64,000 bases of DNA from Paracoccaceae bacterium (GTDB lineage Bacteria; Pseudomonadota; Alphaproteobacteria; Rhodobacterales; Rhodobacteraceae), in NCBI GenBank assembly GCA_013373325.1, contig JABXIA010000057.1, positions 5,896-69,895 on the forward strand, given 5' to 3'. The notes below the pieces were generated by a model. It worked only from the letters and a program-made list of their open reading frames with translations. It was not told the origin of the DNA and searched no databases. Position numbers and translations under genes: made by a program. Of this stretch, positions 1-64,000 are shown piece after piece (the first letter of the stretch is position 1; each line of letters starts with the position of its first letter).

Positions 1-198
1 GCCGCTGCCGCGGCCCGGCCGGCGGAACCGGCGCTGGCCTCCGAAGGCCAACCCCAGGCGGACAACCCGCAGGAGGTGCAGCCCGGCCGCGTCATGCCGC
101 GCCGGGTGCGTCCGCAAGGCGCCAAGCGTACCCCGCGCCCCGGCGCGCGCCGGGATGCGGATCTGGCAGCCCTGCGCAGGGAATTGCTGGAGAGCTGA
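1..198 (+). CDS. 3' end of an unidentified ORF entering from the left edge (Ala/Pro/Arg-rich tail)
   Basis: Frame 1 is open from base 1 to TGA at 196-198, with G/C-dominated third positions. The tail reads ...RDADLAALRRELLES. No family is recognisable. Confidence 0.3.
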   Translation, partial: AAAAARPAEPALASEGQPQADNPQEVQPGRVMPRRVRPQGAKRTPRPGARRDADLAALRRELLES

Positions 199-285
199 AA
201 AAAGAGGCTTGTAATCCCGGGCCCGTTACGGTTGTGAATTGACCTGCGGGCCGGGCGGAACCGGCCCATCAGGCAAGGGCGCATT

Positions 286-651
286 ATGACGGTATCGGAA
301 GAACTGGACAGTCTGCACGCTCAGTTTCCCGCCTGCGGGACGGTGGCCTATGCGGATCTGGCCGCGGGCATGGTGCTGGTGGCCAACAGCCAGTCGCCGC
401 TGGACCGCCATGCGCTGGATGCGCTCTGTGCCCAGGCCGGCTGCCTACTGGGTGAAAACAGCGCGCCGCCCCTCGGGTCCGGCGCGCCTGCCTTTGCGCT
501 GGCGCGGGAGCCGGGCAGGCTGATGCTGGCCTTCAAGTCGCCGCGGCAGCCGACCGATGCGCTTTTGTGCCTTGCGGCGCCGGATCTGGATCTGGGCGCG
601 TTTCAGGCCGCCGCCCGCGACTGCCTGGACCGGATCACCGCAGATGGCTGA
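286..651 (+). CDS. small cytoplasmic protein, Roadblock/LC7 (MglB)-like by sequence pattern
   Basis: 121-aa ORF with no signal peptide. The pattern GTVAYADLAAGMVLVANSQ - helix (HALDALCAQAGCLL) - GRLMLAFKS..DALLCLAAPDLDLGAFQAAARD matches the strand-strand-helix-strand-strand-helix layout of Roadblock domains. The fold assignment is inference. Confidence 0.55.
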   Translation: MTVSEELDSLHAQFPACGTVAYADLAAGMVLVANSQSPLDRHALDALCAQAGCLLGENSAPPLGSGAPAFALAREPGRLMLAFKSPRQPTDALLCLAAPDLDLGAFQAAARDCLDRITADG

Positions 652-690
652 CGGACCGGCGCACCACGACCTTCGAACGGGAATTTCAGA

Positions 691-1479
691 GTGACTCACG
701 ACGACGCAATTGCCGGCAACCTGGCGGCCCTCGGCGCCCGGCAGACCGTGTTCCGGGATGGCAGACGGGTTCTGTCCAACGGGCTGTTCCCGCCGCCGCT
801 GCCCGCCCTGCTGCAGGAAATCGGCACCACGGTGCTGCAGCGGCAGCTGACCTTCCAGGCCGGCGCCAGCGCGCTGTCCTTTGTGGTGTCCGAACGGCGG
901 CTGATGGCGCTGGTCTCTGCCAGCAGCGATCTGGAAGAGGTGCAGCATCTGGCCGGCCAGGGCCTGTCCCATGACCAGCCGGAGGTGCTGGAAGCCGTTG
1001 CCGCGGCCATGGTGCGGCTGGCGCAGGCCGAGGAACCGCTGACGGTTGAGACCGCCTTTGCCGCGCCCGGCGGCAGCCCGGCCGGGCTGGGACTGCCGGC
1101 GGCGATGCTGGAAGAGGTGATGGAGCTGGACCCGGGCGAGCAGGAACGGCCGATGGAATTTTTCATCGAGGCCGCCGCCGGTATGTATTCGGCCTGCCTG
1201 CTGCACGCGGGCGGCGCCTGGCTGGGCGGCGGCGAGGATGCAGCTGTGCTGACTGCGCTGCAGAAGATTGCCGATGCGCAGTGGGACCGGTTCCAAGCAT
1301 CTTATGCCAAACATGCGGCGCTGACAGAAACGCCGCGGCTGATTTCGCTGGGTCCGGTTCTGGACGGCGGCAGCTGTGTGTCGGTTGTCTGGGCGGATGG
1401 CGAATGCGCCCTGTTCGCCCATGGCGAGGCGGATCTGGCCGGACTGCACGGCATCTGGCAGCGGGTTTTCACCCTGTAA
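691..1479 (+). CDS. hypothetical protein; C-terminal half also Roadblock-like
   Basis: 262-aa ORF with a GTG start 40 nt after the previous stop and G/C-rich third positions. The C-terminal segment FFIEAAAGMYSACLLHAGGAWLGGGED...RLISLGPVLDGGSCVSVVWADGECALFAHGEADLAGLHGIWQRV repeats the pattern of the 121-aa protein. The antisense ORF 445-1449 has Arg/Gly/Gln-rich junk composition. Confidence 0.55.
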   Translation: MTHDDAIAGNLAALGARQTVFRDGRRVLSNGLFPPPLPALLQEIGTTVLQRQLTFQAGASALSFVVSERRLMALVSASSDLEEVQHLAGQGLSHDQPEVLEAVAAAMVRLAQAEEPLTVETAFAAPGGSPAGLGLPAAMLEEVMELDPGEQERPMEFFIEAAAGMYSACLLHAGGAWLGGGEDAAVLTALQKIADAQWDRFQASYAKHAALTETPRLISLGPVLDGGSCVSVVWADGECALFAHGEADLAGLHGIWQRVFTL

Positions 1480-1488
1480 GGTGAAAAC
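1465..1488. terminator. 9-bp perfect hairpin between convergent genes (spans the TAA of the 262-aa ORF)
   Basis: GTTTTCACC-ctgtaa-GGTGAAAAC sits in the 39-nt gap between the convergent stops at 1479 and 1519. The U-tract is weak. Confidence 0.35.
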
Positions 1489-1518
1489 CCTTGCTGTTCT
1501 TCCGCAGCTTGGCCGCCT

Positions 1519-2838
1519 TCAGGCGGCGAGCTGCGCCTGCATGTCCCGTTTCAGCTGAAGCAGAATGCTGGTGGCATCAAACAGCGACGTGCCGTCCTGT
1601 TCCACCTGGATCAGCTGAATGAGGTCTTCCGCTTCCGACACCGCGCCGCGGATCTCTGCCAGCGCGTTGCCGCCGTTGCCGCCATACTCCTCGAAATGGC
1701 TGTCCAGCCACTGCACCGACTTCAGGGCAGTACGGATCAGCTGGCTGCTGCTGCCGGTGCCGGTGCTGTCCTGCAGCGCCTGGCCCATGCTGCGCCCCTG
1801 CGCGGACAGGTAGTCCAGCGCCTGATCATAGGCCAGCCGGGCCTCCGGGCTGAGCGCCGCGTCCTGCGGTGCTGCGGAGGCTGCGGCCGCAACAGGCGCC
1901 TGTGCCACGGGGGCAGGGCGGTCCGGTGCAGGTGTTTCCGGCGCAAGCGGAGCGTCCGGCTCTGCCAGGGGGGCCACAGGAGGGGGCGGTGCCGCGGTTT
2001 CCGCAGCAGGGACCGGAGCGGGCGCAGGCGCGTATTTCGCCAGCAGCACACCAGCCTGATCCAGCGCTGCCTGACGCCGCAGCTTCACCTCATGCATGAT
2101 GGCCGAGATCAGCGCCTGCCCGCCGGAACGGCGCAGCCGGTCGCGGTCCACCGTGCCATCAGGCGCCCTTGCGGCCTGTGCCTCCAGCGCGGCCAGCGGC
2201 AGGATGCCGTTGAACTGTTCGGAGGCCGCGTCCTGAATACCGGCCAGCGCGGGGGCAAGCCGGTCCTGGGCCGCCAGCTCATCCGCCTTGGTCACCAGAA
2301 GGAAAGCGCCGTCCTTCATCTGCTCCGGCGCGCGCGCCCAGGCGGCCTGTTCAGCCGGGGTGAAGTCCTGGGTGCACCACAGGGCAATGCCGGTCCGCTG
2401 GGCAGCCCAGGGCACCGCGCGTTCCAGCGCAGAGGCATCCGGCGCAGAAATCTCCAGGAGGCTGATCTGGTTCAGGGCGGGCAGGGGCAGCTGCGCCTCG
2501 GCAAAGACCGCACCCCGGGCCGCCAGCGCGCCGGTGTCGAAACCGGGGAGGCTGAAGCCGCTGCCATCCGCCAGCACGCCGCTGCAGGCCGCGGTTCCGC
2601 CGCCGCTGATCTGCAGGGTGGGCAGCGAGACGCCCGCCGGGATCACCTGGCTGCCCAGCAGCAGGTTGGCGACGCTGGACTTTCCCGACCCGGCCAGGCC
2701 GAACAGGGTGACGGCCACCGGTTTTTCCAGCTGCTCCAGCAGCGTCCCGGTGCCGGACTGCAGGCGGGCAGGGATCCGGCCCTCTGCCAATGCTTGCCGC
2801 AGAGATGCGGCAGCGGCGGCGGTTTCCGCTTGAGTCAT
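1519..2838 (-). CDS. P-loop GTPase with Pro/Ala-rich linker and C-terminal helical domain
   Basis: Walker A/G1 is GLAGSGKS and G4 is LVTKADE ([NT]KxD). The expected G3 region reads LLEISAPD, so there is no clean DxxG. A roughly 60-aa PA-rich linker separates the GTPase domain from the C-terminal domain. The start lies 2 nt after the PP2C stop. Confidence 0.75.
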   Translation of the reverse strand: MTQAETAAAAASLRQALAEGRIPARLQSGTGTLLEQLEKPVAVTLFGLAGSGKSSVANLLLGSQVIPAGVSLPTLQISGGGTAACSGVLADGSGFSLPGFDTGALAARGAVFAEAQLPLPALNQISLLEISAPDASALERAVPWAAQRTGIALWCTQDFTPAEQAAWARAPEQMKDGAFLLVTKADELAAQDRLAPALAGIQDAASEQFNGILPLAALEAQAARAPDGTVDRDRLRRSGGQALISAIMHEVKLRRQAALDQAGVLLAKYAPAPAPVPAAETAAPPPPVAPLAEPDAPLAPETPAPDRPAPVAQAPVAAAASAAPQDAALSPEARLAYDQALDYLSAQGRSMGQALQDSTGTGSSSQLIRTALKSVQWLDSHFEEYGGNGGNALAEIRGAVSEAEDLIQLIQVEQDGTSLFDATSILLQLKRDMQAQLAA

Positions 2839-2840
2839 TC

Positions 2841-3791
2841 CTAACGCCCTTTCCCGGCCAGCCGGACCACCTTGGCATCCTGCTCCGGCAGGGACGGCCC
2901 GTCATAGGAGTTGCTGTTCATGGCCACCACGCGGGTTGCGCTGGCCGATTGGTCGCCCACCAGGTCAACCGGCTTGCGGCGCATCTTGCGGGTCACCGGC
3001 TTGTTGTGGTTGAGCTTGATCACCGCAAAGGAAATGTTGTCCTGATCCGGGTCCGCCAGATCATCCAGCGCCGCCAGCAGCCGTTCGACGATTTCCGCGC
3101 TCTTGCGGCGGCGGTACTTGTGCAGGATCTTCTCGATCCGTGCGTCCTCGAGGAACTGCAGACCGTCGCTGGAGACAACCACCAGGTCGCCGACCTCCAG
3201 CCGGAACGGGGCCTTGGGGCAGTCGGTGCGGGTCACCCTGTCGCCCAGGATGACCGAGGTCAGGCAGTTGCGGTCGGGATGGTCGCGGCCGGCTTCGGCG
3301 TCCAGCAGGCCCGCCTTGACCATCATGTCGATCTGCGGTGCCATCGAGTGGTCCTCGTTCAGCTGCTGCAGCTTGCCGCCGCGCATCAGGTAGAGCGGCG
3401 AGTCGCCGATCGACAGCCAGTACAGGCGGTCCTCGATCATCACCACCGACACCAGGGTCGCGCCCATGCCGCGGACGCTGGGATTGTCCTGGACATATTC
3501 CTGCACGCAGGTGTTGGCCTCTGCCGCGGCGTGGGTCAGGTGATAGGGGATCTGTTTTTCGTACTCGGCGAAGTTGACGCTTTCGAACTTCAGCTTGCTG
3601 AAGGCCTCGGTCACCACCATCTTGGAGGCGACATCGCCGGCCGCGTGGCCGCCCATGCCATCCGCCAGGATGGCCATGCCGATGTCGGTGCCGGCCGGGA
3701 AGTCGGTGATGATGGCGTCTTCCTGGTAGTCGCGCGCGCCCTGGCAGATGGCGGCGGCAACGTCAAAGCGCGGTTCAGGCGATTTCCACAT
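2841..3791 (-). CDS. PP2C-family Ser/Thr protein phosphatase
   Basis: Motifs RDYQEDA, ILADGMGGHAAGDVAS, SIGDSPLYL, VVVSSDGL and DNISFAVIKL are present. The start overlaps the FHA gene stop by 17 nt. Confidence 0.9.
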   Translation of the reverse strand: MWKSPEPRFDVAAAICQGARDYQEDAIITDFPAGTDIGMAILADGMGGHAAGDVASKMVVTEAFSKLKFESVNFAEYEKQIPYHLTHAAAEANTCVQEYVQDNPSVRGMGATLVSVVMIEDRLYWLSIGDSPLYLMRGGKLQQLNEDHSMAPQIDMMVKAGLLDAEAGRDHPDRNCLTSVILGDRVTRTDCPKAPFRLEVGDLVVVSSDGLQFLEDARIEKILHKYRRRKSAEIVERLLAALDDLADPDQDNISFAVIKLNHNKPVTRKMRRKPVDLVGDQSASATRVVAMNSNSYDGPSLPEQDAKVVRLAGKGR

Positions 3792-4593
3792 GTTCCGCCT
3801 CCTGCCCGCCAGCGCTGGTCCAGTTGAAGTCTTTGCCGCAGAGCGCCATGAAACGCAGGGTGGTTTCGCCCAGGCGGATCAGGTCGCCGCTGTTCAGCAC
3901 CTCGTTGCTGATCACCGGCTGGCCGTTCAGGCGCACGATGTTGCTCTTGCCGCCGTGGCCCAGATAGAATTGCGAGCTTTCGGGATCAAAGACGATGGCA
4001 GCATGGTTGCTGCGGGAGATCGCGGTGTCGCCGAAATCCAGCGCAACCGCCTGATCCTCGCCGCGGCCGATGGCCGACATGCCGGCCTTGAGCGTGAAGC
4101 TCTCGCCATAGCCCGGGCCGTCGGCGACCACGATCCAGCCCACCGGGAACTTGGTGTCGCGGGCCGGGGCGGCGGCGCCGGTGCTGTCGAACAGGTTGAC
4201 GACATCGCCGTCGGAGGTGTCAAAGCCGAGGAGGCGGGTCTTGGCGCGGCGCTTGCGGGCCGGGGCGGCGCTGACATGCGCGGTCAGGTCCGGCAGGTCG
4301 CCGCCGGGCTGGGGCATCTGCGCCGCGCCAGCGGGCGGGGCAGCCGGGGCGGCAGGGTCCAGATCCCAGATGCCGGCTGCCGGACTCGCGGCGGGCATGG
4401 CGGCGGTTTCCGGCTGGCTGTCTGCAGCCTGGTCCGCCTGCGGGTCCAGATCCAGTTCCACGGAGCGGGTGTGCTGGGCGACGGCCTTTAGCACTTCCTG
4501 CTGCATCGTCTCGTCTGCGACCTGCAGCCTCTCCATCGGGGCGGGCTCAGAAAGCGGGTCCTGCCGTCCGATAAGTTTTCCGAAAAATCCCAT
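3775..4593 (-). CDS. FHA-domain protein (disordered N-terminus, C-terminal FHA)
   Basis: C-terminal SAIGRGEDQAVALDFGDTAISRSNHAAIVFDPESSQFYLGHGGKSNIVRLNGQPV...GDLIRLGETTLRF shows the G-R...S-x-x-H...N-G spacing of FHA domains. Confidence 0.85.
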   Translation of the reverse strand: MGFFGKLIGRQDPLSEPAPMERLQVADETMQQEVLKAVAQHTRSVELDLDPQADQAADSQPETAAMPAASPAAGIWDLDPAAPAAPPAGAAQMPQPGGDLPDLTAHVSAAPARKRRAKTRLLGFDTSDGDVVNLFDSTGAAAPARDTKFPVGWIVVADGPGYGESFTLKAGMSAIGRGEDQAVALDFGDTAISRSNHAAIVFDPESSQFYLGHGGKSNIVRLNGQPVISNEVLNSGDLIRLGETTLRFMALCGKDFNWTSAGGQEAEHVEIA

Positions 4594-4696
4594 GTCGTCT
4601 GCCTTTTTTTGGTTGTTACAGGCGTCCGTGCAGTCACGGCAGGCGCCCGGTTTTCCCTATCTGCGGAGAGCCGCCCGTCCGCGGCCCCTGCGGCCT

Positions 4697-4724
4697 GCCA
4701 TGCCCCCGCTGCCGGGGGCATGGC
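4697..4724 (-). terminator. 12-bp perfect GC-rich hairpin between the LysM-SBP genes and the FHA gene
   Basis: GCCATGCCCCCG-ctgc-CGGGGGCATGGC lies in the 142-nt gap. No U-tract follows on either strand, so its role as terminator, attenuator or processing site is open. Confidence 0.4.
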
Positions 4725-4735
4725 GGTTGACCGGA

Positions 4736-5833
4736 TCAGCTGCCGATCTTGTTGAACTCGGCCAGGCTGTCGGCGATGATCGCGTACCATTCGCCGCTTT
4801 CGCGCATCTCGTTCAGGCCCTTGTTCAGAAGGGTCAGATAGACGCGGCCGCGCGGGTTGGTCTTATGCGTCACGAAGTGGATCGCCTGCAGCTGCGACAG
4901 GTTGGAGTTCAGCTGCACCTTGCCTTCGGCTTCCGCCACTTCGCGGACTGCGGCATCGCCTGCTTCGAGGTCCAGCAGCGCCATGTCGGCCTCGCCGGTC
5001 ACCAGCTTGCGGATGCATTCAACCGCAGAGGTCGGATGCACAAGGGAGATCACCGGCTCCACCAGGCCTTCGCCGGACAGCTCAGCCAGGGACCAGCCTT
5101 CGGGGCGGCAGATCTTGGCGCCGGCGTAATCCGCATAGTCCTTGACGTTGGCATAGGGGTTGTCGGCCATGGTCCAGTGGGCGGACACCGATTCATAGAT
5201 CGGCAGCGAGAAGTTCAGCTGCGTGCAGCGGTACTTGGTGTCGGCGTCGGTGTTTTCGAGGTTGGAGCAATCCGCCGGCTTGTACCAGGCGATCGACACG
5301 TCGAAGGCGCCCAGCGGCAGCAGGGTGTCGAAGTGGGCCTTCCAGTCGTCCACGAAGCTGAGGTTGTATTCACGGTCGTTGCCGCCGCGGTTCAGTGCGG
5401 TGGTAGCCAGGCGCACCAGCATGCCGCCGCCCTTGAGGCTTTCGCCGGTGAAGGGTTCCCAGCCGTTGCCGGACACCATCTTGATCGGCGGCTCATAGAT
5501 GCTGGACTTGGCCCGCTTGGCCTGTTTTTCCTCTTCCTGTGCGATGATGTCGGTGACATCGCTGTCGGCGGTCAGGCGGCCGTCTTCACAGGGGATCTGC
5601 AGAACGGTGCCGGCCTCCAGGCTGTTGGGGTTGGCAATCGCGTTGCGGTTGGCGTTGAAGATCATCTGATAGTCAAAGGAGCCATAGGCGGCCTGGGCGA
5701 TGGAGCCGAGGCTGTCGCCGTCCTGAACGGTATAGGGGGCACAGGCCTCCTGCGCGGCTGCCGAAGTGGAGATGAACAGGGCGGCGGAAACGGTGGTTGC
5801 GCTGTATTGAACCAGGGATTTGATCATCGACAT
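4736..5833 (-). CDS. secreted LysM domain fused to a family-3-like periplasmic solute-binding domain (paralogue 1)
   Basis: The signal peptide is MSMIKSLVQYSATTVSAALFISTSAAAQ. The LysM segment is YTVQDGDSLGSIAQAAYG...NPNSLEAGTVLQIP. The SBP-like body contains GWEPFTGE...FVDDW...LLPLGAFDVSIAW...FSLPIY...GEWYAII. The start was trimmed to the ATG at 5833, which has an AAGGAA RBS. Confidence 0.8.
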   Translation of the reverse strand: MSMIKSLVQYSATTVSAALFISTSAAAQEACAPYTVQDGDSLGSIAQAAYGSFDYQMIFNANRNAIANPNSLEAGTVLQIPCEDGRLTADSDVTDIIAQEEEKQAKRAKSSIYEPPIKMVSGNGWEPFTGESLKGGGMLVRLATTALNRGGNDREYNLSFVDDWKAHFDTLLPLGAFDVSIAWYKPADCSNLENTDADTKYRCTQLNFSLPIYESVSAHWTMADNPYANVKDYADYAGAKICRPEGWSLAELSGEGLVEPVISLVHPTSAVECIRKLVTGEADMALLDLEAGDAAVREVAEAEGKVQLNSNLSQLQAIHFVTHKTNPRGRVYLTLLNKGLNEMRESGEWYAIIADSLAEFNKIGS

Positions 5834-5915
5834 GAGAGTTAGTTCCTTTTCAATGGGGCACCGCCGTTGCGCAGGGGGCTGCTGGCAGTGGGTCATGGTT
5901 TGTGTTGGGGGGAGG

Positions 5916-7079
5916 TCAGTTGGTGAGGGTTCTGATTTCGCGTTGCAGGGCCTTGGAGACGATGGCGTACCACTCGCCGGAGACGGACATGTCCTTCAGC
6001 CCGCTGTTGAGCAGATCCAGGGTCTCCTGAGCCCGGGGGTGATCCTTGTGAACGATGGCGTGCAGGGACTTCACCTCGCCGAGGTTCGGGTTTTCCTTGA
6101 TCTGGCCGGCCAGGCCCATGGTGGCGAGCGTGTCGCTGGCAACCAGGGTATCAAGGGCGACCACATCCACGGCGCCGGCGGTCAGCGCGGTAAAGCATTC
6201 CGCGATCTGGACCGGGCGGTAGAATTTCACGGTTTGCTCCGTCAGGCCCGCGGTATCCAGATGGGCCATGGAATAGCCCTCGGGGCGGCAGATCCGGGTG
6301 CCCATCAGCGCGTCATAATCAAAGGCGGCGGCATAGGGGCTGCCAGTGGCGGCAAAGAAGCCGTCGACCACTTCATAGAAGGGATCGGAGAAGCGGTAGT
6401 TGTCGCAGCGGAACTTGTCGCCGGCGGACAGCAGGCCGTAGTCGCCGCAGTTGGGCTTCAGCCAGGGGAAGGAGCCTTCGAACGCCATTGCAGGCAGCAG
6501 GGTTTCCAGATGCGATTCCCAGTCGTTGACAAAGGTCACTGAGACCTCGGTCTGCGGCGCGGCGCGCAGGGCGGCGGTTTCGATCAGCTGGGTGAACATG
6601 CCGCGGCCGGGCAGGTCCTCGCCGGTGAAGGGCGGGAAATCATTGCCGGTGATCAGAACCATCGGTTCCGGCGCAGCTGTGGCTGCCGGCGCCTCTGCGG
6701 GCACGGCGTCTGCCGCTGCGGTTTCAGTTGCCGGCGCCTCTGCGGCAGCGGTTTCTGCGGCGGATGCCTCCTGAACCTCCGCTGCCGGGGCTTTGGCTTC
6801 CTGAGCTGCGGGTGCCTCAGCCGGCAGGCTGCCGTCAGCGCAGGGCAGGACCAGCTGCATGCCGATTTCAATGATGTTCGGGTTGCGGCCGATGACAGCG
6901 CTATTGGCGTCGTAGACAACCCGGAACCTGGAATGCCCATAGGCTTTCTCGGTGATTTCCCGCAGGTTGTCGCCGGACTGGACCTCGTACACTTGGCAGG
7001 CTTCCTGAGCCTGGGCAGACTGTCCGGCTGCCGCGATGGCGATCAGGGAAGCCCCCATATATTTAGCAGTATTGCGCAT
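5916..7079 (-). CDS. secreted LysM domain fused to a family-3-like periplasmic solute-binding domain (paralogue 2)
   Basis: The signal peptide ends in AGQSAQAQ. The LysM segment is YEVQSGDNLREITEKAYG...IIEIGMQLVLP. A long A/E/P-rich linker follows, then an SBP-like body (DFPPFTGE...FVNDW...LLPAMAFEGSFPW...FSDPFY...GEWYAIV). Confidence 0.8.
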   Translation of the reverse strand: MRNTAKYMGASLIAIAAAGQSAQAQEACQVYEVQSGDNLREITEKAYGHSRFRVVYDANSAVIGRNPNIIEIGMQLVLPCADGSLPAEAPAAQEAKAPAAEVQEASAAETAAAEAPATETAAADAVPAEAPAATAAPEPMVLITGNDFPPFTGEDLPGRGMFTQLIETAALRAAPQTEVSVTFVNDWESHLETLLPAMAFEGSFPWLKPNCGDYGLLSAGDKFRCDNYRFSDPFYEVVDGFFAATGSPYAAAFDYDALMGTRICRPEGYSMAHLDTAGLTEQTVKFYRPVQIAECFTALTAGAVDVVALDTLVASDTLATMGLAGQIKENPNLGEVKSLHAIVHKDHPRAQETLDLLNSGLKDMSVSGEWYAIVSKALQREIRTLTN

Positions 7080-7181
7080 TAAATCTGTCCTTCGTGGGTC
7101 AGAGAGGCAGAGCTCTCCCGGGGACGGCCGCTGGTGGGGCTGACCGCCTGATGCTTGTGATTGTGGGAATGGCTGGCGGGG

Positions 7182-9116
7182 TTAGCTGTTTCCCGCCAGT
7201 TCCAGGCTGGCTGAGGCCGCGGCCCCGTCGCGCAGGATGTCGAAGGTTGCGGTCGCGGCGCCCTTGTCCTGCAGGCCCTGCAGGATCTCCGCCAGCGACT
7301 CGGCGCCGGCCAGAGCGGTGCCGGTGGCGGATTCACGCAGCAGCACGTCGCCGGGCTGCAGATCCGCGGATCCCTGGGCAGCCTGCTGGCTGACGGAGGT
7401 GACCCAGGCGCCGTCCTGCATCCGCGCCTCGAACTGCAGGCCGCTGTTCAGGCCGGTCCGGCGCACCACCGGAACCGCCAGCAGCCCCATTTCGAACCGC
7501 TTGCTTTCGGCGTCCTTGTAGCGGACGGAGGCGCGGGTGTAGCCGTCGGGGTCGATCTGCATTGCGGTCAGCAGCTGCGATGCGAAGGGCGAGCCCGCTG
7601 TCAGCGGCTGATTGTTGACGGTCAGGATTTCCACGCCCGGAGCAATCCAGCTGCCGGTCTTGCTGAGGTCAGTGGTGTCGCCGGTGCCGGTGATGGACAC
7701 AACCTGCGCCTTGCGGACGGTCTGTTCTTCATACTCGAAAGGGATCGAGACATCCCACAACGCATAGCTGACCTCATGGCCCGCAAAGGGCGCGGGGGCT
7801 GCCGCCGGTTCCGGCTGCGCAGGCTCGGCAACTGCCGCAGTTTCCTCAGGGACGTCTGCGGGGACCGGCTCTGCCGCCTGCACCGCGGGTTCGGCGGGGG
7901 CTGCAGCTTCTGTTTCTGCCGCAGCTGCGACGCTGACCGCTTCCGCGGCCGCAGCAGGGGCCGGATCCGCGGCAACCGGCGCCGGTTCCGCAATTGCTGC
8001 GGTTTCAACCGCTGCTGCGGGCTGCTCTGCCGCTGCATCCTCCTGGGTGTTGCCATAGTAGACGTAGCCGGCAGCGCCCAGACCGGCCACAACCGCCAGA
8101 ACGGAGACGGCCGGAAGGCGGCTGCGCTTCTTTTCCTCATGGACCGGGGCTGCGGTGCTGTTGGCCGCCTGCGGCGCGGCCGCCGCGGGCTTCTTGCCGT
8201 CCAGCATCGCCAGCCAGTCTTCCGCCGATTGCAGGCGCATGGAGGGCTTGGTGTTCATCGCCTTGTCGATGGCCTCCAGGAAGCCCTCGGCATAGCCGTC
8301 CACGGCACCGGCCAGCGGCTCATAGGGGTCGGGGCGCTGTTCGGCGATGGCGACCAGGCGGGCCTGGCCGTTCACCGGCGCCTCGCCGCGGATCACGTGG
8401 TAGAGGGAGGCCGCCAGCGCATAGAGATCGCTGAAGGGGCCCTGTTCGCTGCCGGCAATGTAGAATTCCTGCGGCGAGTAGCCGTCCTTGACGACCCGCA
8501 GCGCAGAATGCTTGCGGCCGTCCTCGCTGGTGTCTTCGCGGGCAGCGCCGAAATCGATCAGCACCGGCTCGCCCTCTGCGGTGAGCAGGATGTTGTCGGG
8601 GGAAATGTCGCGGTGCAGCAGGTTGGCGTCATGCACATACCCGATGGCGTCCAGCAGCTTGCGGGTCATGCTGGTGATCTGGTCCGGGGTCAGAACGGTG
8701 TTCTGATCCTCCAGGATGTCCTGCAGGTCGCGGCCGTCGACATAGTCGATTGCCATATAAGCCGTGTCGTTGTCCTCGAACACCTGATGCACGCCGACGA
8801 TGTTGGGGTGCTTCAGCTTGGACAGGCTCTGGGCTTCACGGATGAAGTGGCGGATGATCGACTTCAGCTCGCTCTGATGCGCCCGGGACCGGGCACTGAC
8901 CAGCGCGTTGGTCCGGCGGCAGAAAGCATCCGCAAAGCATTCCTTGATCACCACCGTCCGGTCCAGGCTGTCCTTGGCAAGATAGGTGATGCCGAAGCCG
9001 CCGTTGTTCAGAAAGCGCGTGATGGTGTACTGGCCGTGGAGCAGAGTTGTGCCCGGCTGCAGATCATCCTGTTGATCCGCGTCAACTGAAGTCTCAACAA
9101 GCGAATTGAGTGCCAT
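7182..9116 (-). CDS. Hanks-type Ser/Thr protein kinase, single-pass membrane, with extracytoplasmic C-terminal domain
   Basis: Kinase motifs are VVIKE (Lys), HRDISPDNILL, DFGAAR and SPQEF. The TM helix is LPAVSVLAVVAGLGAAGYVYY. An A/P/E-rich linker precedes a roughly 200-aa C-terminal region with two PDZ-reminiscent segments (IAPGVEILTVNNQPL and LQPGDVLLRESATG). Confidence 0.9.
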   Translation of the reverse strand: MALNSLVETSVDADQQDDLQPGTTLLHGQYTITRFLNNGGFGITYLAKDSLDRTVVIKECFADAFCRRTNALVSARSRAHQSELKSIIRHFIREAQSLSKLKHPNIVGVHQVFEDNDTAYMAIDYVDGRDLQDILEDQNTVLTPDQITSMTRKLLDAIGYVHDANLLHRDISPDNILLTAEGEPVLIDFGAAREDTSEDGRKHSALRVVKDGYSPQEFYIAGSEQGPFSDLYALAASLYHVIRGEAPVNGQARLVAIAEQRPDPYEPLAGAVDGYAEGFLEAIDKAMNTKPSMRLQSAEDWLAMLDGKKPAAAAPQAANSTAAPVHEEKKRSRLPAVSVLAVVAGLGAAGYVYYGNTQEDAAAEQPAAAVETAAIAEPAPVAADPAPAAAAEAVSVAAAAETEAAAPAEPAVQAAEPVPADVPEETAAVAEPAQPEPAAAPAPFAGHEVSYALWDVSIPFEYEEQTVRKAQVVSITGTGDTTDLSKTGSWIAPGVEILTVNNQPLTAGSPFASQLLTAMQIDPDGYTRASVRYKDAESKRFEMGLLAVPVVRRTGLNSGLQFEARMQDGAWVTSVSQQAAQGSADLQPGDVLLRESATGTALAGAESLAEILQGLQDKGAATATFDILRDGAAASASLELAGNS

Positions 9117-9731
9117 TTTGTTGCTCCCGTCTCAATGTTGTCTGGCCGCTGCGTCTGCTGCTGCCCGCTTCTTGCGTTAATTCTTTGTTAAGCTGATCTG
9201 TTGAGAAACCGGCAACAATAAGGCGCAAAGAGGGAATATTGGCGGAGTGGGATTTTCCGGGCGTTTCAACCGGGCCGGGAAACTTGAGACTCTCAGAGAG
9301 CGAAGAATTTTTTGCGCGTTTTCTCAATGCCTTACTCAGGAAAGCGGCGGTGGAACCGTGGATTGCCTTTGCTGCGGGATTGAAACGCCATTTCAGCGCG
9401 GCGGGGCTGGACAGCTGCGTTTTTCAGCCGGAATCGGGCTTTACGGCCCCTGGAATCGGCCCGCCAATCTGCAATCCGGCCCGCTTGTGAAGTAAAAAAC
9501 CACGCTTTGGTTAACGCTTTCGCAACAATATGCGGCCGGCAGGCAGGCCGCCGCTGCCGCCAAACCCGGCACAGCGGGAGACCGGCAGGCAAGACAACGC
9601 AGACGGGTGCCGGGGCAAAAGTAACATAAACTCTGTTACACGCACCGATTCGTGCGCAGGAGACGCTCCAGTGTCCTGCATGCCTTGTGTGTCCGCCCGC
9701 CGGATATCAGCGGCCAGGAGCCCAAGGCCCC

Positions 9732-10535
9732 CTATTCATTCATCACCAGCGCCGATTGCTGACCTGTCATCCTGCGGACCTCAGACACCGCCTCGGCAAG
9801 GGCTGGTCCGACCTCGTCAAAGATGCGCTGATCCGGCAGCAGTTTTGAGGTCGAGCTTGCCAGAAACGCCACCGGCTCCCCCAGATCGGACGGGCGGTAT
9901 GGCACCGCGGCGGCGTTGATGGTCTCGGAAAACCGGTTTCCGCCCCGCACCTGAGTGTAGCCGTCAGCCAGGATCTCGTCGTGCGCGGCAAGCCGGATTG
10001 CCGCCAGCTCCGCCAGCAATTCTTCCGGCTCACCGCTTTGGCTCTCAAGGAAGCGGGCAAATTCCGCATCGCTGAGCGCCCCCAGATAGGCCTTGCCGCT
10101 GGAGGACGTATGCAGAGGCATCCGGTAGCCCACGTCCAGCCAGATCGCGGATGAGTTCACCGGCCGCCAGGCCTTGGTCATCAGCATCCGCTGGTCATCC
10201 TTGATGCTGATCGCGGTCAAGGTGCCGGTTGCATCTGCCAGCCGCTGCATAACCGGCGAGGCAATCTCGACAAAGGCAAAGGACGCGGCCGCGATGTTCC
10301 CCAGTGCCAGCGCCGCCGGGCCGAGCCGGTATTTATCGTGCCGCCGCCCATGGGTCAGGTATCCAAGCGCGCACAGGGTAAATGTCAGCCGGGACACTGT
10401 CGGGCGCGGAATGCCGGTGCGCTCCGAGATTTCGAGATTGCCCAGGCCGTCATCCGTCGGGCGGAAGGCCCGCAGGATTGTAAGGCCCCGCGCCAGTGTG
10501 TTTGCAAATCTCTTGTCCGATGAATCGGCTGGCAT
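9732..10535 (-). CDS. IclR-family transcriptional regulator
   Basis: The sequence shows LARGLTILRAF...LEISERTGIPRPTVSRLTFTLCALGYL (wHTH) followed by an IclR-type effector domain. The start was trimmed to the ATG at 10535 (MPADSSDK), because the longer ORF would overlap dctM. Confidence 0.85.
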   Translation of the reverse strand: MPADSSDKRFANTLARGLTILRAFRPTDDGLGNLEISERTGIPRPTVSRLTFTLCALGYLTHGRRHDKYRLGPAALALGNIAAASFAFVEIASPVMQRLADATGTLTAISIKDDQRMLMTKAWRPVNSSAIWLDVGYRMPLHTSSSGKAYLGALSDAEFARFLESQSGEPEELLAELAAIRLAAHDEILADGYTQVRGGNRFSETINAAAVPYRPSDLGEPVAFLASSTSKLLPDQRIFDEVGPALAEAVSEVRRMTGQQSALVMNE

Positions 10536-10602
10536 GGTGTTTCCTGTATCTATGCGGGCGTCTGGCCTGCGCGGGGCATCCGCTGTTCGCGCTGTCCCGA
10601 TA

Positions 10603-11943
10603 CTACTGAACCGCATTTGACAGCACCAGAGAGATCGGCGGGAAAGCCACCAGCAGAAGCAGCACAATCACGTCGATGCTGAGGAACCGCCAGATGCCGG
10701 AAAAGACCATGCCGACAGGCGCGTCTTTTCCGACGACATTGGAAAGGACAAAGACGTTCAGCCCCACAGGCGGCGTTATCAGGCCGATCTCCAGCAGTTT
10801 CACCACAACGACCCCGAACCAGATCAGGTTCAGCCCGTAGGATTCCACCAGCGGCACCACCAGCGGCAGGGTCAGAACCATGATTCCGATCGGATCCAGA
10901 AACATGCCCAGCACCAGATAGACCACGCAGATGGCAAACAGCAGCGTCGCGGTCGAGAATTCAGCCTGTGAAACCCAGTCCACCAGCGCCGGGGCCATGC
11001 CCGTCAAGGCGATGGCCGCAACAAATATCTTGGCCCCCGCGGCAACAAAGAAGATCGCAGCGGTCTGCACGCAGGTTTCCCGGACCGCCAGCCAGATGCC
11101 AGCCAGATCAAGCCGCCGCTGCAAGATGCCGATCAGCACAGTCAGCACAACGCTCACCGCCGCGGCCGCCGTGGCGGTGAAATAGCCGCCGTAAATCCCG
11201 ATCACGATCACCGCAAAGATCACGGCAGCGGGCCATGCTCTTTGGAACGCGGCCAGCTTTTCGGCGAAACTGGCCGCCTCTCCGCGGGCCGGGACCGCCG
11301 CCGGGTCCGCCCTGATCCACATCGCAATGACCAGGACAAAACCCGCCAGCGTCAGCAGTCCCGGCAGAATGCCGGCAATGAACAGCTTGTTCACCGAGGT
11401 CTCGGTGAAGATTGCATAGATGATGAACAGGATGCTCGGGGGGATCAGCGAGCCAAGTGTACCCCCGGCGGCGACGCTGGCGGTTGCCAGCCTTGGGTCA
11501 TAGCCAAGGCGCAGCATTTCCGGGGTGCAGATCTTGCCCATGGTCGACGCGCAGGCCAGGCTGGATCCGGTGATGGCGGAAAACCCGCCGCAGCCCATCA
11601 CGGAGGCCACCGCAATCCCGCCGCGCAGGCGCAGCAGCCAGACCTTGGCGGCGTCATAGACCGCTGTGGTGATCCCGGCGCGGTAGGCAATGTTTCCCAG
11701 CGCGATGAACAGCGGGATCATCGACAGATCGAAGGAGTGCAGCAGATCGAACGAATTATTGAAGACCAGCGACGAGGTCGCCCGGAAGGCCCGTTCCGGC
11801 ATGAAGGTGTCCGTGCGGAATGCAAAGATTGTAAAGGCCGCCAGCGTCGCCACGCCGATCAGGGCAAAGGCAATCGGCACACGAATGGCCAGAAGCACGA
11901 GCATGACGGCAAAGGCCACAAGGCCGATCAGGGCAGGATCCAC
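10603..11943 (-). CDS. dctM: TRAP transporter large permease
   Basis: 446-aa polytopic membrane protein of typical DctM length and sequence character, positioned immediately after dctQ. Confidence 0.9.
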   Translation of the reverse strand: MDPALIGLVAFAVMLVLLAIRVPIAFALIGVATLAAFTIFAFRTDTFMPERAFRATSSLVFNNSFDLLHSFDLSMIPLFIALGNIAYRAGITTAVYDAAKVWLLRLRGGIAVASVMGCGGFSAITGSSLACASTMGKICTPEMLRLGYDPRLATASVAAGGTLGSLIPPSILFIIYAIFTETSVNKLFIAGILPGLLTLAGFVLVIAMWIRADPAAVPARGEAASFAEKLAAFQRAWPAAVIFAVIVIGIYGGYFTATAAAAVSVVLTVLIGILQRRLDLAGIWLAVRETCVQTAAIFFVAAGAKIFVAAIALTGMAPALVDWVSQAEFSTATLLFAICVVYLVLGMFLDPIGIMVLTLPLVVPLVESYGLNLIWFGVVVVKLLEIGLITPPVGLNVFVLSNVVGKDAPVGMVFSGIWRFLSIDVIVLLLLVAFPPISLVLSNAVQ

Positions 11944-11984
11944 GGACAGTCTCCTCGGCAGGTCTATTGAATGTCAGATCGGTG

Positions 11985-12482
11985 TCAGGTCTTGTGCAGC
12001 GCGATCACACCGCCGCGCAGCAAGGTCAGCGCGTCGCCTGCAGCCATCACCGCAAGCCGCAGCCATCCCAGCGCAATCCCGATGGTAAAGGCCAGCCGGC
12101 CCGGCCACTGCGGCAGGTTCAGATCGCCGTAAAACACGCTGCCGGTCTGCCACTGATGCAGGAATTCCCGGCCGCCGGAATAGAGGATCGGCGTCAGCGC
12201 CAAGAGGCCGAACAGGGTGCCGGACACCGTCAGCCAGCCGGTCACGCGCGGCGGCAGAAGATTGGTCAGAAACTCCACCGCAATATGCGCCCGCTGCGCG
12301 GTTGCGGCGGCCAGGGGCATCACAATCGCCAGGACCATCAGCTCGCGCACGATGACAATCGTGTCCGGCACCGAACTGCTGAACAGGTTCAGCGCCACGA
12401 CATCGGCAAAGATCAGCAGCGCCAGCAGAATGATGGCCGCCGCCGATATATCCACAAAAACCCGCTCCAGCCTGTGCAGCAT
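11985..12482 (-). CDS. dctQ: TRAP transporter small permease
   Basis: Roughly 166-aa protein with four TM segments, located between dctP and dctM. The start was trimmed to the ATG at 12482, which follows a GGGAGGA RBS. The longer ORF would overlap the dctP stop. Confidence 0.8.
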   Translation of the reverse strand: MLHRLERVFVDISAAAIILLALLIFADVVALNLFSSSVPDTIVIVRELMVLAIVMPLAAATAQRAHIAVEFLTNLLPPRVTGWLTVSGTLFGLLALTPILYSGGREFLHQWQTGSVFYGDLNLPQWPGRLAFTIGIALGWLRLAVMAAGDALTLLRGGVIALHKT

Positions 12483-12543
12483 CTTGTCCTCCCTTGGATT
12501 TGCCAGGCGGCGCTGCCGCCGCCCGGCCTCTGTTTCGCACAGA

Positions 12544-13614
12544 TCAGTTACTGCGCGTCCAGGGATACCCCTTGGCTTCAAACTCGGCGGTGAATTCAGC
12601 CACCGCCGCGGTATAGGTTGCCATCAGCCGGTCCGCATCCAGACCGACGCTGCGGGCGTTTTCCATCCAGTCCGCAATAAAGGGTTCTGCCGCCGCATTC
12701 AGTGCTGCCTTGTCAGCATCGCTCAGCTCGATGACCTCGATCTTGCGGGTGGTTTCGCCTGCGGTCATCGCCTTCATCGCCTTGCTGTTGGCCCCGGTCA
12801 CGATCTTGGCAAACTGGTCCGCCAGTTCCTCGCCCGCCTGCATCAGCACCTGCTGCTGGCCAGCCTCCAGGCTGTCATAGACCTGCTTGTTCATGAACAT
12901 GCCATAACCGCCGATCTGCCCCCAGTTCAGGACGGTATAGCTGTCGATCACCTCGTCCCATTTCAGGGAGGGCACAATGTAGTCATAGCCCTGGCTGCAA
13001 TCGATCAGCCCGGTGTCCAGCCCCTGATACGCCTCATAGACTGATAGGTTCACACGGGTTGCGCCCATTTCGCCGAACACCTTGCCGTAAACGCCCGCGC
13101 CGCGGACCTTCTTGCCCTTGATGTCCTCAACCGAGCGGATCGGATCTCCGGCGCAGGCGACATTGACGGCCGAGGCCGTGAAGGTGCCGATATAGACCAG
13201 GTTCTGGCTGGCCAGATGCTCGGTGATCTGGGGTTCTGTCCGCATCAGACGGTCGGCTGCCCGCATGGCGACCCAGGCATTCGGCCCGCCGATGGGGAAG
13301 TCCGCCAGCGAATAGGCCGCCATTTCCTTCTGGAAATAGGCTGCAATGATCGAGCCTGCATCCGCCACCCCGTCGCTGATCCCCTGCACCGCAGCGCTTG
13401 CCTTGAACAGCGCGCCGCCCCATTGAACGTCCAGCCGCAGATCGCCGTCCGACAGCTCGCCAATACGGCTGTTGTACCACTTCAGTGCGGCAGGAACCGT
13501 GCCTCTGTCCGGGCCGCTGTGGCCGTAGTAAATCACGGTCTCCGCAGAGACCGCCGTCGCACCAAGGCTGGCCGCAAGGGTCAGCCCTCCCAGAAAATTC
13601 TTGATCATTCCCAT
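12544..13614 (-). CDS. dctP: TRAP transporter solute-binding protein (DctP family)
   Basis: The signal peptide is MGMIKNFLGGLTLAASLGATAVSA, followed by a DctP-like mature protein. The start at 13614 is preceded by GAGGAGGAGA. Confidence 0.85.
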   Translation of the reverse strand: MGMIKNFLGGLTLAASLGATAVSAETVIYYGHSGPDRGTVPAALKWYNSRIGELSDGDLRLDVQWGGALFKASAAVQGISDGVADAGSIIAAYFQKEMAAYSLADFPIGGPNAWVAMRAADRLMRTEPQITEHLASQNLVYIGTFTASAVNVACAGDPIRSVEDIKGKKVRGAGVYGKVFGEMGATRVNLSVYEAYQGLDTGLIDCSQGYDYIVPSLKWDEVIDSYTVLNWGQIGGYGMFMNKQVYDSLEAGQQQVLMQAGEELADQFAKIVTGANSKAMKAMTAGETTRKIEVIELSDADKAALNAAAEPFIADWMENARSVGLDADRLMATYTAAVAEFTAEFEAKGYPWTRSN

Positions 13615-13655
13615 GACTGGTATCTCCTCCTCGAAAGCCATCGCAAGTTTTACTA

Positions 13656-13706
13656 TGTGGAATTTTAAACTTCTGTCTAGAATTTTATTCCACATATTGG
13701 AATTTT
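13656..13706. promoter_or_regulatory. AT-rich operator-like array upstream of dctP: three (G/A)GAATTTT boxes with exact 20-bp spacing plus an 8-bp inverted repeat
   Basis: GGAATTTT is at 13659, AGAATTTT at 13679 and GGAATTTT at 13699. TGTGGAAT (13656-13663) is the inverted repeat of ATTCCACA (13687-13694). The array stands out in high-GC DNA. Confidence 0.4.
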
Positions 13707-13788
13707 GGAACATCTGCCCGCTTGCGGCCCGCAGCCAGCAGGACCGGCGCCGGTGCTTCGCTGCAGGCGGGGCAGCTGGCGCAACAGA

Positions 13789-15309
13789 TCAGACGCCGTC
13801 CGCCAGTTCGCTGGCAAAGGTCTCGATCAGCTTCGCTTTCAGGATCTTGCCGGTCGGCGCGGCAGGCAGCGCGGCGGCCACGATGATGCGTGCCGGCCGC
13901 TTGTAGGGCGCAAGCCGGTCCTGCAGAAAGGCTTTCAGATCCGCCTCATTCACGCTGCTGCCGGTGGCGGCGCTGACAAAGGCCAGAACCTCCTCGTTCC
14001 CTTCGACGGTGCGCCCTACCACGCTGGCCACCACCACCTCCGGATGCTCGGTCAGCGCCGCCTCGATCTCCACCGGATAAACATTGAAGCCGGAGCGGAT
14101 GATCAGTTCCTTGGTGCGCCCGGCAATATGCAGCCGCCCTTCGCCGTCAAAGCGGCCCAGGTCGCCGGTGCGGAACAACCCGTCCTGCGTCAGCGCGGCA
14201 GCTGTTTGCACCGGATCGCGGAAATAGCCCTTCATGATCTGCGGCCCCCCAACAAGGATCTCGCCGATGCCCGCCTCAGGGGTGGCGCCCGGCGCGTCCA
14301 GATCCAGTTCAAGGGTGCAGCCGCCCATCGGTAGACCGACACTGATGTCAGGGTCGCCTAAGGCGTTGCGGGTTGCGCAGACACCCGCAGTGCCCTCAGT
14401 CAGCCCATAGCCGTTTTGCAGCGGCAGGCCATAGAATGCCTCTGCCTCGCGTTTCCAGGCCGGATCCAGGGGGGCACCGCCCGAGGAGACAAACCGAAGC
14501 TTGCCTGCATCATAGCGCGGCTTGCCGTGGGCGCGGGCATAGTTGAACAGATGCGCATGCATCTGCGGCACCGCGGGCAGCAGGGTCACATCCTCCTGCA
14601 ATGCCTGGTACAGACGCTCAGCCGAGAATTGCGCCTCCATCCGCATCGCCGATTGCGCCAGGGTAACGGACAGCATGGTGACCAGCCCGAAAATATGGCT
14701 GAGCGGCAGCGCCAGATAAGTCACATCCGACGTTTGAATGCCCCGCACCTCGGCTGAGGCCGCCGCCCCTGCAAGAAGATTGGCATGGGTCAGCATCGCG
14801 GCCTTGGGGGTGCCGGTTGTGCCCGAGGTATAAAGCAGAAGGGCGGTTTGTTCGCGCCCGTCCTCCGACACCGGTTCCTGCGTGGCGCCTGCGCGCGGCA
14901 TCAGGGCTGCCGCGCCGAAGACGCCCTGCACGTCCCGGGCGCCATAGTGATCCGCATGGGCCCGGGCCGCCGCGGATGCGGCCGCCGTGAACATGACGGC
15001 ACTGGGATCGGAATGGGCAAAGATCCGGTCCAGTTCCGCCGTGGTGAGCCGCGCATTGATGGCAACCGCGGATGCATCCAGCAGGCTTGCGCCATAGAAG
15101 AATGCGATCACCTCGGCGCAGTTTTCAAACACCAGAACCACCCGGTCGCCGGGCCGCACGCCTGCGGCCTTCAACTGCTCCGCCGCGGCGGACGCCGCTT
15201 GGGACATGCCGCTCCAGGTCAGCCGGCGGCCGTCCTGGTCCATCAGCGCCAAAGCATCGGGGCGGGCCCCGGCAGCAGCCTGCAGCAGCCCGTGTACGCG
15301 GTTATGCAT
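13789..15309 (-). CDS. AMP-dependent acyl-CoA synthetase/ligase
   Basis: Motifs LLYTSGTTGTPKAAMLTHANL, GYGLTEGT, FRTGDLG and PTGKILK are present. The start was trimmed to the ATG at 15309, which follows GGAGGAGGAAAGAC. Confidence 0.9.
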   Translation of the reverse strand: MHNRVHGLLQAAAGARPDALALMDQDGRRLTWSGMSQAASAAAEQLKAAGVRPGDRVVLVFENCAEVIAFFYGASLLDASAVAINARLTTAELDRIFAHSDPSAVMFTAAASAAARAHADHYGARDVQGVFGAAALMPRAGATQEPVSEDGREQTALLLYTSGTTGTPKAAMLTHANLLAGAAASAEVRGIQTSDVTYLALPLSHIFGLVTMLSVTLAQSAMRMEAQFSAERLYQALQEDVTLLPAVPQMHAHLFNYARAHGKPRYDAGKLRFVSSGGAPLDPAWKREAEAFYGLPLQNGYGLTEGTAGVCATRNALGDPDISVGLPMGGCTLELDLDAPGATPEAGIGEILVGGPQIMKGYFRDPVQTAAALTQDGLFRTGDLGRFDGEGRLHIAGRTKELIIRSGFNVYPVEIEAALTEHPEVVVASVVGRTVEGNEEVLAFVSAATGSSVNEADLKAFLQDRLAPYKRPARIIVAAALPAAPTGKILKAKLIETFASELADGV

Positions 15310-15332
15310 GTCTTTCCTCCTCCCTTGCAGGG

Positions 15333-16337
15333 TCACGCCGCCAGACCGAGCCGCCCGAATGCCGCCAGCGCCTCAGCCTCAAGCCGGGCGGTGATTTCGG
15401 CAAAGGGCTCCACCTTGTCGACGAACCCCAGCGCGTGGCCCGCCGACAGCAGCCCGCGGGAGACGTCACCAGTGGCATAGGCCTGGCGCCCGATCTTGCC
15501 GGACACATGCTTCAGCAGCTCCTGAATGCCGATCTCCGGATTGTCGCGCTCCAGCCTGGCCACCGTTTCTGTGGTCTGGTTGCGCAGGCTGCGCACGGTG
15601 TTGCGCACCGAGTGCATGGTCAGCTGCGTGTCCAGCTCGCTCGCATTCACCATCGCCTGCTTGTAATCCGGATGCGCGGTCAGCTCGCTGGCAACCAGGA
15701 ACCGGGTGCCTATCACCACGCCCGCCGCGCCCATGACCAGCGCCGCCATGATCTGCTTGCCGTGCCCGATGCCGCCGCCAATGAGCCAGGGGATGGTCAG
15801 CCGGTCCCCGGCCAGGCCTGCGTTGACCATGCTGCCAACCATGTCCATGCCGGGATGGCCGCCGCATTCGGCGCCGACAATCGACACCATATCAACCCCC
15901 ACCTGCTCCGCCTTCACCGCATAGCGCAGGCTGGGCACCTTATGCAGCACGGTGATCCCCGCATCCTTGAGGATCGGCATGAACGCCTCGGGGCTGCGGC
16001 CGGAAGTTTCGGCAAACTGCACGCCCTCCTCCGCGATCAGGCGGAACACCTCTTCGGTTTTCTCGCCCGGCACCAGCTTGGGGATCATCGAGACATTGAC
16101 CCCGAAGGCCTTGCCCTCGCACATCTCGCGGCAGCGGCGGATCTCGGTGCGCAGATCGTCCAATTCGGGAAAACTGGCGGCGGTGATGAACGAGACAATC
16201 CCCGCCCGCGCCGCAGCCGATACATATTCGGCATTGGCCAGCCATTGCAGGCCGCCCGCCACAACCGGCAACCGGGTGCCATAGGTCCGGGTCACGGCTG
16301 TATCAAAAATCGCCGGAAGCGCAGAAGTGTGCATCAT
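15333..16337 (-). CDS. nitronate monooxygenase / FabK-like FMN oxidoreductase
   Basis: The sequence contains PVVAGGLQWLANAEYVSAAARAGIVSFI and GGIGHGKQIMAALVMGAAGVVIGTRFL. The start was trimmed to 16337 (AAGGAG RBS). Confidence 0.85.
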   Translation of the reverse strand: MMHTSALPAIFDTAVTRTYGTRLPVVAGGLQWLANAEYVSAAARAGIVSFITAASFPELDDLRTEIRRCREMCEGKAFGVNVSMIPKLVPGEKTEEVFRLIAEEGVQFAETSGRSPEAFMPILKDAGITVLHKVPSLRYAVKAEQVGVDMVSIVGAECGGHPGMDMVGSMVNAGLAGDRLTIPWLIGGGIGHGKQIMAALVMGAAGVVIGTRFLVASELTAHPDYKQAMVNASELDTQLTMHSVRNTVRSLRNQTTETVARLERDNPEIGIQELLKHVSGKIGRQAYATGDVSRGLLSAGHALGFVDKVEPFAEITARLEAEALAAFGRLGLAA

Positions 16338-16347
16338 GTCGGTCTCC

Positions 16348-17127
16348 TTACCGGAATACTGGGGAGGTCTTGCTGAGAAAGGCGCCGATGCCCGCCTGGG
16401 CCTCGTCACCGCCAAGGGCCTGCGCCATGGCATCGCGTTCATGGGTCAACTGGTCTTCGAAACTGGCGGTTTCAGCCTGGTTGAGCAGCGCCTTGATGCC
16501 GGCAATTGCCTGTTCGGGGCCGCGGGCCACCGCATCGGCCAGCGCTTCGGCCTGCGCCAGGGTGCGGCCCTTGGGGGCCAGTTCCGTCACCGCCCCCAGC
16601 TGGTGCATCCGTTCCGCGCTGAGCGGTTCCGCCAGCATCGCCATCCGGGCCACGGTCGCCCGCGGCAGCGCCTGCGTCAGCGCGTAGGTGGCGCCGCCAT
16701 CCGGCACCAGGCCCGCCTTGACGTAGGCCAGGGTGAACTTTGCCCCCTCCTCCGCGACGATCATGTCCGCTGCCATCGCCAGGGACAGCCCGGCCCCGGC
16801 CGCACCGCCTTCGACCGCTGCGATCACTGGCTTGGGGCAGTCCCGGACCGCACGGATCAAGGCGTTCAGCTTGCCGATCTGCACCTGCCGTTCCTCGTAT
16901 GGCATCTCCCGGCGTTCCTTCAGCATGTTCAGATTGCCGCCGGAGCAAAAGAACCCGCCCGCGCCCGCCAGGATCACCGCAGCAATCGCAGGATCCCGCG
17001 CCGCCCGCGCCAGACCGTCCTGCAAGCCGTGGTAGTATTCATACGACAGCGCATTGCGCATGCCTGTGTTGCAGTTCCAGATAACCAGGGTCCCGCCGCG
17101 GACCTCATGCCGGTAAAGCGCGCTCAT
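16348..17127 (-). CDS. enoyl-CoA hydratase/isomerase (crotonase fold)
   Basis: Motifs ILAGAGGFFCSGGNL and AAVEGGAAGAGLSLAMAADMIVA are present. The ATG at 17127 overlaps the upstream stop (ATGA). Confidence 0.85.
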   Translation of the reverse strand: MSALYRHEVRGGTLVIWNCNTGMRNALSYEYYHGLQDGLARAARDPAIAAVILAGAGGFFCSGGNLNMLKERREMPYEERQVQIGKLNALIRAVRDCPKPVIAAVEGGAAGAGLSLAMAADMIVAEEGAKFTLAYVKAGLVPDGGATYALTQALPRATVARMAMLAEPLSAERMHQLGAVTELAPKGRTLAQAEALADAVARGPEQAIAGIKALLNQAETASFEDQLTHERDAMAQALGGDEAQAGIGAFLSKTSPVFR

Positions 17128-17549
17128 GCCGCATCCTCTGCTGCTGTTCCCCGCACCCGCTTGAAGACGCCGGTGGAGGCCGCGATCAGCCGCCCCGTCC
17201 CGTCCAGCAGGCCGCAAGAGACAAATTTGGTGGCGCTGCCGCCGCCGGTGATCTGCCCGGACGCCCGCACGCGGCCAGACCGGGCCACCGCCAGGTAATT
17301 GACGTTCAGCGACAGGGTGGCAAAGGGAGTGATGCCCTGCGGATCGCAGGACAGGCTGGCCGTTATGCCGCTGGCGGTGTCCAGCAGCGTCGCCGCAACC
17401 CCGCCATGCAAGCCGCCCTGCCGGTTCAGATGCAAAGACGAAATCTCCAGCACGCAATGCGCCTCAACCGCCTCCGGGTCGAGTTCGATGCTGTACCCCA
17501 TCGCCTCGAACAGCGGGATCAGGGGCCTGCCGGGACGGACCAGCGCCAT
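17124..17549 (-). CDS. PaaI-type hotdog-fold thioesterase
   Basis: 141-aa protein whose LNRQGGLHGGVAATLLDTASG motif is typical of PaaI/YdiI thioesterases. Confidence 0.8.
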   Translation of the reverse strand: MALVRPGRPLIPLFEAMGYSIELDPEAVEAHCVLEISSLHLNRQGGLHGGVAATLLDTASGITASLSCDPQGITPFATLSLNVNYLAVARSGRVRASGQITGGGSATKFVSCGLLDGTGRLIAASTGVFKRVRGTAAEDAA

Positions 17550-17552
17550 ATC

Positions 17553-18683
17553 TTACCCTGCCTTCAGCGCGATGAAGCGCTCCAGATGGTAGTCCGTGTC
17601 GCCGAACAGATGGTCGATCATCGTCAGCCGGCGGGCAAAGTGGGACAGCGCGTATTCATCGGTCATGCCGATGCCGCCATGCATCTGGATGCATTCCTCG
17701 GCCACCAGCGCCCCGGCGCGCCCAATCAGGTTCTTGGCGGCGCTGGCGTGGATCTCGCGCAGCTCCCGCGGCTGGTCCAGATTGCCCGCCAGGTTGATCA
17801 CCGCCGAACGCGCCTGCTCCACCTCGATCAGCATATCCGCCATCCGGTGCTGCAGCGCCTGAAACTTGCCGATCGGCAGGCCGAACTGCTTGCGCTCCTT
17901 CAGATAGCTGATGGTCAGATCCTTGGCGGCCTCCATCGCCCCCAGCGCCTCGGCGCAAAGGGCTGCCAGGCCGCGGGCAACAGCGGCTTCCAGCGCTTCC
18001 AGCCCGCCGCCGGCCGCGCCCAGCCGCGCCGTCTCCGCCAGCCGCACCCCGTCCAGCGCAACCGTTGCTGACGGTATGGCGTCCATATTACGGTGGCCGC
18101 TGACGGTCACGCCCGGCGTGTTCACCGGCACCAGAAACAACGAAATGCCTGCCGCATCCGCCACCGCGCCGGCCTCCCGTGCCGACACCACAAGAGTCTG
18201 CGCCTCGGCGCCGTACAGCACATGGGTCTTGATGCCGTTCAGAACGATGGCATCGCCTTTGGCTGCCGCCGTGGTTTCCACGTGGTTCAGGTCATAACGC
18301 GATCCGGCTTCGCCCTGGGCCAGCGCCGCCAGATGGGTTCCGGCAATGATCTCATCCGCCAGTCCGCGCTGGCGGCCATTACCAATTGCGGCAATCAGCC
18401 CGCCCGCCAGCACTGCCGGCAGCACCGGTTCAATCACCCCGGCGCGGCCCAGCTCTTCGAACACCACCATCAGGTCAAAGCCTTCGCCGCCGAAACCGCC
18501 CTGATCCTCGCGGAACATGGCGCCCAGCACGCCCAGTCCGGCCAGCCCGGCATAGATCCCGGTATCAAAGGGCTCACCCGCCGCAATCAGCGCCCGCCGG
18601 TTCTCATGCGCGTATTTGTCCGCCAGGAACCGCCGCAGCGTATCGCGCAGCATCATCCGTTCTTCGGTCAGATTGAAATCCAT
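17553..18683 (-). CDS. acyl-CoA dehydrogenase family protein (possible non-catalytic partner subunit)
   Basis: ACAD-length protein with ACAD-like N-terminal, middle and C-terminal regions. The C-terminal FGDTDYHLERF sits where MCAD has YEGTxEIQ. Confidence 0.88.
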   Translation of the reverse strand: MDFNLTEERMMLRDTLRRFLADKYAHENRRALIAAGEPFDTGIYAGLAGLGVLGAMFREDQGGFGGEGFDLMVVFEELGRAGVIEPVLPAVLAGGLIAAIGNGRQRGLADEIIAGTHLAALAQGEAGSRYDLNHVETTAAAKGDAIVLNGIKTHVLYGAEAQTLVVSAREAGAVADAAGISLFLVPVNTPGVTVSGHRNMDAIPSATVALDGVRLAETARLGAAGGGLEALEAAVARGLAALCAEALGAMEAAKDLTISYLKERKQFGLPIGKFQALQHRMADMLIEVEQARSAVINLAGNLDQPRELREIHASAAKNLIGRAGALVAEECIQMHGGIGMTDEYALSHFARRLTMIDHLFGDTDYHLERFIALKAG

Positions 18684-18697
18684 GTCGCCTGCCCCCG

Positions 18698-19894
18698 CTA
18701 CAGCCCCAGAATGGCCTTGGTGATGATGGTGCGCTGCACCTCGTTCGAACCGCCAAAGATCGAAAGCTTGCGCATGTTAAAATATGAGGGCGCCGCCGCT
18801 GCCGCATGGTCCGGACCCAGCGCCGCTGCATTGCTGCCGCCATCCAGAAAGTCCGGCTGGAACGGCAGCGCGTCCGGCCCCATCGCCCGGCGCAGCAGTG
18901 ACGTCAGCTCCTGCCGGATCACCGTGCCCTTGACCTTCAGCATCGAGCTTTCGGCGCCGGGCGCCTGCCCCTTGGCCGCTGCCGAGACAACCCGCAGGTT
19001 GGTGGTCGCCATCGCCATCAGGTCGATCTCCGCCTGCGCCATGCGGGCCGCGAAATGCGGGTTCTCCGCCAGCGGCCGGCCGCCGGACTTCACCCGCCCG
19101 GCAACATGTTTCAAAGTGGTCAAAAGCGCCGTGGAAAACCCCACGCCTGCAATATTGGTGCGCTCATGGGTCAGCAGGTACTTGGCGTAGGTCCAGCCCT
19201 TGTTCTCCTCGCCCACCAGGTTCTCTGCAGGCACCCTGACGTTGTCAAAGAACACCTCGTTCACCTCCGGCTCGCCATCAATCAGCACGATGGGGCGGAC
19301 CGTGACACCAGGCGTGTCCATGTCGATAAGCAGAAAGGAGATGCCTTCCTGTTTCTTGGCACCCGGATCCGTCCGCACCAGGCAGAATATCCAGTTCGCG
19401 TGCTGGCCCAGCGTGGTCCAGGTCTTCTGGCCATTAACCACATAATGACCGCCGTCGCGCACCGCGCGGGTCTTGACCGCCGCCAGATCGGACCCTGCGC
19501 CCGGCTCGGAATAGCCCTGGCACCACCAGTCCCGGCCGTTCAAAATGCGCGGCAGAAAACGCTGGCGCTGGTCTTCGGTTCCAAACGCCAGCAGCACCGG
19601 CGCCAGCATCGACAGGCCAAAGGGCAGGCTGCGCGGGGCATGGGCCAGGCAGGCTTCCTCCTCGAAGATATGGCGCTGCACCGCGTTCCACTCGCAGCCG
19701 CCATAGGCCCGCGGCCAGTTCGGCGCCAGCCAGCCGCGCGCATTCAGCAGGCTGTGCCACAGTTCCATGTCCGCCTTGGCCAGCCGCTTGCCCAGCCGCA
19801 CCTTTTCGCGCAGCTCATGCGGCAGGGTTTCCTTCAGCCACTGGCGGACCTCTGTCCGGAATGCCTGTTCTTCCCTGGTGTAATTCAGATCCAT
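18698..19894 (-). CDS. acyl-CoA dehydrogenase
   Basis: The sequence contains MDLNYTREEQAFR..., WWCQGYSEPGAGSDLA and FGGSNEVQRTII. The start was trimmed to 19894 to clear the thiolase stop. Confidence 0.9.
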   Translation of the reverse strand: MDLNYTREEQAFRTEVRQWLKETLPHELREKVRLGKRLAKADMELWHSLLNARGWLAPNWPRAYGGCEWNAVQRHIFEEEACLAHAPRSLPFGLSMLAPVLLAFGTEDQRQRFLPRILNGRDWWCQGYSEPGAGSDLAAVKTRAVRDGGHYVVNGQKTWTTLGQHANWIFCLVRTDPGAKKQEGISFLLIDMDTPGVTVRPIVLIDGEPEVNEVFFDNVRVPAENLVGEENKGWTYAKYLLTHERTNIAGVGFSTALLTTLKHVAGRVKSGGRPLAENPHFAARMAQAEIDLMAMATTNLRVVSAAAKGQAPGAESSMLKVKGTVIRQELTSLLRRAMGPDALPFQPDFLDGGSNAAALGPDHAAAAAPSYFNMRKLSIFGGSNEVQRTIITKAILGL

Positions 19895-19907
19895 CGCGTG
19901 GTGCCCC

Positions 19908-21086
19908 TCAGAAGATTTCAAACAGGCCGGCCGCACCCATGCCGCCGCCGATGCACATAGTGACAACGCCCAGCCTGGCGCCGCGCCGCCGGCCTTCCAG
20001 CAGCAGATGCCCGGTCATCCGCGCCCCGGTCATGCCGAACGGGTGGCCGATCGAGATCGAACCGCCGTTGACGTTGCAAATCTCCGGGTCGATCCCCAGC
20101 CGGTCGCGGCAGTACAGCGCCTGCGAGGCAAAGGCCTCGTTCAGCTCCCACAGATCAATGTCGCTGACCGTCAGCCCGTGCCGCTGCAGCAGGCGCGGCA
20201 CCGCATGGACCGGGCCGATGCCCATTTCGTCCGGCTCGCAGCCTGCCACGGCAAAGCCCTTGAAGGCGCCCAGCGGCTCGGCGCCTTCCCGTTCGGCCAC
20301 CGCGCTGTCCATCAGCACCAGCGCCGCCGCCCCGTCGCTCAGCTGCGAAGCATTGCCGGCGGTGACGAAATGCCCCTCCCCCTGCACCGGGGCCAGCGCT
20401 GCCAGCCCCTCCAGCGTGGTGCCCGGCCGGTTGCAGTCATCCATGGCAAAATTCACCTCCTTGCGGGTGATCTCGCCGCTTTCCTTGTCCTTGAAGGCCT
20501 GGGTCACGGTGATGGGCACGATTTCCTCATCCAAACGCCCCGCGGCCTGCGCCGCTGCCGTGCGCTGCTGGCTGGTGAGCGCCAGCTCATCCTGCGCCTC
20601 GCGGCTGATGCCATAGCGTTCGGCGACAATATCCGCCGTCTGGATCATCGGCAGATACAGCTCCGGTTTGTTTTCCAGGATCCAGGCCTCCCGCGCCTGC
20701 GGCGGGCGTGCGGGCGGCATCTGACTGATGCTTTCCACCCCGGCCCCGATCGCGGCCGGCGCGCCCTCCATCACAATCGAATGCGCCGCCATCGCAACCG
20801 CCTGCAGCCCGGAAGAGCAGAAGCGGTTCACGGTGGCCGCGGAAACGGACACCGGCAGCCCTGCGCGGATCACCGACTGGCGGGCAATGTTGGAGCCGGT
20901 CCAGCCTTCGGGATAGCCGCAGCCGACCAGCGCGTCCTCGATCAGGTCCGGCGCAATGCCGGCCCGCTGCACCGCGTGGCTGATAGCATGGCCCGCCATG
21001 GTTGCCCCATGGGTTTCATTGAAGGCGCCGCGGTAGGATTTGGCCAGACCGGTGCGCGCGGTGGAGACGATGACCGCCTGTTTCAT
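19908..21086 (-). CDS. acetyl-CoA C-acyltransferase (thiolase)
   Basis: The sequence contains [32 protein letters not shown] (Cys nucleophile), NEAFASQ and [11 protein letters not shown]. The start was trimmed to the ATG at 21086. Confidence 0.9.
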
Positions 21087-21097
21087 TGCAAACTCCT

Positions 21098-23191
21098 TCA
21101 GGTGTTGAGGCTGGCAAAGGTGCGGCCTTCGGCGGCCAGGCGTTCCAGCAGCGGCGCAGGCTGCCAGAGCAGGGGATCTTCTTCGTGGAAGCGGCAGATA
21201 TCCTGCAGGATGCTGTCCAGCCCGATGGCATCGGCATAATGCATCGGCCCGCCGCGCCAGCGCGGAAACCCGTAACCGTTCAGCAGGGTCACATCCACAT
21301 CCAGCGGCCGCAGGGCAATGCCATCGCCGACCACGCGCGCCGCCTCGTTCACCATTGCAGCCATGTACCGGCGGATGATTTCCGCATCGCCGATACTGCG
21401 GGGCGTGATGCCCTTGGCAGCCCGTTCCGCCGCGATGATCTCCTCCACCTCGGGGTCGGGACGGGGGCTGCCGGCGCCCTCCTCGTAGATATAGAAACCG
21501 CGCCCGGTCTTGCGCCCGAACCGGCCCAACTCGCACAGCCGGTCGGCAAATTCCGGGTAGGTCTCGCGCGGGTCACGCGCCGGAGCCAAACGTTTGCGGT
21601 TCGCCCAGCCGATGTCCAGCCCCGCCAGATCGCCGACTGCAAACGGCCCCATCGCCAGGCCAAAGCCGGTCAGCGCTTCGTCCACCGCATAAGGGCTCGC
21701 CCCTGCCAGCACCATGCCATAGACCGCCTTGCTGTAGTGCGACAGGATCCGGTTGCCGATGAACCCGTCGCAGACGCCTGCGCGCACCGCCACTTTCTTC
21801 AGCCGCTTGGCCAGCGCAAAACCCGTCGCCACAGCGTCCGGGGCGGTTTCAGCCCCCACCACAACTTCCAGCAGCCGCATAACATGCGCCGGCGAAAAGA
21901 AATGCAGACCGATCACATCCTGCGGGCGGCTGGTCATTGCCGCAATCCGGTTCAGATCGAGGTATGAGGTGTTCGACGCCAGAATGGCCCCGGGCTTGCA
22001 AACTTCATCAAGCCGGGTGAAGACGTCCTTCTTGACGTCCATGCTTTCAAACACGGCTTCGATCACCAGATCCGCCTGTGCGAAGTCCTCGTAGGTAGTG
22101 GTGCAGCGGAAGGCTCCGGCAAGCATGGCATCGCGCTGCGGCGCGGACAGCTTGCCGCGTTTCACAGCACTCTCCAGCATCTTCCCGACGCTGGCCGCGG
22201 CCCGCGCCGCTGCCGCCTCGTCGCGCTCAAGCAGGGTCACGTCCAGGCCGCTTAACAGGGCGCTGACAGCTATCCCCGCCCCCATTGTGCCGCCGCCTAC
22301 AACACCCACCCGGCTGATTTCACGCGGTGCAGCCCGTTCGGCATCCGGCAGTTTTCCCGCCTGCCGCTCGGCAAAGAAGGCATGGATCAGGGCCTTGCTC
22401 TGATCGGAAGCCACAAGGTCCTGAAACAGCGCGCGCTCTTTCTTCAGCCCTTCGGCAAAGGGCAAGGACATTGCCGCCTCCAGCGCCTCCAGGCAGGCCA
22501 TCGGCGCAACGGCCCCGCGTGCCGCCTTGGCTGTTTTGGCCCTTAAGGCCGCCAGCTCCGCGGGCTCCAGCCGATTGCACGGCAGGCTGGCGGCCGGGCG
22601 CGGCCCCTTGCCCGCCGCGATCAGGTCCCGTGCAAAGGCAACACCTTCGGCGCAGGCATCGCTGCCGTCCCCGATTCTGTCGATCAATCCCATCGAGAGC
22701 GCCGCACCGGCATCAACCGGCTTGCCGCCGGTGATCATCCGGGCTGCATCCGCCGCCGGGATCAGCCGCGGCAGGCGCTGCGTGCCGCCTGCGCCGGGCA
22801 GCACCCCCAGCGTGACCTCCGGCAGACCAAAGCGGGTTCCCTTCAGCGCAACCCGGTAGTGCGCGCCCAGGGCAACCTCCAGCCCGCCGCCAAGCGCGTT
22901 CCCGTGCATCGCAGCCACGACCGGCACAGGCGCCGCTTCGATTTCATTAATGAGGTCCGGCAGAACCGGCGCCCGGGGCGGCGCGCCGAATTCCCGGATG
23001 TCCGCACCGGAAAAGAAGCTGCGCCCCGCGCAGCAGATAACCACCGCCCGGGTCTGCGCACTGTTCAGCGCCTTGCGCAAACAGTCCTGCAAGCCCGCGC
23101 GCACCGCGTGCGAAAGAGCATTCACCGGTGGATTCTCCACCGTCACAACAGCAATGCCGCCATCCATCGCCAGATTGACCAGGTTCTCCAT
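21098..23191 (-). CDS. bifunctional enoyl-CoA hydratase / 3-hydroxyacyl-CoA dehydrogenase (FadB/FadJ-like)
   Basis: An N-terminal crotonase domain ([27 protein letters not shown]) precedes an NAD-binding [14 protein letters not shown] motif. A GTG at 23224 is an alternative start. Confidence 0.9.
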
Positions 23192-23248
23192 TTGCCCCCG
23201 CACATTGCTCTCAGAAACTCTCACCTGATTTGCTAGCGGCTCTCGTCC

Positions 23249-23291
23249 GTAATTTCAATATGTAAAATTACATTCCTCTTTGTAGAATTTA
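23249..23291. promoter_or_regulatory. AT-rich operator-like element upstream of the beta-oxidation-like operon
   Basis: GTAATTT-caatatgta-AAATTAC (a 7-9-7 inverted repeat, 23249-23271) is followed by AGAATTTA at 23284. The core resembles the (G/A)GAATTTT boxes at 13659-13706. Confidence 0.3.
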
Positions 23292-23435
23292 CTCACCGGG
23301 GCAACGACGCGCCCGAAAGGCCCCGCAGACAGCGGCCAAACAGCAAAGGACCGCCGGACGGCGGCAGGCATCGATCACGCCAGCCGCTGCTTTAGAAGGA
23401 ACTAGGTCAGGATACTGGAGGAACGGCGGCGGCGC

Positions 23436-24944
23436 CTAGGCCGGAGAGGACAGGCAGGCGCAAAGCTCTTCGACGGCGGCAGGAATGCGGTCCTCATGGG
23501 TGCAGCCGAACCCGAGCAGCAACCCGTTCAAGTCCCGCCGCTGCATACAGTAATAGGACAGCGCGTAGGCAGACAGTCCGCGCGAATCCAAATTGCTCAG
23601 CACATCCAGATCGCGGGTGCCCGGCGGCAGATCGGCAATCACCCGCAGGCCGCTGGTGTTCTGGCGCAGCGATACATGCGGGCTGGCGATGCGGTCAAAG
23701 CTGCTGATCATCGCCCTGCGGCGGCGCACATAGGCGCTGTGCATGCGGCGCATGTGGGTGCTCAGGTGGCCCTGGCTGATGAACTCCGCCAGCACCGCCT
23801 GCAGCCAGGTATTGGGGCCGCGGTCGGTGATCGCGCTCAGCGCCATCAGCGGCCGGGCCAGCGCCGGGGGCGCAATGATGAACCCCAGCCGCAGCGACGG
23901 GAACAGCGCGTTATTAAAGCTGGAGACATAGATCGTGCGCGCCTGATGGTCGTCGCAATAGATCGCCGGATCGGGCCGCCCGCCGAACATGAACTCATTG
24001 TCCAGATCGTCCTCGATCAGCCAGGCATCCCTGCGCCGGGCCCAGTCCATCCACTCCAGCCGCTGCGCAATCGGCATCACCGCACCCAGCGGGTACTGGC
24101 AGGAGGGGGTCAGATAGGCCAGCCGCGCGCCGCCGGTCTGCGGCCCGTCCTGCGGGACGGCGGCGCCGGCTTCCGTTACCCGCACCGGCACGACACTTCC
24201 GCCCTGGGCCTGAAAGCTCAGCCGCACCACCGGGCTGGAGGGGTCCTCCATCAGCACCTTGCCGCCGGGGTCGAGCAGCAGCGCGGCAATCAGGTTCAAG
24301 GACTGCTGCGAGCCATTGGTGACAATCACCTGACCGGGGCTGCATTTCAAGCCGCGCCGGTTCAGCACATGGTCGCAGATCGCCTCGCGCAGCGGCGCAT
24401 AACCGCCGGGCTGGCCATAGGCCATCATGGTGCTGTCCAGCCGGTTGCGGATGCGGTTTTCGATGCGGCCCCAGATCTTGTGCGGAAACAGGTCGATGGC
24501 CGGCACATTGGCTAGAAACGGACGCACCCGGACCGGGTCGAAATAGGTCGGATCCAGCCCCTCCGCCGCCGCCCTGCCGCGCTGCGACAGCCTGGGCGGC
24601 TGCGGCGCTTCCGCGGCGATGCCAGTGCCGGGATGCAAGCCGGGAAATTCCGGGTTCACAAAGGTACCGGACCCGGTGCGGCTTTGCAGGTAGCCTTCAC
24701 TGGCCAATTGCTCGAATGCGGCAACCAGGGTGCTGCGGGCAATCCCGTGATGCTCTTTCAGCCAGCGGGTCGACGGCAGCTTCTGTCCGGGTTTGATGCC
24801 GCCGTCCCGGATCATCCGCCGTAGCTGCTGGACCAGCTGCAGATACAGCGGCGTGGCCGATGTGCGGTCCAGCTGCAAAAACGGCAGCGGCGCAAAATGC
24901 TTGGTCTGCTCCGGCACCGGCATCTCCAAAATGGTTTGCATCAT
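23436..24944 (-). CDS. MocR/PdxR-type regulator (GntR wHTH + aminotransferase-like domain)
   Basis: The N-terminal LYLQLVQQLRRMIRDGGIKPGQKLPSTRWLKEHHGIARSTLVAAFEQLASEGYL is followed by a roughly 350-aa fold-type-I-like domain. Confidence 0.85.
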   Translation of the reverse strand: MMQTILEMPVPEQTKHFAPLPFLQLDRTSATPLYLQLVQQLRRMIRDGGIKPGQKLPSTRWLKEHHGIARSTLVAAFEQLASEGYLQSRTGSGTFVNPEFPGLHPGTGIAAEAPQPPRLSQRGRAAAEGLDPTYFDPVRVRPFLANVPAIDLFPHKIWGRIENRIRNRLDSTMMAYGQPGGYAPLREAICDHVLNRRGLKCSPGQVIVTNGSQQSLNLIAALLLDPGGKVLMEDPSSPVVRLSFQAQGGSVVPVRVTEAGAAVPQDGPQTGGARLAYLTPSCQYPLGAVMPIAQRLEWMDWARRRDAWLIEDDLDNEFMFGGRPDPAIYCDDHQARTIYVSSFNNALFPSLRLGFIIAPPALARPLMALSAITDRGPNTWLQAVLAEFISQGHLSTHMRRMHSAYVRRRRAMISSFDRIASPHVSLRQNTSGLRVIADLPPGTRDLDVLSNLDSRGLSAYALSYYCMQRRDLNGLLLGFGCTHEDRIPAAVEELCACLSSPA

Positions 24945-24979
24945 TTAATCAAAATGGACGTATCGGGCAAAACCATTTT
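24926..24979. promoter_or_regulatory. three evenly spaced CAAAATGG boxes (two direct, one inverted) in the MocR / SBP divergent region
   Basis: CAAAATGG occurs at 24927-24934 and 24950-24957, and CCATTTT at 24973-24979. The spacing is about 23 bp, and the array straddles the MocR start codon. Confidence 0.35.
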
Positions 24980-25073
24980 CTGCCACCACATCCTGGCCTG
25001 CCTTGACAGGGGGTGAACAGAAACAGGCTGTATTGCCCTGTCCGGGCCGTGGTGCAGCCAGCAGGGAAACAAC

Positions 25074-26657
25074 ATGTCCGACATCATCAGCCACTACGTG
25101 GAACGGGCGGTCAAAGGCTTCATGACCCGCCGCGAATTCATCGGCCGCCTCGGCGCGCTGGGGGTTGCCGCCGCCAGCGCCAACAGCCTGCTGGCCTCCG
25201 CCGCCAGGGCGGAAGGCCCGAAAAAGGGCGGGTTGATCCGGTCCGGCCTGCAGGGCGGGGCCAGCACTGACAGCCTGGACCCGGCACTGGCAGCCAGTTC
25301 GGTCGCCAACAACGTGCTGACCGCCTATGGCGATCTGCTGGTCGAAGTCAGCCCGCAGGGCGAAATCGTGCCGCGCCTGGCGGAAACAGTCGAAGCCAGC
25401 GCCGACGCCAAGACCTGGACCTTCAAGATCCGCCAAGGGGTGGAGTTCCACAACGGCAAGACGCTGACACCGGAGGACGTGCTGAAAACCATGCAGCGCC
25501 ACTCCAGCGAGGACAGCCAGTCCGGCGCCCTGGGCATTATGCGCGGCATCGAGTCGATGAAGGCGGACGGCGGTTACTTCAGTGTCACCCTGGACACACC
25601 GAATGCAGACCTGCCCTATCTGATGGCGGATTATCACCTCGTGGTGCAGCCTGACGGCGGCATGGACGCGCCCGCTGCGGGCATCGGCACAGGCCCCTAC
25701 ACGGCTGAGGTCAATGAACCCGGCGCCCGCCATGCCTTCAAGAAATTCGCGAACTACTGGGATGCGGACCGCGGCCACGCGGAGGAGATCGAAATCCTGG
25801 TGCTGAACGACGATACCGCCCGCACCGCCGCGCTGCAAAGCGGCCAGGTGCATTTCATCAACCGGGTATCGCCCAAGATCGCCGGCCTGCTGGGCCGCGC
25901 ACCCGGCCTGCGGATCGAGAGCATTTCGGGCCGCGGCCATTACTGCTTCCTCATGCATTGCGACACCGCGCCCTTTGCCAGCAACGACCTGCGGATGGCG
26001 CTGAAACTGGCGGTGGACCGGCAGGAGATGGTCGACAAGGTGCTGCGCGGCTATGGCAGCGTGGGCAACGACATGCCGATCAACGCCGCCTACCCGCTTT
26101 TCTCCGGCGATATCGAACAGCGCAGCTATGACCCGGATCAGGCCCGCCACTACTATCAGAAGTCCGGCCATGACGGCCCGGTTGTCCTGAAAGTATCCGA
26201 CAACGCTTTCCCCGGCGCGGTGGATGCCGCGGCGCTGTTCCAGCAGAGCGCGGCCAAGGCAGGCATCCCGCTGCAGATCGAGCGCGTGCCCAGCGACGGC
26301 TACTGGTCCGAGGTCTGGAACAAGGAACCCTTCTGCGCCTCCTACTGGGGCGGGCGCCCGGTGCAGGACCAGATGTTCTCCACCGCCTACAAATCCGACG
26401 CCGACTGGAACGACACCCGGTTCAAACGCGAGGATTTCGACGCGCTTCTGCTGCAGGCCAAGGGTGAGCTCGACACCGCCAAGCGCACCGCGCTCTACCG
26501 TGAGATGGGCCTTATGGTGCGCGACGAGGGCGGCGCCATCATCCCGATGTTCAACGACTTCATCGACGGCGTCAGCGAGCAGATCGGCGGCTGGGAGAAC
26601 GATCCGGGCGGCGGCATGATGTATGACGGCGCGCTGGTGAAAACCTGGCTGCTATGA
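25074..26657 (+). CDS. ABC-transporter solute-binding protein, family 5 (peptide/opine/nickel type), Tat signal
   Basis: A twin-arginine signal (MTRREFIGRLGALGVAAASANSLLASAARA) precedes a family-5-like body. The alternative start at 25122 would give MTRREF. No cognate permease or ATPase gene lies nearby. Confidence 0.85.
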   Translation: MSDIISHYVERAVKGFMTRREFIGRLGALGVAAASANSLLASAARAEGPKKGGLIRSGLQGGASTDSLDPALAASSVANNVLTAYGDLLVEVSPQGEIVPRLAETVEASADAKTWTFKIRQGVEFHNGKTLTPEDVLKTMQRHSSEDSQSGALGIMRGIESMKADGGYFSVTLDTPNADLPYLMADYHLVVQPDGGMDAPAAGIGTGPYTAEVNEPGARHAFKKFANYWDADRGHAEEIEILVLNDDTARTAALQSGQVHFINRVSPKIAGLLGRAPGLRIESISGRGHYCFLMHCDTAPFASNDLRMALKLAVDRQEMVDKVLRGYGSVGNDMPINAAYPLFSGDIEQRSYDPDQARHYYQKSGHDGPVVLKVSDNAFPGAVDAAALFQQSAAKAGIPLQIERVPSDGYWSEVWNKEPFCASYWGGRPVQDQMFSTAYKSDADWNDTRFKREDFDALLLQAKGELDTAKRTALYREMGLMVRDEGGAIIPMFNDFIDGVSEQIGGWENDPGGGMMYDGALVKTWLL

Positions 26658-26676
26658 GCTGATGTCCCGAAGACTG

Positions 26677-26710
26677 CGGCGGGCGCCCTTGGGCCGCCCG
26701 CCGTTTTTTT
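26677..26710 (+). terminator. rho-independent terminator after the SBP gene
   Basis: CGGCGGGCG...CGCCCGCCG forms a GC-rich stem followed by TTTTTTT (26704-26710). Confidence 0.7.
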
Positions 26711-26801
26711 AACGCTGCGGTCAAAGCCGCTGACCGGCCGGCGCCGGACACAGATCCTCGTCACCGAAGGGGGGCCAGGGATGACGTCATCCGCGCTCGC
26801 C

Positions 26802-29435
26802 CTATTCCGCAGCCTGCCGGAACGTGCGCCGCGCCAGCAGCTCTGCAATGTCCGGGCGGCAGGAGCCGCAGTTTGTGCCCGACTGCAACGCTGCGCCGAC
26901 CTCCTCAACGCTCACCAGCCCGCCGCTTTCGATGGCGTGCACAATCGTATTGGCTCCGACGCTGAAACACGCGCAGACCACCGGGCCGGGGTCGGGCCGG
27001 CCCGCTGCGGCAAAGCCGGTCAGGACATCCGGCGCGAAGCTGCCCGGCAGCCCTGCCAGGTAATCCCGGCGGACTGCCACCGGCTCAGGCGCGGTGAACA
27101 GGGCAGCCATGACCTTGCCCTCCTGAAACAAGGCGAGCCGGGCAATACCCCTGCGGCGGTCCGTCATCACCTGCACATCTGCCTCCGGCAGCGCGAACAG
27201 ATCCCGCGCAACCGACTCCAGGTCTGCAAGCGGGGCCAGCCCGGCCAGTTCCGCCCGGTATCCGGTGCCGGTGCGTGCCACGGCCCAGTACTCCGCCCGG
27301 GGGCGCATCGGCTGTGAAGAAACCGCAAAGCCGTACCAGGCGGGCTGCCAGCGTTCCGCCGCAACAACGGCAGCCTTGCTTTCGGGCTGGCCCGAGACCG
27401 GATCAACGGCACCAGCGACAAGGGTATCTATGCGCGCAGAAGGCGCGGTTTCGCCGGTCCAGTGGATCGGCACAAACAGGTCGCCGGGCTGCACGTCCGC
27501 AGTGATCCGGGCGCGCAGGATGGCCTGCCCGTGCGGGCTGCTGAGGCGCAGCAGATCCGCAGGCTGCACGCCCAGCCGCCGGGCGTCCTCCGGGTGGATG
27601 TCGGCAAAGGGTTCCGCCAGGTGGCCCGACAGGCGCGGCGCTTTGCCTGTGCGGGTCATCGTGTGCCACTGGTCGCGGATGCGGCCGGTGTTCAGGCGGA
27701 ACGGGTAGCGGCGATCTTGCGCAGCAGCCGGGGGGCGCCAGCGGACCGGCAGCATGCGGGCCTTGCCGTCCGGGTGAAAGAACTGCCCGTCCGCAAAGAA
27801 CCGGCCGCCCTGGCGGCTGCGGCTGACCGGCCAGCGCACCGGGGCCAGCCCATCATAACCTGCACCGGACAGGCAGCTGAGACCGGAGATATCGAAATCC
27901 AGCCCGAAACTGCCGGCCAGCCCGGACAAGGCCGCATGCTCGCGGAAGATCTGCGCCGGAGACTGGTAATCAAACGCCGCGCCCCAGCCCATGCGCCGGG
28001 CCGCATCGGCCAGAATGTCCCAGTCGGCGCGGGCCTCACCCGGCGGCGGCAGGGCGGCGCGCTGGCGGCTGATGGTGCGGTCCGAGTTGGTGACGGTGCC
28101 GTGTTTTTCCGCCCAGGCAGCGGCGGGCAGCAGCACATCCGCCAGCCGCGCGGTATCGGTTGCGGCGGTGATGTCGCTGACCACGGTGAACTCGCAGGCC
28201 TTGATCGCGGCCGATACAGTATCGGCCTCTGGCATGGTGACGGCGGGGTTGGTGTGGATGATCCACAGCGCCTTGAGCCGCCCGTCACCCGCGGCGCGGA
28301 ACAGGTCCACCGCCTTCAGGCCCGCGCGGTCAGGCATTGCGGGCGCCCCCCAGAACGCCTGCACCGCATCCCGGTGGCGGCTGTTTTCCAGATCCATGTG
28401 GCAGGCCAGCATATTGGCCAGCCCGCCGACCTCGCGCCCGCCCATGGCATTGGGCTGGCCGGTCACCGAGAACGGCCCGCAGCCCGGCTTGCCGATCCGG
28501 CCCGTGGCCAGATGGCAATTCAGGATGGCATTCACCTTGTCCGCACCGGAGGTGGACTGGTTCACCCCCTGGCTGAAGACCGTCACCACCTTTTCCGTGC
28601 GCATCCACAGATCGCAGAAAGCCTTGAGCTCTCCCTCAGACAACCCGGTCACAGACGCATCCTCCGCGGCGGCGGCGTCCAGCGCACCGCCCAGCCCCTC
28701 CACATGCTGCAGATAGTCCGCATCCAGCGCCCCGCCTTCGCGGAGCGCCGCCAGCAGCCGGTTGAACAGCGCCACATCGCTGCCCGCCCGCAGTTTCAGG
28801 TGCATGTCCGCCTGATCGCAGCTGGCGGTGCGGCGCGGGTCGATCACCACCAGTTTGGTGCCGCGCGCCTTCCGCGCCGCCAGGATGCGCTGATGCAGCA
28901 CCGGGTGGCACCAGGCCAGGTTGGAGCCTACCAGAACGATCAGTTCCGCCGCCTCCAGATCCTCATAGGTGCCGGGCACCGTGTCGGTGCCAAAGGCGCG
29001 CTTGTGCCCCGCCACGGCAGACGCCATACAAAGGCGCGAATTGGTGTCGATATTGGCGGAGCCGAGAAAGCCCTTCATCAGCTTGTTGGCGACATAATAA
29101 TCCTCGGTCAGCATCTGGCCCGACAGGTAAAAGCCGACGCTGTCCGGACCGTGCTGTTCCACCGCCTGACGGAACCTGGCGGCCACCAGATCGAGGGCGC
29201 TGTCCCAATCGGTTTCGCGGCCCTGCACCCGCGGCGCCAGCAGGCGGCCCTCCAGCCCCAGCGTCTCCCCCAGCGCCAGCCCCTTGGAGCAGAGGCGGCC
29301 GCGGTTGGCCGGGTGCTCCGGATCACCGCGCACCCCCAGACCGCCCTGCCCGTCCGGGCGCAGCAGCACGCCGCAGCCGGTGCCGCAATAGGGGCAGGTG
29401 GACCGGACCTCCTGGCAAGCCGTTCCCGCCATCAC
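26802..29435 (-). CDS. nasA: assimilatory nitrate reductase catalytic subunit with C-terminal BFD-like [2Fe-2S] domain
   Basis: An N-terminal CPYCGTGCGV Fe-S motif and a molybdopterin oxidoreductase body are followed by C-terminal CACFSVGANTIV...GTNCGSCRPDI. The start overlaps the nirD stop (ATGA). Confidence 0.9.
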   Translation of the reverse strand: MMAGTACQEVRSTCPYCGTGCGVLLRPDGQGGLGVRGDPEHPANRGRLCSKGLALGETLGLEGRLLAPRVQGRETDWDSALDLVAARFRQAVEQHGPDSVGFYLSGQMLTEDYYVANKLMKGFLGSANIDTNSRLCMASAVAGHKRAFGTDTVPGTYEDLEAAELIVLVGSNLAWCHPVLHQRILAARKARGTKLVVIDPRRTASCDQADMHLKLRAGSDVALFNRLLAALREGGALDADYLQHVEGLGGALDAAAAEDASVTGLSEGELKAFCDLWMRTEKVVTVFSQGVNQSTSGADKVNAILNCHLATGRIGKPGCGPFSVTGQPNAMGGREVGGLANMLACHMDLENSRHRDAVQAFWGAPAMPDRAGLKAVDLFRAAGDGRLKALWIIHTNPAVTMPEADTVSAAIKACEFTVVSDITAATDTARLADVLLPAAAWAEKHGTVTNSDRTISRQRAALPPPGEARADWDILADAARRMGWGAAFDYQSPAQIFREHAALSGLAGSFGLDFDISGLSCLSGAGYDGLAPVRWPVSRSRQGGRFFADGQFFHPDGKARMLPVRWRPPAAAQDRRYPFRLNTGRIRDQWHTMTRTGKAPRLSGHLAEPFADIHPEDARRLGVQPADLLRLSSPHGQAILRARITADVQPGDLFVPIHWTGETAPSARIDTLVAGAVDPVSGQPESKAAVVAAERWQPAWYGFAVSSQPMRPRAEYWAVARTGTGYRAELAGLAPLADLESVARDLFALPEADVQVMTDRRRGIARLALFQEGKVMAALFTAPEPVAVRRDYLAGLPGSFAPDVLTGFAAAGRPDPGPVVCACFSVGANTIVHAIESGGLVSVEEVGAALQSGTNCGSCRPDIAELLARRTFRQAAE

Positions 29436-29764
29436 GCCGCGCTCCGCTTGCCCACGGCGGCACCGTCGATCAGCAGGCGGCCGGCCTCCACGCGCAGCGG
29501 ATAGGTGCCGATCCGGCCCTCATCCGCGCCCTGCGCCGCACCGGTGTTCAGATCGAACACCCAGTTGTGCAGCGGACAGGTGACGCTTTGACCGTGCACG
29601 ATGCCCTCGGACAGCGGCCCGCCCTTGTGCGGGCAGCGGTCGTCGGCGGCAAAGACCTCTGCCGCGCCGGTGCGAAACAGGGCAACGCAGCCCGCCGGGG
29701 TTTTCACCACCCGCGCGCCATGCAGCGGGATGTCGTCGATATGGCCGATGTCGATCCAATTCAT
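29432..29764 (-). CDS. nirD: nitrite reductase small subunit (Rieske-like)
   Basis: The sequence contains MNWIDIGHIDDIP...CPHKGGPLSEG...CPLHNW. The start was trimmed to the ATG at 29764, which overlaps the nirB stop. Confidence 0.9.
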   Translation of the reverse strand: MNWIDIGHIDDIPLHGARVVKTPAGCVALFRTGAAEVFAADDRCPHKGGPLSEGIVHGQSVTCPLHNWVFDLNTGAAQGADEGRIGTYPLRVEAGRLLIDGAAVGKRSAA

Positions 29765-32202
29765 TCGGCGGCCTCCAGTGTGAGATTGGCAAGGGGCGCG
29801 TATTGCGCCCGTGTGGCACTGTCCTGCGCGTGCTCCGCCCAGGGGTCCTTGCGGTAGACGGACTGCGACAGCTGAAACCGCTCCGCCAGCGCCCTGCGGT
29901 TCTCGGCATCGTCGACGATCTGCGCCTTGACCCAGTCGAGCCCCACCCGGTCCAGCCATTTGTAGATCCGGTCCAGATACCGGGCGTTTTCGCGGTAGAT
30001 CTGGGTCATGGCCGAAATCACCTCGATCGCCTCCTCCTCTGTTGCGACCTTGCACAGCAGCTCGGTGCCCTTGATCTCCATCCCCGCGGCGCCGCCCACA
30101 TGGATTTCATAGCCGCTGTCGACGCAGACCACGCCGATGTCCTTGCAGGTTGCCTCGGCGCAATTGCGCGGGCAGCCGGAGACCGCCAGCTTCAGCTTGT
30201 GCGGCGTCCAGGAGCCCCACAGGTGTTTCTCCAGCTTGATGCCCAGCCCGGTGGAATCCTGGGTGCCAAAGCGGCAATGGTCGGTACCGACACAGGTTTT
30301 CACCGTGCGCAGCCCCTTGGAATAGGCATGGCCGGAAACCAGTCCGGCGCGGTTCAGGTCGGACCAGATCCCGGGCAGGTCCTCACCCCTGACGCCCAGC
30401 AGGTCGATGCGCTGGCCGCCGGTCACCTTGACCGTCGGAACCGCGAATTTGTCAGCGGCATCGGCAATCGCGCGCAGCTCATCCGGCGTAGTGATACCGC
30501 CCCACATCCGCGGCACCACCGAGAAGGTGCCGTCCTTCTGGATGTTGGCGTGCTTGCGCTCGTTCACAAAACGGCTTTGCGGATCATCCTTATATTCCAG
30601 CGGCCAGTCGGCCAGCAGGTAGTAGTTCAGCGCCGGGCGGCAGACATGGCAGCCGTTGGCGGTGGTCCAGCCCAGTTCCTGCCAGACCGCGGCCTGGCTT
30701 TTCAGCTCCTGAGACTTGATCAGGCGGCGCACGTCCTCGTGGGTGTGGCTGGTGCAGCCGCAGACGGGTAGTGCCTGAGGCGCCGCGTAGCCATCCCCCA
30801 GCGTCACCGCCAGCAGCTGATCCACCAGCCCGGTGCAGGTGCCGCAGGAGGCGCTGGCCTTGGTCGTGGCGCGGATCGCGCCAAGGTCTGTTGCGCCGGT
30901 TTCGATGGCGCGGGTGATCTGTCCCTTGCAAACGCCGTTGCAGCCGCAGATCTCCGCCTCAGGCGGCAAGGCTGCAAAGGCTGACAGAGGGTCCGCGGAG
31001 GCGCCCCCCTGAAAGGCCGGTCCGAAGATCAGCGTCCCGCGCATCTCCTCGATATCCGCGCCGTCCTTGATCAGACCGAAGAACCAGCTGCCATCAGCAG
31101 TGTCACCATACATCACCGCGCCGACCAGCCGGCCGTCCTCGATCACCAGCCGCTTGTAGATGCCGCGGGCCGGGTCGCGGAACACGATATCCTCACGCCC
31201 CTCGCCCTCGGCAAAATCCCCGGCGCTGAACAGGTCGCAGCCAGTGACCTTGAGCTTGGTCGCCAGTTCCTTGACCGCAAAGGCGTTGGGCTGATCCAGC
31301 AGGCTGTCCGCCAGCACCCTGGCCTGATCGTACAGCGGCGCCACCAGGCCGAACAGATGGCCATCGAACTCCACGCATTCCCCCACGGCATATATATCCG
31401 GGTCGGAGGTCTGCATCTGCGCGTTCACCTCGATACCGCGCGCCACATCCAGATGCGCGTCAGTGGCCAGTCGGGTTTCCGGGCGGATGCCCACCGCCAT
31501 CACCACCAGATCAGCCCCCAGCGTCTCGCCGCTCTCCAGCAGCACCGCTTGCGCCCGCTCTTCGCCCAGGATCGCCTTGGTGGAAGCCTGGGTTTTCACG
31601 GTGATGCCGCGCGCCTCCAGATCCTTGCGCAGGAGGTAGCCCGCGGCCTCATCCAGCTGGCGCTCCATCAGGTGGCCCGTCAGGTGCAGCACGGTCACAT
31701 CCATGCCGCGTTCCTTGAGACCTGCTGCCGCTTCCATGCCCAGCAGACCGCCGCCGATCACCACCGCCTTGCCGCCCTTGGCGGCAGCCTCGATCATCGC
31801 GTTGGTGTCGTCCAGGTCGCGGTAGGAGATCACCCCCGGCAGGTCGTGCCCCGGCACCGGGATGATGAAAGGGGCGGAGCCGGTGGCGATCACCAGCTTG
31901 TCATAAGGCACATGGCCGTTTTCGCCCTCGACCACCTTCATATCAGGGTCGATCTTCACCACATGCTCGCCGAACCGGCAGGTGATTCCGCGCTCCGCGT
32001 ACCAGTCGTCCGAATGGGTGACGATCTCCTCATAGGTCTTGTCGCCCGACAGCACCGGGCTCAGCATGATGCGGTTGTAATTGCCGCGCGGCTCGGCATT
32101 GAAAAGCGTGATGTCATATGCGCCGGGATCGGCATCGAGCAAATGCTCGATCACCCGGCCAGAGGCCATGCCGGCCCCGATGATGACGAGTTTCTGGGTC
32201 AT
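29761..32202 (-). CDS. nirB: NAD(P)H nitrite reductase large subunit
   Basis: The sequence contains KLVIIGAGMASGR (FAD/NAD), a BFD-like CGCNGVCKG motif, and the siroheme/4Fe-4S motifs CVGTDHCRFG and SGCPRNCAEA. The start was trimmed to 32202 (GGAG RBS, clear of the upstream stop). Confidence 0.92.
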   Translation of the reverse strand: MTQKLVIIGAGMASGRVIEHLLDADPGAYDITLFNAEPRGNYNRIMLSPVLSGDKTYEEIVTHSDDWYAERGITCRFGEHVVKIDPDMKVVEGENGHVPYDKLVIATGSAPFIIPVPGHDLPGVISYRDLDDTNAMIEAAAKGGKAVVIGGGLLGMEAAAGLKERGMDVTVLHLTGHLMERQLDEAAGYLLRKDLEARGITVKTQASTKAILGEERAQAVLLESGETLGADLVVMAVGIRPETRLATDAHLDVARGIEVNAQMQTSDPDIYAVGECVEFDGHLFGLVAPLYDQARVLADSLLDQPNAFAVKELATKLKVTGCDLFSAGDFAEGEGREDIVFRDPARGIYKRLVIEDGRLVGAVMYGDTADGSWFFGLIKDGADIEEMRGTLIFGPAFQGGASADPLSAFAALPPEAEICGCNGVCKGQITRAIETGATDLGAIRATTKASASCGTCTGLVDQLLAVTLGDGYAAPQALPVCGCTSHTHEDVRRLIKSQELKSQAAVWQELGWTTANGCHVCRPALNYYLLADWPLEYKDDPQSRFVNERKHANIQKDGTFSVVPRMWGGITTPDELRAIADAADKFAVPTVKVTGGQRIDLLGVRGEDLPGIWSDLNRAGLVSGHAYSKGLRTVKTCVGTDHCRFGTQDSTGLGIKLEKHLWGSWTPHKLKLAVSGCPRNCAEATCKDIGVVCVDSGYEIHVGGAAGMEIKGTELLCKVATEEEAIEVISAMTQIYRENARYLDRIYKWLDRVGLDWVKAQIVDDAENRRALAERFQLSQSVYRKDPWAEHAQDSATRAQYAPLANLTLEAAE

Positions 32203-32206
32203 GGTC

Positions 32207-33889
32207 TCACTCCGCTGCAATCTTGTCTGCGGCTGGTTTGGGGGCGGGTTTCGCCCCGTGTTCGTACTCCTCCAGGAAATCGAGCACCTCCTGCCGGTAG
32301 GTGTAGTAGTCCGGGTGCTCCAGCAGCGCCTTGCGGGTGCGGGGGCGCGGCAGGTCGACGTCGGTGATCTTGCCGATGGTGGCCTGCGGGCCGTTGGTCA
32401 TCATCACCACCCGGTCGGCCAGCAGGATCGCCTCATCGACATCGTGGGTGACGCAGATGGCGGTCACCTTGGTGCGGCTCCAGACCTCCATCAGCACCTC
32501 CTGCAGCTCCCAGCGGGTCAGGCTGTCAAGCATGCCAAAGGGTTCATCCAGCAGCAGGAGTTTCGGGGAGAGCGCAAAGGCGCGGGCGATGCCGACCCGC
32601 TGCTGCATGCCGTTCGACATCGCATGCGCTGGCTTGTCCATCGCATCCGCCAGGCCGACGCGCTCCAGGTAGTATTCGACCACGTCCTGCCGTTCCGCCT
32701 GGCTGGCCTTGGGATAAATCTTGTCGACCCCAATGGCGCAATTCTCCCGTGCGGTCAGCCAGGGAAACAGGTTGGGCGACTGGAACACCACCGCGCGCTC
32801 CGGGTCGGCACCCTCCACATGGCGGCGGTCCAGCTTGATCGCCCCCTTGGAGATCGGGTTCAGCCCCGCCGCCATGGTCAGCACCGTGGACTTGCCGCAG
32901 CCGGAATGGCCGATCAGCGAGATGAACTCGCCCTTGCTGATCTTGAGGTTGAAATCCTCGACCACCGTCAGCGGCCCCTTGGGGGTCGGATAGATCTTGT
33001 GCAGCTGCGAGAAATCCAGAAACCGCTCCTCGGTCATCGACTTCGCGGCCTCCGCCACAGCCGCCGGCAGCCCGTGGATCGGGGTCACGTCCGGCAGGGT
33101 CTTCGAGCCCTCGGCCCGCGCCTTGATGCCAACATCCATCAGGCAGGAGGTGACCGCCGCCCGCAGATGCTTGAAACTCTCGTCCGTGTTCATCGCGGAA
33201 CGGTCGCGCGGGCGGGAAAGGGCGACGGTGAACTCTTCCCCCAGGCTGCCGTCCGGGTTCAGGACGATGATGCGGTCGGCCAGCAGAATGGCCTCATCCA
33301 CGTCGTTGGTGATCAGCACGCAGGTCTTCTTGTCCGCCTCCCAGATGGCTTCGATTTCATCCGCCAGATTGGCCCGCGTCAGCGCATCCAGCGCCGACAG
33401 CGGCTCATCCAGCAGCAGCATCTCCGGGTCCATCGCCAGCGCCCGCGCCACGTTGACCCGCTGGCGCATCCCGCCAGACAGCTCTGCCGGGCGGCGCTGC
33501 GCAGCGTGGCTGAGGCCGACCATTTTCACATAGTGATCCACCTTTGCCTGTTTCTCTGCTTTGGGCAGGCCGGGAAACACGGTGTCCACCGCAAGGGCGA
33601 CATTGCCGTTCACCGTCAGCCACGGCATCAGCGAATAATTTTGGAAGATCACCCCGCGCTCCGGGCCGGGGCCGGTGATGGCTTTGCCCCGGCAGGTAAC
33701 CGACCCTTGCGACGGCTTCTCCAACCCCGCCATCAGGTTGATCAGGGTTGTCTTGCCGGTGCCGGAAAAGCCAAGCAGCACCAGGAACTCGCCCTCCTGC
33801 ACCTCCAGATTGATGCCGTTCAGAACCCGGGTGCGGCTGGTGCCCTCGCCAAAGCTCTTGGAGACATTTTTGAACTCAAGAATGCTCAT
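32207..33889 (-). CDS. nrtC: nitrate/nitrite ABC transporter ATPase, two fused ATP-binding cassettes
   Basis: One 560-aa chain carries two Walker A motifs (GFSGTGKTT and GHSGCGKST) and two signature motifs (LSGGMRQR and MSNGMQQR). Confidence 0.85.
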   Translation of the reverse strand: MSILEFKNVSKSFGEGTSRTRVLNGINLEVQEGEFLVLLGFSGTGKTTLINLMAGLEKPSQGSVTCRGKAITGPGPERGVIFQNYSLMPWLTVNGNVALAVDTVFPGLPKAEKQAKVDHYVKMVGLSHAAQRRPAELSGGMRQRVNVARALAMDPEMLLLDEPLSALDALTRANLADEIEAIWEADKKTCVLITNDVDEAILLADRIIVLNPDGSLGEEFTVALSRPRDRSAMNTDESFKHLRAAVTSCLMDVGIKARAEGSKTLPDVTPIHGLPAAVAEAAKSMTEERFLDFSQLHKIYPTPKGPLTVVEDFNLKISKGEFISLIGHSGCGKSTVLTMAAGLNPISKGAIKLDRRHVEGADPERAVVFQSPNLFPWLTARENCAIGVDKIYPKASQAERQDVVEYYLERVGLADAMDKPAHAMSNGMQQRVGIARAFALSPKLLLLDEPFGMLDSLTRWELQEVLMEVWSRTKVTAICVTHDVDEAILLADRVVMMTNGPQATIGKITDVDLPRPRTRKALLEHPDYYTYRQEVLDFLEEYEHGAKPAPKPAADKIAAE

Positions 33890-33895
33890 GACGGC

Positions 33896-34984
33896 TCACC
33901 GGTTGTTCGTGAAGGTAAACAGCGACTGCAGCGCGTACATCACCCGGTCCAGGAGGAAGCCGATGATACCGATGGTCAGCACCGCAACGATGATCCGGGC
34001 CAGCGACTGGCTGGAGCCGTTCTGGAACTCGTCCCAGACAAACTTGCCGAGGCCCGGGTTCTGCGCCAGCATCTCTGCCGCGATAAGCACCATCCAGCCG
34101 ACCCCCAGCGACAACCGCAGCCCGGTGAAGATCAGCGGCAGCGCCGAGGGCAGCACCAGCTTGGTGATCTTGGTCCAGGTGGTCATCTTCAGAACCTTGG
34201 AGACATTCACCAGGTCCTTGTCGATGGAGGCCACCCCCAGCGCGGTATTGATCAGCGCAGGCCACAGCGAACACAGGGTGACGGTGATGGCCGAAACCAG
34301 GAACGACTTCGCAAACAGCCCGTCGTTGCTGGCATAAAGCGCCGAGACCACCATGGTCACGATCGGCAGCCAGGCCAGCGGCGACACCGGCTTGAAGATC
34401 TGCACCAGCGGGTTGATGGCCGCGTTTGCAGTGGGCGACAGCCCGGCCAGGATGCCCAGCGGGATCGCCACGGCGGCGGCAATCAGGAACCCGAAAAACA
34501 CAGTCAGGATCGAGGTCCCGATCTGCTGGTAATAAGACGGCGCGCCGGTATAGGGGATATCCTTCACCCGCTCCGGCTGCCCGCGGTCGATGAACCGCTG
34601 GTTGCGGGCCTCCACCTTCTCGGAATGGGCACGCTCCTTGGCGGCCTTGGCCCGGGCATCCTGATGCAGGTTCACCGCCTCACTCCACACCGCCCCCGGG
34701 CCGGGGATCGCACCCAGCGAGGTCTGTACCTTCGGCGCCAGCACGGCCCACAGCATCAGGAAGGCGGCGATGGCGATGACGGGAACCGCCAGCAAGCGCC
34801 AGATTTCCTTGATCTGCGCCCTGGGATTGTCCCCGGCGGCGGCTTTCAGCACCGGGGTCACCCAGGCCAGGCCGAAGACCTGGAACCAGGCGTCCATCTT
34901 GCTGATGCGGGTGAACAGCCGGGCGCGGCGGGCCTCCTTCTGCTCACTGGCAGGGCTGAGAGTGTCGGGGTCGGCAATCGTCAT
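33896..34984 (-). CDS. nrtB: nitrate/nitrite ABC transporter permease
   Basis: Polytopic protein with a binding-protein-dependent permease core, located between nrtA and the ATPase gene. Confidence 0.9.
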   Translation of the reverse strand: MTIADPDTLSPASEQKEARRARLFTRISKMDAWFQVFGLAWVTPVLKAAAGDNPRAQIKEIWRLLAVPVIAIAAFLMLWAVLAPKVQTSLGAIPGPGAVWSEAVNLHQDARAKAAKERAHSEKVEARNQRFIDRGQPERVKDIPYTGAPSYYQQIGTSILTVFFGFLIAAAVAIPLGILAGLSPTANAAINPLVQIFKPVSPLAWLPIVTMVVSALYASNDGLFAKSFLVSAITVTLCSLWPALINTALGVASIDKDLVNVSKVLKMTTWTKITKLVLPSALPLIFTGLRLSLGVGWMVLIAAEMLAQNPGLGKFVWDEFQNGSSQSLARIIVAVLTIGIIGFLLDRVMYALQSLFTFTNNR

Positions 34985-35068
34985 GGTGTCGTCCTCTGGG
35001 AATTGCTGAGGGAGGGGAACGCCGCCCGCTCCTGCGGGCGCACCGCCCCCCTGCCCTCCTGTCCGGGG

Positions 35069-36436
35069 TCAGCCCCGAATGGCGCTGCCAACGACGGTCT
35101 GGCCGGACTTCAGTCCGATCGGCAGGCTGTCGATATAGGCGTTGGGCGTTTTGCCATCGAAGGGAATGGCGTCGATGACGTCTTCCGCCGGGGTCGGGGC
35201 CTTGTAGCCGTCACTGTCCCATGGGAAATCCCCGGGGCTGGCAAGCCCCTCATCCACCAGCATTTTCGCGGCTTCCAGATAGATCTCCGGCTTGTAGACA
35301 GAGCGGGCAACCTCGTCATACCAGTTGTCCGGCTTGGGCTCGGCAATCTGCCCCCAGCGGCGCATCTGGGTCAGGTACCAGACCGCGTCCGAGTAGAACG
35401 GATAGGTCGCATTGTAGCGGAAGAACACGTTGAAATCCGGGACATCGCGTGTGTCGCCCTTCTCGTATTCGAAGGTGCCGGTCATCGAATTGGCGATCAC
35501 CTCGTAATCGGCGCCGACATATTCAGGCCGCGACAGGATCTCCACCGCCTCGGGGCGGTTGGCGTTTTCGTTTTCATCCAGCCACTGCGCCGCACGGATC
35601 AGCGCCTTGACCACCGCCAGCGTGGTGTTCGGGTTTTCCTCGGCAAATTCCGCCGTGATGCCGAACACCTTTTCCGGGTTGTTCTTCCACAGCTCATAGT
35701 CGGTGATCACCGGCACGCCGATGCCCTTGAACACCGCCTGCTGGTTCCACGGCTCCCCCACGCAGTAGCCGGAGATCGTGCCGGCCTCCAGCGTCGCGGG
35801 CATCTGCGGCGGCGGTGTCACCGACAGGAACGCTTCGGCGCCGATCTGGCCGGTCACGTTCTCCGGCGAATAGTAGCCGGGATTGATGCCGCCCGCCGCC
35901 AGCCAGTAGCGCAGCTCATAATTATGGGTGGAGACCGGGAACACCATGCCCATGTTGAACGGCTTGCCCCTGGCGTTGAACGCCTCGATCACCGGCTTCA
36001 GGTAGGAGGCGGAGATCGGACGTGCGATCCGGCCGTCCGCGTCCCTGGGCAGGTTCGGCTTCATCATCTCCCACACATCATTGGACAGCGTGATGCCGTT
36101 GCCGTTCAGGTCCATCGAAAACGGCGTGACGATATGCGCCTCGGTGCCGTAGCCGATGGTCGCGGCCAGCGGCTGGCCTGCCAGCATATGGGCACCGTCC
36201 AGCGTGCCGTCGATCACCCCATCCAGCAGAACCTTCCAGTTCGCCTGCGCTTCCAGCGTGACAAACAGCCCTTCGTCATCGAAAAAGCCCTGTTCATAAG
36301 CCACCGCCAGCGGCGCCATATCCGTCAGCTTGATAAAGCCGAAGGTCAGCACATCCTTTTCCAGCTCCAGGGTGGCCGCCAGGGCCGGCCCGGTCAGTGC
36401 GGTTGAGGCCGCAAGCGCCATGATCAGTGTCTTCAT
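35069..36436 (-). CDS. nrtA: nitrate/nitrite ABC transporter solute-binding protein
   Basis: The signal peptide [20 protein letters not shown] precedes an NrtA/NMT1-type start ([23 protein letters not shown]). Confidence 0.9.
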
Positions 36437-36482
36437 CGGGTTGGTTCCTTATCCTAGCTGTGTCCGGCGGCAGGTGCCGGAA

Positions 36483-36539
36483 CAGAAAAAGCCGCTGACA
36501 CGCACCGCCGGGAGGAGTGGCGGTGGGTCGAGCGGCTTT
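36483..36539 (-). terminator. intrinsic terminator inside the nrtA leader (candidate NasT-controlled attenuator)
   Basis: The minus-strand RNA reads AAAGCCGCUcgacCCACCGCCacuccucccGGCGGUGcgugucAGCGGCUUUUUCUGUU. The stem is nested and GC-rich with a U-run, and it ends about 46 nt before the nrtA ATG. Confidence 0.6.
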
Positions 36540-36570
36540 GCTCAGTGAACCCCGGTCTTCGGGAAAATTC

Positions 36571-36597
36571 TCAGTCAGGCTCCGTTGCCTGTCTGAC
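36571..36597 (-). promoter_or_regulatory. ANTAR-target-like hairpin with hexaloop AACGGA
   Basis: The minus-strand RNA UCAGaCAGGC-AACGGA-GCCUGaCUGA has a 9-bp stem with one A/A mismatch. The loop has A at position 1 and G at position 4, as in described ANTAR targets. It lies about 30 nt 5' of the leader terminator. Confidence 0.4.
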
Positions 36598-36918
36598 CTC
36601 AGACTGCCGGAAGACCCGGGGTGCGCCAAAGGGTATTTTGCGCGCGCAGCATAAAATTCTGCATTGCAGCGTACCGATGCGGATGGCTGCCTGCTTTTTC
36701 ATCAATCTGCAGCCCTGGGATCAAAAACACGGCCCTCCCAAAACCAGATCTGCAGCAGGCCTGCCGCTTCCGATTCTCCCGCTGCCAATATCCACACGCT
36801 GTTTGAGCCTTCCGGTTACGAAGAACCGGCCAGCAAATCCGCGCGCCTCCCGCCAAAGACGGCCCGGTAAAGATCGCATCGGTCAGCGGGACACAGCCGG
36901 CGGGGATCCGCGTCAGGC

Positions 36919-37503
36919 TCATGCCAGCAGCCCCGCCGCCGTGACCAGCGCCTGCGCCACTTCGGCAACCCGCTTGTTCCGGTCCATCGCAGCCTTGCGC
37001 AGCAGCGCATAGGCTTCGTCCTCGCCGATGCCGCGGGCCTTCATCACCATCCCCTTGGCGCGGTCGATCACCTTGCGCTCTTGCAGCGCGCGCTTGGCCT
37101 CCGCCAGCTCCGTCCGCATCCGCTGAAACAGCCGGAACCGGGCAATGGCCGCCTCCAGAACCGGCTTCAGCCGGGCCGGATGCAACCCGTCAACCACATA
37201 GGCCGAAACCCCCGCCTCCACCGCGGCGGCAGACAGCCCGTCCTCGCTGCGGCCGGCGAAAATGGCCACCGGCCGGTCCTTGGGCCCGGAAGCCAGCGTC
37301 AGCTCCTCCAGCACATCGCGGGAGGGATTGGCGATACCGATCAGCACCACATCCGGGTCGCGCATCTGTATCTGGCGCGCAAGCCCCAATGGTTCCGGGA
37401 TCACCTGGACGTCAAAATCCCCGGCGTCCCGCAGCCCCTCCACAATCATGAGGGCGCGGTCACGGTCGGTTTCGACAACGGCAATGGACAGGGCATCCGG
37501 CAT
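36919..37503 (-). CDS. nasT: ANTAR-domain antiterminator response regulator
   Basis: A receiver-like N-terminus (IAVVETDRDRALMIVEGL...) is followed by a C-terminal ANTAR segment (ERKVIDRAKGMVMKARGIGEDEAYALLRKAAMDRNKRVAEVAQAL). Confidence 0.9.
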   Translation of the reverse strand: MPDALSIAVVETDRDRALMIVEGLRDAGDFDVQVIPEPLGLARQIQMRDPDVVLIGIANPSRDVLEELTLASGPKDRPVAIFAGRSEDGLSAAAVEAGVSAYVVDGLHPARLKPVLEAAIARFRLFQRMRTELAEAKRALQERKVIDRAKGMVMKARGIGEDEAYALLRKAAMDRNKRVAEVAQALVTAAGLLA

Positions 37504-37547
37504 GCGCTGAACCCTGCAGAGCGCAGCGGGCGGCTGTAAAGGACACG

Positions 37548-37563
37548 GGCACGGCGCAAGCCA
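37548..37563 (-). promoter_or_regulatory. possible sigma54 (-24/-12) promoter for nasT
   Basis: The minus strand reads TGGCTTGCGCCGTGCC, which has GG-N10-GC spacing (consensus TGGCAC-N5-TTGC). It lies about 45-60 nt upstream of the nasT ATG. Confidence 0.3.
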
Positions 37564-37808
37564 GGATACCCTGCGGGTGCCGGATTTTCAGGCAGTCTGC
37601 CCGGACATCCGGCACCGCAAAGACACGCCCCGGCGGTGATCCTTGTGCGCTCCGCCGCCGCGGCTGCGCCTTAGACTGTTGCCGCAGCAGCAGGAAGCGG
37701 CTAAGCAGGCAGCGGCGCAGTTGGAGTTGCGAGGCGAGCGTGAAATCTGTTTCTGGATGCCCCGGTTCCGCCGCCGCTACCCTGGTCAGGAAGCGGTCCT
37801 TGTCCTTC

Positions 37809-38384
37809 ATGCTTCTGCGGGTGATCCGCGGCCATCAAAGCGACGATGACATTTCCCTTGGCGCCTTTCTGGAACAGCTTGGCGACCGGTCCTTCGGCTG
37901 GGCCATCCTGCTGTCCTGCCTGATCAACCTGCTGCCGCTGCCGCCGGGGGCAACCCTTGTCACCGCCCTGCCGCTGCTGTTCTTCTGCGCCCAGATGGGG
38001 CTCGGCTTTGCCAATGTCCGGCTGCCGCGCAGGATCGCCCGGATCCGGATTTCCGGCGCGGCCATGCGCCGGATCGTGCTGCGCCTGCGCCCGGTGTCGC
38101 GGCGGCTGGAGCGGATCGCCCGGCCGCGCCTTGGGGCAATGTTCCAGCCGCGTCGGGAACAGCTGACCGGCGGCCTGCTGTTCCTGGTCTCGCTGGCGCT
38201 GTTCATTCCCCTGCCTCTCAGCGGCTGGTTTCCGGCCATCGCCCTGTTCATCACCAGCATCGGGCTGGTGGAGCGGGACGGGGTGATCGTGCTGGCAGGC
38301 GCCTGCGCCGGGCTGCTGTCGATTGCCCTGACGGTGTTCGTGGCCGCCTCGCTCCTGATCGGGGCCAACAGCCTGATGCACTGA
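37809..38384 (+). CDS. exoD: ExoD-family membrane protein (exopolysaccharide synthesis)
   Basis: LGAFLEQLGDRSFGWAILLSCLINLLPLPPGATLVTALPLLFFCAQM is typical of ExoD. A GTG at 37740 is an alternative start. Confidence 0.7.
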   Translation: MLLRVIRGHQSDDDISLGAFLEQLGDRSFGWAILLSCLINLLPLPPGATLVTALPLLFFCAQMGLGFANVRLPRRIARIRISGAAMRRIVLRLRPVSRRLERIARPRLGAMFQPRREQLTGGLLFLVSLALFIPLPLSGWFPAIALFITSIGLVERDGVIVLAGACAGLLSIALTVFVAASLLIGANSLMH

Positions 38385-38625
38385 GGCAGGCACGCAGCAC
38401 CTGCAGCAGACTGTTCTCCACTTGGCGGTTGTTCCCCGCGCACCGGGCGCCTATATTGCAGCCACCGGAAATGGAGATTTTATGTCCTGGTAAGGATGGG
38501 AGGCAGCAGGCCTCCCGGTGCACAGCAGCCGATTGAACCGTCCGCCTCCCGCCGGAGAGCGGCCATACTTCTGTGCACGTGCTTTTTCCTTACCCATGCG
38601 CCCGGGCCCACCCCGCGGCAACGAC

Positions 38626-39717
38626 ATGAAAGACACCCCAATGACACGGGACTATTCCCAGTTCTTTTCCAGCCCGCTGGACACGCAAAAACCTTCCCTC
38701 TCCCCGCTTCAGGCCCTGGGCTGGCAGCCGCATTTCGCGCAGCAGGTCAGCACCGAAGAGATGGCCGCCACCCCGCCCGTCCGCATCACCGCGGTGCACC
38801 GCAGCGCGCTGCACGCCGCCGGCGGCGGGTTTGAAACCACCCTGCCGCCGCGTCCGGATGCAACCGTCGGCGACTGGCTGATGCTGGACCGCTCACTGCC
38901 GCAGAACAGCCGGCTGCTGGACCGCGCCAGCCTGATCCGGCGGCGGGCGCCCGGCACCGGACGGCAGGACCAGCTGATCGCGGCCAACATCGACACCGGT
39001 TTTGTCGTCACCTCCTGCAACCAGGATTTCAACACCGCCCGGCTGGAACGCTACCTGGCCCTGATGCTTGAGGCGCAGATCACCCCGGTGATCGTTCTGA
39101 CCAAGGCGGACCTGACGGATGATCCGCAGGCCTATGTTCAGGCCGCCCGCGCCATCTCGGACAGGGCTGAGGTTGTGGCGCTGGACGCCCGCAGCAGCGG
39201 CGTGCAGACCGCGCTGGCGCCCTGGTGCAAACCCGGGCGGACGGTGGCCTTCCTCGGCTCCTCCGGGGTTGGCAAATCGACGCTGGCCAATGCGCTGCTC
39301 GGCACAAGCGCCATCGCCACGCAAGGGATCCGCGAGGACGACGCCAAGGGCCGCCACACCACCACGCACCGCGAATTGCACGCGGCACCGAACGGCTGCC
39401 TGATCCTCGACACCCCCGGCATGCGGGAATTGCAGCTGACCGGGGCGGCGGACGGCATCAGCAGCCTGTTTGCAAACATCACAGACCGCGCCGCGGGCTG
39501 CCGCTTCAGCAACTGCCGCCACGACAGCGAACCGGGCTGCGCCGTCCTTCAGGCCGTCGAACAGGGCGAGATCGAACAGGCCCAGCTGGACCGCTGGCGC
39601 AAGCTGATGGCCGAGGACGCCTTCAACTCCGCCAGCCTCGCGGAGCGCCGCGCCCGCGGCAAGGCCTTTGGCAAGATGGTCCGCGGCGCCAAGAAAATCA
39701 AAGAAAGGCGGAGGTGA
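38626..39717 (+). CDS. rsgA: ribosome small-subunit-dependent GTPase A (circularly permuted GTPase)
   Basis: The permuted motif order is VLTKAD (G4), then GSSGVGKSTLANALLG (G1), then LDTPGMRE (G3). A C-terminal zinc knuckle (CRFSNCRHDSEPGCAV) follows. The start was trimmed to the ATG at 38626. Confidence 0.9.
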   Translation: MKDTPMTRDYSQFFSSPLDTQKPSLSPLQALGWQPHFAQQVSTEEMAATPPVRITAVHRSALHAAGGGFETTLPPRPDATVGDWLMLDRSLPQNSRLLDRASLIRRRAPGTGRQDQLIAANIDTGFVVTSCNQDFNTARLERYLALMLEAQITPVIVLTKADLTDDPQAYVQAARAISDRAEVVALDARSSGVQTALAPWCKPGRTVAFLGSSGVGKSTLANALLGTSAIATQGIREDDAKGRHTTTHRELHAAPNGCLILDTPGMRELQLTGAADGISSLFANITDRAAGCRFSNCRHDSEPGCAVLQAVEQGEIEQAQLDRWRKLMAEDAFNSASLAERRARGKAFGKMVRGAKKIKERRR

Positions 39718-39721
39718 CGTG

Positions 39722-40525
39722 ATGCAGGCTTCGAAAACCGGCCAGATTGTCTGGCATGACCTGTTCACCCCGGACCGGACCCGCGCGATGGACTTCTACC
39801 GGCAGGCCGCAGGCTGGAACTACCAGACCGAACAGGCCGCCGATTTCGCCTGGGGCGGCGGTGAAAAGGCGTTTGTCCTGGCACTGCTGGACGGCGAGGC
39901 GGGGGCGGGGTTCGCGGAAACCCCGCCCGGCCTGCCGGACGGCTGGATCCCCTATGCCGAAGTTGCCGATGTCGACGCTGCCGCGGCGCAGGCCGAACAT
40001 CGGGGCGGAGACATTCTCCGCCCCCCGTTCGAGGTGCCCGGCGTCGGGCGCAACGCGCTGCTGCGCGATCCCTTGGGGGCGCTGCTTGGCATTTCGCTCT
40101 CACGCCACAGCTTCCCTGCCCCGGCGCGGCAATTCGGCCCTGAGATCTACCTGTCAAACGGCGCGGGCTTCCCCGCGGAGTTCTATGCCGCGGTCTGCGG
40201 CTGGCAGCTGCAGGCCGCACAGCCACAGGCGAAGGCGAAGGCGCAGGCAGCAGTGCCCATCCGCGGGCCGTCGAACAGACTTGCCGGCTGGCACCTGACG
40301 CACGTCTTGCCGCCGCTTCCCCGTCCTGCCTGGGTGCCGAAAATCAAAACCGCCTCTGCCGCCGCCGCGCGTCTGGCCGCCGAAGCACTGGGAGCCCGGT
40401 TTGCAGGCGAAGCCGTATTGCCCGGCACGCAGTCCCCCTGCTTGCTGCTGCAGACGCCCGGCGGTGCACTGGTCATATTCAGCACCGCCCCGGCCCTGGA
40501 CGGCCCGCTCAGCACCTCCCGCTGA
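39722..40525 (+). CDS. VOC (glyoxalase/bleomycin-resistance fold) family protein, two modules
   Basis: GQIVWHDLFTPDRTRAMDFYRQAAGWNY is a typical VOC N-terminus. The start at 39722 follows a GGAGGTGA RBS. Confidence 0.7.
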   Translation: MQASKTGQIVWHDLFTPDRTRAMDFYRQAAGWNYQTEQAADFAWGGGEKAFVLALLDGEAGAGFAETPPGLPDGWIPYAEVADVDAAAAQAEHRGGDILRPPFEVPGVGRNALLRDPLGALLGISLSRHSFPAPARQFGPEIYLSNGAGFPAEFYAAVCGWQLQAAQPQAKAKAQAAVPIRGPSNRLAGWHLTHVLPPLPRPAWVPKIKTASAAAARLAAEALGARFAGEAVLPGTQSPCLLLQTPGGALVIFSTAPALDGPLSTSR

Positions 40526-40529
40526 CCCA

Positions 40530-40557
40530 AGCGTCAGGACCCTGGGGTCCTGACGCT
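40530..40557. terminator. 12-bp perfect hairpin between convergent VOC and lpd genes
   Basis: AGCGTCAGGACC-ctgg-GGTCCTGACGCT overlaps the lpd stop codon. There is no clear U-tract. Confidence 0.5.
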
Positions 40558-41914
40558 AGATATGCAGCGCCTGCCCCAGTGCTCTGAGGCAGGCCTCCTG
40601 CAGGGCTTCCGACTGGGTCGGATGGGCGTGGATGGTCGCGGCGATGTCTTCCAGGCAGGCGCCCATTTCGATGGCCAGCGAAAAGGCGGCAGAGAGTTCC
40701 GGCACCCCTGCCCCAACCGCCTGCAGCCCCATCACCGCATGGTCGCTTTCACGCCAGACAACCCGGAGGAAGCCATCCTCGCGTTCCGCGGTCAGCGCGC
40801 GCCCATTAGCCTGCAGCGGGAAAACCGTGGCGGCGGTGCCCTCGACCTCGCCCGGCAGGGCGCCGCAGGCCACCACCTCCGGATCGGTGAAACAGACCGC
40901 CGGAATGGCCCGCTTGTCCCACTGGACCGCATGGCCCGCGATATGCTCCGCGACCATTTCGCCCTGCGCCATGGCGCGGTGGGCCAGCATCGGCTCGCCG
41001 GTCACATCCCCGATGGCATAGATGCCGCGCATCGACGACTGGCAATGGCTGTCGGTTTTGACAAACGGCCCGTCCTGGGTCAGCGCCAGCTCCTCGATGC
41101 CGATCCCTGCGGTGCGGGGCCGCCGCCCGACGGTCACCAGCACCTTCTCCGCCGCCACGTCGCCCTGACTGGTCTGCAGCCTGCCGTTCTCATAGCCCCG
41201 CGCCCTTGTGCCGGTCTTCACCGCCACCCCCAGCACCTCCAGCCGTGCCGCAACCGGGCGGGTCAGCTCCGCATCATAAAGCGGCAGAATGCGCTCCTCC
41301 GCCTCGACCACCGTGACCGTGGCGCCCAGCTTGGCAAAGGCGGTGCCCAGCTCCAGCCCGATATAGCCGCCGCCGACCACCGCCAGGCTCTCCGGCACCT
41401 GCGTCAGCTCCATCGCTCCGGTCGAGGACAGGATGGGGCCGCCGAACGGCAGATCCGGCAGCTCCACCGGGGCAGAGCCGGAGGCGATCACGATATGCTG
41501 CGCATGGATCACCTGGCCGTCGCCATTGCCGTTCACTGAAACCGTCTTGCCATCCAGAAACCGGGCGCGGCCCTGCACGAACCGCACGCCCGCCTTCTTC
41601 ATCAGCGCCGTGACACCGCTGTTCAGCCGCTGCACGATGCCATCCTTCCAGGCCACTGTTTTGGCCAGATCAATCGCAGGCGCGCCGCAGCTGATCCCCA
41701 GCAGGCCCTGCGGCGCGCTTGCGATCCGGTGAAATTCCTCCGCCGCATGGATCAGCGCCTTCGACGGGATGCAGCCCACATTGAGGCAGGTGCCGCCCGC
41801 CCTGCCCTCGTCCACCACGATGGTGTCGATGCCCAGCTGGCCCGCGCGGATAGCACAGACATAGCCGCCGGGGCCCGCACCGATGATCAGCAGTTTGCAC
41901 TTCAGATCAGACAT
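40556..41914 (-). CDS. lpd: dihydrolipoyl dehydrogenase (E3)
   Basis: The sequence contains IIGAGPGGYVCAIRAGQLG and the redox-active GTCLNVGCIPSK motif. Confidence 0.92.
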   Translation of the reverse strand: MSDLKCKLLIIGAGPGGYVCAIRAGQLGIDTIVVDEGRAGGTCLNVGCIPSKALIHAAEEFHRIASAPQGLLGISCGAPAIDLAKTVAWKDGIVQRLNSGVTALMKKAGVRFVQGRARFLDGKTVSVNGNGDGQVIHAQHIVIASGSAPVELPDLPFGGPILSSTGAMELTQVPESLAVVGGGYIGLELGTAFAKLGATVTVVEAEERILPLYDAELTRPVAARLEVLGVAVKTGTRARGYENGRLQTSQGDVAAEKVLVTVGRRPRTAGIGIEELALTQDGPFVKTDSHCQSSMRGIYAIGDVTGEPMLAHRAMAQGEMVAEHIAGHAVQWDKRAIPAVCFTDPEVVACGALPGEVEGTAATVFPLQANGRALTAEREDGFLRVVWRESDHAVMGLQAVGAGVPELSAAFSLAIEMGACLEDIAATIHAHPTQSEALQEACLRALGQALHI

Positions 41915-43162
41915 TCAGCCCTCGACAAACAGCATCGCTGGGGTTTCCAGCAGGGATTTCAGTTTCTGCACAAAGACCGCGGCGTCCCAGCCGTCGACCA
42001 CACGGTGATCAAAGGAGCAGGACAGGTTCATCATCTTGCGCGGCCGGAACTGCTGACCGTCCCAGACCGGGCGGATCTGCATCTTGTTGACGCCGACGAT
42101 GGCCACCTCCGGGTAATTCACGATCGGGGTTGTGGCGATGGCGCCCAAGGGCCCCAGCGAGGTGATGGTGATGGTGCCGCCGCTCAGCTCCTCCCGCTTA
42201 ATCGAGCCGTCGCGGGCGGCCTCCGCCAGCCGCTGGATTTCCGCCGCATTGTCCCACAGGCTGCCCGCCTCGGCGTGGTGCACCACCGGCACCGTCAGCC
42301 CCTGCTCTGTTTGGGTGGCGATGCCCGCGTGCACGCCGCCGTGGCGGTGGATCACGCCTTCCTCGTCGTCGAACCGGGCGTTCAGCCCGGGCTGCTCGCG
42401 CACCGCTTCGACTATGGCGCGCAGCAGGAAGGGCAGCAGGGTCAGCTTGGGGCGGCTGCCCTCGTGCTTCTTGTTCAGCGCCGCCCGCAGATCCTCCAGC
42501 GCCCCCATCTCCACCTCCTCGACGATGGTGATATGCGGGATCTGCCGTTTCGCCTGCGCCATCTTCTCGGCGATCTTGCGGCGCATGCCGACCACCCGGA
42601 TCTCCTCGACCCCGGTGTTGCGGCCGCGGGTCACGCCGCCCTGCTTGATGCCGCCCGAGGCAATCCAGTTGTCCAGGTCCTCATGGCTGATGCGCCCCGC
42701 AGGGCCGCTGCCCGGCACCTGCCGCAGGTTCACCCCCTCGGCCCGTGCCCGCGCCCGCACCGAGGGCGCAGCCAGCGGCTTGGCGCCCTCCAGCGGCGGC
42801 ATCCGGCGCACCGGCTTCTTTGCCGCAGGCTCCGGTACCGGCTCTGGCTGTGTCCCCGGCGCTGTCTCAGCAGCCTGCTCAGCTTCTGCCTCCGGTGCGG
42901 AGGCGGCGGCATTACCCGCGCCCTCAACCTCCAGCCGCACCAGAACCCCGCCCACCGGGATCATCGCGCCGATGTCACCGCCCAGCTCCAGCACCGTGCC
43001 GTCGGCCGAAGACGGCACCTCCACCGCGGCCTTGTCGGTCATCACCGCGGCCAGGATGTCATCCTCGCGCACCACGTCGCCCGGTTTCACATGCCACTCG
43101 ATCAGCTCTGCCTCGGCAACGCCCTCGCCCACATCGGGCAGCCGGATTTCAAAAACGCCCAT
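41915..43162 (-). CDS. bkdB: branched-chain 2-oxoacid dehydrogenase E2 (lipoamide acyltransferase)
   Basis: The lipoyl-Lys motif VMTDKAAVEVPS, a PA-rich linker and the catalytic SFDHRVVDG are present. Confidence 0.92.
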   Translation of the reverse strand: MGVFEIRLPDVGEGVAEAELIEWHVKPGDVVREDDILAAVMTDKAAVEVPSSADGTVLELGGDIGAMIPVGGVLVRLEVEGAGNAAASAPEAEAEQAAETAPGTQPEPVPEPAAKKPVRRMPPLEGAKPLAAPSVRARARAEGVNLRQVPGSGPAGRISHEDLDNWIASGGIKQGGVTRGRNTGVEEIRVVGMRRKIAEKMAQAKRQIPHITIVEEVEMGALEDLRAALNKKHEGSRPKLTLLPFLLRAIVEAVREQPGLNARFDDEEGVIHRHGGVHAGIATQTEQGLTVPVVHHAEAGSLWDNAAEIQRLAEAARDGSIKREELSGGTITITSLGPLGAIATTPIVNYPEVAIVGVNKMQIRPVWDGQQFRPRKMMNLSCSFDHRVVDGWDAAVFVQKLKSLLETPAMLFVEG

Positions 43163-43165
43163 GGA

Positions 43166-44179
43166 TCAGTCCTCCATGACTTTCTTCAGCGCCTCGCCCA
43201 CCCGGCCAGGCCCCGGAAAATACTCCCACTCCTGCGCATGCGGATAGGGCGTGTCCCAGCCCGTCACCCGGATCACCGGCGCCTCCAGGTGGTAGAAGCA
43301 ATGCTCCTGCACCAGCGCCATCAGCTCTGCCCCGAAACCGGAGGTGCGGGTCGCCTCATGCACGATCACGCAGCGCCCGGTCTTCTGCACCGAGGCCACA
43401 ATCGCCTCCAGATCCAGCGGCATCAGGCTGCGCAGGTCGATCACCTCGGCGTCCACGCCGGTCTCCTCCGCCGCGGCTTCGGCCACAAACACCATCGTGC
43501 CATAGGCCAGCACCGTCACCTCCGCCCCTTCGCGGCGGATCGCCGCCTTGCCCAGCGGCACAATCCCGTCCCCGTCCGGCACCTCACCCAGCGGATGGGA
43601 CTTCCAGCTTTCCACCGGTTTGTCGTGATGGCCGTCAAATGGCCCGTTATAGAGCCGCTTGGGTTCGAAAAAGATCACCGGATCCGGGTCCGAGATGGCC
43701 GCCAGCAGCAGCCCCTTGGCGTCGCGCGGATTGGAGGGCATCACCACCTTCAGCCCCGACACATGGGTAAACAGCGCCTCCGGGCTCTGGCTGTGGGTCT
43801 GGCCGCCGAAAATGCCGCCGCCGGTGGGCATCCGGATCACCAGCGGGCAGGTGAAATCCGCGTTCGAGCGGTGCCGCAGCCGCGCGGCCTCCGAGACGAT
43901 CTGGTCATAAGCCGGATAGACGTAGTCCGCGAACTGGATCTCGATCACCGGCTTCAGCCCATAGGCCGCCATGCCGATGGCGGTGCCGACAATGCCGGAT
44001 TCATTGATCGGCGCGTCAAAGCAGCGGGATTTGCCGTATTTCTCCTGCAGCCCCGCGGTGCAGCGGAAGACACCACCGAAAAATCCCACGTCCTCGCCGA
44101 AAACCACCACCCTTTCGTCCGCCGCCATCGCCACGTCATGAGCCTCGCGGATGGCTTCGATCATCGTCATCCGCGCCAT
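43166..44179 (-). CDS. bkdA2: branched-chain 2-oxoacid dehydrogenase E1 beta
   Basis: 337-aa protein beginning MARMTMIEAIREA...VVFGEDVGFFGGVFRCT, which is typical of E1 beta. Confidence 0.92.
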   Translation of the reverse strand: MARMTMIEAIREAHDVAMAADERVVVFGEDVGFFGGVFRCTAGLQEKYGKSRCFDAPINESGIVGTAIGMAAYGLKPVIEIQFADYVYPAYDQIVSEAARLRHRSNADFTCPLVIRMPTGGGIFGGQTHSQSPEALFTHVSGLKVVMPSNPRDAKGLLLAAISDPDPVIFFEPKRLYNGPFDGHHDKPVESWKSHPLGEVPDGDGIVPLGKAAIRREGAEVTVLAYGTMVFVAEAAAEETGVDAEVIDLRSLMPLDLEAIVASVQKTGRCVIVHEATRTSGFGAELMALVQEHCFYHLEAPVIRVTGWDTPYPHAQEWEYFPGPGRVGEALKKVMED

Positions 44180-44180
44180 C

Positions 44181-45629
<1,449 letters not shown>

Positions 45630-45667
45630 TTAACGCAACTTTTCGGTCCGGGGGTGCCGCCGGCCGG

Positions 45668-47350
45668 TCAGGCGTAATGCTTGTTCCGGGACATCTTGCC
45701 GATGCCGGGGTTCATGCTGTTGGTGGGGTCCACCGATTTGTAGAACGCCGCCAGATCCGGCTTGGCCGGGTACAGGTGGCCGACGTTGTGCTCTGCCGGG
45801 TATTCCGCCCCGCGCTTGTCCAGCAGCGCCAGCATCGCGTCCTTCAGCGCCTTCACGTCTGCACCCTTCTTCACGATGTAATCCTGATGCAGAACGTGGC
45901 ACATGAAATGCCCGTAATAGAGCCTGCCGGCCAGCTGATCCCCGATCTCCGGCGGCAGTTCCTCGAACCAGTCCTGATCGTTGCGGCGCAGGGCGATATC
46001 CAGCGCGATGATGTCCTCCACCTCGGCCCGGTGCACGGCCATGTAGCGCACCGCGGCGCCGGCCGCGGCAAAGCGGTGCAGCCCGGCCATCTTGGCCTCG
46101 CGCGGGGTGCATTCGAAGTAGCTGAGACTGCCGCCGCCCGCCATCTCCGCCAGCAGGGCGCGGGCCTCGGCAATGCCGCCATCGCGCATCTTGAGGATCA
46201 GGTGATGCGGGTGGGACCGGCGGAACGCCCGCATCCGCCGCGGAAGGATGTCCGGCCACAGGCGCGACAGCATCTGCATCACCCGGTCGGTCAGATTGCC
46301 CAGGCCGGGAATGCCGGCCAGCCGCGCATCCACTGCGCCTTTCAGCGCAAAGAACATGGGCAGCCGGTCCGTGCCCAGCTTGTCGATCATCACCATGGTG
46401 TCCTTGCCATAGCGGTCCGACAGGTCAAAGACATCCCGGTGCATGTATTCGGCGCTGACCGGCAGGGTGGCAAACTCCGCCAGAATGCGGCGGCGCAGGG
46501 CGGTCAGCGCCGCCGTGGTCCGGCTGCCGACGTAAAACGTCAGCTCTTCGGCGTTTTTCGGGTAGGTGTCCAGCCGCACCGCAAACACCGCCAGCTTGCC
46601 CGCGCAGCCCGCCGTCTCATAAAGCCGCGACTTGTCGGCATTGAACCGCGCCGGGGTCGGCGCGTCGATGTCGCGGACCCTGCGGGCATACGACGTGTCC
46701 GAGGCCTTCTTGTTGCCGGTCTCGATATCTTCAGGGCGGTAATCGCCGGTCTGCAGCCGGGTCAGGATCTCCTCCGGGCTGGCGCCCAGGTTGATGCCCA
46801 GATGGTTGACAAGCTCCAGCTGGCCGTCCCCGGTGATGCGGGCAAACAGCGACAGCTCGGTATAGGACGGCCCCCGCTCCACCAGCGACCCGCCGGAGTT
46901 GTTGCAGACGCCGCCCACAATCGACGCCCCGATGCAGGAAGAGCCGATCACCGAATGCGGCTGGCGGCCCAGCGGCGCCAGCAGCTTTTCCAGCGCAAAC
47001 AGGGTGCTGCCCGGGAAGCTGACGACCTGTTTGCCGCCCTCCAGCAGCTGCAGCTGGTCCATCCGCCGGGTGTTGATCAGCACCACATCCCGGTCATAGC
47101 TGCCCTTGGGGGTGGAGCCTTCGGTCAGCCCGGTGTTGGCCGCCTGCATGATGACGATCTTGTCCGCCGCGACACAGGCCTGCAGCACCTTCCACTGCTC
47201 CAGCAGGGTTGCAGGCCGGACCACCGCCAGCGCCTCCCCCTCACCGGAGCGGAACCCCTTGCGGAACCGCCGTGTGGCGCGGCCGCCGGTCAGCACATGG
47301 CGGCGCCCGCAGATGGATTTCAGTTCACGGATCAGCTCTGCATCGCTCAT
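45668..47350 (-). CDS. dld: FAD-dependent respiratory D-lactate dehydrogenase
   Basis: Long stretches match E. coli Dld as I recall it: MQAANTGLTEGSTP, HSVIGSSCIGAS, CAGKLAVFAVRLDT, HRFAAAGAA.RY, YYGHFMCHV.HQDYIVKKG, AEHNVGHLY and DPTNSMNPGIGK. The start was trimmed to 47350. Confidence 0.92.
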   Translation of the reverse strand: MSDAELIRELKSICGRRHVLTGGRATRRFRKGFRSGEGEALAVVRPATLLEQWKVLQACVAADKIVIMQAANTGLTEGSTPKGSYDRDVVLINTRRMDQLQLLEGGKQVVSFPGSTLFALEKLLAPLGRQPHSVIGSSCIGASIVGGVCNNSGGSLVERGPSYTELSLFARITGDGQLELVNHLGINLGASPEEILTRLQTGDYRPEDIETGNKKASDTSYARRVRDIDAPTPARFNADKSRLYETAGCAGKLAVFAVRLDTYPKNAEELTFYVGSRTTAALTALRRRILAEFATLPVSAEYMHRDVFDLSDRYGKDTMVMIDKLGTDRLPMFFALKGAVDARLAGIPGLGNLTDRVMQMLSRLWPDILPRRMRAFRRSHPHHLILKMRDGGIAEARALLAEMAGGGSLSYFECTPREAKMAGLHRFAAAGAAVRYMAVHRAEVEDIIALDIALRRNDQDWFEELPPEIGDQLAGRLYYGHFMCHVLHQDYIVKKGADVKALKDAMLALLDKRGAEYPAEHNVGHLYPAKPDLAAFYKSVDPTNSMNPGIGKMSRNKHYA

Positions 47351-47369
47351 CACATCCGCCCTCCCCTGC

Positions 47370-49436
47370 TCAGTACGCCACAGAGGGCAGCCAGGTCGCC
47401 AGTGCCGGCCACAGGTAGACAAACATCAGCCCGGTCAGCTGCAGCAGCACAAAGGGAATGATGCCCTTGTAGATATGGCCCAGGCGGATTTCCGGCGGGC
47501 AGACGCCCTTGAGGTAGAACAGCGCAAAGCCAACCGGCGGCGTCAGGAAGGAGGTCTGCAGCGTCACCGCCACCAGGATCACGAACCACACCAGCGCCGG
47601 CTCATCGATGGCGCCGAAACCGGGGATATCCAGCCCCAGCCCGTTCACGATCGGGCGCATCAGCGGCAGCACAATCAGGGTGATCTCGATCCAGTCCAGC
47701 ACGAAACCCAGCAGGAACACGATGAACAGGATCATGAACACAGTGCCCTCCGGCCCGAAACCGGTGCCCTGGATCATCTCCTCGATCAGCGCGTCGCCGC
47801 CCAGCTCCCGCAGCACATAGGAAAACACCGTGGCACCCAGGAAGATCGCAAAGATATAAGCGGTGGTGTTGAAGGTCGCCTTTAGCACATTGACCAGCTT
47901 CGCCAGCGTCAGCTTGCGGTAGCCAAGCGCCAGCAGCGTCGCCCCCAAAGCGCCCACGCCCGACGCCTCGGTCGGCGTGGTGAGGCCTGCAAAAATAGAG
48001 CCTAACACGGCCAGAATAAGCCCCAGCGTCGGCAGCACCGCAATCAGCACGTCCTTGACCGCGGCCCAGTCCGGACGCTTGGCCCCCGCAGGCACCGGCG
48101 CGACGTCGCGTTTGATCAGCGCAATCACAAAGATATAGGTGAGGTAGAGCGCGCCGATGATCACGCCGGGGAACACCGCGGCCATGAACAGGTCGCCGAC
48201 GCTCAGCGCCATCTGGTCGGCCATGATCACCAGCATGATCGAGGGCGGGATCAGAATGCCCAATGTGCCGGAGGCCGAGACCACGCCCGCCGCCAGCGCA
48301 GGCGAATACTTCTGCTCCATCATCGACGGCAGCGACAAGACGCCCAGCAGCACCACAGAGGCACCGATGATGCCGGTGGAGGCCGCAAGGATGATGCCGA
48401 TCAGGGTGACGGTGATCGCCAGCCCGCCGCGCACGGTGCCGAACAGGCGCTGCATCGCACTCATCAGACGCTCCGCCACGCCGCTTTCATCCAGCATCAG
48501 ACCCATGAAGATGAACATCGGCAGCGCCACCAGCACCGCGTTCGACATGGTGGCATAGACCCGGTTCACCACCGCGCCCAGGGTCAGGTAATCCAGCCCG
48601 GTCAGGGTTTCCTCCAGCCCGGTCCAGTTCATCATGCCGTTGTCGAACAGATAGGCCAGCCCGCAATAGGCCACCCCTACCCCGGCCAGCGTCCAGGCCA
48701 CCGGAAAGCCGGTGAACAGCAGCGCAATGAAGGTCAGGAACATGGCGATGACCAGCTTTTCCTCGGTGGTCTCCACCAGGAAGGTCAGCGCGGTGGCGAC
48801 AACAGCAAAGCCAACCAGCGCCCAGATCACCAGCCGCAGGCTTTTGCCTGCACGCTCCTCTGCCGGGCCCGCCAGCAGCGCGTGGCCGTCGTGGATCAGC
48901 CGCGCCAGCGCCGCTGCCGCCAACAGGACAAAGCTCAGCGGGATCACCGCCTTCAGCGCCCAGCGGGCCGGCAGGCCGGTGGGGCTATCGGAACGTTCGT
49001 TCACCCGCCAGCTTTCGTAGAAATAATCATAGCCCTGATCGATCATCAGATAGATGAACGGCACCAGCAGGGTCAGGATGCCGATCACCTCGATGATCCG
49101 CCGGGCGCGGCGGCTCAGCTGCATATGCAGCACATCCACCCGCACATGGCTGTCGGTGACCAGCGCATAGGAAATGCCGATCATCGTCACCAGCCCGTAG
49201 AAATGCCACTGGATCTCGTCCAGCTTGGGATAGTTCTGGTTCAGCAGGTAGCGCAGCGCGACCTGCGACACGATGGCCAGCACCAACAGCAGGTTGGCCC
49301 ACATCACCAGATTGCCGGTCCCCTTGACCGTGTTGTCGATCCAAACCGCCAGCCGTTGCCGGTCCTCGTCGCCGTGCTCCAGGATCTCTTCGTAGCGTTC
49401 GATCGGGTCGTCCTGCAGGTGCAGATTCTCAGCCAT
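47370..49436 (-). CDS. TRAP transporter fused small+large permease (DctQ-DctM fusion)
   Basis: 688-aa polytopic protein with a DctQ-like N-terminal module (about 190 aa) followed by a DctM-like body. Confidence 0.9.
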   Translation of the reverse strand: MAENLHLQDDPIERYEEILEHGDEDRQRLAVWIDNTVKGTGNLVMWANLLLVLAIVSQVALRYLLNQNYPKLDEIQWHFYGLVTMIGISYALVTDSHVRVDVLHMQLSRRARRIIEVIGILTLLVPFIYLMIDQGYDYFYESWRVNERSDSPTGLPARWALKAVIPLSFVLLAAAALARLIHDGHALLAGPAEERAGKSLRLVIWALVGFAVVATALTFLVETTEEKLVIAMFLTFIALLFTGFPVAWTLAGVGVAYCGLAYLFDNGMMNWTGLEETLTGLDYLTLGAVVNRVYATMSNAVLVALPMFIFMGLMLDESGVAERLMSAMQRLFGTVRGGLAITVTLIGIILAASTGIIGASVVLLGVLSLPSMMEQKYSPALAAGVVSASGTLGILIPPSIMLVIMADQMALSVGDLFMAAVFPGVIIGALYLTYIFVIALIKRDVAPVPAGAKRPDWAAVKDVLIAVLPTLGLILAVLGSIFAGLTTPTEASGVGALGATLLALGYRKLTLAKLVNVLKATFNTTAYIFAIFLGATVFSYVLRELGGDALIEEMIQGTGFGPEGTVFMILFIVFLLGFVLDWIEITLIVLPLMRPIVNGLGLDIPGFGAIDEPALVWFVILVAVTLQTSFLTPPVGFALFYLKGVCPPEIRLGHIYKGIIPFVLLQLTGLMFVYLWPALATWLPSVAY

Positions 49437-49559
49437 GGTTTCCTCCTCCGGAACGTGGCGTGCGCGGACGTGAATGCGCCCGTGTCAGTCAGGGAAATGA
49501 CGAAAATCAGGGAAAGGCGGGGCGGCGGAAATGCTGCCGCCCCAAGGTGCGCAAGCGGA

Positions 49560-50612
49560 TTACTTGCGCGGGAGGAATGCGTTTTCCTTCCAGACCGCAT
49601 AGCCTTCGCGGAAGGTCTGCATGTCCAGCAGCACCCGGCCGAAGAACTGGTCGTTGGTGGCTTCTTCCGCGGCAACCTCGTCCCAGGTGGCGCGGAACAG
49701 CTCCAGCATCTGTGCGTCCCACTGCTTGATGTGAACGCCGTTGTTTTCAACATTGTCGATCAGCGCCGCGTGCTGGATCGCCTCGCCTTCGGCAAAGCTG
49801 TCGGCCATCGACGCCTTGCAGGCGTTTTCGATGATCGCCTTGTGCTGGTCGCTGGCTTCGTTCCAGACGTCCTTGTTGACCAGCAGTTCAAACACGGTGG
49901 CCTGCTGGTGCCAGCCGGGGAAGTAGTTGTATTTCACCAGCTTGTGAAAGCCCAGACGGGCGTCGATGGCAGGCATCGAGAACTCGGTCGCGTCAATCGC
50001 GCCCTTCTCCAGCGCCGGGAAGATCTCGCCGCCGGGCAGCAGCGATGTGGCCACACCCAGCTTCTGCATCACCTTGCCGCCCAGGCCGAAAAACCGCATC
50101 TTCAGGCCGTTCAGGTCCTCGGCGCTGTTGATCTCCTTGGCGAACCAGCCGGAGGTCTCCGGCGCGATCACCGCACAGGGCAGAACCTTCACGTTATAAC
50201 CCGCTTGGTCGTACATCTCCTGATACAGGGTCATGCCGTTGCCATAGTAGAGCCAGGCCATGTATTCGCCCGCTTCCGGACCGAACGGCACGGCGGAGAA
50301 CAGCGGCGCGGCCGGGATCTTGCCCGCCCAGTAACCGGCGGTGGTGTAACCGGAGTTGATCTTGCCCGAGGACACCGCGTCCAGGATCTCGAACGGCGGC
50401 ACCAGCTTGCCGGGCTCATAGACCTTCATCTTGAGGCTGCCGCCGGACATCAGGTCCAGTTGCTCAGCCACCCGCGGGATCGGCGTGCCGAGCCCCGGCA
50501 GCGCGGTCGAAAACGCAATCGGGGTTTTCAGCAGCAGCTTGTCGGCGGCCTGTGCGGCAGGGGCCGCCAGCAGCGATGCGGCCACGGCCAGCGAGGTCAG
50601 GGTCTTCTTCAT
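49560..50612 (-). CDS. TRAP transporter solute-binding protein (DctP family)
   Basis: The signal peptide is MKKTLTSLAVAASLLAAPAAQA. The start at 50612 follows a GGAGGAGA RBS. Confidence 0.88.
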   Translation of the reverse strand: MKKTLTSLAVAASLLAAPAAQAADKLLLKTPIAFSTALPGLGTPIPRVAEQLDLMSGGSLKMKVYEPGKLVPPFEILDAVSSGKINSGYTTAGYWAGKIPAAPLFSAVPFGPEAGEYMAWLYYGNGMTLYQEMYDQAGYNVKVLPCAVIAPETSGWFAKEINSAEDLNGLKMRFFGLGGKVMQKLGVATSLLPGGEIFPALEKGAIDATEFSMPAIDARLGFHKLVKYNYFPGWHQQATVFELLVNKDVWNEASDQHKAIIENACKASMADSFAEGEAIQHAALIDNVENNGVHIKQWDAQMLELFRATWDEVAAEEATNDQFFGRVLLDMQTFREGYAVWKENAFLPRK

Positions 50613-50679
50613 GGGATCTCCTCCGGGTTCAGTCCGGCCGCTCCTCCGGCCGCAATTCCAACCGCTGATGCGGCATGAC

Positions 50680-50727
50680 TGGTAAATATTGTTGACCACA
50701 CAAATCAGTCAACAACTTTATTTACCA
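50680..50727. promoter_or_regulatory. nested palindrome, candidate operator of the divergent FadR-type regulator
   Basis: TGGTAAAT (50680-50687) pairs with ATTTACCA (50720-50727), enclosing TTGTTGAC (50689-50696) paired with GTCAACAA (50708-50715). A third TGGTAAA occurs at 50886-50892. Confidence 0.4.
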
Positions 50728-50942
50728 CTGAGCTGACGGACGGCGGGAACGTGAAGCGAGCAAAACCGCATGCATTTTTCGCACTTTGAAGGCAGGTTCA
50801 GAAAAGATTGTTTTCTTTCATGCTATTGTCTGAACCCCGGATATCCGTATTTCTGGGTACCGCGGCTTGCAGTTTTGCGGCGCAGTGGTAAAGTTTCGGA
50901 ATGACCTCTGGTTCGAGGTTTCCCTGCATCAAAGTGGACGCC

Positions 50943-51716
50943 ATGACCGATATCCGCCCGTTTGACCCCGTTGGACACGAATCGATTGCCGATGCCGTGG
51001 TGGAGCAGATTGAGACGATGATCGTCGACGGCATCCTCAAGGAGGGCCGCAAACTGCCCTCCGAACGGGAGCTGGCAGAGGCCATGGGGGTGTCGCGACC
51101 CAAGCTGCGCGAGGCGCTGCAAACACTGGAAAGCCGCGGGCTGGTCAATGTCCGCCATGGCGAGGGCACCTTCATCGCGCCGCTCACCGGCCGGGCCATG
51201 TCCCCTGCCCTCCTGTCGCTCTACACCCGCCACGGCGGCGCCTTCTACGACTATCTGGAATACCGCCGCGAGCAGGAGGCCTTTGCCAGTCGCCTGGCTG
51301 CCGCCCGTGCCACAGACTCCGACAAGGCCCGGCTGGCCGAGATCATCGCCGATATGCAGAAAGCCTGGGAACAGGACGATCAGGACGCCAGCCAGGAGGC
51401 CGACTTCCGCCTGCACACCGCCGTCGTCGATGCCAGCCAGAACACCACGCTGATCCACATGATGGCCTCGGTCTACGATCTGACCCGGCAGGGGGTGTTC
51501 TACAACCGGGAATTCCTGCGCACCATGGATGGCACCGGCGCCGAGCTGCTGAAGCAGCACAAGGAAATTGCCCAGGCGATCATCGACGGCGACCCGGAGC
51601 GCGCCGAGGCGGCTGCCAGGTGCCACATGGACTTCGTCGAGGAATCCTTCCGTACCGGCCAAGAGCAGCAGGCCCGCGAGATCCGCGCCGCCAAGCGGCG
51701 GCAGCTGACCCGGTAG
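50943..51716 (+). CDS. GntR/FadR-family regulator (LldR/PdhR-like)
   Basis: A wHTH segment (IADAVVEQIETMIVDGILKEGRKLPSERELAEAMGVSRPKLREALQTLESRGLV) precedes an FCD-type C-terminal domain. The start was trimmed to the ATG at 50943. Confidence 0.85.
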   Translation: MTDIRPFDPVGHESIADAVVEQIETMIVDGILKEGRKLPSERELAEAMGVSRPKLREALQTLESRGLVNVRHGEGTFIAPLTGRAMSPALLSLYTRHGGAFYDYLEYRREQEAFASRLAAARATDSDKARLAEIIADMQKAWEQDDQDASQEADFRLHTAVVDASQNTTLIHMMASVYDLTRQGVFYNREFLRTMDGTGAELLKQHKEIAQAIIDGDPERAEAAARCHMDFVEESFRTGQEQQAREIRAAKRRQLTR

Positions 51717-51898
51717 ACCTCCGGGCTTTGCTTTGAAGCGGTGACTGATAGAGGGGCCTGTGTCTTCCCCTGCCTCAGATCCACGCCGAAACTAAGGTTC
51801 TTCATTTACATCATCGCGTCGGCGGCACTGTCCTGCTGCCCGGCATAACGGGCAGCCACGGTTCTGATTTCTTCGGCAACCGCAGAACCTGGCGCGGA

Positions 51899-51914
51899 GT
51901 TCACAGCTGTGAAC
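51899..51914. other. parS-like centromere: perfect 16-bp palindrome GTTCACAGCTGTGAAC
   Basis: The sequence is a perfect palindrome that fits the repABC parS consensus GTTNNCNGCNGNNAAC as I recall it. It lies 3 bp downstream of the repC stop. Confidence 0.7.
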
Positions 51915-51917
51915 TCT

Positions 51918-53171
51918 CTAGGCTGCGACCTTCCGGGCCAGTGCCATGACCATCGGAGCACTGGTGAAAGTTCCCGCCACAGCCTTGGCGCTCAGATGCC
52001 GGAGGTATCCGCTGGGAGAGCGGATGTCCGCGAACCGTTCGAGCATGGCGGCGGCCACGGTTGCGGCCTCTGCCGCGCCCATGACGGTCTTGGCCTCTTC
52101 CCAGACAGCTGAAGAGATCCCCATCATCGGGCGCACGGTATCAGCCGCCCGCAGGAGGTCGGGCCAATGGCGGATGGGTCCGTCCGCATAGCTCTGGATC
52201 TCGCCGCAGGCCGACAAGATCAGGCGCAGCGGCAGGTTGGGGCCGCTGGAGGCTAGGGCCTTGGACGTTCGGTGTGTGGCTTCATGGGTTCCGGACCTTC
52301 GTTCTGAGGGTTTCTCAGCATAGCCGGTGTCCTCTTGCGATTCCGTTTGCGGTGCGTGCGCTGCCTTAACGGGCTGTTCAGATTCAAAAGAGTCTTCTTT
52401 AGAATTCTGATAGTGGTGCTCATTTTGGGCGCCGCTGGTGCCCGGTTCATCTGCAAAGAGAGTTTCCAATTGGCACTTAGCCTCCTCCAATGCCTTGGAG
52501 AGGCGGGTCTGGAGGTCTGCCAGTTCGGCCAGTGCCAGCTTGCGGCGGAGGTCACGGGCGGTGAGATGGGCGAGATCCTGGAACTGGTCCCAGACGGCAA
52601 TCTCAGGACGTTCTGCGGCGCCCAGAAGGGCAAGGTTCAGCAGGTCGCGGCGCATCAGGCTGACGGTTTCGCGCAGCTGCTTGATCCGGTCAGCCAGGGC
52701 GCGTTCCGCCGCTGCGGCGTCGGAAAACTCGGCGTAGCGGCGGGCGAGGGGAGACAGGTCAAACCCATAGGCCACCCGTTCGCCCTGAGAGCGGCGCACG
52801 TAGCGTTTGCCGTTGGGGCTGTCGCGGCGGATCAGGATGCCTGCGGCCACCAGCTTGGCCATATGGCGGCGCATGGTGGAATTGGGCATCCCGTTCAGAC
52901 GCTCGCAGATTGTCCGGTTGGACGGATGCACCACAGTGGCGCCGGGCTGCGGGTCCACGTCTGTGCCGGGCAGGAAGCTGATCAGCGCCTGCAGGACAGA
53001 GAGGTCGCGGTCGTTCAGGCCGTAGCCCTTGCGCGCGGCTGCCAGTTCGCGCAGCGCGTCCCATTTGCTGACAGGGCTGAGCATAGGGGAAGGTGCGGCG
53101 GCGGCCTGCTGATGTTTCAGCAGGACAGCATCCACCGTTCGCCCGAAAGGCGTGAGGGGCATATATCCCAT
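51918..53171 (-). CDS. repC: replication initiator RepC
   Basis: The sequence contains TPFGRT..., LSVLQALISFLPG and HPSNRTICERLNGMPNSTMRRHMAKLVAAGILIRRDSPNGKRY. The start is at 53171, or alternatively 53162. Confidence 0.9.
   Translation of the reverse strand: MGYMPLTPFGRTVDAVLLKHQQAAAAPSPMLSPVSKWDALRELAAARKGYGLNDRDLSVLQALISFLPGTDVDPQPGATVVHPSNRTICERLNGMPNSTMRRHMAKLVAAGILIRRDSPNGKRYVRRSQGERVAYGFDLSPLARRYAEFSDAAAAERALADRIKQLRETVSLMRRDLLNLALLGAAERPEIAVWDQFQDLAHLTARDLRRKLALAELADLQTRLSKALEEAKCQLETLFADEPGTSGAQNEHHYQNSKEDSFESEQPVKAAHAPQTESQEDTGYAEKPSERRSGTHEATHRTSKALASSGPNLPLRLILSACGEIQSYADGPIRHWPDLLRAADTVRPMMGISSAVWEEAKTVMGAAEAATVAAAMLERFADIRSPSGYLRHLSAKAVAGTFTSAPMVMALARKVAA
52376..52428. other. 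AT-rich island inside repC (candidate oriV core)
   Basis: TTCAGATTCAAAAGAGTCTTCTTTAGAATTCTGATAGTGGTGCTCATTTTGGG is conspicuously AT-rich within a high-GC gene. repABC origins have been mapped inside repC. Confidence 0.35.
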
Positions 53172-53254
53172 GTCATCATCACGAAAGACAAAAAAACAGC
53201 GGCCCGCGAATCGCTTTGGACTTGCGGTTATCACCTCCGGCCACTAACTTGAGA

Positions 53255-53309
53255 GTGCTAGAAACAAGTTGGTCTCGTGGAGCTTCGGTTTTGCGGGGCC
53301 TTCTTTTTT
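53255..53309 (+). ncRNA. candidate counter-transcribed RNA (ctRNA, incompatibility-alpha type) in the repB-repC spacer
   Basis: The plus strand is antisense to the operon. It carries stem GGUCUCG (53271-53277) / CGGGGCC (53294-53300) followed by UUCUUUUUU. A possible promoter has -35 TTGCGG at 53222 and -10 TAACTT at 53245, separated by 17 bp. The 5' end is not determined. Confidence 0.5.
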
Positions 53310-53343
53310 GCCTGCTCTGTGCCTCCTAAGTTGTTGTTTTCAT

Positions 53344-54360
53344 TTATTCGTCGCCGCGCGACTGCCAGCGCGCGTGAAGCTCTTCAATCAGTGTTTGCGC
53401 CTCAGCCTCCAGCCAGTCGGCAAAACCGCCGCCCGGCAGTTCCAGGCTGACGCCCTTGGCGGTGCGGCGCAGGGTGGCGCTGCGCAGGCCATCCACGGTC
53501 AGCGGCTGGCTGAGGGTGCGCGCCTTGGCGGGTTTGGCCGGTTTCTGCGGGGCAGGGGCGGAGGCCACGGCGCTGAACACCGCCTCAAACGCCAGCACCG
53601 ACGGGTCGGCGGGTTCGGCCTCGGCGGTGCCATTGACGGCGCGCATGGTGAAATCGTCGTATTCTTTCTGGGCGATGGCAATCAGCCCCTCCTGGCTGGC
53701 GCCGCTGGCGGCAATTGCCTTGGCCAGCGCGTCCCAGCGGGGGCGGCCGATGCCCTGAGCCGGGCCGATGGCGCGGATCAGATCGGGGCCTACCGCCTCG
53801 GCAATGGCGATGGCCATGGAGACGGAGGATTTGGTGACGGTCAGCACCTCGGCGACCTGCGACTGGTTGCCGAAACCGTTTTCGACCAGCTCCTGCGCGA
53901 ACAGGGCCTTTTCGATGAAGGAGAGGTCGCGGCGCGCCATGTTTTCGGAAATCTGCGCACGCACGGCGGCGTCATCGTCCAGAGTGGCCACCAGGGCGCG
54001 GACCTTGGTCACCTTGTCAGAGGCGCGGATCGCCTCCAGCCGGCGGCGGCCGTAGACCAGCAGATAGCGGTCGGCCTCGGACGGGTGGCGGCGGACCAGG
54101 ATCGGCACGGTCTGGCCGTTGGCCTCAATCGCGTCGCGCAGGTCGTGGATGTCGTTGGGGTCGAGCCGGTCGTGGACGCGGGTGTCCTCGATCTGATGCG
54201 GCTCCAGATCCCAGACCCGGTGCGAATCCACCGCGTCGCGGGCCGAGCGCAGGGCGCGGTTGCTGGACATCATCGGCGTCGCCGGGGCAGGGGAGGAGAC
54301 CGGCGCGCCGGCCGCGGCCAGGCTGTCGAGCATCGAAAGGCGGGATTTCTTGCTGGTCAT
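53344..54360 (-). CDS. repB: partition protein RepB (ParB family)
   Basis: The ParB-like box VPILVRRHPSEADRYLLVYGRRRLEA and HTH segment ENMARRDLSFIEKALFAQEL are present. The start overlaps the repA stop by 4 nt. Confidence 0.9.
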   Translation of the reverse strand: MTSKKSRLSMLDSLAAAGAPVSSPAPATPMMSSNRALRSARDAVDSHRVWDLEPHQIEDTRVHDRLDPNDIHDLRDAIEANGQTVPILVRRHPSEADRYLLVYGRRRLEAIRASDKVTKVRALVATLDDDAAVRAQISENMARRDLSFIEKALFAQELVENGFGNQSQVAEVLTVTKSSVSMAIAIAEAVGPDLIRAIGPAQGIGRPRWDALAKAIAASGASQEGLIAIAQKEYDDFTMRAVNGTAEAEPADPSVLAFEAVFSAVASAPAPQKPAKPAKARTLSQPLTVDGLRSATLRRTAKGVSLELPGGGFADWLEAEAQTLIEELHARWQSRGDE

Positions 54361-55544
54361 GTGCGCCCCCAGGTTTCCTGAATGAGCTGGCTGATTTCGT
54401 CGTTCACGGCGTTCAGGCTTTCGACCGCGCGGTCGTAGGTAGAGCGGGTGAAAGCACTGCGTTCGACCTCGTACAGAGTCTGTTTTGTCAGGCCCGCGTC
54501 CGAGATTGCGGTGGATTTCAGCATCGGCGCGTTCAGCACCTTGTCGCCGTACATGGTGCGCAGGAAGGCAACGATCCTGTTTTGCGGCGCGTCCGACGGC
54601 TCATAGCGGGTCAGCAGGTAGCGCATCCAGTCGTGGCTCATGTCGGCGCCGCTTTGCGCGATCACGTCCATCAGGTCGGCGGTCATGCGCAGGAATTGCG
54701 ACATCGACATCACGTCGAGCATCTCCGGGTGGATGGTGACCAGCACGCCGGTGGCGGCGGAGAGCGCCGACATGGTCAGGAAGCCGAGCTGCGGCGGGCA
54801 GTCGATCACCACCACATCATAGTCGGAATCGACCTGTGTCAGAGCCTCTTTCACGCGGAAGAAGAACAGTCCGGCGCTGCCCTGCGCGAGGGCGCGGGGG
54901 GTGTCGTGCTCAAACTCCATCAGTTCGAGGTTGCCGGGGATCAGGTCGAGGTTCGGGATATAGGTCTTGCGGATCACCGAGGAGATCGGCGCCGGGTCGT
55001 CATAGCGGATGGCGTCATAAAGCGTGCCGCCGTCCTTGAGGTCGAACTCCGGCTGGACGCCGTGCAGGGCGGTCAAGGACGCCTGCGGATCGAGGTCGAT
55101 CGCCAGCACCCGGTAGCCCTTGAGCGCGAGGCGCTGCGCCAGATGGGCAGAGGTGGTGGTCTTGCCGGAGCCGCCTTTGAAATTCATCACGCCGATGATC
55201 TGCATGTGATCATCTTCGCGGCGGCCGGGCAGGTAATCGCCGGGCTTGCGGGCGGTTTTCTCCAGCAGTTCGCGCAGTTCCTGGATGTCCTCGGCGGAGT
55301 ACTGGCGGCGGTTGCCGGCGGTCAGCTCGGGCGAGGGGCCCTTGCCGTCCAGATGCAGTTTACGCAGGTAGGAATCATTCACGCCCAGCAGGGCCGCGGC
55401 CTCGCCGGAGGTGAATTTGCGCATGGTCTTGGAGGCATTCGGCGGGAACAGGCTTTCGCGCTGCGCATGCAGCTGGGCCGCAATCCATTCGGAATGCTGG
55501 CGGATCACCGCATTGAGATCCTCAGGTGTGTATGTATGATCCAT
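54357..55544 (-). CDS. repA: partition ATPase RepA (ParA family)
   Basis: The deviant Walker A (VMNFKGGSGKTTTSAHLA) and LAIDLDPQASLT are present, with an N-terminal HTH-like extension. Confidence 0.92.
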   Translation of the reverse strand: MDHTYTPEDLNAVIRQHSEWIAAQLHAQRESLFPPNASKTMRKFTSGEAAALLGVNDSYLRKLHLDGKGPSPELTAGNRRQYSAEDIQELRELLEKTARKPGDYLPGRREDDHMQIIGVMNFKGGSGKTTTSAHLAQRLALKGYRVLAIDLDPQASLTALHGVQPEFDLKDGGTLYDAIRYDDPAPISSVIRKTYIPNLDLIPGNLELMEFEHDTPRALAQGSAGLFFFRVKEALTQVDSDYDVVVIDCPPQLGFLTMSALSAATGVLVTIHPEMLDVMSMSQFLRMTADLMDVIAQSGADMSHDWMRYLLTRYEPSDAPQNRIVAFLRTMYGDKVLNAPMLKSTAISDAGLTKQTLYEVERSAFTRSTYDRAVESLNAVNDEISQLIQETWGRT

Positions 55545-55718
55545 CTGCCCTTGTGCCTGCCATCTGCGCCGCTCTGCCTTTTACCCGTGTGTCTGCTGCG
55601 TGGCGTGTTCACGGAATTTGGCGTTTGCCGCCTCTTTTCCGTGACTATTGGCCAAAGAGCGGGATTCGTGCAAGCGTTTTCTAGTGTTGGCGGCTGCCGG
55701 GCGGCAGGGGGCGCGGCG

Positions 55719-56927
55719 TCAGCGGCTGGGAAACAGGCCGGGCATCCAGTCTCCGGCCAGGGTGGCCGGGAAGGTCAGCTGCAGGGGCGCGCGCTGGGTC
55801 GGCGAAGACAGGGCGCCGGCCGCCAGCAATCCGGCGGTCACCTTGCGGGCCTGGCGGTCGCTGACGCCAAGCAGGCCGTGCACGCTGCCGCGTTCCAGTT
55901 TGCCCAGTGTCAGAGCCTCGCGCATGACGGTTTCGGCGCCGGTCAGCAGGCGGCCTGCCTTGATTTCCTGCTGGCACCAGGCCTCAACCCGGGCGCGCAG
56001 GGCCTGCGGCTGCATCAGCTGCTCCATGAAGCGGACCTGATCCAGCGCGGTGTCCAGGAAGAAGGCGGCAAACTCCGCCAGCCGCTGCTCCGACAGGCTG
56101 CCGCGGCCGTCGGCGCCGCCGTGGCGGGGCTCATCCGCGGCCATCAGGCGCTGCTTGTACTCTGCCTCCTTGCGGGCGAGGCCCCGGGAGGCGGACCACA
56201 GGCCCTCGGAGTTCACGTTCTGGCGCAGCATGGCGTGGGCCACCATGCGCGACACCCGTCCGTTCAGATCCAGGAAGGGGTGCACCCAGACCAGCCGGTG
56301 ATGGGCGCAGGCGGTGGCGATGATCGCGCCGCTGCGGCCCTGGGTGCCGTACATCTTGCGCATATGGGCCAGCAGCCGCGCCACCGCGCCGGGGCTGGGG
56401 GCGACGTGTTTTCCCACCTGCACATAATCCGTGCGGAAGGCGCCGGGGATGATCCGGGTCTCCGCACCGTCGGGTCCGCGCGTGACGAGCAGGCTGGCGG
56501 GCAGGTTTTCGCAGAACCGGCGGTGGATCTCCTGCAGCACGGCGGGATCGAGCGGGTGGCCGGGCAGACCGCCCTCATCAATCCATTTCTGCACCGCAAT
56601 ATGGGCAACCGCCTCCAGCTGCAGATCGCGCTTGGCCTGATCCTGGCTGAAATCCTGGTTGAGCGCGCGTTCGATATCGACCGGGTGGGTGTTGTGGCCC
56701 TCGATCAGGTTCGAGTAGTAGCAGTTCATCGACCGCACCAGGCCGGCCAGCGGGGTGCGGACCGCCTCTGGCAGGGCGGCGCGCAGGGCTGAGGAGGCCA
56801 TCGCCAGCTCCACCGCCAGATCGTTGAGGGCAGGGCGGTGCCGGGAGGCTTCTTCGGGGATCAGCGGCTCGACGATGGTGATCGGCTCGCCATCATCCGC
56901 CATGTCGGTTGGCCTGTCCGCCGCCAT
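55719..56927 (-). CDS. Fic-family protein, class II (internal N-terminal inhibitory motif)
   Basis: The Fic core reads HPFLDLNGRVSR, which is the HxFx[DE]GNGRxxR motif with Leu at the first Gly. SNLIEG matches the inhibitory [ST]xxxE[GN] motif and lies upstream in the same chain. Confidence 0.88.
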   Translation of the reverse strand: MAADRPTDMADDGEPITIVEPLIPEEASRHRPALNDLAVELAMASSALRAALPEAVRTPLAGLVRSMNCYYSNLIEGHNTHPVDIERALNQDFSQDQAKRDLQLEAVAHIAVQKWIDEGGLPGHPLDPAVLQEIHRRFCENLPASLLVTRGPDGAETRIIPGAFRTDYVQVGKHVAPSPGAVARLLAHMRKMYGTQGRSGAIIATACAHHRLVWVHPFLDLNGRVSRMVAHAMLRQNVNSEGLWSASRGLARKEAEYKQRLMAADEPRHGGADGRGSLSEQRLAEFAAFFLDTALDQVRFMEQLMQPQALRARVEAWCQQEIKAGRLLTGAETVMREALTLGKLERGSVHGLLGVSDRQARKVTAGLLAAGALSSPTQRAPLQLTFPATLAGDWMPGLFPSR

Positions 56928-56938
56928 GCAGTTCTCCT

Positions 56939-57113
56939 GTTCCGGTTTCGGGGTGTGACGCCCGTTTGTTCCTGTTCAAGTTCCGTTTTATAGCCCGATT
57001 CCGGCCGCCGGGGAACAGGATAAAACCGCATTATTATCATTGTGTTATAAATGTTTTGCGGGTGCCATATGCTGATTCTGTTCCGCTTTGAGTTCCGGTT
57101 TCTGTTCCGGTTC
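56939..57113. repeat. GTTCCG(G/C/T)TT(T/C) decamer repeats, including arrays phased at 12 bp
   Basis: Copies start at 56939, 56980 (preceded by the degenerate GTTCCTGTTCAA at 56968), 57080, 57092 and 57104. The last three are strictly tandem 12-mers. Confidence 0.65.
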
Positions 57114-57215
57114 GCATTCGGAATAGCCCCTGCGGCGTTGGTGCAGTTGCCGGAGGGGCCAAAGTTGCGGCAGGCTGGAAACGGCGGCCGGAGGCGGCTG
57201 CGGAGGGCAAAGCGC

Positions 57216-59834
57216 ATGGCAGACCCGGTTCAGGACAGCAGTGGCGGGCGGCTCAGCGGGCTGACGCGGCAGCAGGCGGAGGCGGCGCGGCGGACCTATG
57301 GCTGGAACGAGCTGCCGCGCGGCAGGCGGACCGGGCCGCTGCATGTGTTCCTGCGCCAGTTCAGCAATTTCCTGGTGCTGATCCTGATTGCCGCGGGGAT
57401 CATCGCCTTCACGCTGGGCGAGTACACGGACGCATTGGCGATCGGGCTGGTGATCGGGCTGAACGGAATCCTTGGCTTTGTGCAGGAATGGCGGGCGGAG
57501 ACCGCGCTGGAGAGGCTGCGCAGCATGCTGTCGCCGCAGGCGCTGGCGGTGCGCGACGGGCGCGAGCAGGTGATCGAGGCGCGCGACTTGGTGCCGGGCG
57601 ATCTGATCATTCTGGAGGCGGGCGCCCGGGTGCCTGCCGACGCGCGCCTGCACGAAGCTGCCGGGCTGCGGCTGGATGAAAGCGCGCTGACCGGGGAATC
57701 GGTTCCGGTGGACAAGGCGCCCGGTACAGGCACTGCAGACGTGTTTGCCGGCACGGTGGTGGCGGCGGGCCGCGCGCTGGCGGTGGTCACGGCGACCGGC
57801 GCGCGCACCGCCTTTGGCGAGATCGCGGCGCTGACCGGGGCGGTGGGCCTGAAGAAGACCAATCTGCAGGTGCAGCTGGGCCGGCTGGCGCGGCAGCTGG
57901 GCTTTGCGGCGCTGGCGGTGGCGGCGGCGATCCTGGCGCTGGGGCTGTATATGGGGCGGGACGCGACGGAGATGTTCATGACCGGCCTGTCGCTGTCGGT
58001 GGCGATGGTGCCGGAGGGGCTGCCCGCGGTGGTCACCATCACCCTGGCGCTGGGGGCGGCGGCAATGGTGCGGCAAAGGGCGCTGGCGCGGCGTCTGCAG
58101 GCGGTGGAGACGCTGGGCGCGGCCTCAGTCATCTGCACCGACAAGACCGGCACCCTGACCGAAAACAAGATGACCGTGACCCGGGTCTGGACGCTGGACC
58201 GCAGCTATCAGGTGACCGGCACCGGCTATGACCCGGCGGGCCATATTGCCTGGAACGGCGCCGTTACCGGCGCGCGGGAGGATGCGGTGCTGGCAGAGCT
58301 GCTGGAAGCGGGGCTGACCTGCACCCATGCCAGCCTGCACCAGGTGGGCGGCCAATGGCAGATGATCGGCGCCCCGACCGAGGGCGCGCTGGTCACATTG
58401 GGCTACAAGGGCTGGGCAGCGCTGCCGCCGCCGGATGCGGTGCTGGCGGAAATCCCCTTCAGCAGCGAACGCAAGCGGATGAGTGTGCTGGTAAAGGGCG
58501 GCAGCGGCGAGAAGGTCCTGACCAAGGGCGCACCGGAGCAGGTTCTGGGCCTCTGCACGGAGGTGCTGACCCAGGACGGCCCGCGGCAGCTGGGTGCGGA
58601 GGAAGCGGCCGCCATCACCGGCGCCTATGAGGCGATGGCCGCAGAAGGGCTGCGGGTGATCGGCCTGGCGGCCGGCGCGGCGCAGGGCGGGGAGATCCGC
58701 GAGCAGGACATGACCTTTCTCGGACTGGCCGGGCTGATCGACCCGCCGCGGCCCGAAGTGCGCGACGCCATAGGTGCGGCGCGGGCGGCGGGCATCCGGG
58801 TGATCATGATCACCGGCGACAGCCCGCTGACTGCCAAGGCAATTGCCGCCCAGCTGGGCCTGCCTGCCGGAAAGACCCTGACCGGCGACGCGCTGGAGGC
58901 GCTGGAGGATGCGGAGCTGGACCGGCTGTTGCATCAGGATGTGCTGTTTGCCCGCACAAGGCCCGCCCACAAGATGCGGATCGTCTCTGCCTTGCAGGGG
59001 CAGCATCAGATCGTGGCGATGACCGGGGATGGGGTCAACGATGCGCCAGCCCTGAAGCAGGCCGATATCGGCGTCTCGATGGGGGTCCGGGGAACAGATG
59101 TGGCCAAGGATGCCTCTGACCTGGTGCTGCTGGACGACAACTTTGCCACCATCGTCCGCGCCATCGGCGAAGGGCGGCGGCAGTTTGCCAATGTGCGCAA
59201 ATTCGTGCGCTACCTCTTGTCCTCCAACGCAGGCGAGGTGATTGCGCTGCTGATCAATATCCTGATCGGCGGGCCGCTGATCTTTCTGGCGACCCAGATC
59301 CTGTGGATGAACCTGGTCACCGACGGGGTGACGGCGGTGGCGCTGGGGCTGGAGAAGGGCGAGCCGGACCAGATGGAGCATCCGCCGCGCCGGATGGACG
59401 CGCCGATTGTGGGAAAGGCCGGTCTGCTGACCATTCTGGCGCTGGGGCTTTATACCGGGCTGGCCAGCCTTTGGCTGTTCCTGCATCTCTTGGACGGCAA
59501 CGAGGATCTGGCCCGCACCGCCGCCTTTACCGCCATGGTGGTGTTTGAGAAGGCGAGCGTCTTTGCCTTCCGTTCGCTGCATCTGCCGTGCTGGCGGATC
59601 GGGTTCTTCAGCAATCCGCTGCTGCTGGCGGCGCTGGCGGTGACCATCGGGGCGCAGGTTGCGGCAGTGTACTGGCCGCCGCTGCAGGTGCTGCTGCACA
59701 CGGTGCCGCTGCAGGCGGAGCACTGGGGGCTGATCGCGCTGCTGATGCTGCCGGTCCTGCTGGTGCCGGAGGTGCTGAAAACCCTGCGCTACCTGACCGG
59801 CCGGCGGGCCACGCGGGCGGCTGCGGCGGCTTGA
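57216..59834 (+). CDS. cation-transporting P-type ATPase (type IIA, Ca2+-ATPase-like)
   Basis: The sequence contains PEGLPAVVT (TM4), ICTDKTGTLTENKM, MITGDSPLTA and MTGDGVNDAPALKQADIGVSMG. The start at 57216 gives the usual N-terminus (GLTRQQAEAARRTYGWNEL). An in-frame ATG at 57069 is possible. Confidence 0.9.
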   Translation: MADPVQDSSGGRLSGLTRQQAEAARRTYGWNELPRGRRTGPLHVFLRQFSNFLVLILIAAGIIAFTLGEYTDALAIGLVIGLNGILGFVQEWRAETALERLRSMLSPQALAVRDGREQVIEARDLVPGDLIILEAGARVPADARLHEAAGLRLDESALTGESVPVDKAPGTGTADVFAGTVVAAGRALAVVTATGARTAFGEIAALTGAVGLKKTNLQVQLGRLARQLGFAALAVAAAILALGLYMGRDATEMFMTGLSLSVAMVPEGLPAVVTITLALGAAAMVRQRALARRLQAVETLGAASVICTDKTGTLTENKMTVTRVWTLDRSYQVTGTGYDPAGHIAWNGAVTGAREDAVLAELLEAGLTCTHASLHQVGGQWQMIGAPTEGALVTLGYKGWAALPPPDAVLAEIPFSSERKRMSVLVKGGSGEKVLTKGAPEQVLGLCTEVLTQDGPRQLGAEEAAAITGAYEAMAAEGLRVIGLAAGAAQGGEIREQDMTFLGLAGLIDPPRPEVRDAIGAARAAGIRVIMITGDSPLTAKAIAAQLGLPAGKTLTGDALEALEDAELDRLLHQDVLFARTRPAHKMRIVSALQGQHQIVAMTGDGVNDAPALKQADIGVSMGVRGTDVAKDASDLVLLDDNFATIVRAIGEGRRQFANVRKFVRYLLSSNAGEVIALLINILIGGPLIFLATQILWMNLVTDGVTAVALGLEKGEPDQMEHPPRRMDAPIVGKAGLLTILALGLYTGLASLWLFLHLLDGNEDLARTAAFTAMVVFEKASVFAFRSLHLPCWRIGFFSNPLLLAALAVTIGAQVAAVYWPPLQVLLHTVPLQAEHWGLIALLMLPVLLVPEVLKTLRYLTGRRATRAAAAA

Positions 59835-59878
59835 CCTCCCTCAATGCGGGTTTTGCCGTTCCGGGCCATGTTGCGGGC

Positions 59879-60592
59879 ATGAAGGGCGATCACGGGCACA
59901 GCAAGGAAGACATCGCGCAGCGGCTTGCGGGCAGCAACGGCAGCGGGCGGCTGCGGGACGCGGTCTATGGCGGCATCGACGGTGCGGTCACCACCTTTGC
60001 GATTGCCGCAGGTGTTGAGGGCGCCGGATTTTCACAAGGTGTGATCATTGCCTTGGGCATTGCCAACGTGCTGGCGGACGGGTTTTCCATGGCGGCGGCC
60101 AATTACCTGGGCACCAAGGCGGATCTGGACGACCGGCGGCGGCTTTACAAGGTGGAGAAACGCCATATCCGCGACTACCCGGAGGGCGAGCGTGAGGAGC
60201 TGCGCCAGATCTTCCAGGAACTGGGGCTGAGCGGCGAGGTGCTGGAAGGGGCGGTGCAATCGGTCTCGGCCAAGCCGGAGAAATGGATCTCTGTGATGCT
60301 GACCAGCGAATACGGGCTGGCGCCGGCCGAGCCCAATCCGGTGACGGCGGCGCTGACAACCTTTGCCGCCTTTATGGCGGCGGGCATCGTGCCGCTCTTG
60401 CCCTTCATGCTGGGGCTGCCCGATCCGTTCCTGACGGCGGCGCTGGCCACCGGGGCGGTGTTTTTCGGCATCGGCGCCAGCAAGAGCGCCTGGTCGCTGG
60501 CACCCTGGTGGAAATCCGGGCTGGAAACGCTGGCCATCGGCTCCTGCGCGGCTGCGGTGGCTTATCTGGCGGGCAGCCTGTTCCGGGTTTGA
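59879..60592 (+). CDS. VIT1/CCC1-family iron/manganese transporter
   Basis: The sequence contains AVYGGIDGAVTTFAIAAGVEGAG and IANVLADGFSMAAANYLGTKAD, with C-terminal TM helices. The start was trimmed to the ATG at 59879. Confidence 0.85.
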   Translation: MKGDHGHSKEDIAQRLAGSNGSGRLRDAVYGGIDGAVTTFAIAAGVEGAGFSQGVIIALGIANVLADGFSMAAANYLGTKADLDDRRRLYKVEKRHIRDYPEGEREELRQIFQELGLSGEVLEGAVQSVSAKPEKWISVMLTSEYGLAPAEPNPVTAALTTFAAFMAAGIVPLLPFMLGLPDPFLTAALATGAVFFGIGASKSAWSLAPWWKSGLETLAIGSCAAAVAYLAGSLFRV

Positions 60593-60649
60593 GCCGGATC
60601 AAGGGGGGCGGGGCGGTTTGGCCCTAAGCTTATGACCGGAGGGACGCAT

Positions 60650-61795
60650 ATGTTTTCAAATGCCATCAAAATCGCCACCCTGCAGGGGTTTGACATCAGG
60701 ATTGATCCGAGCTGGGCGCTGATTGCCGCGCTGATCACCTGGAGCCTGTCGTCGCTGTACTTCCCGATGGTCTATCCCGGTGCCGGCGGCAGCGTCTATC
60801 TGATCCTGGCGCTGCTGGCGATGCTGGGTTTTTTCGGCTCGCTGATCCTGCACGAGATGTCCCATTCGGTGGTGGCCCGCCGCTTTGGGGTGGAAATCAA
60901 GGGGATCACCCTGTTTATCTTCGGCGGGGTGGCCGAGCTGGGGTCGGAGCCGAAGACCGCCGCCAGCGAGTTCTGGATTGCCATAGCCGGCCCGCTGATG
61001 AGCTTTGCGCTGGCCTTTGGCTTCTGGCTGCTCGCGCAGACCGGAGGATGGCTGGTGCCGGGGATGGCGCTGAACCCTGTGCTGGACTACCTGGCGCTGA
61101 TCAACCTGGTGCTGGCGGTGTTCAACCTGCTGCCGGCCTTTCCCTTGGATGGCGGGCGGATCTTCCGCGCCTTTCTGTGGAACCGCAGCCGCGACCTGCT
61201 GCAGGCCACGGCCACGGCCACGAGGATCAGCAGCTATTTTGCCTATGCGCTGATCCTCGTTGGCGTCATCGGGCTGTTTTCCGGCAATCCGGTTGCGTCG
61301 CTGTGGCAGGTGCTGATCGGGGTGTTTGTGCTGGCGGCGGCCAAGGGCACCTATGCCCGCCAGATGCAGGAGGCGGCATTCAAGGGCAAGACAGCGGCCG
61401 CGCTGATGACACGTGAAGTGATTTCGGTGCTGCCGGAGGTGAGCCTGCAACACCTTGCGGATCAGGTGATGCTGGCGGAGCGCAAGAGCTTTGTGCCGGT
61501 TGTGCTGGGCGATGTGCTGCTGGGCTATGCCGATACCGGCCTGCTGGCGCAGACACCGCGCGCGGACTGGACGGCAACCCATGTCGGCGACGTCTATGTT
61601 GCGGCAGATGCGGATAATACGGTCGGCCCGGAGATGCCCGCCGCGGAGCTGATGGCGAAAATCTCTGCCACCGGGCGGCGCAAGTTTCTGGTGGCGGAGG
61701 GGCGCCAGTTGCTGGGGGTTGTTACCCTGTCTGATCTGATGGGCTATCTGGCGGTGCTGCAGGAGATCCGGCTGCCGGACCGCAAGGCGGAGTAA
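60650..61795 (+). CDS. M50 (site-2 protease) family metalloprotease with C-terminal CBS pair
   Basis: The sequence contains HEMSHSVVA (HExxH), NLLPAFPLDGGR and C-terminal CBS-like repeats. The start at 60650 follows a GGAGGGA RBS; an alternative start is at 60632. Confidence 0.85.
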   Translation: MFSNAIKIATLQGFDIRIDPSWALIAALITWSLSSLYFPMVYPGAGGSVYLILALLAMLGFFGSLILHEMSHSVVARRFGVEIKGITLFIFGGVAELGSEPKTAASEFWIAIAGPLMSFALAFGFWLLAQTGGWLVPGMALNPVLDYLALINLVLAVFNLLPAFPLDGGRIFRAFLWNRSRDLLQATATATRISSYFAYALILVGVIGLFSGNPVASLWQVLIGVFVLAAAKGTYARQMQEAAFKGKTAAALMTREVISVLPEVSLQHLADQVMLAERKSFVPVVLGDVLLGYADTGLLAQTPRADWTATHVGDVYVAADADNTVGPEMPAAELMAKISATGRRKFLVAEGRQLLGVVTLSDLMGYLAVLQEIRLPDRKAE

Positions 61796-61805
61796 GGCGG
61801 CGGCG

Positions 61806-62624
61806 TCAGCGGCTTTGCTCCGGTGATTGTTCAGTCTGCCGCTGCGCGGCGCCGCCGAGAAAAGCAAACCAATAGGCCAGGGCGACCCCGCCCGCGCCGC
61901 CGGCGATGTTGCCGAGGGTGACCCAGAACAGGTTGGCGGCTGCTGCCGAAAGGGGAATGTCCGCTCCCGCTGCCCAGGCCTGGGGGAAGAAATACATGTT
62001 GGCGATCGAGTGCTCGAGCCCCAGCAACACGAAGGCGGTGATCGGCCAGAGGATGGCCAGAACCTTGCCGGCGGCAGTTCGGGCCGCGAAAGACAGCCAG
62101 ACGGCGAGGCAGACCAGGGCGTTGCACAGCGCGCCGCGCATGAAGGCCTCAAGCGGAGAGAGGGCGGCCTTGGCCTCTGCGATCCCGGCGGAGGTTGGGC
62201 CCATCGGACCGTCCAGCAACCCGGTAAGGGCAAAGGCAGCGGCCAGCCCGGCGGCGCCCGCAAGATTGCCGGCATAGACAATGCCCCAGCTGCGCAGCAG
62301 CAGGCGCAGCGGAATCTTGCGGTCCACCGCGGCGATCACCATCAGCACATTGCCGGTGAACAGCTCTGCCCCGGCGATCACCACCAGGATCAGGCCGAGC
62401 GAGAACACCGCGCCGCCCAGAACCCGGACCGGTCCTGTGACGGGGGATGCGCCGGTCAGGGTCATGGTATAGGCCGCCGCGCCGAAGCCGATGAAGGCCC
62501 CCGCCAGCATCGCCAGCACAAACATCTGCGGCAGCGGCAGCCGGGCCTTGGCGGTTCCGGCGGTCTCGACCAGCGCTGCGATTTCGGCGGGTTTGTAGGC
62601 GTCAAAGGGGGCCTGGCTGGTCAT
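61806..62624 (-). CDS. formate/nitrite transporter (FNT) family channel
   Basis: The sequence contains AELFTGNVLM, LCNALVCLAVW and GLEHSIANMYFFP. Confidence 0.88.
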   Translation of the reverse strand: MTSQAPFDAYKPAEIAALVETAGTAKARLPLPQMFVLAMLAGAFIGFGAAAYTMTLTGASPVTGPVRVLGGAVFSLGLILVVIAGAELFTGNVLMVIAAVDRKIPLRLLLRSWGIVYAGNLAGAAGLAAAFALTGLLDGPMGPTSAGIAEAKAALSPLEAFMRGALCNALVCLAVWLSFAARTAAGKVLAILWPITAFVLLGLEHSIANMYFFPQAWAAGADIPLSAAAANLFWVTLGNIAGGAGGVALAYWFAFLGGAAQRQTEQSPEQSR

Positions 62625-62666
62625 CGGTCGGCTCCTGAGATCATGGGCGCAAGGGTGCGGCGGGCG

Positions 62667-63512
62667 TCAGTGGGCGAACAGCACCGGCAGCTCTGTCTGG
62701 TCTATCATCGTGCGGGTGGTGCCGCCAAACACGGCTTCGCGCAGGCGGGAATGGCCGTAGGCCCCCATCACCACCAGCCCGGCCCGGGCTTCGCGGGCGC
62801 GCTGCAAAATGCCGTGGCCGACATCCTGGCCCTCGCTGGGGAACTGCGACACGGTCACGTTGCAGCCATGATGGCAGAGCCAGGCGGCAGCATCGGTGCC
62901 CGGATCCTCGCCGTTGCGCTGATCGGAGGTAATGGAGTCAAAGCAGCCGATCACGACTTCCTTGGCGCGGCGCAGCCAGGGCAGGGCGGCATGGGCGGCG
63001 CGGGAGGCGGCAAGGCTGCTGTCCCAGGCGAGGAAGACGCGGTTGCAGCTGGCAAAGGGCGAGCCGTTCACGATGACCGGAACCGGCGCCTGGAAGAGCA
63101 GCCCGTGCAGGGCCTCGCGGAAGACATCCTCGCGGGTTCTGAGGCCATCGGCAAACTGCGCGGTATCGCAGGTTTTGGCCCGCTGGGCGCAGAGCTGCCG
63201 GATGTCGGCGCCGGCGCAGACCGCATAATGCACATCGCCGGAGCAGGTGTTGTGGGTGAGGAGATCGTTCACTTCTGCGGCGCGGGTTTTTGCGGCCTGC
63301 TGGGCGTCCCGCAGATGATCAACCCAGTCCGCAGGCATTGCAGCCGCGCCGAACCCCGTCGCGCTGTAGGCGAAGTAGGGCCTGGCGGGCAGGCTGTCCA
63401 AGAGCAGGCAGGCGAGATAGGCGTCCTGGGCTTGCGCCGCTTCGGCGGCGGCGGTGACGGTTTCGTCGCTGGTGTCAGGGGTGAGCACGAAGAGAGAGGT
63501 TTGGCGTTGCAT
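62667..63512 (-). CDS. tandem-domain universal stress protein
   Basis: 281-aa protein with two Usp modules. The C-terminus is GLVVMGAYGHSRLREAVFGGTTRTMI. Confidence 0.85.
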   Translation of the reverse strand: MQRQTSLFVLTPDTSDETVTAAAEAAQAQDAYLACLLLDSLPARPYFAYSATGFGAAAMPADWVDHLRDAQQAAKTRAAEVNDLLTHNTCSGDVHYAVCAGADIRQLCAQRAKTCDTAQFADGLRTREDVFREALHGLLFQAPVPVIVNGSPFASCNRVFLAWDSSLAASRAAHAALPWLRRAKEVVIGCFDSITSDQRNGEDPGTDAAAWLCHHGCNVTVSQFPSEGQDVGHGILQRAREARAGLVVMGAYGHSRLREAVFGGTTRTMIDQTELPVLFAH

Positions 63513-63592
63513 GGCGGGCCTCCGGGAACGGGTTCGCGGCTGGCGGGGTGCGTGCCGCGTTCTTCAGTAGATCATCTGCGCCGGCGGGCGCC

Positions 63593-63606
63593 ATGATCCT
63601 GATCAA
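63593..63606. promoter_or_regulatory. FNR/CRP-type box ATGATCCTGATCAA between divergent usp genes
   Basis: The sequence matches TTGAT-N4-ATCAA at 9 of 10 specified positions. It is centred about 87 nt from the ATG at 63512 and about 93 nt from the ATG at 63693. Confidence 0.4.
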
Positions 63607-63692
63607 TCCGATGCCGCGGCGGCGGCGGACCTGTGTCAAGGCAGGCAGGCGGGAACCGGCGTAGACTCGGGCCGCATCAGAGGAGGACTGAA

Positions 63693-64000
63693 ATGTACAA
63701 GCATATTCTGGTTCCGATTGCCCCGGATCACGGTGCCAATACGGCCCGGTCGCTGGAGGCTGCCCGCCTGCTGGCTGACAGCGATGCCAGGATCACCGCG
63801 CTGACCGTGGCAGATGAGATCCCCGGCTATGTGGTTCAGCAGCTGCCCAAGGGTCTGCTGGAAAACACCCTCGCCGAGATGCTGGCAGAGCTGAAGGCGG
63901 ATCTGGGCGGGGTGACGGACGTCGAGACGGACTTGGTCACCGGACATGCCGGGCGCACGATCACCGACTACGCGGACACGCATGGCGCCGACTGCATTGT
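63693..64000 (+). CDS. universal stress protein (5' part, runs off the window)
   Basis: An ATG follows an AGGAGGA RBS. MYKHILVPIAPDHG...GHAGRTITDYADTHGADCI is a typical UspA start. The frame is open to the window edge. Confidence 0.8.
   Translation, partial: MYKHILVPIAPDHGANTARSLEAARLLADSDARITALTVADEIPGYVVQQLPKGLLENTLAEMLAELKADLGGVTDVETDLVTGHAGRTITDYADTHGADCI

Follow-up and report, generated by a model that had tools for sequence, protein, structure and literature searches.

What is controlled by a Hanks-type kinase, a PP2C phosphatase and an FHA-domain protein whose genes lie beside those of a P-loop GTPase, two small Roadblock-like proteins and two secreted fusions of LysM and solute-binding-protein (SBP) domains? 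These eight genes lie near the left end of a 64,000-nt stretch of Paracoccaceae DNA (the window). The sequence-only reading had taken them for a distinct pathway outside any known context, in which LysM-SBPs would inform a periplasm-sensing kinase whose output would reach a small GTPase/Roadblock switch through the FHA protein. We found that the flagged genes are part of a larger, undescribed cluster of marine Rhodobacterales, of which no published description was found.

The window and the genes beyond its left edge

All eight flagged ORFs were recovered, as were the overlap of exactly 17 nt between the FHA and PP2C genes and the gap of exactly 2 nt between the PP2C and GTPase (G439) genes. 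The SBP1 ORF was found to extend to 5896 (4736-5896, minus strand), with its signal-peptide start at 5833 according to the PGAP annotation of the orthologue in Leisingera sp. S132. The features of the region are as follows.

1..198, plus strand: 3' end of DLP309, cut by the window edge (frame +1 translation, match to a relative)
286..651, plus strand: r121, 121-aa protein with a Roadblock/LC7 fold by model (AlphaFold2, Foldseek)
691..1479, plus strand: r262, 262-aa protein modelled as two longin/Roadblock-like alpha/beta domains in tandem (AlphaFold2, Foldseek)
1463..1490, no strand: candidate bidirectional terminator, a perfect 11-bp palindromic hairpin (terminator-like scan)
1519..2838, minus strand: G439, diverged dynamin-type (DLP2/LeoA-subtype) G-domain protein by profile (family profile, hhalign)
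2841..3791, minus strand: PP2C-type Ser/Thr phosphatase (PP2C_2, Stp1/IreP-type PP2C)
3775..4593, minus strand: FHA-domain protein (FHA profile)
4736..5833, minus strand: SBP1, secreted LysM + solute-binding-protein fusion 1 (LysM; SBP_bac_3 below cut-off)
5916..7079, minus strand: SBP2, secreted LysM-like + solute-binding-protein fusion 2 (all matches below cut-off)
7182..9116, minus strand: receptor Hanks-type Ser/Thr kinase (Pkinase, hydropathy scan)
9117..9731, no strand: 615-nt stretch poor in ORFs, upstream of the kinase operon (ORF, promoter and Rfam scans)

The hairpin lies in the 39-nt convergent gap, ranked first in the terminator-like scan, and overlaps the r262 stop codon, with G439 ending 29 nt away. 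The region upstream of the kinase holds only short, low-quality ORFs, and the promoter and Rfam scans returned neither a sigma-70-like site nor an Rfam family; it is presumed to be the promoter/regulatory region of the kinase operon.

The left edge of the window cuts a plus-strand operon inside the short dynamin-family gene DLP309, where positions 1-198 in frame +1 match the C-terminal end of a 309-aa Dynamin_N protein from a related locus (L001) with 96% nucleotide identity. In close relatives, the gene for a 700-aa dynamin (DLP700) precedes DLP309 in the same plus-strand operon as r121 and r262, and by this comparison the DLP700 and DLP309 genes are placed just left of the window. The apparent lack of a known context was an artefact because the window edge hides these two dynamin-family genes in the r121/r262 operon. 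The claim stood insofar as no T6SS, divisome or histidine-kinase genes were found on the plasmid that carries the Leisingera cluster. T6SS or divisome genes had been named as possible hidden left neighbours; dynamin genes lie there instead, and T6SS genes were found in none of the examined cluster loci.

We defined the core as eight genes: kinase, FHA, PP2C, G439, DLP700, DLP309, r121 and r262. All eight were adjacent in 36 of 47 Rhodobacterales species loci; the remaining 11 were cut by contig ends, and every locus with enough DNA has all eight. The order kinase-FHA-PP2C-G439-DLP700-DLP309-r121-r262 on one strand was found in 29 of the 36 complete loci, and two more kept it with extra or split genes. 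Usually the genes form a single co-directional operon in which the kinase is soluble and SBP genes are missing, and the adjacency of the core genes outlasts inversion (Leisingera, R. pomeroyi) and kinase transposition (Gemmobacter). In R. pomeroyi DSS-3, the cluster lies at CP000031.2 1,110,767-1,124,522. The proposed co-conservation held for six of the flagged genes, but not for the two LysM-SBP genes, which are lineage-specific.

Domain and fold identities of the cluster proteins

Profile searches bore out the kinase (Pkinase, 3e-32), PP2C (PP2C_2, 3.8e-11; Stp1/IreP-type PP2C, 5.5e-44) and FHA (3.1e-7) assignments. The intact motifs that had been claimed are readable in the translations: VIK, HRDxxxxN and DFG in the kinase, DGMGGH, GDS, SDG and DN in the phosphatase, with its metal-binding Asp motifs present, and GR...SxxH...NG in the FHA domain. 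The N-terminal part of the FHA protein is disordered, and about 30 aa before the FHA domain it carries a near-invariant R-x-K-T-R-L-L-G-F motif, whose Thr is kept in 46 of 48 distinct homologues. The kinase of the window is, as had been proposed, a membrane receptor, with a cytoplasmic kinase domain, one transmembrane helix (aa 334-352, hydropathy scan), a Pro/Ala-rich linker and a predicted periplasmic tandem PDZ-like domain of ∼200 aa. The ectodomain profile weakly matched DegP/DegQ and RseP PDZ chains (0.003-0.5), and Pfam PDZ_2 and PDZ_6 matched five and three of eight ectodomain family members, respectively (best 8e-5), below curated thresholds.

Signal peptides are visible in the translations of both SBPs. 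SBP1 matched LysM at 7.2e-7 (29.5 bits against a cut-off of 20.9) and SBP_bac_3 below cut-off, and its orthologue is named ‘transporter substrate-binding domain-containing protein’ by PGAP; in SBP2, the LysM domain appeared just as a sub-cut-off match to NCBIfam PRK11198 (1.1e-6, aa 20-79), and SBP_bac_3 (0.0019) and TIGR01096 (5e-5) also fell below cut-off. LysM domains have peptidoglycan as their ligand. The SBP genes were found solely with the ALWD..PFEY..IDPDGYTR subtype of kinase ectodomain and adjoin the kinase also in Gemmobacter and in the paralogous cluster of Ruegeria sp. AD91A, so that the suspected link between LysM-SBPs and receptor-type kinase persists in rearranged and paralogous clusters. 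Periplasmic sensing as the core of the pathway did not survive the comparison: most Rhodobacterales loci have a soluble kinase of ∼440 aa and no SBP genes, so the general input must be something other than envelope sensing, and the distribution across loci marks the LysM-SBP genes and the PDZ-like domain as lineage-specific additions.

For r121, which had no sequence match in Pfam, NCBIfam or PDB and is not Robl_LC7 by sequence, a profile search returned 220 homologues, none of them named. Its AlphaFold2 model (pLDDT 86, topology a-b-b-a-b-b-b-a) gave 83 Foldseek matches in PDB at E<=1e-3, with the Streptomyces Roadblock/LC7 protein 3kye as the best (TM 0.76-0.79) and Asgard Roadblocks and MglB next (TM ∼0.70), and also superposed on LAMTOR and Rag C-terminal domains; the model assigns r121 to the Roadblock/LC7 fold. 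The r262 model (pLDDT 92, pTM 0.83) had no Foldseek match at E<=1e-3, and its sequence matched no Pfam or NCBIfam family; its top matches were consistently Fuzzy-Inturned, Mon1-Ccz1, p14/MP1 (prob 1.0, TMt 0.53-0.59) and 3kye. It models as a tandem longin/Roadblock-like protein, and an exhaustive search returned 189 cluster representatives, nearly all 250-275 aa long. Both models agree with the Roadblock-like character first suspected for the two small proteins.

The family profile of DLP309, whose orthologue in Leisingera sp. S132 is named ‘dynamin family protein’ by PGAP, best matched C. jejuni DLP2 (5owv_C, 3.5e-17), and that of DLP700 matched C. jejuni DLP1 (3e-12) and next Nostoc BDLP. 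In G439, an N-terminal G domain (approximately aa 1-270) is joined through a Pro/Ala-rich linker to a conserved helical C-terminal domain of ∼100 aa. Family searches with G439 gave one weak Dynamin_N P-loop match (0.0075), and its family profile best matched C. jejuni DLP2 (5owv_C, 9.4e-11, aa 14-224) and aligned with the DLP309 family at 99.6% probability (hhalign, E 1.7e-23), which identifies it at the profile level as a diverged DLP309 paralogue. By profile match and paralogy it is not a small Ras-like switch GTPase, the role in which G439 had been paired with the Roadblock proteins. The G1 (GxxGSGKS), G2 Thr and G4 (TKAD) motifs of G439 are conserved. At G3, LLE(I/V)... replaces DxPG, and the protein may therefore be unable to hydrolyse GTP. 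In the expanded variant of Ruegeria sp. AD91A, a G439-type protein retains a canonical DLPG G3 motif and is encoded beside a second DLP700-type gene, like a normal dynamin pair. The C-terminal tail of DLP309 bears a conserved basic motif, RVMPxRVRP. No phospho-acceptor site was identified on any of the cluster's dynamins, in which the conserved Thr residues look structural or catalytic.

Proposed mechanism and related systems

The domain and fold identities, the G439/DLP309 paralogy, the strict co-conservation and the position of DLP700 and DLP309 just left of the window are directly established; from these we infer, with a probability of about one half, a bacterial dynamin module for membrane remodelling that is hetero-oligomeric, gated by threonine phosphorylation and supplied with Roadblock-type regulators. 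Most bacterial dynamins are operon pairs that are active just when together (PMC6104087). DLP700, DLP309 and G439 would likewise form a GTP-driven hetero-oligomeric complex at the inner membrane. The kinase would write phospho-threonine marks, and the FHA protein would read them and thereby control whether the dynamin complex assembles or is recruited; PP2C would reset the system. The G domains of the dynamins would be regulated by r121 and r262, acting either as a dimeric platform or in the way of a GAP or GEF. The FHA protein would probably be switched itself through the KTRLL threonine, in the manner of GarA/OdhI-type FHA proteins, which are self-binding phospho-switches and share a conserved T-x-x-L Thr just N-terminal of the FHA domain. 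In the Leisingera/Ruegeria version, which this window carries, the kinase has gained its transmembrane helix and PDZ-like domain, and two secreted, peptidoglycan-binding LysM-SBPs would join it as co-sensors, so that signals from the envelope or periplasm would set off the response there.

Each part of this module has relatives elsewhere. By profile match, DLP700 is of the C. jejuni DLP1/BDLP type, and DLP309 and G439 are of the DLP2/LeoA type (PDB 5OWV). The DLP700 and DLP309 genes lie side by side, overlapping, in one operon, the layout described for most bacterial dynamins (PMC6104087); other operon-paired proteins of this kind are Nostoc BDLP1, B. subtilis DynA, Mycobacterium IniA/IniC and Streptomyces DynA/DynB. 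Here, however, there are three dynamin-type proteins, two cut to G domain and tail and one with a degenerate G3, and none of the characterized systems has the obligate link to genes for a kinase, an FHA protein, a PP2C and two Roadblock-type proteins. Receptor Hanks kinase with periplasmic domain, PP2C, FHA adaptor and dedicated periplasmic helpers recall the H1-T6SS pathway of Pseudomonas aeruginosa, and envelope perturbation would here too gate assembly of a membrane-associated machine; in the Rhodobacterales cluster, however, the output would be a dynamin set and not a T6SS, the ectodomain is predicted to be PDZ-like and not vWA, and the helpers are LysM-SBP fusions. The threonine phosphorylation pathway of H1-T6SS comprises PpkA, PppA, Fha1 and the periplasmic TagR and TagQST. 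Roadblock/longin-fold proteins are also encoded or assembled with GTPases in Myxococcus MglA/MglB, the actinomycete conservon CvnB/CvnD and eukaryotic Ragulator-Rag and Mon1-Ccz1. r262 resembles multi-longin GEF subunits, but the partner GTPases here are dynamin-family and not of Ras, Rag or Rab type; we know of no case that links Roadblock proteins to dynamin-family GTPases.

Competing explanations and physiological role

It is unlikely that the kinase/FHA/PP2C triad and the dynamins instead regulate cell-envelope growth or morphogenesis, after the models of the actinobacterial PknB/PstP/FhaA cluster and of Streptomyces DynA/DynB at the divisome. In that case they would not repair damage but adjust how peptidoglycan is made or how the membrane invaginates while the cell elongates or divides. 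As in the actinobacterial cluster, the genes of the triad do adjoin, the LysM domains would bring peptidoglycan binding, and in ∼20 loci of the Silicimonas/Boseongicola clade mreB-mreC-mreD-pbp2-rodA follows immediately downstream of the operon, which has a stable chromosomal position there, as for a housekeeping gene set. The mreB adjacency is, however, limited to this one clade and may reflect shared descent only, because both flanks are syntenic there, with tdk on the side opposite mreB. Genes flanking the cluster vary between genera: it lies on a repABC plasmid in Leisingera and has unrelated neighbours in R. pomeroyi, Yoonia, Marivita, Gemmobacter and Shimia. It is also missing from many Rhodobacterales and present in two copies in some strains, unlike core morphogenesis genes. 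In comparison with GarA/OdhI and PknB/PstP/FhaA, RodA/PbpA or metabolic-enzyme partners are lacking, and there is no sequence orthology past the FHA domain (NCBIfam matches far below cut-off). Plasmid carriage, paralogous copies and the variable architectures in Leisingera and Ruegeria would suit an anti-phage or abortive-infection system based on dynamins like LeoA/LeoBC (‘Dynamins’) or B. subtilis DynA, under a Ser/Thr kinase as infection sensor, and dynamins have been reported as a defence family (bioRxiv 10.1101/2022.05.11.491447). We regard this role as distinctly unlikely: in PADLOC, DLP700 weakly matched LeoA (2.4e-9) and LeoBC (1.1e-5) and the kinase domain matched the defence kinases PD-T4-6 and mad6, but these matches are only partial and stem from the homology common to dynamins and kinases in general, and the other six proteins matched no defence model. 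ETEC LeoABC resembles the cluster as a three-gene dynamin set with shortened or split members but has no kinase, FHA, PP2C or Roadblock gene; the Rhodobacterales cluster has metabolic or housekeeping neighbours and not defence islands, and its chromosomal synteny across many main-clade species is atypical of defence systems.

A third possibility is that the dynamin-type proteins sense nucleotide state and control another effector by docking on it, without membrane remodelling, their state being set by phosphorylation and the Roadblock proteins. In E. coli, RdcA/RdcB (YjdA/YjcZ), a dynamin homologue with a small accessory protein, act on DgcE as pure regulatory input (PMC6510439), and the truncated or G-domain-only DLP309 and G439, which are without the neck, trunk or paddle of canonical dynamins, the degenerate G3 of G439 and a Rhodobacter CZR27 variant in which four dynamins are coupled to a histidine kinase would fit such a role. 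It appears very unlikely, given that no conserved downstream effector gene adjoins the cluster across genera and that DLP700 has the full length of a dynamin, canonical motifs from G1 to G4 and, close to where BDLP has its paddle, a conserved segment rich in Trp and Arg, all of which fits a membrane-active dynamin; the E. coli system, moreover, has a single dynamin and no phospho-signalling genes, and RdcB is not known as Roadblock-like. Control of a small P-loop GTPase/Roadblock switch by the kinase-to-FHA output, in the manner of MglA/MglB or a conservon and independent of any dynamin, is highly improbable. The superposition of r121 on MglB and the co-conservation of the genes agree with it, but the 439-aa protein has a dynamin-type and not a Ras-like G domain, two dynamin genes are obligate cluster members, and the operon layout of the window predicts co-transcription of r121 and r262 with DLP700 and DLP309 and not with G439.

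For the phosphorylation-gated dynamin module, the physiological role would most likely be cytoplasmic-membrane repair or remodelling under envelope stress; DynA, IniA and Cj-DLP1/2 have been tied to membrane stress or repair (PMC6104087). On this reading, the cluster of these marine Rhodobacterales would place three dynamin-like GTPases, together with two Roadblock-fold proteins, under a kinase/phosphatase/FHA switch.

Gene layout and plasmid context

All eight open reading frames assigned to the cluster in the sequence-only reading were confirmed exactly, as were the 17-nt overlap of the FHA and PP2C genes and the 2-nt gap between the PP2C gene and the GTPase gene (G439, encoding a 439-aa protein). 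Translations and profile searches gave a Hanks kinase, a PP2C phosphatase and an FHA protein with intact key residues, encoded by neighbouring genes. The domain assignments also stood for the LysM of the first LysM-solute-binding-protein fusion (SBP1; 29.5 bits against a cut-off of 20.9), whereas the LysM of the second fusion (SBP2) and SBP_bac_3 in both stayed below their cut-offs, and the 121-aa and 262-aa proteins (r121 and r262) gave no match. The features are as follows.

Genes and sites of the cluster in the window
286-651, plus strand: r121 gene, open reading frame
691-1479, plus strand: r262 gene, open reading frame
1463-1490, convergent gap: perfect 11-bp hairpin, from a scan for terminator-like sites
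1519-2838, minus strand: G439 gene, open reading frame with only a weak Dynamin_N P-loop match (0.0075)
2841-3791, minus strand: PP2C gene (PP2C_2 4e-11; Stp1-type 5.5e-44)
3775-4593, minus strand: FHA gene (FHA 3e-7)
4736-5896, minus strand: LysM-SBP1 gene (LysM 7e-7), likely start at 5833 (signal peptide)
5916-7079, minus strand: LysM-SBP2 gene, LysM and SBP_bac_3 matches below curated cut-offs
7182-9116, minus strand: Hanks kinase gene (Pkinase 3e-32)

Within window positions 1-10000, searches returned neither an Rfam family nor a sigma-70-like promoter. An ORF-poor gap of 615 nt lies upstream of the kinase gene (window 9094-9731). In Leisingera sp. S132, the kinase start is overlapped by a hypothetical protein of 126 aa predicted by PGAP; the counterpart of this protein in the window is a 77-aa ORF with a TTG start (9094-9327), which looks spurious.

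The first 198 nt of the window (frame +1) are a gene end that encodes the tail of DLP309, a 309-aa short dynamin-family protein. This tail carries a conserved basic motif, RVMPxRVRP (about 85-111), in which P277, R279, V280 and P282 show little or no variation in the family alignment A8, and which may serve in docking or lipid binding. The content further to the left was read from a 96% identical contig of Leisingera sp. SS27 (locus L001) and from a complete 71.7-kb repABC plasmid of Leisingera sp. S132, in both of which a plus-strand operon runs in the order DLP700 (a 700-aa dynamin), DLP309, r121 and r262. Both ends of the window (20-18279 and 63590-64000) match this one circular plasmid, the right end mapping ~9 kb upstream of the left-end match, and the window (~64 of ~72 kb) thus corresponds to nearly the whole plasmid. 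The ~8.6 kb outside the window hold DLP700 and most of DLP309 as well as genes for a universal stress protein, an RbbA-type ABC exporter with an HlyD adaptor and a cytochrome c, and the cargo of the plasmid includes genes of metabolism, namely those for nitrate assimilation, BCKDH and TRAP transporters and the paa genes. As had been proposed, no T6SS or divisome genes accompany the cluster on the plasmid homologue, and T6SS structural genes were also absent from 47 homologous loci with 10-kb flanks, unlike the T6SS switch PpkA/PppA/Fha1, for which linked T6SS structural genes are a feature.

Dynamin-type GTPases and Roadblock-type proteins

The Dynamin_N matches of DLP700 (1.6e-10) and DLP309 (2.2e-11) both exceeded the gathering score, and, of the G1-G4 motifs of a dynamin-type G domain, GKS/T, DxPG and (N/T)(K/R)xD were invariant in the alignments A8 and A9. 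In profile searches against PDB sequences, the best match of DLP700 was Campylobacter jejuni DLP1 (5owv_A, 3e-12), followed by Nostoc BDLP, and that of DLP309 was C. jejuni DLP2 (5owv_C, 3.5e-17). The G439 profile also matched C. jejuni DLP2 best (9.4e-11, aa 14-224), and by sequence these matches place all three proteins in the bacterial dynamin family. The G domain of G439 and DLP309 are paralogues (hhalign probability 99.6%, E 1.7e-23). G439 keeps the P-loop (G1), the G2 Thr and the G4 motif TKAD, has LLE(I/V)xx at G3 where DLP309 has DxPG, and reaches 16.8 bits for Pfam Dynamin_N against a cut-off of 27; its G domain is followed by a Pro/Ala-rich linker of 170 aa and a conserved helical domain of ~100 aa. 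The 439-aa protein is accordingly described here as a putative dynamin-type GTPase with clear homology to DLP2-type G domains.

For the most part, bacterial dynamins come as pairs encoded in one operon and active only as hetero-oligomers, and DynA, IniA and Cj-DLP1/2 have been tied to membrane stress or repair (PMC6104087). The same arrangement of adjoining DLP1-type and DLP2-type genes in one operon was found for DLP700 and DLP309, which overlap by 4 nt in L001 and S132 and lie side by side in all complete loci.

The two small proteins had been guessed to be Roadblock-like, which the structural comparison bore out for r121 and left plausible, on a weaker fold match, for r262. The predicted r121 model (pLDDT 86) has the topology a-b-b-a-b-b-b-a, and Foldseek returned 83 PDB matches at E<=1e-3, with the Streptomyces Roadblock/LC7 protein 3kye as the best (TM 0.76-0.79) and Asgard Roadblocks, MglB (TM ~0.70), the C-terminal domains of RagA/C and LAMTOR proteins among the others, which identifies a Roadblock fold. 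The r262 model (pLDDT 92) comprises two alpha/beta domains; none of its Foldseek matches reached E<=1e-3, and its list consisted mostly of multi-longin GEF subunits (Fuzzy-Inturned, Mon1-Ccz1) and Roadblocks (p14/MP1, 3kye), with a probability of 1.0 and a TMt of 0.53-0.59 for p14/MP1 at E-values above 1e-3. Neither protein has a Pfam or NCBIfam match, so that both fall outside Robl_LC7 by sequence; a 39-sequence profile of r121 matched no PDB sequence at E<=10, and hhalign detected no sequence relation between r121 and r262.

Co-inheritance and variants of the cluster

We scanned one genome per species for homologous loci using the G439 alignment (A4) and two restrictive peptide patterns, which yielded 47 loci as a lower bound; Ruegeria pomeroyi DSS-3 (CP000031.2 1,110,767-1,124,522) and two metagenomic contigs were obtained by exact-protein look-ups, and gene membership at each locus was determined by iterative HMM searches on the locus ORFs. 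All 47 loci belong to Rhodobacterales, including Leisingera, Yoonia, Marivita, Gemmobacter, Shimia, Silicimonas, Boseongicola and Marinosulfonomonas. The expected co-conservation in related genomes was evident: the kinase, FHA, PP2C, G439, DLP700, DLP309, r121 and r262 genes were all present in 36 of the 47 loci, and the remaining 11 loci are cut short by contig ends. Both the DLP700 gene and the DLP309 gene count as obligate members. Twenty-nine loci have all eight genes on one strand, one after another in the order just listed. In Leisingera, R. pomeroyi and locus L005 the block from DLP700 to r262 is inverted, resulting in the convergent layout of the window, and SBP genes separate the kinase gene from the FHA gene. 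Gemmobacter has the kinase gene and one SBP gene at the far end of the cluster, to which they have moved; apart from these two arrangements, the kinase, FHA and PP2C genes adjoin in complete loci. Given that adjacency is kept through rearrangement and that the flanking genes vary by genus, the cluster behaves as a discrete, strongly co-inherited module.

In the clade of Silicimonas and Boseongicola (L017-L052), a thymidine kinase gene lies upstream of the operon and mreB-mreC-mreD-pbp2-rodA immediately downstream (e.g. 15795-20503 of L051, Silicimonas algicola), a position that could reflect clade synteny or be a functional hint. In seven loci of the soluble-kinase clade (L017, L019, L027, L045, L047, L049 and L051), the FHA homologues are ~600 aa long; they contain extended acidic regions of low complexity and, internally, a conserved segment (SRRRSAMAHLKAAAAATKADRVL...PYRDDLAKVVRP) that the Leisingera FHA protein lacks.

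Across the 47 loci and the look-ups, LysM-SBP genes were found only in Leisingera, R. pomeroyi, L005 and Gemmobacter, and a kinase with a transmembrane helix, a linker and an ectodomain of ~200 aa only in these lineages and in Yoonia, locus L014, Shimia and Marivita; the large Silicimonas/Boseongicola/Marinosulfonomonas clade has a kinase of ~440 aa without a transmembrane segment. The ectodomain matched PDZ_2 in five of eight members and PDZ_6 in three of eight (best 8e-5), sub-threshold but consistent, and matched DegP/DegQ and the RseP PDZ tandem among PDB chains at 0.003-0.5. Both LysM-SBPs are named 'transporter substrate-binding domain-containing' by PGAP. Their genes accompany one ectodomain subtype and stay beside its kinase in rearranged clusters, which supports a functional SBP-kinase link and marks it as a lineage-specific input. 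The periplasmic input through LysM-SBPs that had been proposed for the cluster thus gains from this association but is restricted to some lineages, most loci having a soluble kinase.

Searching plasmids by tblastn with DLP309, we identified three further architectures. Leisingera sp. S132 has the whole cluster a second time, as a paralogous copy on plasmid unnamed4 (L056, NZ_CP083557.1 5357-14454), in the canonical one-strand form and with a soluble kinase. The G439 homologue in this copy is labelled 'zeta toxin family protein' by PGAP and matches the G439 profile at 9e-80; the label looks like a P-loop-driven misannotation. The megaplasmid of Ruegeria sp. AD91A has an expanded cluster (L057/L059, NZ_CP031947.1 255312-271248) in the order DLP670, DLP586, r121-like gene, r262-like gene, DLP680, DLP428, kinase (with the same ectodomain), FHA, PP2C and two LysM-SBP homologues, where the four dynamin genes form two DLP1/DLP2-type pairs. 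Since DLP428, which is of the G439 type, retains a canonical DLPG G3 motif and is paired with its own DLP700-type gene, the best interpretation of G439 is the DLP2-type member of a second dynamin pair, whose partner was probably lost and whose sequence has diverged. A Rhodobacter sp. CZR27 plasmid (L058, NZ_CP023549.1 817-11267) has four consecutive dynamin-family genes followed by genes for a sensor histidine kinase, a DUF6781 protein and a UbiB-type kinase; no r121 or r262 match was found in this cluster, which may be a differently wired relative.

Proposed regulation and alternative readings

Machines such as the H1-T6SS are assembled under the control of kinase/PP2C/FHA triads, and GTPases are regulated by Roadblock proteins. 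From the composition, folds, paralogy and co-inheritance observed for the cluster, we infer the whole of its function as follows. A complex of three dynamin-type components would be assembled or recruited under the control of a phospho-threonine switch, with r121 and r262 as a platform or regulator of its G domains. In the version found in the window, cues from the periplasm or the peptidoglycan would reach the switch through the PDZ-like ectodomain and the LysM-SBPs. The FHA protein has a near-invariant R-x-K-T-R-L-L-G-F motif just before its FHA domain, with the Thr present in 46 of 48 distinct sequences, and it is plausible by analogy with GarA and OdhI that the Thr of KTRLL is both a kinase target and a self-binding site. 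A scan for conserved Thr-x-x-(L/I/V/D) sites in the dynamins and Roadblock proteins returned only structural or catalytic threonines, and therefore the KTRLL motif is the only kinase substrate that we can propose. We regard direct regulation of bacterial dynamin-superfamily GTPases by Roadblock/longin-fold proteins and a Ser/Thr phospho-switch as a tentative reading, with a probability of roughly one in three.

The sequence-only reading had placed G439 in a GTPase/Roadblock switch, and a switch of the MglA/MglB or conservon kind, with a Ras-like small GTPase, is contradicted by the dynamin identity of G439: its best match to Cj-DLP2, its paralogy with DLP309, and its 170-aa linker and helical domain all speak against a small switch GTPase. 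An elongasome or morphogenesis role would be in keeping with the ~20 loci in which mreBCD-pbp2-rodA lies directly downstream of the operon, but this adjacency is confined to one clade in which both flanks are syntenic, and we down-weighted it accordingly. Anti-phage defence would fit the plasmid location, the paralogous copies and the weak, partial matches of DLP700 to LeoA (2.4e-9) and LeoBC (1.1e-5), with DLP309 matching over the P-loop only; on the other hand, the neighbours are metabolic or housekeeping genes with no defence gene among them, and chromosomal synteny is stable in the main clade. The dynamins might also act in signalling only, as RdcA/RdcB do (PMC6510439).

In the full-text literature outside subscription journals, we found no published link between bacterial dynamins and kinase/FHA/PP2C or Roadblock proteins, and no description of the cluster, work on R. 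pomeroyi and dynamin included. On the S132 plasmid, r121, r262 and G439 are annotated as hypothetical by PGAP, and they are covered by no model of Pfam, NCBIfam or PADLOC. We read the cluster as bacterial dynamin operons whose regulatory wiring is undescribed. Little is known about the triggers and control of bacterial dynamin-like proteins or, for most species, about their physiological roles. The cluster offers a hard-wired candidate control circuit, with a phospho-threonine writer, eraser and reader and Roadblock-type partners, and its presence in the genetically tractable model R. pomeroyi DSS-3 makes the question of dynamin control directly testable. If regulation by Roadblock/longin-fold proteins and a phospho-switch holds, such partners would extend from small GTPases to the dynamin family, and the 121-, 262- and 439-aa families would acquire a functional context. 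The cluster would then be a prokaryotic machine uniting large GTPases, longin/Roadblock regulators and kinase control, a combination otherwise tied to eukaryotic membrane trafficking, and would represent an envelope-damage or membrane-dynamics response of marine Rhodobacterales that had previously gone unrecognised.
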